Source of the DNA: Botryllus schlosseri
Lineage: Eukaryota
Direction: 5' to 3'
DNA length: 64,000 bases
NCBI GenBank assembly: GCA_051294905.1
Contig: CM119380.1
Coordinates: 5,766,001 to 5,830,000, forward strand
Shown: positions 1 to 64,000 of the stretch, one piece after another
Position numbering within the stretch: the stretch's first letter is position 1
How the letters are laid out: every line of letters starts with the position of its first letter
Position numbers and translations under genes: made by a program
The notes under the pieces: model-generated
Databases searched by the model: none
What the model saw: the letters and a program-made list of their open reading frames with translations, nothing else
Told to the model about the DNA's origin: nothing

Positions 1-521
1 TTTGCTCGCCTACTGATAACTAGATTTCGGCAAACTCGAGTACCTGATTGATTCGAGTCTGAATCTGGTATTTAGCTTCCAGTCGAGTCGAGTATTCGAG
101 TACCACTCATTATGACGTATAGTACCAGTATGTAAAATGTCAAAGTTTAAATTTGTACCTTAGATGCCTTCACAAAGAATAAAATGCCTGTTCTCCATCA
201 CATTGAATACGCTCTATTATTTTATTCGACCATATACCGATTTCATTGCACTTTGTGAGAATGCTGTGGGTTAATCTTGACTTCATGAATATGTTATTTC
301 CCGTAATACTAGTAACTTTGTACACTATTTCGTGTGAAGCGATACGGCTAATGGAGGTTTCAAGGCATCCACAGTCGATAAAAATATTGAAACTAAAATT
401 CTACTTGCAACTTTCAGTAGCGAGCAGCGTATAATTTCAGACCGGAAAAAATAATAGTATCCTATTATACTACTGCACTCGAATCGTTACAATTGATACT
501 CGATACTCGTAACCAGCCCTG
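1..521. mobile_element. Right part of a hAT-like MITE with CGAGTA/TACTCG subterminal repeats (other end outside window)
   Basis: Repeated ctcgagtac/gatactcg motifs; ends in cgtaaccagccctg (reverse complement CAGGGCTGG, hAT-like terminus). TSD cannot be checked. Confidence 0.4.
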
Positions 522-672
522 TTGACGACGTCCATGATTATTAGTTGTTCCGATTGGCAGATCCATTTCCCCAATGTGTTTCGACATATATGGAGTTCAG
601 ATATGGACCGGACCAGTATACGCCGGCCTCGAAGTTCGCAATTCTATGCATTTATTCCCTATTTTAGGATAA

Positions 673-893
673 GTCCTCAGATTACCGGCTTCTAAAAGTG
701 CCAACTCCGCCATTCCGTACCGTTTTTCAAAATATATAAATGCATGGCTACAGCGATATACAAACCGGACTAATCACTGTAGTGTTGGCGCAGAATTCTT
801 TTTCATGTATAGTTCGCCCGCGGGCCTATGGATGGAACGTACTTTGGTTGATCGTAGAAGCGTAGTTTTTAACGAGATGCGACCGATGCCGTA
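673..893 (+). pseudogene. Possible decayed kelch-repeat fragment
   Basis: Frame reads YRFSKYINAW...NHCSVG...YSSPAGLW, giving Y-x-W and VG spacing reminiscent of kelch blades. Weak, by-eye similarity only. Confidence 0.2.
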
Positions 894-1341
894 GATGTGT
901 TTAGCAGGATTTGTTATCATGTTTTCAAATTAAAATTAGTACCCGTTTGCATGACGACCGCACGGTACACGTCCCATACCCGGCAATAATTGTAAATGTG
1001 TTGTTGGAAAGACGACGGCAAGAATGGAAAAATTCATTTAATGTTGACGTGGTTGTCTGAGTTCGGATTAAGAGTATGTCCGTTACACAGTATGGTATGG
1101 TGATGGACAGCGTCAATTTTTCCAAATACGAACTCGATTTGTTCCAGAAGAATTGTTTTAACTTACTCTGTTGATTCCCCGATGAATATAGCAGGGAACC
1201 AAGACCGTAACGAGGTTATGGAATATTTCTTTTATAAGAGCCATGTACTGATCTGGCTGATAAGGAGAGCCTCGCGTATCACAAAGGGAAAGGGGAAATC
1301 CCCAACATACAAAAACGGAGGTCTATTTCACTGTCAAATTG

Positions 1342-1480
1342 CACTGGTCTACAAATGAAAAAATAGATATCTGCACCAAAATTATTTGACGATTGATTCG
1401 GGCTAATTTTAGGTTGCTGAATTCGATTCGGAGCTTGAAGATGCTGTATCACGTCAAAGGTATTAGCTATGAATTTTGCT
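1342..1480 (+). mobile_element. Chapaev/CMC-related non-autonomous element fragment (left end)
   Basis: Starts CACTGGTC like the TIR at 40663; contains ggttgctgaattcgattc, also seen near 19810 and related to sequence near 40720 and 42500. Confidence 0.35.
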
Positions 1481-2250
1481 CAGATTCATCAATTGCCCAA
1501 ATTTTGGCTTTATCTGTAGACATTACGGCATTGATTCTCAAACATTTTGTCGTCGCGGAACCATTTTGGACCGTCACCGACCAACGCGGACCCCTCACTG
1601 TTTAGTTCAAATATAGCTCAAACATTGTGCAATCGTCATCTGTCCTGTGCAATTTTTTTAAGTGTAGGCTAGTCATGAACAGCAACAAAATGACTTTTCC
1701 TGAAAATTATATCATACTATTAATGTAGAAATTGGGCAGACTTCCAATAATTCGACATTAAGATTTCTTCAAATACGTGGTCGTGACTTGGAATTCGTGC
1801 CTTCGATTTGAAATGTACGAGTGCCTTAAATCCGTTTCCACAAAGATGGACTGATTGATGTGGGGTGAACGAAGGTGGTCAGGATCCGGTTCAGGACCAT
1901 AGTAGGAGAAAGATTTCATTGATTATCAATGTAGCCGGACTGAATCCCGATTTTGAATTTGCTTTAAATGTCGGATTCTAACGTGCGGACTTACAAATAA
2001 CGAACTCTCTGTTGGGACAGCAATGTGGTTAGGCGCGCATCAAATACCTCGTTTTATTTGCTAGAACAGGACCAAAGATCAGAGTCGGTTAATGTATATC
2101 GATATTTAAAATGGTTTCGAGGATTTGTGTTTGTGTTATGTATGATTATACGCCAGTTACAGCAGCTCCTATTATATAATCACCCTCGCATTTTCATGGC
2201 GGTTTCTGATTTGTTGTAATATTTTACTATGAACCATGGTTGGTTTAAGT

Positions 2251-3648
2251 CAGTGGTTCCCAATGTGGGCGATATCGTCCCCTGGGGGGAGGGGGGAATA
2301 GACGGTCTAGGAGGAAGAAAATAACAAAGGGGAGAGGGTATCGAAAACGGACGAAGGGGGATAGGGGGCGAAAACAACGAGGGGCGATAGAGGGCGAAAA
2401 CAACGAGGGGCGATAGGGGGCGATGGCGCACTAAAACGGCTATATTGGAGTCAGGACCGTAACAGCCGCACCCCAGGGGGGCGAACTCGAAGGGAGCCCA
2501 AAAGTTTTTCGTGAAATAACAAGAATTATAGAGTAATTTTTTAGAAATTCACGCACTTTTTCATAAATTTGTCGCGCTGCGCGCGATTTAATATTGTCAT
2601 GTATCTTAATTTTGGGGTACCCGTCACCCAACACGCATGATTTATGGAAATGAGAGACTTCGGCGTCGGCCATTACCGCGCCACGACGCACCACGATATA
2701 TGAAGTTATAGGCCATGTAACACGTGACTCCGAGAAGTGTGCCAGAACGATCAGCAGCGAGAAGACCTTGGCCGAAAAGGAATGTCCTTGTGCTGACCGA
2801 AAACTTCGAAATATATACAATTATACATATATGTTTAATTGTCCATAGGCGCCTCAATGGCTGGCGTTGAATGTTCCTGTCCTGACGTTCCGAACCCTAC
2901 AGGACAAATGCCATCCCGCCGAGAAAACTTATTTGCGAGTAAAGATATACCAATTTGAAATCATGTGCGTCTTTTAGTTTGGTATGTTTTGGCGATTTCC
3001 ATATCTTCTGACATGGCAGATATAGGAGGTCACGAAATAGCATCATGTAACGAAGTCGATATAACAACGGGTCCGCCCGAAGATGTTTAATTATTATTTA
3101 GGGATCCGACCTTTTTCAACACACAACACTCAGCTCTACCGGTAAATCTGATTACGTGAGCAGAGAGAGGATAAAAATTGATACTAATATACATGCAATT
3201 CCCGGCCACATTTACCGATTTAATCATGAATTATATAAATTTGTCTCGCTTCGCGCGTTTAGTCGAAATACGGTGAATCACCAGTCAGTACATGAAATAG
3301 GTATAGCTGATACGTAGCGACAAAAAATCCCTCTGGCTGAGGGGGGGTCTGGGGTTTGGTTTATCACCCTATGGGGGGGGGCAAGACCAACGTTATTCTG
3401 AGAGGGCCTGACGAAGTGCTGTTATGGTCCTGATTAGGGTCAAGTCGGAAAAATGATCTTCCTTCAGTCAACTCACGAAAATTTAGCTGTAAAAGTGGTC
3501 GAGCCGAAAAGTTGACCTTTTTTTTATTTGTCAACTCGCTGATGATCCCAGTTTGTATCCCCATTCTTGGTTCCTAATATTTTGGGAGCGATGATCGGTG
3601 TGGAGCTGCAAAAGACGGCGAGGAGACGAAAAAGGTTGGGAACCACTG
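2251..3648. mobile_element. Non-autonomous hAT (Charlie/Buster-type) element
   Basis: TIRs CAGTGGTTCCCAA / TTGGGAACCACTG; 8-bp TSD GTTTAAGT vs GTTAAAGT (7/8); internal blocks shared with 37333-39386. Confidence 0.8.
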
Positions 3649-4421
3649 GTTAAAGTGATCAGCATTGCTACTGAAGCAGAAGAAATAAAGCCTTACATTT
3701 CTATTCAATTACAAATAGTAGCTGTAATTTTTAAGACATGTCAAAGCTAATTCCAGTTGAACACGAAATGAAAGGTATGCGTGTGAGCATCTAGGTTCGG
3801 AATCGGAGAAGGTCGAATACTTTGAGCAGTTACGCAGAGGTGGCTCCATACGAAATCGCAGATGTATCTCCTCGGCTATGCAAAATATCTATACTGACAC
3901 TACCTATTGGTAGAATATCTGGATATATTATCTGTTACTCTGCTACGTCATACAGTTCTAATGATAATTTAACTCACGTGAGTGGTGCAATCTTCTCGTT
4001 AAACTACTTTCTACTTCTCAAAATTAAAATTGCAAAATTAAACAGTTTATTAAAAATACTGTTCAGGTAGAAGTGGAAGTAGTCAGAAAACATGTTCACA
4101 TCAGTAAGTACTACAAATATGTATAATCTACTAGAGAGTATGCCGAAAAGGTAGTCATGATCGACATATATGTATTCCCTCACAAACTTGACGCGATAGA
4201 ACGAAAATAACGCCAGATTCGGATTTACCGCCCCCCCCCCCCCCCCCCCACATTAGTTAAAAGTTACCAAACGAAAACCTGGCTCAAAAATCGTGTGGAC
4301 AGGCCTTATGATAGCCCAAGTTTAAACGTACTTGAGACACAAAGTACATTTTCAGCTAGTAAACGAAATCTTTCCAGGGTATAAATATCAAAATAGCAAT
4401 ACTGAAATTGATAGATTACAG

Positions 4422-5122
4422 CAGTGGTTTTCAAAATACGCACCAGCACCCTCCTGGGGGCGTTCGCGAGTGCAAAGAGGGCGCGGTCCCTGCAATGGGC
4501 GATTGGGGGCGATAGCTATGAAATTGGACCGAAAGACGAATTTGATGGAGAAGCATAAATCAATCATTTCGGAAAACTGCACAAGTATATGGTGATTTGA
4601 TTCAAGGATATATTACAATTGGAAATTCCTTACCGGATAATCAATCCATTATGTAAAGTTTTCGAGTATGAAATGAGGTGCTGGTTACATTATAGAAGAA
4701 TTTTGAGTTCAAACGACACTTTATTATCTCTAACGAATCGTTCTGGATACACAATTTAATCAAATAGAAATACTCTCAATGGAGACGGGTAGACTTTTAA
4801 ATCATTGCCTTCCCCCTCATATTTGATGGAACGTGTTTTCGATGCGGTGACAAAGTTTCTGAATCACAGCAGAAATAGAGTCGACAGTACGGAACGTGGA
4901 AACTGGAGATTTCAAAATGACATTTTTTTTATCCAAGCTTAAACCTAATATGACCAAGATTACGATAATAATACACCAACGTCATCCGTTTCCATAATAG
5001 CTATATTAATTGCTGAACAAGTATCGTTATATTATTTAGACGTGGAGACAGGGTGTCGAGAAGCACTGGCCCTTTATTAGCTGTCCAGGGCGCGGTAGCA
5101 CAAAAAAGGTGGGGAAGCACTG
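4422..5122 (+). mobile_element. hAT-Charlie/Buster deletion derivative with decayed transposase C-terminus
   Basis: CAGTGGTTTTC...GAAGCACTG ends; flanks GATTACAG/GTTTATAG (6/8). Remnant peptides FKDILQLEIPYRIINP and IIAFP/SYLMERVFDAVT...RNRVD...KPNM...HQRHP (frameshifted) fit the hAT dimerization region. Confidence 0.7.
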
Positions 5123-5269
5123 GTTTATAGCAACAGTTATGGCTGATCGTAATTGAGTATTGTCGGTGACACGCGGTGTTTTTAGTCAGTGACGCTTCGG
5201 CGGGTATTTCTGGATAGGATAGGATGACCTTTATATATTTTTTTTAATCATCCACCTAGCAATGTGGGG

Positions 5270-5434
5270 AGAAAAACGGTATTTTGAGCTCTGAGCGAAA
5301 AGATGACCTTTTTTTTTAGTCAACCGATCACAAAGTGGGAAAAATTCACCGGTTTTTGAGAACTCTTCTCCTCGCAAGTCTCAAATTTCTGAAAAAGTGT
5401 CCTCTTTTTAGATTTCCAAAATATGGTGAGCCTA
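5270..5434. mobile_element. Partial copy of the MITE family at 52597-52946
   Basis: Shares gagctctgagcgaaaagatgacc...gatttccaaaatatggtRagccta with 52790-52946. Confidence 0.6.
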
Positions 5435-5651
5435 GTATAGTGGCAGTATCGAGATCTCTACAATCTCTATAGCAGTGGTTCTCAACCTTTTTTTATACAC
5501 GCCCCCCTTTTTGATAGTGAAAAATTGCGCGCCCCCCTAATCGTCATATCACAAAATCCAACTGGGATGCTAGCAACCGCAACAGATTGTTCGGTGGTAT
5601 GGCCGGTTATAAATATTGATAGAGAATAAAAAAAATATGAAATTGGGTCTA

Positions 5652-5932
5652 TATACGGCTTGAAACCGGAAGTTCGTGATCTTGCTTCTGATTGGTCAGA
5701 ATTTGTTGTCCTTGTTGATGACTGACAGCGTCGTCGTGAAGTGTCTGCCGACTGCGCCAGTCCATAAGGAATGTAAACAAACATATTGGAACAGTATTTT
5801 GCAACCGTTTCAAAGTTGCAGGCCTTGTCAGGATGAGTCTGTTTGGTTATAACCTAAGATGTAACATTCTATCGGCTGCAGTAACATCACCCCAGCAGGA
5901 GAAATGCCATAATTTTCAAGAATTTCCATAGT
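5652..5932 (+). repeat. Left terminal inverted repeat of the ISL2EU element
   Basis: Reverse complement of 9671-9951, ~90% identical. Confidence 0.9.
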
Positions 5933-6011
5933 CATTTTTAATTCTAAATGTTCTCTTTGTCGTAAATGGGTATATTATTGGTAAGACATTTATAGTTTGT
6001 TGTTATCCACT

Positions 6012-7229
6012 ATGGTCCATTGTGCGGTGTTTGGATGTGCAGCTACACAAAAAACAAATCCTGATCGATCTTTCCACCAATTTCCAAGTGATGAAAAGCT
6101 TAAAAAGACGTGGATAAACAGAATTAGCAGGAAAGATTGGTCGCCCAGTACTGGCTCCGGAGTGTGCTCTTATCACTTCAGAACAGAAGATTACAGCCGT
6201 AAGAGGGTGTCAGATGTGCCAGTTGGGTTCCAGAAAAAAAGGTTAAGAATGGATGCCGTGCCGAGCTGCAATCTTCGAGGCGAGAAAGAGGATACACGGA
6301 ATAACAAACGTAAAACGTGTACAGCTCAGCGTGCTAGTGACACCACTTTGGATGCAGATAAAAATTGTCATAATTCATCTAGCTCAGTATCCACCAACTC
6401 TTCTGATTGCTCTGTAAATGGCAGCACAAAAGCCATGTCATCGTCTTCAGAACAATGTTGCAGTAGCTCAGATACTCACCCCCAAGGAGGAGAGCTTGAA
6501 AAGCTGAGAGGTGAAGTAGCTGTTGCTCGTAGTGTAATTGCTGCTCTTGTTGATAAGACCAGAAACCAAGAGCAACAAATTGCTCAGCTCGAGAGTGACA
6601 ATGAAGCTAAACTTCTTTCTATGCTTGGACAATCTTCACAGATATTCATAGCGGCAAATATGACTGATGCTGAACTTCACAATTTCACCGGACTGAATAG
6701 AGAGATATTTGATATTATTGTGCTGGAGATTGACCGATTTCAGCCATTGAATTATTGGACTGGCAAAAGTGCACATTCTGTGAACACTTCTGAACAGCTG
6801 CTGATACTCCTCATGAAATTGAAATTCGACCTACCGAATGTGTTTTTAGCCAAGCAGTTCAATCTAAGTCATACGTCAATCAACAATATATTTTTAACCT
6901 ACTTGCACGCCATGCATGAAATATTCTTCAAGCAATTTTTGAACCAAGTTCCATCGGTTGCGAAGCATTTGTGCTCTACTCCACAAAAGTTCCAAGATAT
7001 TCCAAATTGCCGCATGATCATAGATTGCACAGAATTCTTTATAGAGACTCCAAGACAAGATCTTGAAGCAGCTTGTTCAAGTTTTAGCAACTACAAAAAG
7101 CGACTGACAGCTAAATACCTTATTGGAGTAGCTCCGAATGGAGCAATAACATACATCAGTGATGGATACCCTGGCAGTACCAGTGATAAAATGATTACCA
7201 AGCTGTCAGGGGTTTTACAGCATTTTCAG
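6012..7229 (+). CDS. ISL2EU/Harbinger-like transposase exon 1 (THAP zinc finger, HTH, first part of DDE_Tnp_4-type domain)
   Basis: MVHCAVFGC...W...VCSYHF...DAVPS = THAP (C2CH); EQLLILLMKLK...LAKQF = HTH; IIDCTEFFIETP and YKKRLTAKYLIG = catalytic region; exon ends CAG|GTCTGT in phase 0. Confidence 0.9.
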
Positions 7230-7451
7230 GTCTGTATCAGCATTAGAATCAGTCGTATCATGCTTGTAATGACATGAGTAACAATTTTTCTAGTGAATAG
7301 ACTTTCGTCATTGTTTTCATTGACTCGACTTGGACCAAGTATTATAGATCAAGAAATTAGACATGACCCGATCGAAGTCCCATGGTGTGATAGCACTTCT
7401 TGTGACTTTGATACTTACAACCCTGGATTATATTATACTTCTTTATAACAG
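7230..7451 (+). other. 222-nt GT-AG intron in the transposase
   Basis: GT at 7230, pyrimidine-rich tract and ACAG at 7448-7451; splicing gives QHFQ|AGDLVLADKGF and restores the second catalytic Asp motif. Confidence 0.85.
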
Positions 7452-7787
7452 GCTGGGGATTTAGTTCTGGCAGACAAAGGATTTCTTATTCATGAATTGA
7501 TGCCAAGTGGAGTGTCCTTGAATCTTCCACCATTTCTAGCTGGAAAAAAGCAATTTACTGAGACTGAGGCGAGGTTCTGCAAAAAGATAGCAAGTTGTCG
7601 AATACACGTGGAGAGAGCAATAGAAAGAATCCGTAATTACAAAATTTTAGCTACAATCACTAGTAAGAAGAGACCATTTGTCGATCAGCTAGTACAATTA
7701 TGTGGAGCTTTAGTAAATTTTCAGTCTCCAACTATTGATGGCGTATTTGATCGATACCTAAAATCGAATGAGCCAGCGCAGGTATAG
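7452..7787 (+). CDS. Transposase exon 2 (second D and E of the DDE triad); spliced protein 517 aa
   Basis: AGDLVLADKGF...IASCRIHVERAIERIRNYKIL; in frame with exon 1; TAG at 7785-7787. Confidence 0.9.
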   Translation, partial: AGDLVLADKGFLIHELMPSGVSLNLPPFLAGKKQFTETEARFCKKIASCRIHVERAIERIRNYKILATITSKKRPFVDQLVQLCGALVNFQSPTIDGVFDRYLKSNEPAQV

Positions 7788-8070
7788 ATTTTTTTAATTC
7801 AAAATAATCATAGTGCTTGGATTTGGAAAGGATTGAGACACTGCAGTTTTTCTTTCTTGAATGCGTTGTCATTATTCTACCGTAGGCCTATATGCTACTT
7901 CGAAGTTTGTTGTTACCATTGTTACAGTGTGAACTTCATGATGTGTAATTTTGTTGTTACATACTTTACTTTTTGAATATGTTTGAATCCCTTCAATGTG
8001 CCGATTACTCTTGATAAGAAGCACCCAAAATATATTATACGTATTCCTGCAATGGATGTTTATATAAAAC

Positions 8071-9354
8071 TTATTTTGCAGTAACATGAGGCAGAAACGA
8101 ATTCAAATAAAAATCAGTCAACTTAGGGAAGTTGGTTTCGCCCCAACAATTGTCCTTTGCCACCTTTATGATGTGGATATCTTTTGTGGTCCATAATACA
8201 AAATGACCCCATGACGTCTTGGCTGCTTCCATTCCGGCCTGGATTTGATGCCAATATTCATGGTTGATTTTCAATGAACCACATTGATCCAAATATGGAG
8301 AAGTATCTCTTCCACGTTTCTCAAACATTATATCATTAAAAGTTTTATTGCGGTGAATCCATGGACACTTGATTTCTAATAGCCGTCTTTCGCCACTAGA
8401 AGTGCTTATACCTCCATCTGGGCTGCACCCAAGATAACCACAAGGGAATAGAAGCAATCCAACCTTCATAATAGAGTTGCCGGTGTAGTTTTCATATGCT
8501 TTTATCGCAACATCCTCATGCATCTGACCCCACATTATTGCACTTTTGCAAGATAAATTATATTCACCACAAAGCGTTTTGAATATGGACTCGGGGTAGA
8601 CACCAGAGCAACCATGTCTGTCGAAAGCTTTTATCACCCGTCCAAAGTTGCTTCCAGTCAGTCTGTAACTGCGCATTCGACCCCATAATTGTGATCGAGA
8701 TTGTAGCTTTGTCTTTTCAGCAACGACGGTAATTTGATCCGGGTCTACACGGCACTTATTCAAAAATTCATTCTTGTCAGTTTTGAATAGTGCGAAGAGA
8801 TCAGATACATTTTCTGTTATGCTGATAAATGAAGATACACGTGATGGTGGCTCCGGACCTGTAATCCATTTTATTGGGCACGTAGTGTCAGCTTTCATTA
8901 TATGTGTTTGGAAGGATTTTCTATCTTCAACGTCAAACTTTCTTGGCAAGGCACTGTAACATTTTTTGGATGAAGGAAATAACTCTTTCATCGGCTGTAC
9001 GTTTTCTTTACATGCCCTTCTTGGGTGTGTAATCCACGAATTCGGCAGATCGGTTTTAGACATTCCATTTTTGTTAACATAGATCGCAACTGTGGCCATG
9101 TGGCTGCAAATCCATTTGCCCCGCGGGCATTCACACGTTGCACTTCTGATGCCCCCAGTTCCGTCTAAATTGATGGTGACTTTGTAAACACAGTCTTTCC
9201 AAGATGCTCTGATCTTTGCAATAATCTGAAAGTCTTCTATTTTCAAAGAGATAACATGATTGGATTTGATTTTCAACTCTGCTTTTCCAATTACAGCCAG
9301 GTCTTCAGAAAAGAATGATAACGCTCCTGCTAGGGTGACTACCTCTGAATCCAT
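8071..9354 (-). CDS. SWIM zinc finger + YqaJ/lambda-exonuclease-like (PD-(D/E)xK) protein, 427 aa
   Basis: SWIM ATCECPRG...CSHMAT; YqaJ motifs W..R..RLTGS, WGQMHE, LGCSPDG, LLEIKCP, YWHQIQ; uninterrupted ORF with true ATG. Confidence 0.9.
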   Translation of the reverse strand: MDSEVVTLAGALSFFSEDLAVIGKAELKIKSNHVISLKIEDFQIIAKIRASWKDCVYKVTINLDGTGGIRSATCECPRGKWICSHMATVAIYVNKNGMSKTDLPNSWITHPRRACKENVQPMKELFPSSKKCYSALPRKFDVEDRKSFQTHIMKADTTCPIKWITGPEPPSRVSSFISITENVSDLFALFKTDKNEFLNKCRVDPDQITVVAEKTKLQSRSQLWGRMRSYRLTGSNFGRVIKAFDRHGCSGVYPESIFKTLCGEYNLSCKSAIMWGQMHEDVAIKAYENYTGNSIMKVGLLLFPCGYLGCSPDGGISTSSGERRLLEIKCPWIHRNKTFNDIMFEKRGRDTSPYLDQCGSLKINHEYWHQIQAGMEAAKTSWGHFVLWTTKDIHIIKVAKDNCWGETNFPKLTDFYLNSFLPHVTAK

Positions 9355-9670
9355 GAATTACGAATAGCTTCCAATATTACTGCAATCGAAATAATATTAT
9401 ACTGTATATTAGGTAATATCACGACGAATAACCTAACAAATTCATCCTTACAATGCCTGGAGTTTTCTCACGGTTCTACAGTACTCTTCTTTTTGCTGAC
9501 AATTACCCCTGAAGAGTGAATAACTAAAATATTCAGGTATATTTCAATAAGAATATACCATTAAATTGTGAATTGAAGTTCTGTACCTCCAAGAGCTACA
9601 TAGTGGATAACAACAAATTATAAGTGTCTTATCAATAATATCACTATTTACGATAAAGGTAACATTCATA

Positions 9671-9951
9671 ACTATGGAAATTCCTGAAAATTATGGTATT
9701 TCTAGTGCTGGGGTGACGTTACTGCAACCGATAGAATGTTATATCTCAGGTTATAACCAAACAGACTCATCCTGACAAGGCCTAGAACTTTGAAACGGTT
9801 GCAAAACACTGTTCCAGTGTTTTTGTCTACACTCCCTTTGGACTAGCGCAGTCAGCATGCCCTTGACGACGACGCTGTCAGTCATCACCAAGAACAACAA
9901 ATTCTGACCAATCAGAAGCAAGCTCACGAACTTCCGGTTTCAAGCCGTATA
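9671..9951 (-). repeat. Right terminal inverted repeat of the ISL2EU element
   Basis: Reverse complement of 5652-5932. Confidence 0.9.
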
Positions 9952-11159
9952 GAGAGAAACACGCGTGCATTGGAGGTAAATCGCGCGGAGCGCCAAAAAT
10001 TATTTCAAGTGACCGCTTTTTCGCGCCCCCTTTAGATGTTTCACGCCCCCCAGGTTGAGAACCCCTGCTCTATAGTGATGGCAGACATACAGTATGTCGG
10101 CCAACCTGAGCCTGCGACAGGCTGTAAAAATGACGTCAAATTGACTTTCTCCTGTCTTTCGCTAAACAATCATCATATTTTCGTAATAACTGTTCGATTG
10201 GCACGAGACACGAGTATAGTAGTATATACCATCGCGACAAACTCACATTTGCAAGTTACTGTAGCGCAAATTTTTACCCCTTCAAGGGTTATTAAAGTGT
10301 GGACCGCAAATGGTATAATTTTGGGTCGGCACCCTGCCAGAGCTATATGTTAATATTTATGTAATATTTATTGAAATTATTGCAAAAAATCCTGTGATCG
10401 TTTTCACATATCCAAGGTCACTGTAGGGTACTGTCGCCAATAAGCGAGACACGCATTAAATGTGGCTTTATCATGAGAATTCATGATAAGATTTGTCCGA
10501 CACTGTTTTTATTTCTGGAAAACATGGTCGAAGACCGTTGGGATGAACGAGTTTAGGGGTGTGCGACGAGCGAGTTCAGGCCTATGAGACTCATTCATTT
10601 CGAGGCCAACCCCTTCTGCGTCGGGGCACATAAATACGTAAAGTTTTGGCGAACAAACCGCTGATGAAATGCGGTGCAAAAAACAAAAGCATCGACAAAA
10701 CCTTGCTCTAAAAATGACTGATGCTGGATGGCCAAACCTTTCGAGATGGATTGGATATGCTCCGTTGTCGGCACGGAATAGTCCCGTTCTTGCAATCTGA
10801 GTAGACAGTAGTACAACTGCGATACGCAGAGGAATTTAATTCACCCTAATTTGAAATCGCGTGCGTCAGAGATGTTTTGTAGAGCTGTGTTGGGTAAAAT
10901 TGTGGTGTTCGGGTTCTGTATGTCATTCATGCCCGTAAAATCGTAGCATACAACTGTAATAATAAAAATATATTCCGTTTCATGGGTGAGGCTCGGGTCG
11001 CGATGGATACCACAAAAACTCAGATTTTGGTGTTATACTCAAAAAGCAGCTTTGCCGTTATTATACTGTCCTGCATTCTCAAGTTAGATTGAGCTAAAGA
11101 GTAGAACACACAGTACCGTGAGTTATTTGCTCTTTTCACAAACTTGCGAGACAGAAGTT

Positions 11160-11445
11160 GGAACAACGTATCAGCAGATAGCGAGCTCTAATGTGCCTAC
11201 TCTCCTTGATCGTTTTGCACCTTATGTTCCAAATACATAAGGCAGAAGCCTCAACACAAACATGTGGGTTTTTCATCCATTCGACAAACTGGAGCCTCGC
11301 GTGTCCAGTTGTTATTGAGAGAGTGATAGAAATCTCGTGACTGTCGGCGCGCGTATTGGCGAGTATGCTGCATATTGACGGAAGATTGCGAGCTCACTAA
11401 TTGACTGCTCAGTCGGACTCGGTAGTAATCTTATAGTAGCGTGAG
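11160..11445 (+). pseudogene. Decayed kelch-repeat sequence
   Basis: One frame with several stops: QQIASSNVP...NTNMWVFHPFDKLEPRVSSCY*ESDRNLVTVG...*RKIASSLIDCSVGLGSNLIVA*, with kelch W / PR / LxxVG spacing. Confidence 0.35.
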
Positions 11446-12056
11446 TTGTCCAGTATATATCATCATACTTGCGAGTTAGTAAACGCGAGGAAGCTGATCC
11501 GATCAATGTATTATTGGCATTGATGCATGTGCTTAACCCTATTAAATTGATGCTACCTTGGTAAATTTGAAATCAATTCAATCAATTCAGCAGGCGGCCA
11601 GCTGGTTCCGCGCCTGGTTCATAGTATAGTAATTTTGTCACCATTTAAAAGCGACAGGTGATATTGAACTCCGGTGAGGCGGCTTTTACGTCTCTTCTGA
11701 CGTATTATGACATCACATACCTACGGGAAAGCATAGTTCAGCGCCTATGGTGAGTGATATGGCAAGGCAATATTATCAGTCCTACTCTGAAGCGTTCACT
11801 TCGAGGCGGCACACGCTGTCTGGGTGTAAAAGGTGCGATCGGGCTGCGAGCAAACTGATTCAACGATATGTCCGAATACTCGTGGTAGAGCAGAATATCG
11901 GTAAAAATAGATATGGATTAAAAACTTACTCCCCAACATCCACAAATATAACGATCTCTCTTCAGTTACAGGAAATACCGCTATACAACCCTACCTCTGC
12001 GCTTGTGTTTCAGATCTTTTTTCGGGTATTTGCAATTGATTTCTAGTTTTAACTTA

Positions 12057-12159
12057 ATGGCAACCAGATTACAGTCAAAGATGCCTAGTAGTTCGGGTTC
12101 GCAATCGTTGAAGCGTAAGCGAGATGACGTCGCGAAGCCCGTCCATTCGGCGAAAACAA
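12057..12159 (+). CDS. Candidate first coding exon of a host gene (MATRLQSKMPSSSGSQSLKRKRDDVAKPVHSAKT)
   Basis: Upstream acceptor tgtgtttcag at 12013, ATG at 12057, donor AA|GTAAGT at 12160; possible upstream donor GTGAGT at 11750; NLS-like KRKR. No homology assigned. Confidence 0.35.
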
Positions 12160-13049
12160 GTAAGTCGATATTGTATGTGTTTCGAGTGCATCACTATTAC
12201 GTTCTGCATTTCCTTCTACATCCCTGTGAAATGTCGCTCATTACTGACGATACCCATTCTCAAAAACGTTTTCATACTAATAATAGTGGCAAAGATTGAA
12301 TTTGTCCCCGATTGGTATACCTCTCACGACTATTTCAACGTGACGTAATAATCGCTAAGGCAGAATGAGTTGGTGTTCTAATCCGATTCCAATATATATT
12401 GTACTGATTCGAGTCGAATAGAGATATATTTCTTTTTTCAATTACTGATTAGATACGTTCATTTCCACAAAGAGGTAAATTAGCAGCGGGAATTGCATTT
12501 CCCAAGCTCTCTTGCCACCGCAGAAGTCTTAATATGTTTAATGACTTACATTTAAAACAAAAATCAATTTAAAACGAAAGTGTTTAAAACAAGGCCTTCG
12601 TTTAAAACATGTTTTATTGCTTTTTGTTTGAAATATCTGTACCAGAACTGTTGAACCGACTTGACTATATCGGGTGGTGATTGTCCGTAGGCTCATACAA
12701 CATGTTTTTTGGTAATTATTTACACAATTATGGCATGATTTGACAATTGAAAAAATACATTTTTTAAAAGGCCTTTGTTTAAAACACTGTTTAGAACATG
12801 TTTTAAACAAAGTGTTTTAAACCACCATTTGTTTTAAATGCAACTCTAGTCGTATTACAACATACGAAACAACGTTCGAGTGGATTAAACCACAATATTT
12901 TCACAATGTGCAATAAAATAGGTACGGTCAAAAACAATATATTTATCTTTAATATAGTGCAGCAAGGGCATTATAATAGGAGGTGCCCCTTCAAAATTCT
13001 CTCTTCATTCATACTCTTATGGCGTTATAAGTCAGATGCGTGCAACTTC

Positions 13050-13504
13050 TCTAGTTGGCGGGCCGGATATTGCAAAATGAAATACTTGCTGGGTCGTATT
13101 TCCTGGATCGATCCATTAATCGCGTATTTATCCTCCTGCATACTATAATAAATCGTATTCGATGTAAACTTGAAGTCTAAACCATTTAGTTCAAAACAGT
13201 GATAAATAAATTTATTAACGTAATGGGACATCTTTTATCCATCAAAGTAGTCGACAAGATCTTTGAACTGTGTGTGCATGACGGATTTCCAAACCCTTCG
13301 TAAAGATTGCACATGAACATTATTAGATAGAAACGCAGCTTTGTCTTGTTATTGTTCATTGCAGAAAATGTTTGGTGGCGAATATATGTAGGTAGACCCA
13401 GGCCGTGTGCCACATTAACATATAAGACCTGAAGGTGTTTGCCCGCCGCTTCCAATACCGTCACGGGCCAGGTCCTGCATCGGGCCGTATGTTGCCCGCC
13501 CCTG
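13050..13504. mobile_element. hAT MITE remnant (CAGGGGCGGGCAAC family)
   Basis: Ends gggccgtatgttgcccgcccctg; internal gcgggccggatat as at 31240-31320; left end decayed. Confidence 0.45.
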
Positions 13505-13633
13505 TTAAAAGTGATTCGCGGCTTGGAGCGCATATCGTTTCAACATCAAACTAAACAGGTAGTCCAATTAACTTTGCCCGGCCTTTTATTAGTGTATGGC
13601 TGATGCGAGGAAGACCGCTCTAATTTCTCTCAT

Positions 13634-13809
13634 ATGGATACAGAATGCAAATGCTACGAGTCTTACGACTTATACATGCTTGGAGCCATCCAATACACGG
13701 TGTGGCCGAGATATGAACCAAGCAATGACTTTCAACGCTATGATTTCGTCTAGAATGCTTGGAGACAACTGGCCAACACTGTCGAGGGATATAGAAGATG
13801 CCATTACGG
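13634..13809 (+). pseudogene. Decayed kelch blade truncated by a transposon
   Basis: YDLYMLGAIQ...SNDFQRYDFV*NAWRQLANT (TAG at 13751) parallels IYVVG...RSFQKHCLADNQWRDL in the intact kelch exon. Confidence 0.45.
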
Positions 13810-15189
13810 CAGTAGCGGCTCGTCCTATAGGGCAACTGGGGCATTGCCCCACCTAAAATTCTGTCAATAACAATTCTTTACCATTTATAGACGCACAGCA
13901 ATCTAAATGTACCGAAATCCTAGCGAAAATCGTATACTTCTTGTCCTTTCGCTTGTAAATGCCCATTAGGGTTGTTCAAAATTTGGAAAATGTTTGGAAT
14001 TATGCGTGTCCATCGCTTATTCTGTAGATTATTGTTAAAAAACAATAACGGGGTTGAAAGAAGCTCCCAGGAAAGCCGCTAACGTTTGTCTAAATGCGTT
14101 TGAAAGTCGCTGTTGAAGAGTGGGCGGGCAACCGACAGCAGAGGCGGGCAATCACGAAACCACGGTTCTTGATTGGGTAATCGGCTAAGCTTCACTGATT
14201 ACTGCAACAGCTGACTCGGATTCGGGAGCTTCGCTTTACTAAATTGAAAGTCTGTTTTGCTGAGGTAGAGTCTGTTAGTAGCGGTTGTGGTTCTGTACAA
14301 GCGCGTTGTGGGTTGATGAGTCATTAGTAGTACTGTAACACGTGTTCTTTGAATGCTTCAGAGTCGATAGCAGTAGTTTATGATTTGGAGCAACAATAGT
14401 GCACTCATGGCAGAGGCAAAACGGCGAAAGATTGCACACATGCCGCAGCGAAGAACAAGATCCAAATCTGAGCAGTACTTGGTCGGATATACTTGCGATT
14501 ACATCTGTGGCTCGAGATTACCTACTATACGAGAAGTAATGAGTTACTTGCTGCATCTGAAAGAGCATTGTCCTCAGCCAACCCCTACTCACGAACTATG
14601 TACTGTGGTGGTGGATGATGTAATGACAGTGGGGAAAATGGCGAGAATTGCGACAATGCAGTGCGATCACTTAAAAACCCTTGGAATTCAGAAGATACAA
14701 AATGCGGCAGGTCAGACAAGCTGAAACTACTTTCGACATAATTGAAAATTGGGATATACAAGATGCTGTAACAGCTTTGGTTTTTGACACCACAGCAAGC
14801 AACAGCGGCTGGAAGAAGGGTGCAGCGAAGATCCTTGAGGACCTTCTAGGAAAGAAGGTTTTTTACCATGCGTGTCGGCACCATGTGTATGAGCTAGTAG
14901 TCAAAGACGTCTGGAAATGTTTATTTGGAAAAGCAACGACCGGACCAGAGAACACATGGTTTGCCCACCTTAAGAAGAGCTGGAGGAGTCTTGACAGAAA
15001 ACAGCAATTCAAGACTCTGACTATTCCTATATGCTCTAAAGAACGAGCAGCAATGACAGTTGAGAACTTCAAGCTACTATTCGCCAGAAATGATTTCTTC
15101 GACATACAGGTACAGGTACAGATACCAACAGATTACTACTTTTAAGTATTCTCGATCAGGGTCTTGTGCTTGCACAGCTAAAGTGGGTA
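13810..15189 (+). mobile_element. Truncated hAT-like (hATm/Spy-like) DNA transposon
   Basis: Begins CAGTAGCGGCTCG; contains a transposase remnant; no matching right end found. Confidence 0.5.
14407..15145 (+). pseudogene. Frameshifted, internally deleted transposase of the FDTTxSNxG / CRHH type
   Basis: ALVFDTTASNSGWKKGA...LEDLLGKKVFYHACRHHVYELV: first catalytic D plus the C-x2-H motif of hAT/P-like transposases; frame change near 14700. Subgroup (hATm vs Spy) uncertain. Confidence 0.7.
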
Positions 15190-15357
15190 CACTGTAAAAA
15201 TTATTGTTGTAAAGTACCCTGTAACCAGCTTGTAATGGCGGACTGCAAGCTTGTTGAGGTTGTAAACGCCAAATGCAGGCACATAACAAGCTGTCGTGCT
15301 TGTAAATTAACAGGCTTCAGAAATGATGTCCAATAATGAACAACGCAGTTTGAACGT

Positions 15358-16055
15358 ATACTCCAGACATGCCTCAGACATGATGTCAGAGTGTCAACGC
15401 AGTTCAAACTCACCCCAGAAAAGTCCCAGACATTCCCCAGACATGTCCCAGACATGATGTCTGAGTGTCAGAGCAGTCCTAAAACACCCCTGATAATTTG
15501 TTCGATTGGCAACGAAGTCGGAGCCTACTCCAGACATGCCTCAGACATAACGTCAGAGTGTCAACGCAGTCCGAACACATTCCCCCCCCCCCCGACATGG
15601 CCCAGACATGATCTCTGGGTGTCAACAGAGAACGAACACGTCCCAGACATGATGTCCGAGTGACAACACAGTTATAAGACACCACAGACATGCCCCAGAC
15701 ACGATGTCAGAGTGTTAGCGCATTGCAAACTCACCCCAGACATGCCCCATACATGATGTCTGAGTGTCGAAGCAGTCCAAACACACCCCAGACATGACCC
15801 AAATCTGATCTCCGGGGGCCAACGCAGTCCCAACATACATCAGCCATACCGCAGACATGAAGATGATTAAGTGGATACGTAGGCCACACTCTAGTCTTGA
15901 TGTTCGAGTGGAAATAACACAGTCCAAACGCACCCCAGATGTACCGCAGACATGGTTTCCGAGTGAAAACATAATCCGAGCACACCCTAGATACGCCCCA
16001 GATTTGATGTCGTCCATAACACTCCATACATACCGCAGGCATACTCAAGACAACA
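15358..16055. repeat. Degenerate minisatellite (~55-60 bp units built on CCAGACAT) inside the CACTA element
   Basis: Recurring ccagacatgYcYcagacatgatgtcWgagtgtca units. Confidence 0.85.
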
Positions 16056-18076
16056 GAAGTATTATGGTCATTATTTTTCATCATTATTACTTCAATCACA
16101 AATCGTCAATGCATATTGTACAAAATAAAGGCACGGCCGCGGTTGAACGGTTCGGTAAAAGTCCGCCAAAATGTTGGCTGCCGAGTCTTTCATTTCTGCT
16201 TCACTGGGCAGCAGAAGCTTTGGCGTCAGCTGTAGCGTTTGTTGTAGCTTGAGTCGAAATCATATTCTTGTCGAATCACATTGAGGGCTGCTATGTGTGG
16301 CGTCATTTTTAGATAGGAAGTGTTAGAGACGTAGTATCTATGTGCAGATTGTGAAGTTGTGCATCATTCACCTTTAGTTAGTACCATTTGACGTCATATC
16401 CGGCTTAATTCATTTTGTGTAGTATATGGCGCGAATATGTTGTGAGAGTGGAGCGGAGCCGAGAAAGTTTGCTAGTTTTTCAGTCAGTATTGTCTTATTG
16501 AAAGGGATTCCACCGCTGCGATAGCTATATATTCTTGTGTAGTCGTGCTCAATTGACTACTACATCCATGAGATTGGTACGTAGAAAATTATATGTGATT
16601 TGGTGACTTTGCAGAATATAGAATTAGTCCTGTTTGCTAACGGACGTATTCCATCGAGTAAACGATGTCAGCGTTGATGACTGTTACTGAGATGTTGTTT
16701 GGGATGGCTGATTCCACTGACTGCCAGTTAAGTTTGAATTTGAAAATAAATTCAGGTAAATTTCGGCCTCACAGTTCTAGTTTATTAATTACTTGACATA
16801 TTTGTGTTACAGGTGCTTCAAAAGTGTCAGATTTGCTTGGTATATGGTCTGTGTAATTCCAATTGAAGTGCCAGCATTGTGTATCTATTAATGACACAAG
16901 ATTGGTAAGATACTCTGCCATCGGCCTATATGGAATCTCTGTCCATTTTTTGAAATAAATCCTGCGTGATGAGAGCTTTTCTATATAGAATAATTAAGGA
17001 ATTAAACAGAAAATCCTGCGTGACGTTGCCACCAATTCCACTCCGGGCCATCGGATATACTTGATGGTGTAGTATTCAGCACAATTTTGTCTTGCATTGC
17101 AGGTGATATTTCAAAGTGCAGGAGATGTACCCTGTGGTCTGCAAAAGTCAGATCAACGCAACAATATTCCATCGATCATGACTTATCTCGTAGCCTCTAT
17201 ACTCCGGAAGAAAATAATCGGTTGTAGTCGAGTAAGTTATTTTGTAAGATATAAATTTAGTCAAGGTTGCAAAAGATTTTAGCAGTCAATTGATAATGAC
17301 TGCTTTCGAAATTGCAAGATGCATCTTCACGACTAATGGAAAATGACCCATAATGACGCTACAAATAAGTTGAAATCCTTGAAAATTTATTGTGACTGTG
17401 ATGGTTATTTCATGCGGTTCTTATGACATTTTCGCGCGTAAAGTGACGCAAAGTTATATCTAGCCTACCAATGCTACCTCAACTTATTTGAAAGATTAGA
17501 AGTATTTCATTACTCACTACCCATCAGTGTTATTGGGTACTATTTCCCGAAGCACATTCGGCTCATTGTGACTTGTGACAACCATAAACCTACGTAAGAT
17601 TCAAGTGTTGAAGTATGGATGTATTGCACTATTTCAAAGCCTGCATATTTTAGAACTCTTGGAATGTGAAACTCGGTACAACATTTGCACGCTTTACATC
17701 ACGAATCAGAAGAACCAGTCGATCCAGTTTCCATTGCAAAGAAATATGTTTAGAAGTCATGATGTACAAAGACAGCCTATACAAGCAGCGGAATCGTCCA
17801 CAGACATTGCATGAAGCAGGAAACCCTGCTTCGCTGACTAAGTAAGAAATAGCTATTTTCTTGTCCATCTAAAACAGTATTTCCCAAACTTTTGTACACA
17901 CCAGAGTCCGATAAACGCTCAAAACTTCATCATCGTGCATATGTTTGAATGTGTGCTCCTAACTAGCTTGTTTGAATGTGTGCTCCTAACTAGCGGTCAA
18001 TAACTCACTGAATAATAATTCTATTTGTTGTTGGGTTGTAAGAAAACTCAATGTTTCACATCAATGGGGTGGTGGC

Positions 18077-18248
18077 CAATGTTACCTCTAAGCTGCGCAT
18101 GTGCGCAAATGTGCAGTGCTGACACAGTCTCTGCGCACAAAAAATCCGAACTGATGACCTTATTTACTCGTTATGCACTGTTGTCCAAGGGTCTGCGCAG
18201 CGACTTGGCAAGTGTGCGAAGACTCGTCAAAAATGAGAGGGAACATTG
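18077..18248. mobile_element. 172-bp hAT MITE (CAATGTTMCCTCT family)
   Basis: Ends CAATGTTACCTC / GAGGGAACATTG; perfect 8-bp TSD GTGGTGGC; inverted copy at 38159-38343. Confidence 0.85.
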
Positions 18249-19249
18249 GTGGTGGCGACGTTGTCCGATTGAATGCGCCTTTTACGACTACGGATGAGGT
18301 GACCATATATTTATAAATCATACTTTGGTTCGTATTAATTTACGTATTTTCCCAAACAGTGATCCATAGTTTATGTCGCTCCCTGCTCTCAGCCACCCCC
18401 CCCCCCCAATCACCAAATTGAAAGCTAGCGCCCCCTTCAGAGTTGTAAAGGCCCCAGGTGGGACTGCAGCCCACTTTAAAAACACTTTTCTAAAAGAATC
18501 TCTATTTATATGACCAATTTGAAATTTCAGATCGGAGAATCTATGAAGAATGGAAAAAGCTTGACGTGATCTATAAACTGTAACATCCTTATCACCGAAA
18601 TCAATTTCATCTTACCCTGCCAAAAAAGAGCTGATGAAAGAAACTGCTTGCATAGTTATGGAATATGCCTGGTGGATATATTGCGCTGACGTGTTGCTGT
18701 ATAAATAAATGCGCGCTTCTGATTTGTGAACAATCATGTCCACCATATATGCATTAGGCTATTTGTACTGATGAGTAATGCCAGTACAGGTACAAGATTA
18801 GGTATGAGAAAGAGAGAGAGTTACAAGCTTGTGCCTGTAGTGAGCTTACAGGCTTATGGTTGTAAGGTTGTAATGAGATTGCAAGCTTATTGTTGTAATG
18901 AGTTTGCAAGCTTATGGTTGTAAGGCTGTAACGAGTTTACAAGCTTATGGTTGTAAGGTTGTATTGGAAGTCACCAGGCTTTTTGCTGTAAATTTACAAC
19001 AATAATTTTTACAGTGTATATGATAACAACATTTCCACATAAACTTGAACAGGCTTCGAACCGCTAATAATTCTATTTACATAATGAGAATATTGAAGCA
19101 GAATGAAATCTTTGGGTGAATCTGCATCGCTTTTGCCAATAAGACCTGTCAGTGTGGACTTTGTGTTACGGTAACCGTTCATAGCTACTAAATCATAACT
19201 ATTTATGCCGATTTTGGTAATCCTTCGTTATTTGAAAAGATGAAGCTTG

Positions 19250-19740
19250 CAGGGTTGAAAGCTGTGTCAGCTGGTGATTAAACCACATGAGTCTGCTAGG
19301 CTACGGCTCGTTCCAATCTAGATCGTCGAATTACGGAGTATTCATGAATAACACTTGTCTACACGAATTTTGCGCCAGGATTTGCACCTAATTTGTGAGC
19401 GCTAAAAACGAATCTGGCGTTATTTTTGTTCTATAAAGTCACGTTTTGTATATGCCGATTTTTACTACTTTTGCCGCTTACTCAACTAGATATAATCTAC
19501 TTGCAGTACATACTGAAGTTGATACGTTTTTGGATAACTTCCACTTCTACCTGAACAGTATTTTGGATCAGCTATCTACTTTTGCAATTTCTATTTTGGG
19601 AAGTAGAAATTGCATCACTCTCGTGAGTTTCATTATCACCAAAGACTTTAATTTTGATACCCAACTACTAGTAGATGCGTAATAATACCGCGGAACCATT
19701 TCCCAGTAATGTCACACCGAGTTGAAGTAGAAGGATAAAT
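19250..19740 (+). pseudogene. Decayed BTB domain and BTB-BACK junction
   Basis: QG*KLCQLVIK (cf. G-LCDVVL), KNESGVIFVL*, FAAYST...FLDNFHFYLNSILDQLSTFAISILGSRNCITL (cf. L..L...C..FL...L..xNC); stops and frameshifts. Confidence 0.4.
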
Positions 19741-20289
19741 TTCACTGCCCTACAAATTTAAAAAGAAATTTTGCACCTAAAATTTTAATGATTGATATAG
19801 GCTTATTTTAGGTTGCTGAATCCGATTCTTCTGAGCTCAGAATTTCTCTATCACGTCAGATTTTGTCGGTATGAATTATTCTCATTTTCATAAATTAATC
19901 AAATTTAGGCTATTGTAAGTGAAATGACGGCGAACGTATAACAGCAACAGATCACATATTGTTATTGAAATCATCTATGATGAATCCCGGGTTGTTGAAA
20001 TGAGTCAGTTTTTGGTGAACTTCAATCCAGTAGTTCTCAATCTTCTTTTAATAAGGACCTATTCTCGACCCATAAAGTATATGTGGACGCAACCATTTTA
20101 GTCGGTAACGTTTATCATCGTTATACATCACTCTACGTGTAAGGATTGTTTTAAGTAGCTCCAGATTCAATTTATTTCCCAACGTTATATTTATACATCG
20201 GCCGTGCAGACTTAGTCGTTCAATGCAATTTTTATGCTGGAACAGAGTCAGAGATGAGTATTGGACAATTTCTACCGATATTTTAGAAT

Positions 20290-20640
20290 AAGCTTCACAT
20301 TTTTGGATGTTTCTGATTTGGCGTAATATCTTATCATGAACCTGAGTTGGTCGAAATGATGAGCGTTGCTACTCAAGTAGAACAGGTAACGCCTTACATT
20401 TCTACTCAATTATAGGTAGAAGTACTAATCTCCAAGACATGTCCGAACGACATGAATGGACCCATAAGTACTATAAGTCAGTAAGTATACAAGTTTGTTT
20501 GGTCGCATACTTTCAACAGTTACTCAGAGGTGGCTAATCACGAAATTGGAAGACGAATATTCAGTTTCCTGGCTTTAGGGAAAACGACCGAATACAGATT
20601 GAGCAAATCCTATATTATCCGCGAAACAATTAAGAAATCT
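20290..20640 (+). pseudogene. Decayed BACK-domain pieces
   Basis: FTFLDVSDLA*YLI and RW/ANHEIGRRIFSFL...LSKSYII resemble BACK motifs; frameshifted. Confidence 0.25.
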
Positions 20641-20995
20641 CATCAAAATACATACACAATTGGCGTCATGTTGTATCGTCTCAAAATTAAACCATTTTCG
20701 TGTAACATTCAAAACCCCAATCGACCTAATAGTTGTGACCATACTTTGAATTCTGTATTCTGTTATAGAGTTGAGAGTACATTTCATTGAAATGTGGCTG
20801 GTTAACCCTTTTAAAATCGGATCAGTTTTCGCGAAACTGACCATCACTTTTTAAATTCATACCGTGACCACAGCAAGACTTAAAGCTGGGCTGTTTCAGT
20901 TTAAAAGTGGGCGGACTATATCTCCCTACCGTTTCCACCTCCCATCGACACCCCAAGACATGTCTAGGTTTTTTATAAGACAAAATAAACAACGT

Positions 20996-21014
20996 TCTCT
21001 CTCTCTCTCTCTCT
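20996..21014. repeat. (TC)n microsatellite
   Basis: Direct reading. Confidence 0.9.
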
Positions 21015-21700
21015 TTCAAGACTGGCCCTCCAGGATAGCGTCAGAGAGTCAATAATGATGCATCAGTGAGTAGCCACCGTTGCCTGGTTTCGAACAAGCC
21101 GTCACCCAAGGCCGTAAACCGCGAGGCTCGCCAGATATCGAAAAATCAAAAATACATGAAAAATTTACATATGGGCGTGCTCAGTGAGTGGTCATAATGG
21201 TCAAGTTCAAGATCAATATCGCATCGAACCCCTACCGCCTAGTTAATGGCATGAAACAACGTGGGGCACTTGCTCTTGTCGTATTCAACCATTTGCAGGC
21301 ATAGTAAACCAGTTTATGACGCATAATCGGTCAATAACTTGACTATGTGCTTGCAAATCACAGAAGCGTGGTTTTCCTGTGGCATAGTACTTAATCGTGT
21401 TTATTACATGCGTGAATAAATTTTATTTTTTCTGAACAAATGTGGCCTCTAACATTGACTGAACAGTTTGGTCAGGTAGCGTTCACTGCAAATGAGGCTC
21501 ACATGGGCCCAAAAAGTTGATTCTCCGAACTGAATAAAATCAATCCATGCACGAAAATTACCGCGTTTGCCACAACTACTTGTCTCGTGGCGAAGTCACG
21601 GAAAAGGAATGAGTTTAAAATGTTTTCATTTGGCTACTACTAGAATAAATTGTCGACAGAGATGTGTTTATGGCTTTAGAACAACTGTCTCTGACTAAAG

Positions 21701-23311
21701 CAGTGCTTCTGAACCTTTTTCAGTTCGTGACCAGCTTTTCATCCAAATTTCATTGCGCGACCCACCAGACACCATTCCGCGACTAACGTTTTAACCACTG
21801 CTCATGTACGCCAGTTTTCATGTTGCCAGCGTAATATAATTATTTGGCCGCGCCTAGCGAGAACATTTCCTGGAATTCGGTCAATGATATGGGCGATTCC
21901 ATGTTGTTTTGTCCTCTTGTCGGATCAGATTTACCAGTAAGCCTATATATAGAGAGAGCGCTTACGAAGGTGGTGTCCAATTAATTATTAATTAATACTA
22001 ATTATATCTTCGGACGGCCCCGTTGCTTTGTTAGCAGGTTATCACTTTCTTTCATGTTTTTATTTCGTGATCTCGTGTCTGTATAGTCCAAATATATTGG
22101 AATCACAGAAACGTTTCATGACTAAAATCAAAGATGGAATTCTTCCATGCGACACAGATTCGAAATTTGCATTTTAACACGAGGCGAATGATTTTTCTCA
22201 GGGGGTAACATTTGTTCAGTGAGTGTCAGATTGTCAGGACAGCAATATTTGGCAACATCCAATTAGGCGCCTATGTGGTCAATATACAACTCGATATCTA
22301 CATATATATATCGAAGGTTTCGGTTCTTTTCAGCCAAGGTATTCCCGATGTCTATCTCTTTGGCAGTTTGCTCTTGCGCAATAGTGTCTTTGCCGAGACT
22401 TCACGTGTGTTGTGGCGCTGTTATGGCCGACACCGAAACGCCAATTTCTATACATTATGCGTACTTCTGGTAGGGTAGAGGTACGTATATTGAAATCTAG
22501 ACATCTAAAGATGTTAAATCGCGCAAGGCGCGAAGAAAATTGGAAAAAAAGTTGAATGCATTACCAAACAAATACTCCGTAATTGATGATGGATCACGTT
22601 GATTCATGAGCTATTTTTGCCTGGCCCCGACGAGCACCCCCGCCCTATCGAGGGGTTTGGGTACGGCAGTTATGGTCCTGCATGTAACAGATGATTACAA
22701 ACGTAAAAGGATTATCTAGACTTCTCCTTGCCACCCGATCTGCGAAAGTGATGTCTGGATGCCTGGAAGTGGGTCGTGCTTCAAGTCTGCAGATGGGGAA
22801 TCATAATAAATATTACCAACCTGGTGTAACTTACCATTGTAGTCGAAAAACATCATGGGTATAATTCATATAACAGCAAAGGAGAAAACGCATGTCCAAT
22901 GAATAATTCGTCTTTTACGTCGAACACAAAGGAGTTGTGAGTAGCTTGAGTTGAGGCAATTGTTTCCTGATTAAAACGGCAAACCAGGCTGGATTGCAGC
23001 AATTGCCGATCAACGTTCGCAAAGCCATTGGAGGAAAGAATGAATTCCAATTCCCATTCGTACCGAATATCGTACCGTCCACTTTCACACTCTAATCAAA
23101 ATGTCTGTCACGAAAACCTGGCTCCTGGGAAATTTGCTTGTGGCGGTCATGGACGCAAAAATAATTTAAAGGAGAACGTATATTAGCTCGTAAAATCCTG
23201 TTAAGATGAGCTGTTTGGAATATTAGGGAACTAATTTCGAAACTGTAACAGTTAAATATGCTTCGCGGCCCACCTGAAATGGCTTCGCGACCCTCCGCTT
23301 GAGAAGCGGTG
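21701..23311. mobile_element. Non-autonomous hAT element, 1611 bp
   Basis: Ends CAGTGCTTCTGAACC / GCTTGAGAAGCGGTG; perfect 8-bp TSD GACTAAAG. Confidence 0.8.
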
Positions 23312-24004
23312 GACTAAAGCATCCAAACGGCCTTAATATTATTGTTTATTTTGATTTGCGAAAAAAATTTGAGCCTACTTCAAGCCTCCAAAATTCCAGA
23401 CATTTAGGCATATTTTAGAATTTCCTCCCTCAAGCAATTTTTACAATGAAATTCCGGACATGTCCGGGAAATTACGAACGTATGGCAACCCTACCATAAA
23501 TAAACTTAAATCATGTATATAAGTATTTACCTAAATACTTAAATAGCGTTGCATTAATTGAATCAGTTTCATTTCAACCACCTATGTTAAATTCAAAATA
23601 ATCAGTTAGAATATAATATTATTAACGTATCTGGAAGCAAAATTGGTTGTTGTACTATTTTCGGTAGTAAACAATTTAGTGCAGTTTTTCGAAAGGTTCC
23701 AGCAATAGTCTGCCATAATATGTTCGCCGTATCTGCACTGATATCTTGCTTGTTGTTTTGATGTATAGGTGGAACCCTTCCCCTTTCTGTTCCCTCTAAT
23801 CAACAGTATTATCAGAAAACATATCGCGATGACTGAACAGTAAGTGAGATTTAATTCTCATGTTTGCTCCAAGGTTTCCATATACAGATATCATTTCTCG
23901 GACCAACGGTTTGTAGTTGGATGCTTGGTGATCTTCCAAAAAGTTTTATTTACTACATCCTAGAAGGGATTCTACGCACTGAGCATGAGCACCTTTATTA
24001 TTAA

Positions 24005-24791
24005 CCCTAGACAGCTCAGGTTGGGGTCAATTTGACCCCAGGCGAGCAAATATATGAGTCATATTTTCATGTGCGGTCAGATTGTTATTGACAGCCATGT
24101 AATCCTAAATGGTCATATGCACTATCAATTGGAATAAAGCATTAGCTGGTTATCTCTATTTCCTCACCGCTATGAGCTATTGATTTAGCATGGGTCAGAT
24201 TCTGAATGTATAGTGGCCAGACTAAGTATTGTTCTCCTCTTTGTAATCGGACCGATTCCGGCTGTTTATATGATTCTTTCGCATTGTTTAGGTCACGTGG
24301 AGTCAACGAGACATGACGGATAGCTTCCCGATTGTTGTATTGTAATAATTTTTGTAATAAATAACTTATGGGGGGTGTTTGACCACAGCTCGCCATTCGT
24401 GTAATGGTATTAGGCCTCAGCGGGAACTTCGAAATGGGTAGAGAGTAGGGTGCAATGTTCCAAAAAGGTAGATGCATCGTTGTAACGTCCCGCGGAGGTT
24501 ATTAGACAGCTGTATAGCGAAATTGTTAAGCAAAAAAGCATATTAACTGATGGCGTCAAATTGACCCCACCTGACCCATCGTGTAACGATATCCCACCTC
24601 AGTGGTCTCGGATGGGTAGGGAGTAGGGTACCATGTACCGAAAAGGTAGATGCATTGTTGTAACGTCCCGCAGGAGGTTATTAGACAGATCTATAGCGAA
24701 ATTGGTGAGAAAATAGGCATATTAACAGATGGGGTCAATTTGACCCCACCTGACCAAGCGTGTGACGATATCCCGCCTGAGCAGTCTAGGG
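24005..24791. mobile_element. piggyBac-type MITE with internal ~180-bp tandem duplication
   Basis: TTAA TSD on both sides; TIR CCCTAGACAGCTCAGG vs CCCTAGACTGCTCAGG (15/16); duplicated block at ~24420-24600 and ~24600-24780. Confidence 0.9.
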
Positions 24792-25998
24792 TTAAGAAAT
24801 TGCAATCCTTAGTCCGTATTCGAATCTGAGATTCATCAAAAATTCGTGATTCAACCTTCTCGTTTGATATGTAGGCTATACAAGGTATACCAACTTTGTT
24901 GGCTTTGCAGAAAATTTTCCATTTACAAGTGAACAGAGATTAGACGCATATGAGTATTTTAGTTAGGCTTTCCAGGGACAAAATTGATAACTTTATACTC
25001 CTCTTTCATATTGGTAGAATGACCAATTGGCACAGGAGAAAATATATTTCCATTGTGCAAAATTACAATTTTTAGGCTTGACAATCTCCTTTTTTAACAA
25101 AACAAGTTCTCGCATCAGGTCATGTTAATATTGATGGAACAACTGGGAACGCCATGAGTGTTCACCATTGTCAATTATATATTTGTGCGCAGTATAATAG
25201 TAGAAAAATCTTAGATTTACTTCCCACCAAGTAAAATATTCAAGGGTAGATACGGTGATTTTAAGCTTCTTTAGGAGTATAAATATCTTCTTTTCTGGAG
25301 CAAATGTGGCAAAACCAATGTGATATTCGTAATCAGCAACCTTGAAAACCTAAATTTGCGAAGACGCCATATCCATCAGGTCCTGCATAAAATCCGATCA
25401 CGTTTATGCTATATATAGATTATGGAAGTTCCAATATTATCGACCAAATTCATACGTAAACGTAAATAACCATTTAGGCAACTAGTAAATTTAGGTATAC
25501 TGATTTTTCACAGCAGTCAAAAAGGTTGAAAACCACTGCACTAATCAATTCTCAACATATTCGGCGATATCAAAACGTTAGGCTACAAGCCTACATTATA
25601 AAGACAGTGCCAGAAAGCTAATGTGGCTGGCGTACCCGAGTTGTAACAGTTCTGTGAAGGACTGAATGTGTCAATAACAAGGACATAAGTTGAAAAATAC
25701 GCTGGCATATACTCTAAATGAGAAATTACATTAATACCAGTTAAAACTAACAGCGCTACACATCCCTGTTTACACTGCGAAGACTACGGAAAGACTGAGC
25801 ATGTACTAGGACACTTGCCCTCGTGCTGCGAGGCAGTCATGTGTGACAGTATCATAGATACAGGCGTAAAACCACCGTGACAAGTGATTTGAATTTCTAT
25901 TAAGGTATTTCCCTATCAAAGGAGGTAACGTGGATTTGAAAACTGCATTTTATACTCACGTAGCCATGTGTGTTTTTCTGTGATCAATCAACGCATCG

Positions 25999-26616
25999 TT
26001 CAATTCAAGACCAACAGGCATGTGACGTCTGGTACTGCGAATTAGCAAGTGATGTTGGCTGACGGGCGCGACCGCATCATTATTTTTGCCTACGAACTTC
26101 TTATCGACTCGATAAATTAGATTTTTCCGGTCAATATTACTAAACAGGGTGAAGGTACCATATTTGACCTATTATAGAGAAAAACGGTTATATTGGACTG
26201 ACGATTAAGCAATTACTAGCGGATCATATTTGATAATAATTCACAATTTTTAAAACGGGGTTTCCGAGCCATAAAATCCCATGGATGCACCATTGTCTTG
26301 ACCTTGCATTGACATGTTTCAATTCAAGACTAACAGGCATGTGACGTCTGGTACTGCGAATTAGCAAGTGATGTTGGCTAACGAGCGCGACCGCATCATT
26401 GTTTTTGCATGCGAAATTCTTATCGACTTGATATATTAGATTTTCCGGTGTATACTACAAAAGAGTGTGAAGGTACCATATTTGCCCTATTAGATTGTCG
26501 AATAAACAATTACAAGCAAGCAATATGTGACAAAAATTTAAAATTTTTAAAGGGGGTTTCCGACCCACAAAACCCCCTGAATACACCGTTGTCTTGACCT
26601 CGCATTGACGTGTCTC
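25999..26616. repeat. Two-copy tandem duplication (~300-320 bp unit)
   Basis: ttcaattcaagac..acaggcatgtgacgtctggtactgcgaattagc starts at 25999 and again at 26318. Confidence 0.9.
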
Positions 26617-27215
26617 AGTTACCATAAGAATATTTATTCTGGTCACTATGAAAAGTTATAAAAAGTGACAGAAATAACGCTAATAAGATGTGAATTAAGT
26701 TCGGCAGATTGCTAAGTTATAAATCATCCGTAACTTATCTTCAAAAGAGCCATGTATGGTTTGTGGACAATAGGTCCTCGACGCCTACCGAAAATGGTCA
26801 CGAACACAGTCAGATAGTCACGTAATCATAATTGCTGAAGTCATTTACTCAGCCGCGACACATCTTAACCATGGCAGTGTTAGGATGAGACGGGTCACGG
26901 TATTCGTGTGACTTGACTTGACTCGAGTCAATTTGCAAGATGACTTGCCTTGACTTGACTTTGACTCGACGCTTCAGAAATGCAGATTGACTCGTAACTC
27001 GCAGATAAATATACGGGAGAATTTCAAATTTTCAAGTATTCGATGCCGACTATATCGTTGTATCTTGTATAAGTTCGGATTGGTAACCAATCATTGAATT
27101 ATAAGTTTTACCGAGCCTCCATTGTTATATCACAATGAAGGGATCGCAAACGCAGTGATGGGGGCTTGCAGCTTACGTTGTCGTAAACTTGCTTCCCGTA
27201 ATCAACCCTCTAGTA

Positions 27216-28583
27216 CAGTGGTTCTCAACCTTTTTTGACACGCGCCCCCCTTGAAGATGGTCAAAAAAATCGCGCCCCCGTGACGCCCTTTGCATTTATC
27301 GTCATGTCAAAAAGAGCACATCATCTAATACAGAGGTGGGCAACGTTTTTGATAATCATGGCCGCATTTCGATTGCTTATGTAGCGTAAGGCCGCATTCC
27401 AGGGCATAGCCGCAATGAACGATCTGGACGCAAAATACCTATGGTAAACTGTCCATATCCATTCCCGGTGAACTCCGGACTTCTACTTTTCACAATGGCC
27501 TATTGTACGCACCGAAATCGCGAGTGGCAATGTTATGAATAGTTGCCGGGAGGTGCATATTGTCGCGCGGAGCGCGAAAATTTTTCAGGGCCGCAAACGA
27601 ATTGTTATTTCTTGCCAATTTCCATTTCGGCTCAGATTAAGAAGGGCGCTACTGCATTAAAATCGAAAAATGAAGTCTTGTTGAATTGCGCAGAGGGCGA
27701 AGAAAATTTTAAGATTAATTAAAATCTCTCGAAAATGCGAGAGTGAATTCGTAATTGCAATTTGCATGTCTACGGCCGCCAACACATACTAATTGAATGA
27801 GGCGTCGACGGCCGCTCCAATTCCCTTCTACGGCCGCAGGCTGCCCACCCCTGATCTAATAGTATACATAAGGTCTATCTTACGCCAATTTTGAATCTGC
27901 ATTCCAGTTGTTGAGTCTTTTACATTGCTGGCAAATTTCTCCAAACTTGTTTGAAAATTACAAAAAAACATTGAACAAGACATCCATTAATTAATATCAA
28001 GGTAGGTCACCCTGAGACTAATCCTGATGCTGGTAGTGAGTACAGAGAGCAAGGCGTCGTTCTGTCCTGCCAGGCTAAATTTGATCAGTTTTGGAAATTA
28101 ATGAAATTGTGTTGATTTATAGCCTAATTGAGGGCGAAACCGGGCAACCTATGTTGCATCTAAGTCTGTCTTAGGCAGTGCAGTTCGCAAGCTACTAACA
28201 AGAGCTGCCCGGCGCGACAAGCTTTAGGCTACTGTCAAAGCTATGAAGCAATGAATGACTTACACGTGGGAATTGCTCTAAATCTTCAAAGAATTTCAAA
28301 AATTTGCTCAAATGAAGTTGAAATCAGACTATACTCCGTTGAGCGCGGTTGCTAGAGTTTGTATTTGCAAACTTTCTTGAATATGGAATAAATTTCATCT
28401 TCATTAATCGTCTTCTCATAATGGATGTGAAACACATGTTCAGACACGGACAATTTATACCGACTTTGTCAATTTCTCGCACCCCCCCCCCCCCCCTATA
28501 CTGACTTCGTCCATTTTTCGCGCCCCCCATGAGAGCTTCCCGCGCCCCCAAGGGGGGCGCGCCCATCAGGTTGAGAACCCCTG
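27216..28583. mobile_element. hAT MITE related to 5473-10067
   Basis: TIRs CAGTGGTTCTCAACC / GGTTGAGAACCCCTG; perfect TSD CTCTAGTA. Confidence 0.9.
27331..27853. mobile_element. hAT MITE nested in 27216-28583
   Basis: CAGAGGTGGGCA / TGCCCACCCCTG ends; perfect TSD ATCTAATA. Confidence 0.9.
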
Positions 28584-29283
28584 CTCTAGTATCATTTGAA
28601 TCTAAAGAATATAGTTTATACGTTTATAATTGTTTATCGTGGATATATAGGTGGGCAGGGTATTGCACCATATCAATTTTTAGAATTTCTGAGGTTTCGC
28701 ATGTTATCCTGATTTAGGCTGATAATTACAGACTCAGGCTATACCGCTATACATGTGTACAGTTTAGCTCTTCTACGTATGCGCGAACGATACAGTGCCT
28801 TTTTGCGTGTATAATCAACTTCTTATGCGTTTCTCGATTCAGAACAAATGCGGAGTCCATCTGAATTTAAAACAGTTAGCAAAATACAATGACTTTGAAT
28901 CATGACTCAAACTTTGAAACTTCAACTTGACTTGACTAGTGACTTGACTTGTGACTTGAATTGACATTACTCGATTTGACTCGAGTAACCTCCAAAAATC
29001 CAGTGACTTGACTTGACTCGAATTAAAATGAGCAATGACTAGAGTTGACTTGATCCTAACTAACACTGAATCATGGCTGCGCGACTACACTAATGATCAA
29101 GAGAAAATACAGGTTTCTGATTAGTCAAACTCATACCGTTGACAAGAGTTATACTTGGCAATTTTATTATGTCGTTTTGGACCGGTATCACGAGTTAGCA
29201 ATCAGGCACTCCCACGAAGTACTTGTCACGATCTCGTTGCCTCCCAAGTTGTAATCGTTTATTAATTCACGTTTATTTGTCAG

Positions 29284-29849
29284 GTGACGAGACTGTCGAG
29301 GTATGCGCTGGAAATCGATGGCGCTTCAGTTCAGGAATGAGATTTCCCAGATATGATTTTGCAACCTGTGTGGTCGGAAGTAAAATATTAGTCGCGGGCG
29401 GTGTTTTAGATGCAGCTGGCGATTCCTATGTCCGCGAAATAGAGATTTACGACACTCTGAGCAGTAATTGGACAATGGCAAGCGGGATGACATTGTCTCG
29501 GAGAGCGTTTGTACTGGTTCATGTGAATGACAGGATATATGCAGTAGGGGGAGATGACGAGCGTACCGTGGTTTGGAACAATTCAAGTGCAGGCCAAAAC
29601 TGGTCCGATTCCGTAGCCAATACGCCGAGATTGTCGTCGTATGACAGCGTGGCTCTGAATGAAGCGATTTATGTCGTTGGAAAGACGGAGGATATCAGAA
29701 GTTTTCAAAAGCACTGTCTGGCGGATAATCAATGGCGTGACCTACAACTTCCCTCCATTCCTTGGCGTGGCGGAGTACGAATGGCTATCGTCCCTAATCG
29801 GCAGCGCGAAAATGCAGAAAATGCGAAGCGTCTCCGATCTGCAAGTTGA
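29284..29849 (+). CDS. Terminal coding exon of a kelch-repeat protein (probably a BTB-BACK-kelch family member)
   Basis: Acceptor tttatttgtcag at 29283 (phase 1); open frame with kelch blades PRYDFATCVVGSKILVAGG, EIYDTLSSNW, RIYAVGG, AIYVVG...NQW; TGA at 29847-29849. Upstream exons not securely located. Confidence 0.8.
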
Positions 29850-30349
29850 ATTGATTGATATTACCCAGGATATGTTTTTGACACTATTCCTATAAGAGCT
29901 GACTTCTTTCGTTGATAACTTGGCGACGTTGCGACATGTTTTCTGTTCACGCAATCAAGCAATCGCTAATCTGTGGGTTACTTAGTATGGGAATCGACAT
30001 CCAATTCAACATCCTCATTTGCTACTGCTGTCATTGCAAACATCATCAAATCATTTAACATCAAGCGTGGAAGTAATATTTCCTGATTCAGGTAATAAGG
30101 CAGGTATAGATACGCTATAGCTTTATTGTCAAGGTCTAGTAGCGGACAAGTGATCCTTAGGCATGAGCATACTTTTGATTTGAAATATAACCAAAATGTA
30201 ACGAAATGGGGCAGGTAGTAGAGATTTGTAGGATCAGAATTTTGGATTATAACCGACAGGAATCCGACAATGTTTTCTCAAACAGGATCGAATACGGATT
30301 CACATTTTACGTGACAGCCGGATCCGGATCAGGACAGGATTCCAAATGT

Positions 30350-31231
30350 CTAGGGCAGCGCAAGCGCCCCCTGGGCGCGTTCGCGAGCGTAAAGGGGGCG
30401 CTAACCATGAAATGGGCGATTGGGGGGCGATGGTTTTAAAATTGGGCGGTAGGGGGCGCTGAGAACAAATGGGGTCGTAGTAGGTTCAGAAGGCACTGTT
30501 CCGTAGTGTTGAAACGATTGATAAATAAAGCAACTAAATTCGCAGTAAAATGCAGAATCGATTCAGTCAGGGTAATTTAGGGTCGTCTGTCTATTTATTC
30601 AGCTGTACGGGAAAATTCCAATGTTACTTTCCAATGTTGAACCGACCCAACAATGGACTAATTTAGCTGTTGGCAGTATCCCTGAGAAGCGTGGTTCATT
30701 GTTTACTGTGAGAACTACGAAGTATTTGAGCAGTTATTGCACAATGCAAGTTGTTACGTTTCAAACGATCGTGGATTTTCCACAGTGCTGCGACCGTTAT
30801 CTTCGACATGGCGTTCTGGGTGCGGGAGCGATATCGCGTTTACTTGACCGGCATATCTTGAAAATTTATTAGTAGAGTATACCCGTTCTTAGTATCATTG
30901 ATACAAGATGAAGGTGTAAATGGCGCTGTCCGGATTCATATATATATTTCACCGGAATTTCGCGACACGTAAACTGCTTCTATTTTCAAGCTTGCATGAG
31001 CTACCAGTACAGCGCATGCCCGATTTTGATGGAGAAACAGAAAATTGCACGAGGATAGCATAATTAGATTCCAGGACATATTTCAATTAGAGATTCATTC
31101 CCGGATAATCAATCCATTCTGTGAAGTTCTGGAGCATGAGGAGCTGATTACATTGTAGTGCAGAACAATATGCGCTGGCACTTTATTCGTTGTCCAGGGG
31201 GGCGGTAGCTGGAAAAACATGGGAGACATTG
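30350..31231 (+). mobile_element. Second copy of the Charlie-derived family seen at 4422-5122
   Basis: Shares gcgttcgcgag...atgggcgattggggg and FQDIFQLEIHSRIINPF-encoding sequence. Confidence 0.6.
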
Positions 31232-33482
31232 GTCTAGAGCAGGGGCGGGCAACTTCTCCAATCGGCGGCCGGATATAGGAAAATTAAGTAAGAATTAAGT
31301 ACTTAGCGGGCCGGATTGTTGAATCGATACATTATTCGTCCATTTATCCACTTAGGTAAGGAATAAATCGTAGTAAAGGTAGGCTATGTATTTTAACGAC
31401 AATGTCGCTTCAAAGTCATTTCTCGTCGATAATGAGAAAGACAATGTGGATTTGAGAATAGCATTGTCACACAGGCGCCGCCATATCTGATTCTCTCTGA
31501 TCAATCAGCGGTGCAATCCTTAATTAAGATTTTAAGGCGGTCGATAACCCCGGTACCCCTAATTTACCAAGATACAATTCATTAGGGTTGAACAGGTGAA
31601 TAGATAGCGTCGTTGTTCAACTGTATGGCCTAATTAATCTCGATATTGAATTCATGCGACCCGCGTCTTATACGAAATTTTAAAAGTGGCCCGCGACCCG
31701 TTTTGAGTTGGCGCCCCCTGGCATAAGCGGTGTCTTACAAAAGCCTAGAAGTGTGCCAAGCTACAAGTCGGCGGTTACGGATCAAAAAATAAGAAATATC
31801 ACCCTGGTGTGAATAACCAATGTGGTCGACAAACACCATGATTACCACAAACGACATTAGGGTTGAGTACATCGTATATGCCGCAGACATGGGGTAATCG
31901 CGATTAGTAATCGTAATCGATTACGACGATTACAGCATTTTGAAGTAATCGTAATCGTAATCGATTACATTCGAAAAAAATCCGAAGTAATCGTAATCGT
32001 AATCGACTACTTCCCATATCTAATCGATTTGTTTGTGAAAGAACGATTACTTTTTGTTTGTACAAGGACTATGACATAAACTGAATATTCGTGAACAAGA
32101 ATGAGATAATATATCACGTTAGCGTTAGCACAAACGTCTATTTTCAAACGCCACTGACTCATTATTACGTCAGAAGTATTAGCTCCGCTCGTAATTGCGT
32201 AACAAGTATCCACACATAGTAAACAGACATTCGATGGACATTGTAGTATGATTGTAAGAACACCTCCCGTGGTGTATATCAGGTTAACAATACACTACAG
32301 AAGCCGCTACCTCGCAGCAGAATATTGATCACCACTCTGCCTATAGTTTCAAATAGTAACTTATGTAATAATGTTTGGTTGTGCTTAGTTAAACGCCGTT
32401 TACCATTGCTGCTTGGCGAACATGAAGCCTACGTACGCACGTGCACCTGAAGAAGATTCGTAATTTTGTACTCGTCGAATAAGACATTGCAGTTTCCACA
32501 ACGAAGCATTACAAATAAACAGCTGCTAGTATATATCATAACCGAGCCGTGCTTAGCCGTTTCTCGTAACAGCAGCTCGCTGTATATGTATTAAGTTGAA
32601 GGCAGAATTTTTATGTTAACCATATCTTATTCTCATATAACTACTTGAAACGGGCGTCAATCGTTATTTCACAGTTCGTTACTTAGCATTTAGTTTAGAC
32701 CTATCGCCATAACCATCCGCTTATATAGCCTGACATGTTAGCGTGGGTTGTAGCTAGAATCAGCAATTCAGCCAAAACAGCAATTCCCCTGTCCAACCGT
32801 TGGTCAATTTTCAAAAGTGAATTTCGTCAATAATATTGGTAATTGCATATATATTACTATTCATTTATAACCTCTATGAGCCCCGAGTGTCAGATTTACC
32901 TGTAAAGCTGGGGCACGTAATTCATATTGATAGCATCTGGTATGTTGTTATATTTACTGTATGTTGTTAATTCGCGACCTCCAGTCCGTTGTATAATCAC
33001 AAGATATTGTACTCGCCCTAACGTAGCAGACTAAAAGAATATCTTTTGTGAGACGCCCACACAAATTGTCATGGCTTTATTCTTTTGTGGATGCGCCGGG
33101 TGACATTTGCATTGTGGGCCCAGATTGGAAGGACAGGAGTTATTAGTCCCGCCGACTCAGCGCGGCTATTGACAATGGACGAATAGCCTACCCTAAGTTT
33201 CGGCCAAGGTGTTTCTTTGGTATCACATCCCTGGGAGTTGCGTGTTGGCCGAAACTGCATATGTGTTTTGGTGTGTTGTGGGATCGTGATGCGGTAATGA
33301 CCGGCTACGAAATGCCTGTTCCCATAAAATATAGCCTATATGTATGTTTTTTCTTGAGGGGAAGATGTATGCATTTCTAACCCAGCTATCTACTGGAGCA
33401 GGGGTCACCAACTGTTTTGAAACAAAAAGCTACTTCTTGTGTAGTGTGTGCTGATTATTGCGACGACTGACGGGTTACCTCG

Positions 33483-33838
33483 TACTCCCGTCGTTTATCC
33501 ATGTTCAGTTGGATTTCTTCACTTAGAGTAAGACAATCAAAGCACTGGGCCGGGTTTCCGCCCCTTACCAAGAAAAAAAACGCTCACTCGCAGGGACTCA
33601 CACCAGCTCCTCCAAGCTCAGTTGCGTTGCTGCAGTGCGCGCAGAAGCGCCGATCTCCGCGTCTAGACTCGGGAATATTAACTATATAGATTCCCGTTGA
33701 GCCGCCGCGTGGGCGAAGACAAGCAATGCCCCCAGCGACTGCGTTCGTATGTTCCTTGGCGTCGGCCGACCCATGTTCAACTGCTGCTCATATGAAACGA
33801 GCTCCAACTATCAAATCTCTCATTTGGATATTTGCTAC
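33483..33838 (-). pseudogene. Decayed, internally deleted 28S (LSU) rDNA fragment
   Basis: Colinear antisense matches to conserved LSU blocks recalled from metazoan 28S: tactcccgYcgttta...tttcttcactt...agcactgggc; gccccttac-aagaaaa; cgggaatattaac; gacccatgttcaactgctg-tcaYatg-aac; ctcatttgRatatttgctac. Roughly 70-75% similar by eye. Confidence 0.75.
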
Positions 33839-33842
33839 AGCG

Positions 33843-34280
33843 CAGTGGTGGCCATACGAACGGGGGAAGCCTTGGCGAGACTTACCGCCCCCCCTATAAG
33901 TATCTATCCGTATCTTATGGGGGGCTTCGCCCCTAGACCCCTCTTTTGCATCTGTTATTATTATCTATCTATCAAGGTTTGGCCAGGTGCTGGATTCGGC
34001 CATGTCTATTTTTTCATGTGTGCAAAGATACACGACATTAAAACTAAGTAATTTTACCGCATGCAGAGACGTGATGATTATCGGGATATGGTACTTCTCT
34101 AACAAATGCAGAGATTTGATGATGATTGACACATCTGTACGGAATCCTATTCTTGCCTTACACGGATTTCCATGTTTATTGGTCATTATCCTTGAAAAAA
34201 GCACATAATCCCAATAAGGGAGCCCTTCGGCCAGCCCCCCTGGCGACCGCCCACCTCGCCCACCCCAAAAGCCCCCACTA
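33843..34280. mobile_element. Small hAT-like insertion at the end of the 28S fragment
   Basis: Perfect 8-bp TSD CTACAGCG (33835-33842, 34281-34288); imperfect ends CAGTGGTGGC / GCCCCCACTA. Confidence 0.7.
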
Positions 34281-35073
34281 CTACAGCGACCGCGGTCGAC
34301 TCATTTGGTCCGCGTTGGTGACCCCTGTACTAGAGATATTTGAATCGCAAAGCTCGAAAAACATTTACAAGAATTAATTAAATTCTCGAAAATGCTCTAT
34401 AATATATGTTGGTTTACGAAATACTTTTGAGTCCCCTTCGAGCACGCTCCCCACTCTATGAAGGAATTTGGGGCGCGGCAGGTAAAGACCTGGCAATAAT
34501 GCAAATCGTTGGATGAGATAAATTATCCACTATTAAGTTGGGCAATTGATATATTATGACGTAATAAGCAAATGACGCATGATGAAGAAAGTTGATATCT
34601 CATTAAGCCTTTTCATCGCAATCCTTGTATTGTCTTCCCATATATCATTTAAGATTATAGTCCCAAGCAAAACAAATGTAATCGTGAGTAATCGTGATTA
34701 CTTTTTCAATGTAATCGTAATCGTAATCGACTACTTCCTGATTTTGCTGTAATCGTAATCGTAATCGTAATCGCGTGATTCCGAAGTAATCGTAATCGCA
34801 ATCGATTACATTCATAAAGTAATCACCCCATGTCTGATATGCCGATAGTGCAAGTCTTCTCTCTTCGACGTACTTACGCGTAAGCTCCACTCTCGCACGC
34901 TGCGCATAGTGCGCGCACACGTATATAATAACATACAGTCACTAAAATTTAACGTAGTAAGCAAGTAGTGGGGAATCTCGGCAAAATTATCATGTAAGAC
35001 GGAAAGCAGTCCGCGAGCCGGACAAAATCCCTTCGTGGGCCGTATATTTCCCGCCCCTGGCTAGAGCATCAGT

Positions 35074-35340
35074 GAGAGAGAGAGAGAGAGAGATACGGAA
35101 TTTTTTCGCCTTCATCATCGAGGTGCTTCGATGACGGAGATGCGATACTGCCTTTTGAGCAAGGTCATCTAGTCTGCACCCCTATTTTTTCTCCTCCATG
35201 CTATCCGTGATTGCTGAGCGCCTAGCAGGATAGCCGCGGATACCAGTTTGGGAGTCTTTGGTCTGACGCCGCCGGGGAGCAAACCCACGACCTACCGATC
35301 AAGAAGCTGGACGCATCACCATTGCGCTATCTCGCTCGGT
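35074..35340 (-). mobile_element. tRNA-derived SINE
   Basis: Minus strand: A-box TAGCGCAATGG, degenerate B-box GGTTTGCTCCC, body gtcagaccaaagact...ggtatccgcggctatcctgctaggcgctcagca, (TC)n tail at 35074-35093. Confidence 0.7.
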
Positions 35341-36599
35341 GAAAGTGACTTTCTGCTGCTTACTTCGATATCTTATATAAAATTGGACTCAGCTGGCTTC
35401 GGCATTGCACAACTATTTCGAAAAATCCCTAATATCAAACTTCAATGCATTGCCGTAGTGCAATTGGAAAGATTGATGATCAGCATCGTGGAGGTTGTTT
35501 TTGGATACGAATTTTTACATTTAAGACTGAAACAGGATACGGATTGGATCAGGATTCCACTTTATCGAACAATATTGAGTCCAGATCCCGGAAAACCATG
35601 ATCCGTACATCCCTAGGCCCCTAAGGTGGGAAACCGATACACGAATGGCAAGGTGGAATCAAATTGACCCCATCAGTTAATATGATTTTTGTCTTATCAA
35701 TTTCGCTATACAGCTGTCTAATAACCTCCTGCAGGACGTTATAAGGAGGAATCTTCCTCTATTGAACCCTACTGTCTACCCTTTTCAAGATACCCCCCGT
35801 ATAAGGCGTAACATCATAACACGAATGTCGAGGTGGGGTCAACGTCAAAGTGACCTCATCGATTATTATTACAACAGGTATTACAATGTAACAATACAAT
35901 ACAACAATACAATACGATACAATAATACAACAGTACAACAGTTAATTATTACAAGAAAGTAAATTGAATCAGAATCTATATCGGGTCCAATGCATGTTTG
36001 ACATGTGATGCATCTTCCGCAATAAGCCTGAATATTATTCACGCATTCAATCCACCTAAAACTAACTTTCTCTGACCAGCACAGAGATCTGAAAGCTTGT
36101 CGTTATGCTTAGTTGACTCCGCGTGACATAAACAATGCGAAAAAGTGATTAATCCGTGGAAAGTTGCATTTATTTTTGACAAAAGTTGCACTAAGAGACC
36201 ACATTTTGCTCGGTTGACTAAAAACAAAAAAGTTCAACTTCACAAATCCACTCCTGAAATACAGTTTTCCATCCGCATTCTCTATTGATTGACTAAAAAA
36301 GGGGAACTTTCCGACTCAGCTCCCGAAATACCCGTAAGAGCGTTACTTCAGTGCTGATTTACGGTAATTCAGTCGAATGTGGTCGTGTATTTTACCAAGA
36401 TCAGTAATACTTTCATGAAAAATCGAAAAAGTTGCAAAATGTTGCACAAAGTTGCATGAAAATAAATCGACAAAAGTTGCAAAAAGTTGCACTATAAGCA
36501 GGGTTACCATCGACATTGGCCCAAAAATAAGGACAGTCAAAAAATTAGATTAGCACGAAAAAGTGTTTTTGTACATACTTTGTATCTATACGAGCCATG

Positions 36600-37326
36600 G
36601 CATATGACATTCCATACTTTTCACCAGAAATATTCTGCTTTAGCAACTCCTTTTTATTAGAAAGTGCGTCATGGCTCTCGCGACAGCTCAGGTGTAGGTC
36701 TACCTTTATTCAGATCCGAAACAGTACTTCGTCAGCCCCCCCCCCAAAAAAAACGTTGGGCTTGCCTCCCCTCCCCCTACGGTGATAAACCAAATTTCTC
36801 CACCTCGTTAGAGGCGTCAACCAAGATGGAAAAAAACCGTACACCGGGTTTTAGACGAAATCGTATTTGAGCGGATGGAGCAAAAATTCCAGTAACAATG
36901 CTTGTATAGTCTTGGTCCTGACCGAAGAAAACTTATTTGCAATGTTGACATCGGGGAATATTGCTTTGAACAATTACGATATGCAATCGATGGTGATGAA
37001 TGATTGCTGGTGTTTGACAGTATGGAATGCCCAGGTACGTGACGTACCCTCAGCAGCAGCTGCCTTGTAGTCTGTGGTCGTTGGTGCTGATCGACTTGTG
37101 GACAAAATTATTCATCGACTGGCTCAAATTAACCATCATGACACACTTCTTGTGTTTCGGTGTATCAATGTGAGTTGAAATAGCAGTCTTTCCTATTGCC
37201 TCCATCCAGGTTAATGTCACAATTGCAGATAATGTTAAGTGCAAAACACTCGCCCTTCAAGTTTCGTTAGAAACCCCTGGATTCTCTCTCATAATCGTCA
37301 CGAAAAACGTTTTTACGCCTGTTCAT
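36600..37326 (-). pseudogene. hAT transposase remnant (N-terminal BED-like region plus C-terminal tip)
   Basis: MNRRKNVFRDDY...CNCDINL/IGKTAISTHIDTPKH; AAAAEGT..WAFHTVKHQQSF...DCIS*LFKAIFPD..IANKFS..RTK; C-terminal KKELLKQNISGEKY; stops and frameshifts. Confidence 0.65.
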
Positions 37327-37332
37327 TTAAAC

Positions 37333-39386
37333 CAGTGGTTCTTAACCTTGTCTCCAGCGCCCCCCAAGCGGTGCTGGCGATTTTGAAGGGGGCGGAAACG
37401 CTCAGGGGGCGATATGGGGGGCGCTGGGCTCAGGGGGGCGGTATGGGGGGCGCTGGAGAAAAATGGCTTCGCAGTAGATGATGTGCTGGTGGGACATATC
37501 CCTAATGAGTATTCAGAGCAAATTACCACCGAAAACTTCGTCATATTGGTTTAATTGTCCATGGGCGCCTAAATGACTGGCACCGAATGTTCCTGTCTTC
37601 GCAATCTGAACCCCAGAAGACGAATTCCCTCTGGCAGGGAAAAATTACATGCCAGTGAAGAAATACCAATTTGAAATCGTGTGCGTCTTTTAGGTTAGTA
37701 CGATTGGGCGAAACGGATATCTAAAGCTAGATATTCCTGTTGGGCGATATCCCTGTTGTGCGATTCTATATTTTAGATATAGCAGACAGGAGGTCACGAA
37801 ATAACATCATGCAACGAAGTCATACCAATGGGTTCGCCCGCCGAATATGTTTAATTATTAGTTACGGGCCCTACAGTTTCCAAGACACCTCAAGGGAATA
37901 ATTACATGCCAGTGAAGAAATCCCAATTTGAAATCGTGTGCGTCTTTTAGGTTAGTACGATTGGGCGAAAGGGATATCTAAAGCTAGATATTCCTGTTGG
38001 GCGATATCCCTGTTGTGCGAATAGTGCGATCCTATATTTTAGATATAGCAGACAGGAGGTCACGAAATAACATCATGCAACGAAGTCATACCAATGGGTT
38101 CGCCCGCCGAATATGTTTAATTATTAGTTACGGGCACTACAGTTTCCAAGACACCTCACAATGTTCGCTCTACGTTTTGACGAGTCTGCGCACACTCAAC
38201 AACTCACTGCGCAGACCCTTGGATAACAGTGCGTAACGACTAAAAAAAGGTCATAACTTCGGATTTGTTGTGCGCAACGTAGATTTTCTGTGCGCAGAGA
38301 CCGTGTCAGCACTGCGCACGTGCACAGCTTAGAGGGAACATTGCACCTCACTCAGCTCTAACGGTAAATCTGGTAACGTGAGCAGAGAGGACAAGAAATG
38401 GATTGCAATATATATGCAATTCCCGATCTTACTGACCGATTTTATCATGAATTATCGAAAGTTTTCGCGCTTCGCACTGGCTCGCTAAACAGTACAGCTG
38501 ATTTCGTGGCTAAAGCGAACAACGTGATGGGGGCGGTCGGTTTATCACCCTATGGGAGCCCCAAGACCCAAGTGTTTTCGGGGGGGGGGGGCTGACGAAG
38601 TGCCGTTTCGTTCCTGCCAACGGGTATACGCCCGAAGATGTATAATTATTATTGAGGGGTCCTACCTTTTCAATCACACATCACTCAGCTCTACCGGTAA
38701 ATCTGTTTACGTGAGCAGAGAGAGGACAAAAGTTGATATCAATATACATGCAATTCCCGATCATATTGACCAATTCAATCATTATTTATTGAAATTTTTC
38801 GCGCATCGTGCGTCCAGGCGAGAATAGCTGGCTCAGTAAACGGACACCCAGTGTAGATGACTAGTATCAGCAAATAGCGGATAGCCGAAGGAGGGTCTGG
38901 GGGCGAAGCCCCCCGGAAGTCTGGCTTATCACCCAATGGGGGGGGGCAAGACCAACGTTTTTTGGGGGTGGGGGCTGACGAAGTGCTGTTACGGCCCTGG
39001 TAACGAATTAATTGTACCTACGGGCACGCCCGAATATGTTTAATTAATAATTACGTGCCCTTTATTTACCCATACAACAGCTCACTCAGCGCTACTGGTA
39101 AATCTGATTACGTGGGCTGAGAGGATAAAAAGTTTATAGCGACTTGTACATGTAATTACCACCTATTCATTCAGGCATTATAGAAAATTTTGGTACCTTA
39201 TGGCGACCAGGCCGCACAAACTTTACCTACCATCGAAATCACGCTACGGCGTTCTTGGGGGCGAAGCCCTCAGAAGTTTGGTTTATCATTGTCTTTATTA
39301 CATTCCTTACAATATGGGGTTGGGGGGCGCTGGAGCACGATAATTTTTGAAAGGGGGCGCTGGAGGAAAAAGGTCAAGAACCACTG
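37333..39386. mobile_element. hAT MITE (family of 2251-3648) with internal duplications
   Basis: CAGTGGTTCTTAACC / GGTCAAGAACCACTG; perfect TSD ATTTAAAC; 257-bp tandem duplication (37644-37900, 37901-38158); three copies of ctcagctctaMcggtaaatctg block. Confidence 0.9.
38159..38343. mobile_element. Small hAT MITE, inverted copy of 18077-18248
   Basis: CAATGTTC...GAACATTG; direct flank repeat CACCTCA(C), 7-8 bp. Confidence 0.8.
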
Positions 39387-40124
39387 ATTTAAACTAATCA
39401 GATTTAGCCTAGTAGCAAAAACTATAGTGCAATATGATTTAAAAAATTTATCAATGATTTATAGCGTTACCACTTTTTAACCAATGTGTCGACTGCACTG
39501 TGCCTTTTTTCACCACACAATAAATGCTGCAGCTTGAGCTTATTCTGCTGTAGACGAAATAGCAGGAACCTGGTACTGCTGTTTAGTGCTAAAATGACGT
39601 CAGCTGCGGTAGCTTGGTGCAAACGAAACTGCGATACCACCACTCATTCTCCTAGCTATCTCACCACTTGGAAGTCAAATCTTGTGGTGTGTACGTCACA
39701 AGAGTTTCTTTCATTTATGATGTCATAAAATCTCGGCGAAAAAGCATAATTGTAGAATATAATGCAACACAGATATCAGAGGAAAATGATCGAAGTTCTG
39801 TAGCGGTTGAAAATAAGACAAAATAAGGACGCAAGTCGAAAATAAGGACATTTCTTAGAAATAAGGACAGTTGAGCTTTCTAAGACGTGGCCCTTCAAAA
39901 TAAGGACAAATCTTAGAAATAAGGACGGTATGGCAACCCTGACTATAAGATTCCTTCAAACAGCTTAAAGCAGCATGCTACATATCTTACGAGTATTTAG
40001 GAAGCTGCCGGAAGCTGTAAAATAAAGTTGCAAAAGTTGCAAAAACTTGCCCTACTGATAAACAGTCGGAATCGATCCGATTACAATGACGAGAAAAACA
40101 GTTTGTCCGACCAATATACTTTCA

Positions 40125-40322
40125 AAATCTGACCCATGCTCAATCAATAGCTCAGAGCGGCGAGGTATCAGCGATAATCAGCTAATGCTTTATTCCCATT
40201 GATAGTGTATATAACCATTTAGGATTACATGGCTGGCAAGAACAATCCGACCGCACAGGAAAATATGGCTCACATATTTGTTCGCCTGGGGTCAATTCGA
40301 CCCAAACCTTAGTGGCCTAGGG
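40125..40322 (-). mobile_element. One-ended fragment of the piggyBac MITE family
   Basis: Reverse complement of ~24005-24210; ends CTAGGG followed by TTAG. Confidence 0.7.
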
Positions 40323-40662
40323 TTAGCAGATAGACAACAGCTATAGCATATATTACCGGAGATTTTAAATACCATTACAATATTGTATTTTACAAGCCCG
40401 TATCGCAGTTCTGGTGGAAGTCGTTTTCAACCAGCATTAATCGCTATAATCCGTGTTGCATACTCAAGTGCCACTTGGTTGGTACCATGCATTTAACGAT
40501 ACTTTCAAGGGTACAGAGCTTTAATTTACATTTTCATAATATATTCTTCGCGTAATATATTAAAACCCGAAGAATTTCGAGCTGACACTCATCACGGAAA
40601 ATCGTCAGCCAATACTGAATTTCAGAAATCTGCGTCGACCTACATTGCATATAACGATTTAT

Positions 40663-42598
40663 CACTGGTCGACATGATGTTTCTTTCTGGCCAAAATCAT
40701 GACAGTCAAATCAATTTTCATACGCTGATTACGAATATGAAGTCGCTTTTTCTCTCTCACGTCAAGATTTTTTATAATCTGTAATTTAAAATTTTGCATT
40801 TCAGTGCTAAAACAGCCTGTTTTGTGACGTATTCCTTGCTGTTTGGTCATAGCTATCACCACTGTGACGTCATCAGAGGTGGTCAAATTACTCACCATAG
40901 GTACTCAAGTAGAGTTAGAAGTAACGGCGTCATTTTCTACTCAAGTAAAAGTAGAAGTAACGGCGTCAATGTGTACTCAAGTAGAAGTAAAAGTAACTTT
41001 TTATATGTATGTAAAAAAGTCATTATCTAGGCCTATTTTTTATATCAGTATCAATTTATTAATATTTTCTTCCTTTCAAAACACCACAAGACTGCGATAC
41101 AATGAAAAGATAGTAAGGCGTCGAAACGACTTGGAGTAGTCTTTGAAATCAGACATCTGAAATCAGACCTGGGCCTATAGGCGATGTAAAGAACAGGTAT
41201 GCACATCACAATGAATGAAAAACAAAGCGACAATGAGGCTGTGAAGCATTTGAAAACAAAAATACTTACCATTTGGTGTGCCGATAGGGTTTGGAGAGAG
41301 CCACGTGGACATGGAAACGATTGTTACTTTTTCTCGTGTTTTATTTTTAAATTTAATGTCAAAAATCAGCATTAAATTCAATATCCAATTTGACTTGCGC
41401 AATACGACCAGTAGTTGAAGATTCTCTTGGTGAAGAGTCATTGTCTGAAGAATGTTCTCAGCATGGGTGTGATGTTGATCAGCAGCTATATAAAGTTGAA
41501 TCAAGCTGAACTAAATAACTGTGTCATAGATTTTAATTTACCAAATGAATCTGCTCTTATTGTAGGTTCCAGATTAGAAGACAAACATATAGCCTACTTG
41601 GCACTGATACCACTTTTGCTTTGTATATGGATCGTGATAGTGAATACACACTCTTCTTTGCCGGCGAACCCTCTTTAATCTATATTGTGCCGATGTTCAA
41701 GAGACATTGGGAGGCGTGAATTGCGCCTCTTTATTTATGCATCAGGTCTAAAAGCTGTTTTGTCGCACAATACAAATCAATGTGCCTTTATCCCTGTAAC
41801 TGGTACAACTGGCATCAAGGGGTCTTACGAGAATATAAAACTTCTGATTTCGAATTTTGAATATAGTACTCAAACGTGTAAAGTTTCCGTTGATTTTGAA
41901 CTCATAAATATGATACTGGTTCAACGGTCTAGAACCACAATGAATGTGTGAATGGGACAGTAAAAATTATTGAATCAAAAGTAAGTCGCCGATAAAAGAT
42001 TACCTTACACCAGGCTTTAAAATGTTTTAGAGCCTGCACTTATCCACAGATCGAATGTTGTATTTCCACCATTATACATTAAACTGTATCTCATGAAAAA
42101 GTTTTTTAAAAGTTCTGATCAAAAAGAATGCACGTTCTAAATACATTCACGAAACGTTTCCTCACTCGAGTGTCGTTACCGTTAAAGAGGGTGTATATTT
42201 GTTGGATCTCAAATCAGAATACTCACCAAACCACCCTATTTCTTATTGGGAAGTAGGATTTGGAAAAAATACACGACTCTCCCTCATTGAAGTTGCATCT
42301 AAATTTCTTGAAAATACTAAGGATCCTTTTTTATTTGGAGGATTTAGTTTAAGAACGTAAAACCCCAAATCCAATAAAGTAATTCGAGAACTTTGTAAAA
42401 TGTTTAGGTTTTTCGAAGTACATACCTTCAATATTGCAGCAAACAATACGTTTTTTAGTAAAATTTTCAATCGATTTTTGCGAAAAATTGTGATGCGATG
42501 AGTGAATTCTGATGGCAAATTCGAAATCAGCATCGTCAAACTAAACACAATTATTCGTCCTAAAAAAAGAAAAAAAAGTTGAAAAATGTCGACCAGTG
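40663..42598 (+). mobile_element. Chapaev-type (CMC superfamily) transposon, decayed
   Basis: Perfect 13-bp TIR CACTGGTCGACAT; flanking direct repeat TTAT. Confidence 0.8.
41120..42230 (+). pseudogene. Chapaev3-like transposase pseudogene
   Basis: PFGVP/VWREPRGHGNDCYF; LNQAELNNCVIDFNLPNESALIVGSRL; LRLFIYASGLKAVLSHNTN...SYENIKLL; FPPLYIKLYLMK; IFVGSQIR; many stops, frameshifts and deletions. Confidence 0.75.
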
Positions 42599-42781
42599 TT
42601 ATGACGTCATATGAACAAACTACAGATATCTAACTTATGGATAGATGGGCAACACGTGATTCTCGGACCAGAGATTCGATGGTCGGCAGATTTGTTGTCG
42701 TTTCATAGCATGAAAAGGCTGGTTTTTGGCCAGATTGACTGTTAAATCTGCAGGTATGCTTGGTGTGGATAGGATATAGGG

Positions 42782-44008
42782 CAGGGGTTCTCAAAGGGTG
42801 GGCCACAGAGCATTTCGAGGTGGGCCACAAAGCTATTTAGAAAATTTTAGAATTGATGTAAGTTTAGTTATATTTGTTATGTTAAATGTTAGGAATATAT
42901 ATTCATAAACTTTTCATCCGACTCTGATGAGACGTAGTGACGCGTATGGAGTCAGCATGTACAAGTCGAAAACGGGAGGGACAAACGACGGCCTTTTCCA
43001 CTGACTATCGACAACCTACGGCTAACAGCAACTAAAGTAATTTCGAGTATATGATACTTGTCAGGTAATGCTAAAGTAACCAAGTATTCCGGCAGGGTCA
43101 TATATCGTATGCCGTTGAAAGGGGGTGCAATAAAGTCGGAATTAAGTGTAATTGATGTATAGATTTACTGTACTTCGGCAGGTCGTATTATTGTAAGACA
43201 AAAACAGCCATAATTACAAATTATTCGCAACTTCTGGTGAAGGTATACTACACCACCGTAACGAAACGTAATGGATTGAGGATTTAGCGAAGCGCAATAA
43301 TCTTTGGAGACGGTTTAAAATGTCCCGCTTGGAAATCATTGAACATAATGTAAGAGTCACATGAATTGAGTATTGAATCATTGGATTGAAGATTCTGACA
43401 TCGCAACTTCACTTAGTTTGGTACAAGACATACAGTATACATTGTACAGCATGCATATTAAAAAAACTCTTTCTTCACTTCTCTGTAGTACTAGCACCCA
43501 ATTCATTAATGAATTGTTCGAAACTGGCCCAGAATGATTATATTATTCCCTACAATAGTGGAACAAAAACCCTAATAACACTGTGGAGTGGATGTGGGAA
43601 TCTGATCATTACGTTTCGCGACGCGGATGGAGCAGCAGACGATCATAATATACACAAGAGTTTTAGCCGATGATCTATCTGGGCCGTAACTGCCGCACCC
43701 AAACCCCTAATTCGAGAGCTCGAAGGGGCCCAAGATAATTAAGTTGGTTGTTTGTTGGAGGATATTTATTAAACTCGAAAATTTTCGTCGCGCTTCGCGC
43801 GATTTCATGTCCCTAGACCTAGAGGTCTAGATTGAACTATCGTCAGTATTTAGAGAAAATGCGCATATTCAGGATAAATAGGCATATCGGGCCGTCGAGT
43901 CGACAGCCACGCATTGAACAGGATTAGGACTCTAAGATGAGAGGTGGGCCACAGCACATTTTTAAACCGGAAACTGGCCCACGGCCAAGAACGTGCTAAG
44001 AACCCCTG
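42782..44008. mobile_element. hAT MITE, 1227 bp
   Basis: CAGGGGTTCT / AGAACCCCTG; perfect TSD ATATAGGG. Confidence 0.9.
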
Positions 44009-44252
44009 ATATAGGGCAATCAGAACAAGTTATTTAGTGATACAGTACATCTAGCCACTGGCGCGGCTATCAAAGCATTAATATCAGGAGTATATTTAAG
44101 GAGCAGAAAAAGTCATGATATCCACTCTTATTATTCAGGTTATCAATTGGTTTCAATATTGACTCCAGCTGAGGTTTCCTTGAAATATTTTCGTTTGTAT
44201 AATAATAGACAGGTAATGTATGTATTGATAAATAAAGGGAAAAAGTTACACG

Positions 44253-44483
44253 ATGTGTCTGTCACATGATAATGTTCAGGTTGAAGAAGACTTGTTGGAT
44301 ATCAACAGGAATATTTCTATTTCTATCCTAAGGAAAAATGGTGCATGGGAAGATCTTGCTGTTCAATACAACTCCGTCCCTGATGCTCGAAAGGTATCAT
44401 CCAAACAGCTTAAAAAATGTTGGACTAACATGAATAAGCTAACAGAAAAGCCAAGATTTGATAATTTGTTTCTATCGACTTAG
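44253..44483 (+). pseudogene. Myb/SANT-like DNA-binding domain fragment (typical Harbinger accessory ORF)
   Basis: KNGAWEDLAVQYNS...RKVSSKQLKKCWTNM fits the AW..IA..FN...QLKKCW.NL pattern; truncated; no transposase nearby. Confidence 0.6.
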
Positions 44484-46559
44484 TAAGCTCCAACCAGTGT
44501 TATAAAAATCAAAGTGAAGTTATTTACTTGCACGCAGTTTTTTTGAGTTAAGAAATCAATATTATTATCCATCAACTATTAATATTGACAAAATTAATTT
44601 GTTGAAGCATGTTGTCATTACGTGATCTCGGGCAATGATTGTCGGTCCTCGGATGATATTGAAATCGCTCACCCATACCAAATGAAACTAGAGAAAACAT
44701 TCCCATTTCTATTCGCATTTGGTCTACGGCTCTCATTCGTGCCTCACGGCGCTTTTATTAGAACTTCAGTGATTGAATCAATATCGAAGCTTCCGATGGT
44801 TTTGGGTCACGGCTTTATCGCCAGTGATCTATTTGGCAGCGCACTTCTCATGAAGTCGCATTGGACAAACCAATGGCCGTATGCGGCCCGTGGGGCGCGG
44901 GTTTGAGACCCCTGCGGTAGACTATGCACAACAAAATTTTAAATATGCATAGTGACACTAAAGAGCGCGACTCAGATTTGAAATAGCTCCGCAACGAAAT
45001 ACTATATACTTTATGTTCATTATCAATATAATTTCGGGCCACCATCGAGTTTGGTTCAGAAATTAAGTTGTGTGGAATGCTCAATGTGCCCGAAATTTGT
45101 TTTTTCCGGGATCGTTTGAATGCTATTACAATGTGCCTCGCGGTTCCCAAAAATTGTTTCGCGAACACATAAAGGACCTATAGTTTGCGGACCACTGAGC
45201 GAAATGCTTGTGAATGTAAGAGTTCATAGCCACGGCCTGCAAGAAATCGGCGTATACTAGTCACACTTGCATTTCCCTCTGAATTTAATGATTGCGATCT
45301 AATACCACGCGGAACATGTTGTTTAATGCCATTAGTTATGAAGCAGCCCGCTGGTGAATGAACACTGCATCAGATGGCCCCGCTGGAGAACGCTAGCGGT
45401 CAGAACCTGCCAGTTGGTGATCCCCACGATCGTTCGTGCACTAACACTACAATGTAAAAAAATAACCTCGATTTACCTCGAGATGTCTGGAAGCAGGGTG
45501 GCCAGCCACTTGTCAGTAATATAACATTACCGTCACTCAATGCAAATTTAACTTACACCCGTCCGGTATTCTAACTGTACACGCCAGACTGTAATGTCAC
45601 AGTCGACTCCGGAATATCCAATCTACATGTTCTACTGTACAGTGTGTATTTACGACCGAGACAGTAATTTTACCGCCCATCTACATGCCGCCCCAGTCAA
45701 CAAAAGCGTGGATATTCAATGCCGAACCAGGCGAAGTTGGTGAAGGAGGGAAGGGATCACAGCCGTTTCCTTACTATACTATGATTTACTAAAACGGATC
45801 GCTCTCGAACTCAAAAGATCGATTATTCTTCTTTCCATCGACGGCCGGGTAGATTGGTGTCAACGTTATTAACCAATCAAATTGCGATGATTATCACGCG
45901 GCATCATCGTGACGTTCCTTCTGCATAGCTTCGCCAGGTTTGTGACCACTTGAGCGTGGAGTAATTGTAATGTCTAGGGCAATTTTTTTTTGACCTAAAA
46001 AAACGGAAGATTTTGACCTAAAAAATCTAAATTTTGACTTTTTTTGACCTAAAAAAAATTGAAATTTGACCAAATTTTGACCTTACGTATGCAAATTAGG
46101 TGTTTCCGCACATAATGTCAAAATTGTACTACTTATCTTCATTTCTGGTTGGAACTGTCTGTCCTTGGAAAGTAGATCGGCCTGAAAAAACGTTTTGGGC
46201 ACAAAAACTAGCAAATTTTTACATGAAAAAACTATCGAATAGTATATTCATATTGAAATGAACCGGAATATTTTCGGCTGACACTCGTCAGGGGTAATCG
46301 TCAGCAACTAGTAGAGAATTGGAAAGAACATGGTATATCAACAATCGTATCTCAAACTATGACGTCATTTGTGTGACTTGAAGTCGACTTTTATCAAAAT
46401 ACACCAACCAAAACTCTGTCAACAAAAGGAGTTCGTGTACCACCTAAAAATAGCACATTGAACGCTCTCTCTTTCATGTTGGTGACGTCATATTTTGTGA
46501 TACGATTGTTGATATACCATGTTCTTTCCAATTCTCTACTAGTTGCTGACGATTACCCC

Positions 46560-46887
46560 TGCGGGGATGAAGAGCGGTCTGTCAGTCTGCGATTGTATAC
46601 GGGAAGTCCGTGGTCTACGGATAGCAGCTTATAGTATATACTTAACTGGCAGTAGCTGACACGAACGTCCTGTGTAGTTCTTGACTGTAGTTCAATAGAC
46701 ACCAACAATTGCCTTTTCCAGATATATTGTACGGACGGTATATCAATTCGGGTACAAGCAGTAGGTTAGCGTACATGAGTCTCTGAGTCAACTTGGATAT
46801 GCACTGGGTTATAACTATGCGATAAGTCACGTGATGTAGTATTATACCATAACAGATATATGAGAGAGAAGGAGCCAGGGCTCCACA
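46560..46887 (-). repeat. 3' LTR
   Basis: Direct repeat of 50665-50992. Confidence 0.95.
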
Positions 46888-49146
46888 CTGTCCCATCAAA
46901 GATGGAGTGATAACGATATTCCAAACATACAGGAAACTGAATAGGACAGAGGCACGAATGTTAAGTGCAATAACTACAAAACAGTAACTGTACAATGAGC
47001 GGCTTAAAGGCAGCACGTGTTCATCATGAGAGGTCGAATCCCGTGTCCAAGAAACCATTAGATAGCGGCATGGGTTGGAAAAGGCAAAAGGTTTTTTGTA
47101 TTATTATAAGAAACAAAGAGCAATAAAGTAAAGGGCGAGTAGCGTCATAACCACCGCGCCATGCGTGCGTAATGTTAATGGGTACGGCGTGGCAGATTGG
47201 AAAGACGGTTTTAAGGAGTCATCGGAAATCCCGTATCGGCGAGTCTGGGACGATTTGAAGTTAGAAAAGCCGAATTACTCAAGTCGTTAATCGACGATTA
47301 CTGGGGAATAATTTTCGGAGATCTGAGTGTGGAATGATACATGGTGAAGTCATATTATGCGAATTTTATGCCAGAGTTGTGAGAACTCGTTAACGGTAAA
47401 ATCCGGGGGCTTGAGAACGCGGCGTGAACAAAGCCGTGTCAGAGTCTAGTCATAACTAAAAAAAAACCGAAACCAAATCCAATTAATGACGCGGGGTTGC
47501 CGACAAAAGAGCGGTGGTTATGGTCGCCAAGCAAAATACATGCAAGCATAAAAAGGAATAATAAAACACATTAAAATTGGTCCTCTGAGGGATAAATCAA
47601 TGTCCAGCCATCCGGCATCCATTAGGGGATGTGACGATCACATGTGCCGCTAATGGCGCGAACGGGAAAGTCAGTCCGTCATGTTAAGCGAAAGAACGAA
47701 GTTATTTAACAATTAGCCGTGTGGCAAAAAACCGCCAAATTGCCGAAATATTTACAGAAGTCTATGCTCATTTCATGTATTGATAACCCTGCCAATGTAA
47801 TGACCATATATAATCGCGATATGGCATTAAAGACCAACCAGGTTTGTAGATTTCGATGCGAGAGACACGAGCGCGAAGCGTAAATGGTGCGGTAAGATTC
47901 CGGTTGAAACAGCATCCTTAGAACCGGACGTTGTAATCGTGAATGCGATTCATTCAGGCAGGTCCCTCTCGAGATAAGCGATTCAGCGCGGCTTTTTGGG
48001 CATCGCGGGCAGGTAATGTCTCTCGTGAGCATTCGGTGATCGGCAATTTGGTGCGGTTACGGGGCGTGAATACGATTTCTAGAAAGAAAGTCGGCAGCAG
48101 TATCAATGAAACCAATACATGCTCGCGCAGTAAACACGAGTAACAATAAGAACATAATAATAACAAAAGCATGGAAACAATAATAAGGCAACAATTAAGA
48201 AACGTGTGGCAGGCAGCGAAACAGATGATGATTGGCTCCTTCCTTTGGGTAGGAAATAAGTAATTATATCCGCGGCAATCAACTCAAGTGGTGGGGGTGA
48301 CGTCATCTATGTGACGTAGGTAACCACTCGTAAAAATAATGAAAAAGAATGGCAGATATCAAACTGGTCAGTTAAGTACATTGAAACACGTGTATTGTGG
48401 TAGCAAGTCAAATCTAGTGTCGATATAAAATCAACGGGATTAGCAATATTGACGTGATTTAATCAATAATTTGGTCTATTAACGGATCGAAAGAAAGGGA
48501 CAATAGCAATTAAACATCACTGCACGCCACTTAACACATCGCAAGTGTAAAAACGTGCGCCCGCTACTTCAATAATTTGCTTCGAAGACTTACATAAAAA
48601 TGACGTATCGACCGGTAGATACATCGTACACAGTAAGTGTTAGATCAAATTCCTCCAACACTGGATAATACTTTATCCAAAAACCGTATTAAATATTATA
48701 TACACTATATATAGTGTCCGGTCGTGGATCATTTCGATAAAAAGGCGTACGGGCGAGACAGGGTAAGCGGAACTCTACTTCTGCTTCGTTATGCAATAGA
48801 GTGAAAGTAAATAGAATGAGTTTTAAACTGGAGAGTTGCAAATCATAAATCCCATGCGCATTAGAATTGCCGAATTGCGCACCAACAGTCCCCATATCTA
48901 AAAACGGTTTGGCGAGATGTCAAAACCAACACAAGAACAATTACTTGGACACGTAATTTCCCTGCTCACAGCATTACACACGACCCGCGGGCAGAAAGCG
49001 AAGACCTATACAGACCCCGTACTCCAACCGTGTACCTAATTAACGAGTTCCCCAAGTAGCTCTAAAATGGGCAACGTGGTATTTAATATTAACAGATTCG
49101 TGACTATACAAACGATTCACGGATCTAGGTGACCAGATGTCAGTAA

Positions 49147-49358
49147 TAGGTAAGTAAGTAAGTAAATACGTAAGTAAGAAAGTAAGTAAGTAAGTAATAT
49201 AAGTAATGAATAACTAGGATATTCCTCGCTACGTCATCTGCGTAAGCGGTGTATTACAAAAAGCTCAGAAGTGGGCCGCGCTCGAAGCTGGCAGCCATGG
49301 GATAAAAACGAAGAATATCGGCCTGGTGTAAATGACTATAGTAGCCGACAAACATCAT
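49147..49358 (-). mobile_element. 3' end of a SINE/LINE-like repeat with a (TTAC)n tail inside the LTR element
   Basis: (GTAA)n run at 49147-49203; 49232-49358 aligns by eye (~70%) to 31723-31842. Confidence 0.5.
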
Positions 49359-50121
49359 GAAAACCTCAAAATAAACAAACAAATAATGACTAATGAGTCG
49401 GAACAACGAAATGAAAGAAACCAAGGCCACGCGACGTAATCAAGACGATCATCGCGGGGTTAACGAAGCAAAAATGAGATGAAAAATAAGCTAGTTTTAT
49501 GCAAAAATGAATGAAGACATACAAATGCGGTATGCTCAGTTCGGAGTCAAAAAGCGCTTATTGGTAGCTTGATATAGCACGCCGCGGCACGGTAATTAAT
49601 ACAATCTGAAGTTACGTTAGATAGCAAATCGAATTATGGGCATCTGAAAGAGCTGAGATCGTTATCTGATTGTATTCATCTCTAATCGTGCGCTCGCGAA
49701 CGTTTAAAACGACAAAGGGAGTCGGAGGCAATTATTCAATAGGGTAGCGATGCGATCTCAAAAATGAATTTATATACAAGCGAAGAACTAATAAATTGCA
49801 TCGTCAATTCCGATTTACCGTTACCGAGAAGTATTGTATAATTTTGGCAGCAGATCGCAACGTTGTAATTAACAAACGAATCATTCAGAGCCATTATGAA
49901 GCTCGTTTCAATTACCGAATGAATTAGGAATACTCCTTTAGTACCATAGTCAAAAATAATTATCAAGTAAAATGCAGTAGATTATTGTAATCTAGCGTGC
50001 GTACTATGATGTAATATTGAAATTTTCGAACAACCTATTCAAATTAATGAAGCATAAAGTGGACGATTTTCGATCAAAAGTTGCGTCTTTAAAATAACTA
50101 AAAACGAGTCAAACATTCAAA

Positions 50122-50394
50122 TTAGTAGGTTACGAATGGGATCACGGATATACGCTGTGCATTCTGGGGAAATTCACCATTCACTCCGCGGGAAACGACA
50201 TCGTTATCTCCGGCGTCTGCCAGATGAGCGGACTGATCAACAATTTGATTTTCATGATGTAAGCCTATATCGGTTTGAAGATTATCATTGGATATGCCGA
50301 AGCCAATAGAAGGTTCATCACCGCGGTATCTAAGATCGAAGTTATGCGCTATTTTATAAGCTACACCCGTATCTGATTCGCTGTTGGTTGCCAT
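50122..50394 (-). pseudogene. 90-aa ORF, possible truncated gag N-terminus
   Basis: First ATG-initiated ORF ~250 nt downstream of the PBS; MATNSES...HNFDLRYR resembles the HxYxLRxR motif of some Gypsy Gag N-termini. Confidence 0.35.
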
Positions 50395-50650
50395 AATCAC
50401 AAAAACCGCAATAAATTTACGAATATAATTGAAATATTAAAAAGCGAAATTTTATAACACGGAAAATTACGGTCAAATGTATATACGAACTGCCAGCCGA
50501 CAAACAAATCCAGAAATCGTATAAAACGGGTAAATACCGGATGTGTCTTGCAGTCCTGGCGTTTTCGTGAATATTCGTATCGTTGCAAGCGAATGCTAAT
50601 AGTCCGATGATGGAGCGGCAAAGAGTCTTTTCGTTTGAACTAAGTCACGA

Positions 50651-50664
50651 ACGTCGGGGCGCCA
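50651..50664 (-). promoter_or_regulatory. Primer-binding site TGGCGCCCCGACGT
   Basis: Abuts the 5' LTR and starts TGG (complement of tRNA CCA); intermediate between known tRNA-Trp and tRNA-Lys PBS sequences. Confidence 0.8.
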
Positions 50665-50992
50665 TGCGGGGATGAAGAGCGGTCTGTCAGTCTGCGATTG
50701 TATACGGGAAGTCCGTGGTCTACGGATAGCAGCTAATAGTATATACTTAACTGGCAGTAGCTGACACGAACGTCCTGTGTAGTTCTTGACTGTAGTTCAA
50801 TAGACACCAACAATTGCCTTTTCCAGATATATTGTACGGACGGTATATCAATTCGGGTACAAACAGTAGGTTAGCGTACATGAGTCTCTGAGTCAACTTG
50901 GATATGCACTGGGTTATAACTATGCGATAAGTCACGTGATGTAGTATTATACCATAACAGATATATGAGAGAGAAGGAGCCAGGGCTCCACA
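50665..50992 (-). repeat. 5' LTR
   Basis: Direct repeat of 46560-46887. Confidence 0.95.
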
Positions 50993-51944
50993 CCCCTGAC
51001 GAGTGTCAGCCGAAAATATACGGGTTCATTTCAATATGAATATACTATTCAATTGTATATTGAAGTTCTGTACCTCCAAGAAGCCCATGAAAAAAGTAGT
51101 ATTTTAACGAAATCTGGCCCTATGAAGAATTCCAGTAGCTACATTACGTATTATGGTGGAAATAATTTAAATTTGTTGTAGTACAACGAACGAAAGATAG
51201 CTTACTTTCCTACATTCTCGGGTAGAAAGTGTTTGTCCTTACTAAGTAGCTTTCCAAGAATGGAGAAAGAACGTTAAACAGCAGCGGTTGTTGGCTGAGA
51301 ACACTGAAGTTGTGTGCACACTGCTGGTGACACACCGTGTTGCTTCATTCTGACAATGTTGTCTATATCACAATTTTTCAGCTTGCGCTTCTTGATATAA
51401 GAATCATGCAATGTCCAAGCAGTCTTGCTTCAGTTAGGATATTGCGGTACGTTGACCATTAAACCATGTCACTATTTGTTTCATTTGATCGTTTATGATT
51501 CACAATGAGCAGACGATGGGTCATTTACAACAGTAGGCCTATAAAGTAGGCTACAAGCTGTAAAATATCAAGTGATAAATTCACCGACAGCGCAAAATCT
51601 ACGATACAAACAAAATTCAGAGGTCAAAAAATGTTTGACTTTGTAAACAATTTTGACAAATTTTGACCTAACGCTACAATTTTGACCTAATTTGGACTTT
51701 TTTTGACATGTCAAAAAAAAATTGCCCTAGTAATGTCATATTCATGTTGTTTACGGCTGCACACTTGAGTTTGAATTATATTTCCCCCGTACCGGCGAAG
51801 TGTATTTACGAGATTATATATAGCGATGGAATCGAATATGAATGAGGTCCTTCGTTGAGATAAGTTGAGTAATAGATAGTTCGGGCTATGATGAAATTTT
51901 ATACGTGCTTGCTTAGATGTCTACTGATATAGTCTGCTTGTTTG

Positions 51945-52327
51945 TGTTGAAAATGATGATTTTCATGTTACATGAGACATTGTTAAACTGTTGCATATAT
52001 TGTACATATTGTATATTCGTTGTATACTGTACTAGTGTTTGAAATATTCTGGAACTTTGTTAGCTAACCGCTGGTCTCCCTGCAGGAAGGTGAATGACTC
52101 ATATTGAAAGTGTTCTGGTTTCTCGTGTACGTTCGAGTTAATGTTTTGATACTCGGGTATAATTGGTTTGATTCTGGCTTATCTCGTAGTAGTACGATAC
52201 GTCGCTCGCTGCGTGAATAGGTCCGCTGTAATATACTCTGCTGTGTGTGTTGGACTGGTGTTTGTCCAGTGTAAGGAATAAGAATCTCAAGCCGTAGGTA
52301 GAACGGACTAGATCCTGAATTTCATCA
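51945..52327 (+). repeat. Copia 5' LTR
   Basis: About 9 substitutions plus one 2-bp indel vs 60665-61049 (counted by eye). Confidence 0.95.
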
Positions 52328-52329
52328 AA

Positions 52330-52341
52330 GGTTATGCGCCC
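52330..52341 (+). promoter_or_regulatory. Copia PBS GGTTATGCGCCC
   Basis: One mismatch to GGTTATGGGCCC, the internal tRNAi-Met PBS used by copia-group elements. Confidence 0.8.
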
Positions 52342-52382
52342 TTGCTAATCTGCTCAACAGCAACGATGTCATCTGCTGGAAT

Positions 52383-53600
52383 ATGGAAAAGTTGAAGTGC
52401 GGTAGGATTTGTAATTGGCCTACGTGGAAGATACAAGTTAAAGGTGAATTAATGGCCAACGATTTATGGGAATATGTTGCAGAAGGAGACGTACAGAATG
52501 CATCCAGGTCTAAGAAGACTGAGGCCGCTGGTATGTTATTGCGTAGCCTTGATGGTTCCGTGTTGCCGGCTGTGCCGGAAGACCATCATAGTGATCTAGG
52601 CTTACCATACGTCCTCTTTTTTGACTTTTTTGAAAGTGTCCTCGGAGGACGCCCTTTTGTCCTCTTTTTTGAGATTTTGTCCTCTTTTTTGAAAATTTAG
52701 GCAGATTTAGAGCAAATTGTGAGTGATATGCCGCAAATTAGCACAGAAATGAAGCTCCGGCGGGTATTTCGGAGTTAAAAACGGTGATTTTAGCTCTGAG
52801 CGAAAAGATGACCTTTTTTTTTTTTAGTCAACTGATCACGAGGTGGGAAAAATTAACCGGTTTTTGAGAATTTGATTCCTGATTTGCCAGTTGCAAATTT
52901 CTGTAAAAGTGTCCTCTTTTTTGATTTCCAAAATATGGTAAGCCTATAGTGATCCGAAGAAAATATGGGAGGATCTGGAGAATAAGTTTGCGCCGAAGAA
53001 TTCGATGATGTTTCTATCACTGAAACGGCAGATTGTAATGATGCCGACTTTAACGGATACGAATATTATTGAGAAGATTCAAGAATGTCAATTGCTGTTT
53101 CAAAGAATGGCTTGTATGGGTCATGCCGTCAGTGGTTGTGATCAGGTTTTCGAAGTGATAAAGCATTTGCCGTACAGTTTTGAAGTGACGCGTTCGTATC
53201 TTGTGAACGAAATGCAAAGTAAACCGGATTATTCGTTGGAAGATTTGCTGTTGAGAGTGCAAACATGATTCTCCACCGCAAAGTGTTCAAGCCTACCAGG
53301 CAAAGGGGGTGTACGGTAAGCCGAAATTTACTGGTACGTGTGATCATTGTGGTAGAGTTGGTCATAAAAGGTCCATGTGTTGCATGGGATTTGAAAAGTG
53401 ATGTTAATCCACGTGATCGGGAATTTGAGCCTCGTGGTAACGGGCGTGGAAGTGTTTCTGGTGAAGGCCGAGGACGTTTTGAGCGTCGGACTGCTCATTA
53501 TGCTGATTGTGGAAGTGATAATTCTCGAGAAAATAAATCGACTCGTGTAGGAGAGAGACATTCGCTGTTTTATTCGTCTGCTGTTTTACCCGTGGAAAGT
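52383..53600 (+). pseudogene. Copia gag (disrupted by MITE, frameshifts and the LINE)
   Basis: NWPTWKIQVKGELMANDLWEYV; removing the MITE restores ...HHSDPKKIWEDLENKF; zinc knuckle CDHCGRVGHKRSMC after a frameshift near 53260. Confidence 0.85.
52597..52946. mobile_element. 350-bp hAT MITE in Copia gag
   Basis: 13-bp TIR TAGGCTTACCATA; perfect TSD TAGTGATC. Confidence 0.92.
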
Positions 53601-53837
53601 CATTCCGATCCGACCTTCGTCGAGTGAGGACGTCTCGAGGTAGCTCTGATTAATGCACGGGGTTGGCGCTCGACTTGAAGAATCAGCGGTGAGATCGTTT
53701 CATGGTACTATAGCCTAGTACGCAGTGTAGTGTAGAAAAGTGCTATTCATTCAGGTGTTACGTATAACAAATAGATAGATAGGTCAATATACATAGAGGG
53801 TTCAAGAGGTAGCTCCCTCTCTACCACAGCGTGGTAA

Positions 53838-55319
53838 ATGGAGGGCATACAACATACGAGGGCAAAGCGTAAACCGACCGATCCTATATCATCGGATAGT
53901 GACGAGCCTAGTGATGGCGTTAGTGACCGGCTTCAACCGAGTGGGAGCAAAATCCCCGCTCGAAAGTATGCAGTAGCGGATGAGAATTCTGTATCACAAA
54001 CTAGCACTACTAATGTTAATGCAAATATTGTTTGTTCTCCCACGTCCGAGAGTGTCTCCCGACCTCCTGCAAACACAGTTTCTCCGCCAGCGGCACAAAC
54101 CAGCATTGTTCCCGATAACAACGAAAATAACATAGATAGGAAAGTGGTGATTTCAGGACAACAAAGGTCTATTCTGCGCTATCACCCAACAGTGGTGAAC
54201 AGGGCGTTGTCCGCGTTGATCACCAATTATCAAGACATCAAACCTCTTCACAAATCCGGTTCTTTGCTCATCACCTGTCACAATCACAAGCAGGTTACGC
54301 AGTTGTTGTCATGCGGTAGTCTAAGCGACCCAGTGACGCATACCGATATCCCAATCGAAACGTCGAAATTTACACCGAGGCCGTTCGCCAGCAGAGCTGT
54401 AATTACGGGTGTTCCACTAGACGTAACGGACGCCGAGTTATTGGACAGCTTCGCCACCTATCATGTAACTTACGCCAAGCGACTCAAGAAGAGAAGGCCA
54501 GAATACGGAGTCTCCGACAGTCTCTCGGTGTTACTTTGTTTTAGTACCAGGGAAGTGCCAGAATTCATTTCATTCGGATATCTTCGCTTTAGGACAAAAC
54601 ATTATAATCCACCCCCAACTAGGTGCTTTAAATGTAACCGCTTCGGTCACACCGCGAATTCGTGCCGCGGTAAACTTACTTGCGCGAAATGCAGCAGTCG
54701 TGATCACGAATACAAGGATTGCCCTAACTTGAAAAAATGCGTTAATTGTAACCAACCGCATAGCGCAGGGTATGGAGGATGCCCCATCTACAAAGAGGAA
54801 GCTAAAATTCAAATTGTTAAAGAACGCACAAACGTGTCTTTCACAGAGGCGAAGGAAATCGTACGATCTCGAACCTCTGAAACCTCTCAGACCACCTCTG
54901 CTAAGACACTGTATTCCGAAGTGCATCATCGTCGTAAAACTACAGCCCGGTCTTCAACAAACAATAAGAAACCAAGTTGTTATACTTCACCCGCCCCAAA
55001 CGACGGCGACCTTAGATATCTGTCAAACTCAACTGTCGTACCCAGCCAAATTAGTGAAGATCGACAGAAACAAACCACATCCATGTCCAGCTTGAATATC
55101 AACCCAATACAGCTATTGGCGCTTGTTGCGGAGGTTGTACAGCTAACGGTATCAGCATACAAAACTGGAAACAGCAACATCTTCGACATCGTGGCTAAGG
55201 CATCGAGTAAATACTTCGGCTACTCTGTCGAATCCGATCTATTGCAGCAAGCATCAAACACATCAGATCCCTCCGTCGATAAATCTTCTCCGGTCTCGCA
55301 AGGCAGCAAAGTTCAATAG
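53838..55319 (+). CDS. LINE ORF1 (Gag-like nucleic-acid-binding protein), 493 aa
   Basis: Three CCHC knuckles (RCFKCNRFGHTANSC, TCAKCSSRDHEYKDC, KCVNCNQPHSAGYGGC); intact. Confidence 0.92.
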   Translation: MEGIQHTRAKRKPTDPISSDSDEPSDGVSDRLQPSGSKIPARKYAVADENSVSQTSTTNVNANIVCSPTSESVSRPPANTVSPPAAQTSIVPDNNENNIDRKVVISGQQRSILRYHPTVVNRALSALITNYQDIKPLHKSGSLLITCHNHKQVTQLLSCGSLSDPVTHTDIPIETSKFTPRPFASRAVITGVPLDVTDAELLDSFATYHVTYAKRLKKRRPEYGVSDSLSVLLCFSTREVPEFISFGYLRFRTKHYNPPPTRCFKCNRFGHTANSCRGKLTCAKCSSRDHEYKDCPNLKKCVNCNQPHSAGYGGCPIYKEEAKIQIVKERTNVSFTEAKEIVRSRTSETSQTTSAKTLYSEVHHRRKTTARSSTNNKKPSCYTSPAPNDGDLRYLSNSTVVPSQISEDRQKQTTSMSSLNINPIQLLALVAEVVQLTVSAYKTGNSNIFDIVAKASSKYFGYSVESDLLQQASNTSDPSVDKSSPVSQGSKVQ

Positions 55320-55320
55320 A

Positions 55321-58300
55321 ACACTATCTATTCTCCAATGGAACTGTCGCGGCATATATAGAAAATTGAACGAGTTCAAACAATTTGTATCCACCCTAAC
55401 CATTAAACCGGATGTTATACTCATTCAAGAGACGCACCTCGTTGCGAAATACTCCCCGAAGCTACGGGGCTACCATCTGTATCGACGAGATAAGACATTA
55501 CACTCCGGTGGCCTCGCCACATTTGTGCACGAGTCATTGTCATCCTCGATTGGCTATGGTTTTCAATCGGCGTGTTTTGAAATGTTATGCGTCAACGTTA
55601 GCGGAATAAACATTTGTAACGTTTATATGGCGCCCGACGTTGTTATCGGCAGCAACGATCTTGCATGCCTACGTCACTTTTCCTCTCGGTCACTCATTTG
55701 CGGCGATTTCAATGCCCACCACCTACAGTGGAGCCACTGCTCGAACGCCAGAGGCAAAGCGATCTACGATTCCCTCGACCAACACAACCTGGTTTTGCTG
55801 AACTCATCCCAGCCCACTCGTCTGAACATCTCCACAACGGCAGTAAACAGGTGGTCTCTTTTGGACTTGACCGTAGCCTCTGGTGATATTGCCGCGCGAT
55901 GCAACACTTCCGTTTCCGACACCCTCATAGGAAGCGATCATTTTGTTATCTTTACAACAATCAATGACAGAATAACTCGCTCCTCGCCTAGACCCCAGAA
56001 GTGGTTGCTTGGGAAAGCTGATTGGGAGAGGTTCTCAATATGTGTCGACGATTCGCTGGCGGGTGTACTCGAGGATGATGTGGAAACATTAAATTCCACT
56101 TTTGTCGACGCTTTAAATCGCGCAGCCACCGAAACCATTCCGCGCTCTAGATCCACAGACAAGATCCCAGTACCGTGGTGGACACCGGAATGCGCTCGCG
56201 CCATCCGCCGCAAAAGAGCAGCTTTCAAAATGATGAAACGTAGTTTTACCACTCGTGACGTCATAGAATATTAAAAACGCCGCTCCGAATGTCGCCGAAC
56301 TATATTGCGATCAAAACGCTTAAGTTGGGAACGTTTCTGCGATACCCTCAACAGTCATTCGGGAATGGCGAAGGTCTGGAAAACGATTGGTTCGATTTCG
56401 GGTAAATACAGCTCCATGTCTATACCATCTCTTATCTCGAATAACAGTAACGCCATCGGCGACTTGAGCAAGGCAAATATGCTGGCATCGACTTTCGTTT
56501 CCGTCAGCAGCTCCGAAAACTACGACCCTGACTTCCTGCTCACGAAAACCGATTTCGAAAAATCACACCCCATCAGCGACATGGTTAATGAAAATAATCT
56601 AAATAGTCCTCTCGATAGACCATTCACGCTACAAGAATTTAATGTTGCATTACGATCACGCAAAAGCACGGCACCCGGAGATGACTCCATCTGCTATGCA
56701 ATGATCAAACGTCTATCATCCGCTGCTGTTGTCAAGCTTCTTGCCCTTATAAATAGGTCTTGGGGAACAGGATGCGTTCCGGGGGCCTGGAAACACTCCA
56801 TCGTCATCCCAATCTTGAAAACAGGCAAGGAGTCAACTAGGCCGGAGTCCTATCGCCCCATCTCACTCACAAGTCACATCTGTAAAATTATGGAAACTAT
56901 GGTCACGAACAGATTACGATGGTACTTGGAATCCAAGAATCTGCTAAATAGATGTCAATCGGGTTTTCGCCATGGTCGCAGCACGCTCGACCATATTCTG
57001 AGAGTCCATGACACTGTTTATAAAGCGTTACATAATAAACGATCGGTGGCGGCAGTTTTTCTTGATATAGAACGAGCATACGACATGGTTTGGCGAACTG
57101 GCCTCATCCACAAGCTGTCACAAATGGGGGTTAAAGGAAACATGCTTAGGTGGATCTCAGAATTTCTAAAAAACAGAACCTTCCAAGTCCGCGTGGGTAG
57201 CTCGTTGTCGCGATATCACATTCTAGAAAATGGTTTACCCCAAGGTTGCGTTATTTCGCCATTACTCTTCTCCGTGATGATTAATGACCTTCCTACAGTT
57301 ATTCAGTGTGAGCATGCATTATTCGCGGACGATTGTGCTATATGGGAAAGTGGATTATCCGTGGAATCCAACATCTCTGCGGTCCAGTTAGCCCTAACAT
57401 CGATTCAACTGTGGTGTAAACAGTGGGGTTTCAAAATATCGCACACGAAATCGGTGGCGATGCTATTCACAAGAAAGCGATCACTGCCATCCGTGTCTCT
57501 ACGTATCGGCGGCACGCAACTCAGCTTTGTAGACAATTTTAAATATCTTGGGGTTGTTTTTGATAAATTGTTGTCATATAAATGCCATATAGAGTATCTC
57601 GAGAAGAAATGTAGCAACAGATTGAACGCTTTGCGTCGTCTGACTGGAACCTCGTGGGGCGCTGGCAAGAGTTCGCTACTGATAATCTATAGGACAATGA
57701 TACGATCACTTACCGATTATGGAATGCCAGCATACTTCTTCGCCCCGAAATCCCTCCTGGTGAAGGTGGAGAAAATCCAAAACAAGGCACTTCGAATTAT
57801 CTGCGGAGCTATGCATAGTACACCGATTTGCGCATTGCAAGCATCCTGTTGCGAAATGCCTCCGCACATTCGCCATAGATACCTAAGCCTAAACTACCGA
57901 TGTCTTCTGCTTAGTCATCCAGCGAGCAGCCACTCATCTCGGCACATTATCGAAGACTCGTGGCATGAAATATATCGTGTTATAAATCCGAGATTCAATA
58001 CTTTTAACACGCTAACGAAGGCAGCTTGTTTTGAAAACATGGTGATCGAGCGATTCGATTCCCCTTCCCCTCCGTGGGAGTTATCGATTCCATGCGTTGA
58101 TATCGACCTATCTAGGTTAGTCTCGAAACAGGACGTACCCCAGTACATCCAATGTAGATGTCTCGACTTTATCTTTGAAAGATTTGGCGAACACGTCCAT
58201 ATATTTACTGATGGTTCAAAGACTGAATATGGTGCTGGACTTGGGGTATACGTCCCAGAATATTCGTATTGCTATAATCGGGCTTGCCCGACTCTATCTT

Positions 58301-59052
58301 CCTCATTCTCAGCCGAATTGAAAGCTATAGTCTTCGCATTGATGTGGATACTACAACACAGCAGCTCCACGAATCGACGCTATGTAATCTTTTCCGACTG
58401 CCTGGCGGCCCTGAGGGCGTTGTCATACCCGCATACCCGTAAGCCGCATAAGGAAATATATCTCTCATTTGATATTCTTTCACAGATAAAGACCACGGGT
58501 GGCATGGTAACATTTGCCTGGATACCAGGTCACGCCGGAATAGAGGGCAACGAGAAGGCTGACCAACTAGCTCGGGCTGCATCAAGTCAATCGCGGGAAC
58601 CCGGTATCGATATCCCAACCGTAACATTATCAGAGGCGAAAGTGGTCACCCGAAAGCTCTGCAGAGACCAATGGCAGGCCGAGTTCACTGCAGAGGAGAG
58701 AGGGCACCACTACCGGATGTTGCGACCATCTATAGCAACTGAGGCGCCAGATTCCTGCCGAAATCGCCTATTTGAAAGAATCCTGTTTCGTCTCCAAACC
58801 GGTCACTGTCGCCTGGCGGCTCACCTATTCAAAATAGGTTGCGCCGACTCCCCCCTTTGTAATGTGTGTTACGTCCCCGACACGGTTGACCACATACTCT
58901 TGCATTGCGAAAAATATGACTTTCACCGAACATTTCTTGCCTACGCTTGTACCACGCTCAATGTACCGCTTACGTTAACCAATCTACTTACTATGCCGCA
59001 ATTATTTACGCCGGTCGGCGAGTTTATTATTGCATGTAACTTGTATATATAG
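55321..59052 (+). pseudogene. LINE ORF2 (AP endonuclease, RT, RNase H, CCHC) with one in-frame TAA at 56272-56274
   Basis: SILQWNCRG, LIQET, GDFNAH, SDH (APE); YRPISL, QSGFR, FLDIERAYD, GLPQG, LFADD, KYLG (RT); FTDGSK, AELKAI, FSDC, WIPGHAGIEGNEKAD (RNase H); CNVC...HILLHC. The two track ORFs 55366 and 56305 are in the same frame. Confidence 0.93.
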
Positions 59053-59239
59053 TTTGAAAGTTTGTATAGTTTGAAAGTTTATATAGTTTGAAACTTATTA
59101 TAAGCCCATGTCCCAGAGCACCAAAACTCGATCCTTGATAACATATTTTGTCCGTGGTGCACAAGGCCGGAAACGGCGACACGCGCCACTTAAAACTCAT
59201 CATTAATAATAATAATAATAATAATAACCCGTGGAAAGT

Positions 59240-60599
59240 AGAAATCTGGGTATTCCGCATCGTGGTAATGGCGATCGTTTTCGTGTGAGTAAGCAATATC
59301 TGATGCTTACGTCTGTTTTCCTGTCTCGACACAGACTGTCTGTTATCTGTGATAGTGGTGCAACCAGTCATATGAGTTGCAATCCTGATATGTTTATTGA
59401 AATGAGACCTTTTCGTGCGGAAATCGAATTGGGTGATGGTAAAGTCATCTATGCTGAGGGCATTGGGACCCTTCGTATGGTCATGTGTGAAAATGGAAAG
59501 AGAACTGGTATTGCCGATTTACAAAACGAAATTTATGTTCCCGACTTGTCGACAACACTGTTTTCCGTAACAGCTGCTGTTGCCAATCCGAAATATGCAG
59601 TCGCTTTTAATTCGGATGGTATTCGGATTTTTGATAGAGTTGCTGGGCACAATGTGGCTACTGGCAGGATCGTGAACAATGTGTATGTGCTGGATTTTCG
59701 TCCTTGTACCGAAGAAGATATGTCGGAGCCTTTGTTACGTCCCGTCGAGAGGGAGCGTCGTTCTCTTGAAGTTGATAATAATGCGAACGAAGTTGATAAA
59801 CCATGAGTTATGACATTGAAAAGTGAAGTCGGTGATGCAGGGTCAGCCGATCCCGATCCCGCGTGGTTCAGAAGGAGTGTCTTCCAAATTGTCAATGGTC
59901 GACACGAAGTGTAATAATGGCGATAAAGCGGATGTTTTGCCGCTTGATACTGTTGGGGAATTTGTGGATGTTGCTGAAAATTGTCTGGCTGGAGACGCTT
60001 CAACTGAGTTGTGGCCTCGTCGTATTGGCCACGTCAGACGAGAAGTGATTGTACAACGTGATGTTTGTGTCGATGAAACACGACTTGGTCAAGAAGGAGA
60101 AGTGGCTGAATCTCAGCCTGAATTGCCTGCGTCGAGTTTCATCTATCCTGTTATAATGGATGACGATCAGGAATTAAGTGATGATGAGAGAAGTGGAAAC
60201 GAAGAAGATATTGCAGAATTGCGGAGGTCTACACATTTTAATGATGGTCAGCCGCCTCCGAGACTTACATGCAATGAAATTTTGCGACAGACCGTAGAAC
60301 AAGTTGAAGTTGGAGTTGAAGCGGAACCTTCAGTCTCATTATTGTCGTATGCAGTACCTGCTACTGATGTGCACGTGGCAGAGCCAAAATGTCAGAAAGA
60401 TGTATTGATCTCCGACCATTCTGATTTATTGAGAAAAGCTGCATCAAAAGAAATGAAATCAATGTGTGACTTGAAAGTGTGCGAGTTGGTTAAATCTCAT
60501 GTCGATGCAGATGGAATTGAAGTTAGTTACGCGTCAACTTATGGTGAATTTGCCGACATTTTGACAAAGCCGTTACGCCGACAACCTGCTGTTACTTGA
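59240..60599 (+). pseudogene. Copia pol remnant: protease, integrase ends, RT start, RNase H end
   Basis: ICDSGATSHM (protease); LWPRRIGHV joined to REVIVQRDVCVDE; LRRST; EPK...KEMKSM..LKVCELV joined to ADILTKPL. Confidence 0.85.
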
Positions 60600-60653
60600 G
60601 AGTTAATACTGGTGTAGACCATTGCTGTTGTGTTGAACGTTTAAAAATGTCTC

Positions 60654-60664
60654 AAGAGAAGGAG
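60654..60664 (+). promoter_or_regulatory. Polypurine tract AAGAGAAGGAG
   Basis: Immediately 5' of the 3' LTR. Confidence 0.85.
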
Positions 60665-61049
60665 TGTTGAAAATGATGATTTTCATGTTACATGAGACAT
60701 TGTTAAACTGTTGCATATATTGTACATATTGTATATTCGTTGTATATACTGTACTAGTGTTTGAAATATTTTGGAACTTTGTTAGCTAACCGCTAGTCTC
60801 CCTGCAGGAGTGTGAATGACTCATATTGAAAGTGTTCTGGTTTCTCGTGTACGTTCGAGTTAATGTTTTGATACTCGGGTATAATTGGTTTGATTCTGGC
60901 ATACCTCGTAGTAGTACGATACGTCGCTCGCTGTGTGAACAGGTCCGCTGTAATATACTCTGCTGTGTGTGTTGGACTGGTGTTTGTCCAGTGTAAGGAA
61001 TAAGAATCTCAAGCCGTAGGTAGAACGGAGTAGATCCTGAATTTCATCA
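60665..61049 (+). repeat. Copia 3' LTR
   Basis: Direct repeat of 51945-52327. Confidence 0.95.
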
Positions 61050-61696
61050 GTTTGTGGTGGGCTTGTAAATTGGAGTTGATATTAATGTTTACTTTACTTT
61101 TTCCGTGGCCTTAAATGTCAGATTGGCGGCAGTGAACAGTGTGATACTCGCCAAGATATTTGAGCTCCGAACGTAATGCGTAGCCTACTACCTGTCCGTT
61201 GATATTTGTAACGCTAAACCGCAGAAGTGTGTCGTTACTCCTTACCAAATCTTGGCGTGTTGTGGTTATGGCTTTGACATCTTCTGTTAGTACAATCATT
61301 AATGTATGCATTGGTAACGAAACATGGGCTATTTTCAAACCAATTATTGCCTGTGTCTACAATGTCTGCGACTGAATTTACAATCATTGATGGTCGTTAC
61401 ACAACGGTTCCCATTTTATCTGTTCAGCCAATTACTATATCTTGTAATCATTCTGATTAATATTTGTTGTACTCATATCAGTTGATATACGAGTTATTTT
61501 GTTGATAAATTTAGCCCGTACTTTACGACAGAGACTGAAGCACTGAAGTGATTGCGTTATGCCCACATATCCGTATAAATCTGATGGTGAATTGAAAAGA
61601 ATTCAGCGATGGCGAATTAAGGCAGCAGTTTATAAAATATCGTCCTCCCGTGAATTGGTTCACCCTGCTGCGACAATGTCCATGATCACTGATCAC

Positions 61697-62691
61697 CAGG
61701 CCGTGTTATTTTTGGCATTTCAGGAGCCAGATGCCAAAACTGCCAAAAATAAAAATTTGAAAATGCCAAAAATAAGCAATTTTTGGCATATGCCAAAAAT
61801 AACACGGCCTGTCAAATAGTGTATTTTGTTCATGGTGTTGGGTTAGCAGGACCTCATTACAAGCGAGAAGAGCGTTTGTGAAAGGCAGGTTTCTTAATCT
61901 GGGTTCAGCCCACCCATTAGGGGTGAAAGCATGGTGTCCTAAATGGTGTGGGCACAGCGAGATTGAACGGCTGACTGCATTTGGTTTACGTCATACTTTC
62001 CATTTGTCCAAAGGCAATTTTACAACCATTTTTGACCGGCTTGTCGAGCACTAAATTTAATAAAATGGGTATCAATGAGAAGCTGCCGCAGTACTGATTA
62101 TTAAAATCTAAATTATATTCTGCTCATGGAACTGGAAGCCCCAAAATCAACCACAATTTTTGCATCGTGATCGAGTTGAACATTGTGACGCAACAAACTG
62201 TCTGGCTATTTCTGAGCTGCATAGTCTCGTTTTGCCAGACAGTCTTGTTGCGTCAATGTTCTTAAACAAGCTAACCTTCCCAGGACTCTTCCATGCGAGT
62301 TGGTAATATTAAAGCCACCAGAAGTGACAAAAGTCCTCCGAAAATATATCAGTAGACTGAAGGAGAAATGATAGTCGGGCTACTAAATAGAATGTGTTGA
62401 GAGACAACACATGAAACTCCTGGAAAAGGATCGGGAAGAAAATTCTTTCCGCGATGAGATCGATGGCACTGGCGAAGTGATCTCTTTTCATGATGCATGG
62501 AAGCCGGTTCGGCCCTCCAAAGATTTTGAAGCTCTGAAAACCTATTGTGGATGACTGGCAACATTCTTTCCCTCAACGGCTACTGTTGAAGCCGATATTT
62601 CCCAGATTCGCTGCCAAAAATAAAAATCGAAAAATGCCAAAAATAAGTTATTTTTGGCAGTTTTGGCATATGCCAAAAATAACACGGCCTG
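61697..62691 (+). mobile_element. hAT-like element with three TIR copies
   Basis: 22-bp TIR CAGGCCGTGTTATTTTTGGCAT at 61697, inverted at 61790-61811 and again at 62670-62691; TSD CTGATCAC flanks only the outer pair. Confidence 0.8.
62160..62610 (+). pseudogene. hAT-like transposase C-terminal remnant
   Basis: LPRTLPCELVILKP...SFHDAW...FEALKTYCG*LATFFPSTATVEADIS fits the hAT dimerization-type motif; several stops. Confidence 0.6.
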
Positions 62692-62804
62692 CTGATCACT
62701 GATCAGCCGACTATCACTACTAATGCTGTCCGGTTGACAGTACAGTTCATCACACGAATATGGGGCCAGCAGAATTACCCAGATATCAGAGACCACACCG
62801 TGTC

Positions 62805-63110
62805 TAAACTTGGCCGAAATCATCCACGAGTGGGCTCTGAATAACGTTAGCGTGCCACAGTAGACTGCCACAGATTATGTAGGCTGCTGATGGTAGCTCT
62901 GCGTTGTCTTGATCCTATTCTTCCCGACAAGGTACGGACTTGTTTGATAAACCATATTTCGCCCCTATTCCAATTCAAGAGAGAAGATATGCTCATCCCA
63001 AGAACTGGATTAGTTGTGTCAAACTGGCCTCGGAAAGATCTCTCTGTTCGACTGAAATCAATGTGTCGTTCCATGCATTTTATATGACTGTCTGTCTGGT
63101 ATTTGTATGC
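62805..63110 (+). pseudogene. Possible EnSpm/CACTA transposase N-terminal remnant
   Basis: LAEIIHEWALNN / LLMVALRCLDPILPDKVRTCL / RYAH..W resembles L.EWA...LL..L...P.LP.D.RTLL..Y.HFG; frameshifted. Confidence 0.35.
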
Positions 63111-63333
63111 ATGTTCGTGGTGGATTTTATTATAACTAACACGGCAGGCAAGAAAACATAGCCTATTGTCAAATTGTGATGTTTTGCAAGACAAGAGTCA
63201 ATATCTCTGTCAGAAAGCAACAACGATTCAGGTAGCGATAGGGGTATTAGCGGTTGTAAGTTGTAGTAGCGAGAGGGTTAATGCGCGGCAATGAAAGGGT
63301 TAACAAGTGTGCAGCTGAATTGCGAAAAGTAGC

Positions 63334-63709
63334 CTATATCTTTTGAAGCATCGTTTTGGCATCGAAAGTGTATGATCCGCCGGCGATGGCTTCCAATTTT
63401 CTTGACTGGGGTTCGTGTAAATCAGGATTACATGCCAGCTTGTAAGTTAAAGTCCATCCATACCTATCCAAAAACAAAGCTATTCTAATATATCGCAAAA
63501 GTTTCTTCACAATCTCAAAACGACATTGAAACAAACTGCATATTCATTCATGATTCACGATGAAATAGTTATCGATGGGAAAGTATTGCTGCTGGAGATC
63601 TAATTCTTCTTTAGGAAGCATTAGCACGATTGGTCTCAAAAAAAGATGAATTAATTCCACCGCCGTGTAATCTTCCAAATGTTTCTTTTTCTCATCCCCA
63701 TCTGGTATC
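63334..63709 (-). other. Candidate (pseudo)exon of an unknown gene, 125 codons with one internal TGA
   Basis: Acceptor ttcttgttagtgtaactgcag at 63710; frame IPDGDEKKKHLEDY...NHE*ICSLFQC...LQKI*. No family recognised. Confidence 0.3.
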
Positions 63710-63917
63710 CTGCAGTTACACTAACAAGAAATCATACGTAAGTCGCTATATTAGGCTAAGTTGTTCCTAACCTTGACATGACATTATAAAGACTAAGACA
63801 AATAGGCTAACAAAAATATAATAAGTTTTGAAGTACCGGTTCATCTGGTACATTGTGTGATGACGGCTCCTCATTTTACATGATATAGCAGAGATTCATG
63901 ACTGAATTTATCTAATG

Positions 63918-64000
63918 CAGTGGTTCCCAACCTTTTTGTCTTCATTCCCCACTTCAGATTCATTCCGAACCATCATTCACCACCAGGACCGTAACAGCAC
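63918..64000. mobile_element. Left end of a further hAT MITE
   Basis: CAGTGGTTCCCAACCTTTT; runs off the window. Confidence 0.7.

What the first reader, a model, noticed from the sequence alone, without database searches (positions are those of the whole stretch)
5652..9951. Intact two-gene transposon pairing a THAP-DDE transposase with a SWIM-YqaJ exonuclease
Seen: both ORFs are uninterrupted (517 aa after one intron; 427 aa), converge tail-to-tail 283 bp apart, and sit inside 281-bp TIRs; the element split a MITE whose TSD is still perfect, so it is probably recent. Known: ISL2EU elements of the PHIS superfamily encode a YqaJ/lambda-exonuclease-like protein in place of the Myb/SANT partner of Harbinger. 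To my knowledge the role of this nuclease in transposition has not been established. Inference: this copy may be a mobilisable unit in which a viral-type 5'-3' exonuclease resects ends to steer donor-gap repair or insertion, making it the best experimental candidate in the window.
Basis: partly seen in the sequence, partly recalled or inferred. Interest (0 to 1): 0.72.

Follow-up and report, generated by a model that had tools for sequence, protein, structure and literature searches.

The report
Intact ISL2EU transposon with nuclease partner
This is a complete, coding-intact copy of an already described kind of animal DNA transposon (ISL2EU), which carries a THAP-DDE transposase and a lambda-exonuclease-like partner gene whose role in transposition is still unknown; it is a good specimen, not a new kind of element.

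Summary
A 4.3-kb element at about 5655-9948 has long terminal inverted repeats. It encodes a 517-aa THAP + HTH + DDE_Tnp_4 transposase (one phase-0 intron) and a convergent 427-aa SWIM + YqaJ protein, 283 bp apart. It sits inside a high-copy MITE.

All catalytic and zinc-binding residues are present in both proteins. The partner's C-terminal half models as a lambda-exonuclease fold.

The two-gene design is the published definition of ISL2EU (Han 2014, 2015). All six relatives with enough flanking DNA show the same convergent pair. So this is a new family-level member of a known kind; the best protein identity to anything in the database is 57%.

"Recent" and "mobilisable" are not shown. No public run holds this exact copy; other copies are about 97% identical, and some carry frameshifts or internal deletions. 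No RNA evidence was obtained. The nuclease's role remains inference.

Small additions:
- The TIRs are longer than reported (about 350-360 nt) and run to the transposase ATG on both arms.
- They carry ETS-like and CCAAT-box-like motifs conserved across distant families, which suggests twin inward promoters.
- Variants between copies in transposase exon 1 give dN/dS of about 0.3.

The same scan noted two other ISL2EU-like elements elsewhere in this genome.

The parts
5465..5652 (.). Left half of the host MITE that the element interrupts (terminus TAGCAGTGGTTCTCAACC...)
   Evidence: Inverted termini 5465-5488 / 10052-10075 (I4). Word depth is 10^3-10^5 against about 10^2 for the element, and joined forms lack the element.
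5653..5654 (.). Left copy of the most parsimonious 2-bp target-site duplication (AT) inside a TATA target
   Evidence: Paralogous empty site GGGTCTA|TATAGAGAG (joint 5651->9948). Flanks of relatives L001 and L004. ISL2EU TSD reported as AT.
5655..6014 (+). Left terminal inverted repeat, 360 nt, ending at the transposase ATG; likely promoter and 5' UTR of the transposase gene
   Evidence: The outer 60 nt match the right arm at 58/60.
5664..5671 (+). AACCGGAA (ETS-like core) in the left TIR; invariant in all six aligned arms of three families, also in L004 but replaced in L005
5688..5695 (+). CTGATTGG (reverse CCAAT / NF-Y-like box) in the left TIR, conserved across six related families
6012..7229 (+). 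Transposase exon 1 (406 aa): THAP 4-86 (C4, C9, C52, H55), HTH_Tnp_4 256-303, first part of DDE_Tnp_4 with catalytic D338
7230..7451 (+). Phase-0 GT..AG intron of the transposase gene (222 nt)
   Evidence: Sequence. The junction fits the homologue without a gap. No RNA evidence.
7452..7787 (+). Transposase exon 2 (111 aa plus stop): rest of DDE_Tnp_4 with the second D (LADKGF, D414) and E (HVERAIE, E460)
7788..8070 (.). 283-bp spacer between the two convergent stop codons (3' UTRs)
8071..9354 (-). SWIM-YqaJ partner gene, 427 aa, single exon: SWIM C74/C76/C83/H85; conserved SKTDLPNSW motif 99-107; lambda-exonuclease-like domain about 205-427 with E280, D313, E327, K329
9599..9948 (-). Right terminal inverted repeat, 350 nt. 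It carries the same motifs (AACCGGAA 9932-9939, CTGATTGG 9908-9915) and a copy of the transposase leader ending in ATG followed by TAG. Likely promoter of the partner gene.
9949..9950 (.). Right copy of the 2-bp TSD (AT)
   Evidence: As for 5653-5654
9951..10075 (.). Right half of the interrupted MITE

Best explanation
This is an autonomous ISL2EU (PHIS superfamily) cut-and-paste DNA transposon in an animal genome, probably a cnidarian. It inserted at a TATA site inside a high-copy MITE.

Two inward-facing genes are each preceded by one arm of a roughly 350-nt TIR, which probably acts as promoter and leader for both. One gene encodes the THAP-HTH-DDE transposase, which binds the ends and does the cutting and joining. 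The other encodes a SWIM zinc-finger protein fused to a catalytically intact lambda-exonuclease/YqaJ domain.

Most likely mechanism (inferred, not shown): the partner is brought to transposition intermediates through its SWIM/N-terminal module. There it digests 5' strands at the double-strand breaks made by excision. That would channel donor-gap repair toward homology-directed or single-strand-annealing repair, so the element is restored at the donor site and its copy number rises.

My odds:
- It is an ISL2EU autonomous-type element: about 0.95.
- This copy is coding-competent: about 0.8.
- This copy is currently mobile: about 0.3.
- The nuclease acts by 5' resection of breaks to steer repair: about 0.35-0.4.
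For: Domains and gene models.

Catalytic and zinc residues present and invariant across homologues: D338/D414/E460 and C4/C9/C52/H55 in the transposase; E280/D313/E327/K329 and C74/C76/C83/H85 in the partner.

Fold: AF2 model with pLDDT 84. Top Foldseek hits are lambda exonuclease (E 8e-9) and LHK-Exo. The profile hits 3syy at 1.9e-14 and 1avq at 1.7e-6.

Architecture: 6 of 6 relatives with enough flank have the same convergent pair.

Selection: across families, synonymous sites of the partner are saturated (pS about 0.8) while pN is 0.28-0.37, which indicates long-term purifying selection. Among variants between copies in transposase exon 1, 13 are synonymous and 15 non-synonymous, giving dN/dS of about 0.31 (binomial p = 0.0026).

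Multi-copy family with frameshifted and internally deleted derivatives.

Literature defines ISL2EU by exactly these features.

The sister group Spy transposes with its transposase alone and has no partner gene (PMC4122938, PMC11304231). This argues that the DDE enzyme does not need a second nuclease for strand cleavage, and it favours a post-cleavage role for YqaJ.
Against: - There is no transcript evidence. The one raw RNA run gave zero reads, and a contig from a run only guessed to be RNA runs unspliced through the intron.
- No public run holds this exact copy (best word share 0.55). It carries private substitutions, several of them non-synonymous.
- The two TIR arms are only about 87% alike, against 96-99% in three relatives (L001, L002, L004).
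- Some copies lack a 169-bp stretch upstream of the partner gene (9419-9587) that overlaps a dispersed repeat. Promoter integrity is therefore uncertain.
- Nothing here bears directly on what the nuclease does in transposition.
- The three partner-gene variants that were displayed are all non-synonymous, but that is far too few to judge.
Confidence: 0.6

Rival explanations
1. TnsA-like role. The PD-(D/E)xK partner is part of the cleavage machinery itself. It cuts the 5' strands at the transposon ends while the DDE transposase cuts the 3' strands, as TnsA and TnsB do in Tn7. The partner would then be essential for excision rather than for repair.
For: The partner's PD-(D/E)xK catalytic residues are invariant. 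The partner gene is kept in every relative examined. The same fold includes endonucleolytic members such as Cas4, SOX and mimivirus R354 among the structural hits. The Tn7 precedent is established knowledge.
Against: The closest folds are processive exonucleases (lambda Exo, LHK-Exo), not restriction-like endonucleases. Spy, the sister clade with a related DDE transposase, is active with the transposase alone (PMC11304231).
Confidence: 0.15
2. Adaptor role. The partner works like Harbinger's Myb-like protein. Through the SWIM finger and the conserved SKTDLPNSW motif it binds the transposase and/or subterminal DNA and helps nuclear import or assembly of the transposition complex. Nuclease activity would be secondary or dispensable.
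For: It occupies the same position in the element as Harbinger's second ORF. The N-terminal SWIM module and the linker motif are as conserved as the active site.
Against: The transposase already has its own THAP and HTH DNA-binding domains. The nuclease active-site residues are invariant over more than 50% protein divergence, which argues that catalysis is selected.
Confidence: 0.15
3. Dead copy. Both ORFs are open, but this particular copy is immobile or silent, for example through diverged TIR arms, private amino-acid changes, a disrupted partner promoter, or host silencing. It would then be a good template for sequence analysis and nothing more.
For: The TIR arms are about 87% alike against 96-99% in three relatives (L001, L002, L004). 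At least 6 private non-synonymous changes lie in exon 1. Depth over the right arm 9642-9808 is low in all runs, so that arm is atypical for the family. No RNA reads were found.
Against: The outer 60 nt of both arms match at 58/60, and the conserved motifs are intact in both. All catalytic residues are intact. Open reading frames of 517 and 427 aa would not survive long neutral decay.
Confidence: 0.45
4. Domesticated gene pair. The locus is a host-retained, orthologous pair under host-level purifying selection rather than an active transposon.
For: dN/dS of about 0.3 against roughly 97%-identical sequences that assemble as long single unitigs in two other samples.
Against: Both TIRs are kept with identical tips. 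The element sits inside a MITE. One deep run shows many sequence variants, including frameshifts and internal deletions, which means several copies. Two further ISL2EU-like elements were noted elsewhere in the same genome.
Confidence: 0.05

Closest known systems
ISL2EU transposons (PHIS superfamily; Repbase ISL2EU; Han et al. 2014, PMC4122938, and 2015, PMC4482050)
   Same: THAP + HTH + DDE_Tnp_4 transposase. A second ORF with a YqaJ exonuclease domain. Animal host. Insertion into an AT-rich target with a 2-bp (AT) duplication. About 4-5 kb long, with long TIRs.
   Different: - The TIR tips read (T)ACGG/ACGC rather than the usual GG.
- The target looks like T|AT|A (TATA) rather than A|AT|T.
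- The TIRs (350-360 nt) exceed the 6-259 bp range reported.
- The proteins are at most 57% (partner) and 52% (transposase exon 1) identical to anything in the protein collection searched.
- The partner's SWIM finger is not mentioned in the papers read.
PIF/Harbinger transposons
   Same: Related DDE_Tnp_4 transposase with an HTH. Two-gene design in which both products are thought to be needed.
   Different: Harbinger's partner is a Myb/SANT DNA-binding protein, not a nuclease. Its TSD is 3 bp (TWA). Its transposase has no THAP domain.
Spy transposons (sister group of ISL2EU)
   Same: Closely related DDE transposase. AT-rich palindromic target.
   Different: Single ORF, no THAP, no YqaJ partner, no TSD. 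Spy has been shown active with the transposase alone (PMC11304231).
Lambda exonuclease / YqaJ / LHK-Exo phage recombination nucleases (PDB 1avq, 3sm4, 3syy)
   Same: Fold and PD-(D/E)xK active site of the partner's C-terminal half (Foldseek E 8e-9; profile E 1.9e-14).
   Different: The phage enzymes are about 200-230 aa, stand alone and pair with an annealase (Red-beta, RecT). Here the domain is fused to an N-terminal SWIM finger and a linker of about 100 aa, and no annealase gene is present in the element.
Tn7 TnsA/TnsB
   Same: A DDE transposase working with a PD-(D/E)xK-fold nuclease encoded by the same element.
   Different: TnsA is a restriction-endonuclease-like end cutter. There is no sequence or close structural match here, and the analogy is only conceptual.

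Membership tests
ISL2EU (PHIS superfamily) | Transposase with a DDE_Tnp_4 (IS5/Harbinger-type) catalytic domain and an intact DDE triad | tested here: met
   PF13359 at 1.4e-19 (exon 1) and 6.4e-17 (exon 2). D338, D414 and E460 fall on invariant columns.
ISL2EU (PHIS superfamily) | N-terminal THAP zinc finger (plus HTH) on the transposase | tested here: met
   PF05485 at 1.1e-15, residues 4-86. C4, C9, C52 and H55 are invariant. HTH_Tnp_4 at 1.1e-06.
ISL2EU (PHIS superfamily) | Second ORF encoding a YqaJ-type exonuclease | tested here: met
   PF09588 at 3.9e-14. Lambda-exonuclease fold. The same pair is found in 6/6 relatives.
ISL2EU (PHIS superfamily) | 2-bp target-site duplication, typically AT | tested here: inconclusive
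   The insertion adds 4296 bp to a TATATA site. AT plus A...T termini fits here and is the most parsimonious reading in relatives L001 and L002. Because the TATA target is palindromic, a 4-bp TSD or no TSD cannot be formally excluded.
ISL2EU (PHIS superfamily) | TIRs usually starting with GG | tested here: not met
   The tips read ACGG (this element) or ACGC (relatives), so GG or GC comes only at positions 3-4. The paper says 'usually', so this is a clade peculiarity, not an exclusion.
ISL2EU (PHIS superfamily) | Transposase groups with ISL2EU rather than with Harbinger, Spy, Pangu or Nuwa in a phylogeny | not tested
   No reference set (Repbase) was available. The assignment rests on domain architecture and on the partner gene.
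Lambda exonuclease / YqaJ nuclease family (for the partner's C-terminal domain) | PD-(D/E)xK core with the acidic and lysine residues in place, and the lambda-Exo fold | tested here: met
   E280, D313, E327 and K329 are invariant in 35 sequences. HMM alignment to 3syy and 1avq. Foldseek target-normalised TM-score 0.6-0.7.
Lambda exonuclease / YqaJ nuclease family (for the partner's C-terminal domain) | 5'->3' exonuclease activity on double-stranded ends; toroidal oligomer | not testable with these tools
   This needs biochemistry. Only a monomer model was made.
SWIM zinc finger | CxCxnCxH signature in a beta-beta-alpha unit | tested here: met
   PF04434 at 8.4e-07, above the cut-off. C74-x-C76-x6-C83-x-H85 is conserved at 90% or more. 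The model has strands 56-63 and 69-74 followed by helix 84-95.
Active (currently mobile) transposon copy | Near-identical sister copies, insertion polymorphism, and transcripts | tested here: inconclusive
   Other copies are about 97% identical and none is exact. The empty sites seen are probably paralogous MITE copies. There was no RNA coverage.

The most novel reading that the evidence does not exclude
The long TIRs are twin inward-facing promoters. Each arm carries the same leader (up to and including the transposase ATG) and conserved ETS-like (AACCGGAA) and CCAAT/NF-Y-like (CTGATTGGYYA) boxes within about 45 nt of the tip, shared by families whose proteins are only 45-57% identical. The element would thereby co-express the transposase and a SWIM-tethered lambda-type exonuclease in a fixed ratio from host housekeeping-type promoter modules. 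This clade, possibly this copy, would still be mobile, giving a tractable system for finding out what a recombination exonuclease does for a eukaryotic cut-and-paste transposon.
Probability: 0.25. Interest if true: 0.55.

Novelty: new member of a known kind. Interest (0 to 1): 0.33.

Why it matters
ISL2EU is the only eukaryotic cut-and-paste group that regularly carries a phage-type recombination exonuclease, and nobody has shown what that enzyme does. A copy with both genes open, all catalytic residues present and well-defined ends is a usable starting point for asking whether a transposon can steer the repair of the break it leaves behind.

Twelve potentially active ISL2EU families were already listed in 2015. 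This copy therefore adds a specimen and a few details: the SWIM module, the conserved linker motif, and promoter-like TIR motifs. It does not add a new principle.

Tried and rejected
- **RNA evidence.** The one raw RNA-seq run laid (X21, a differently labelled organism) gave zero reads, so it is no test. A contig from X7, a run only guessed to be RNA, runs unspliced through the intron, so it is DNA or pre-mRNA.
- **Allelic empty site.** Joints that skip the element exist. However, the flanks are a MITE present in thousands of copies and the joint sides are only 21-24 nt long, so these are most simply paralogous empty MITEs, not proof of polymorphism.
- **Dating by TIR divergence.** Rejected. 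The arms of a DNA transposon are not reset to identity at insertion. Roughly 13% neutral decay would also be incompatible with two open ORFs.
Rejected. It is a TA dinucleotide.
This does not fit the best-supported empty site, nor relative L001.
- **Scans of metagenome contigs for the TIR tip.** The 25-mer gave nothing. The 19-mer gave 12 hits, none of which extends beyond the 19 nt, so they are chance matches.
- **Earlier-findings search by sequence.** Blank.
- **Host identification.** Not achieved. Run names are coded, and the best named relatives are from the jellyfish Rhopilema esculentum at 44-50% identity.
- **The large representative protein search.** Not used, because no claim here rests on absence of relatives.
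- **The joined 517-aa spliced protein.** The exons were searched separately, so no whole-protein search or fold of the transposase was made.
- **dN/dS on the partner gene within the family.** Only 3 variants were displayed (all non-synonymous), which is too few. Cross-family comparison was used instead.


Full report
**What is there**

The stretch holds two long open reading frames: 5997..7277 on the plus strand and 8071..9354 on the minus strand. Only eight ORFs of 170 aa or more exist in the whole 64-kb window, and the other large ones belong to a LINE-like retroelement.

Inverted repeats of 288 nt at 90% bracket the two ORFs (5648-5935 and 9668-9955). Gapped alignment extends them to 360 and 350 nt at about 87%. 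The 26-nt tip TACGGCTTGAAACCGGAAGTTCGTGA occurs exactly twice in the window, once per strand, where none is expected by chance.

**Gene models**

The transposase starts at ATG 6012.
- Exon 1 (6012-7229, 406 aa) carries THAP (1.1e-15), HTH_Tnp_4 (1.1e-06) and profile positions 1-69 of DDE_Tnp_4.
- A GT..AG intron spans 7230-7451.
- Exon 2 (7452-7784, 111 aa) carries DDE_Tnp_4 positions 75-158.

The junction is exact. Exon 1 aligns to residues 5-368 and exon 2 to residues 369-471 of a full-length Rhopilema esculentum homologue.

The zinc ligands C4, C9, C52 and H55 and the catalytic D338, D414 (LADKGF) and E460 (HVERAIE) fall on invariant columns of the homologue alignments.

The partner gene (9354..8074, 427 aa, single exon) has a SWIM finger (8.4e-07) and a YqaJ domain (3.9e-14). 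The two stop codons lie 283 bp apart.

**The partner protein**

The word search found 65 relatives. Most are 430-440 aa long and 43-57% identical. In a 35-sequence alignment several features stand out:
- The SWIM signature C74-x-C76-x6-C83-x-H85 is conserved.
- A linker motif SKTDLPNSW (99-107) is nearly invariant.
- E280, D313, E327 and K329 are invariant.

A profile of that alignment hits the Laribacter alkaline exonuclease 3syy (1.9e-14), lambda exonuclease (1.7e-6) and mimivirus R354.

An AlphaFold2 model (pLDDT 84) has an N-terminal beta-sheet-plus-helix SWIM module, a poorly ordered linker, and a C-terminal domain. The closest solved folds to that domain are lambda exonuclease (Foldseek E 8e-9) and LHK-Exo.

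Across families, synonymous sites of this gene are saturated (pS about 0.8) while pN is 0.28-0.37. The gene has therefore been under long-term purifying selection.

**Conservation of the architecture**

Six relatives had enough flanking DNA: a Rhopilema chromosome-scale contig, a 4.7-kb NCBI contig and four ENA contigs. All six have the same convergent arrangement, with SWIM-YqaJ facing a THAP/HTH/DDE_Tnp_4 gene. The partner is therefore not an accident of this copy.

**Ends and target**

The flanks are the two halves of a MITE with inverted termini (I4). In public runs its depth is 10 to 1000 times that of the element. Contigs from three runs join 5651 directly to 9948, giving GGGTCTA|TATAGAGAG. 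The insertion therefore added 4296 bp to a TATATA site.

That total can be read in three ways:
- a core CGG...CCG plus four letters (a 4-bp TATA duplication);
- ACGG...CCGT (5655-9948, 4294 bp) plus a 2-bp AT duplication, which is the published ISL2EU convention;
- TACGG...CCGTA with no duplication.

The target is palindromic, so this site alone cannot decide between them. In relatives L001 and L002 the 2-bp AT reading needs the fewest mutations.

Five families share the end TATACG[C/G] rather than the GG start usually reported.

**TIR content**

Both arms run inward to the sequence TTGTTGTTATCCACTATG. On the left this is the transposase start codon; on the right the ATG is followed at once by TAG. 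In relative L002 the 396-nt arms end 5 nt from the transposase ATG and 34 nt from the partner ATG.

In all six aligned arms of three families whose proteins are only about 45-50% identical, the blocks ACG, AACCGGAA and CTGATTGG are invariant. L004 also carries both boxes. L005 keeps only TGATTGG, and a CTGATTGG-containing terminus is also visible at L007.

AACCGGAA matches the ETS core, and CTGATTGGYYA matches the reversed CCAAT/NF-Y box; that resemblance is from my own knowledge. I infer that each arm acts as promoter and leader for the gene it faces, which would give coordinated expression. The same blocks could instead be transposase-binding sites. Neither reading is tested.

**Age and activity**

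The best public run holds only 55% of the stretch's sampled words. At several positions every laid contig in three runs differs from the window. No available run therefore contains this exact copy.

Two samples carry long unitigs about 97% identical to it. One deep sample shows many variants, including eight single-base deletions in or between the ORFs at 12-25% of depth, and internal deletions (6555-6966, 7314-7977). That is what a multi-copy family with decayed members looks like.

Of the 28 displayed variants in exon 1, 13 are synonymous and 15 are not. That gives dN/dS of about 0.31 (binomial p = 0.0026), and the non-synonymous changes concentrate in the linker. The list was truncated by the tool, so this is indicative only.

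Ten of those variants are private to the window copy, six of them non-synonymous. The arms of this copy are less alike (about 87%) than those of relatives L001, L002 and L004 (96-99%). The right arm at 9642-9808 has the lowest depth in all runs, so it is atypical for the family.

No RNA evidence was obtained. "Recent" and "mobilisable" therefore remain open; I put current mobility of this copy at about 0.3.

**Comparison with what is known**

Han et al. define ISL2EU by four features: a DDE/HTH/THAP transposase, a second ORF with a YqaJ exonuclease domain, a 2-bp AT duplication, and animal hosts. They list 25 families, 12 of them potentially active, and state that the function of the second ORF is unknown (PMC4482050; PMC4122938; PMC9179366). 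The finding is thus a correct identification of a known kind.

No paper among the 46 that mention ISL2EU reports a functional test of the nuclease, judging by titles and abstracts and by the passages read.

The sister group Spy lacks the partner and is active with its transposase alone (PMC11304231). I take this as indirect evidence that the nuclease acts after cleavage rather than in it.

**Mechanism**

*Shown:* the domains, the intact active sites, the fold, the conservation of the pair, and the insertion into a TATA site.

*Inferred:* the transposase excises and integrates the element, and the SWIM-tethered lambda-type exonuclease resects 5' strands at the resulting breaks. That would favour homology-directed or annealing repair that restores the donor copy (about 0.35-0.4).

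*Rivals:*
- a TnsA-like end-cutting role (about 0.15);
- an adaptor role like Harbinger's Myb-like protein (about 0.15);
- for this copy specifically, an immobile or silent state (about 0.45);
- host domestication, which is unlikely (about 0.05).

**Verdict**

It is a new family-level member of a known kind, and its interest is modest.

Noticed in passing
window 9495-9600 (also 50992-51081, 46238-46316, 40510-40559): A stretch of about 100 nt between the right TIR and the partner-gene start is about 80% similar to three other places in the window. Two of these flank the LTR element that another note describes. Its depth in public runs is about 4 times that of the rest of the element, and some copies appear to lack 9419-9587. 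It may be a small dispersed repeat sitting in the partner gene's upstream region.
   Followed up: partly
window 5465-5652 + 9951-10075; related pieces at 27208-27279 and 63911-63954; possible neighbouring copy at 5102-5493: A very high-copy MITE with termini TAGCAGTGGTTCTCAACC and a TA duplication. Its word depth in public runs reaches 10^4-10^5.
   Followed up: partly
window 53838-59052: A LINE-like retroelement. It has an unassigned 493-aa ORF, then an endonuclease (Exo_endo_phos_2, 8.4e-19), then a 915-aa ORF with reverse transcriptase (4.3e-39) and RNase H, in separate frames.
   Followed up: no
window 59231-59806: An ORF with a Pol_BBD domain (7.6e-17), which points to a fragment of an LTR-retroelement pol gene just after the LINE.
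   Followed up: no
window 29223-29849: An open exon with Kelch repeats (1.4e-15). This is probably a host gene.
   Followed up: no
L001:4712-8431, L002:56-3738, L004:3689-7457, L005:3882-7251: Related ISL2EU elements from a jellyfish and from ENA assemblies share the end TATACGC and a CTGATTGG box about 25-45 nt from each tip. Their TIR arms are 96-99% identical in L001, L002 and L004, much closer than in the window copy.
   Followed up: partly
window 8071-9354 (-), residues 99-107: The motif SKTDLPNSW, just after the SWIM finger, is nearly invariant in 35 homologues yet lies in a segment that models as disordered. It is a candidate short interaction motif, for example for the transposase.
   Followed up: no
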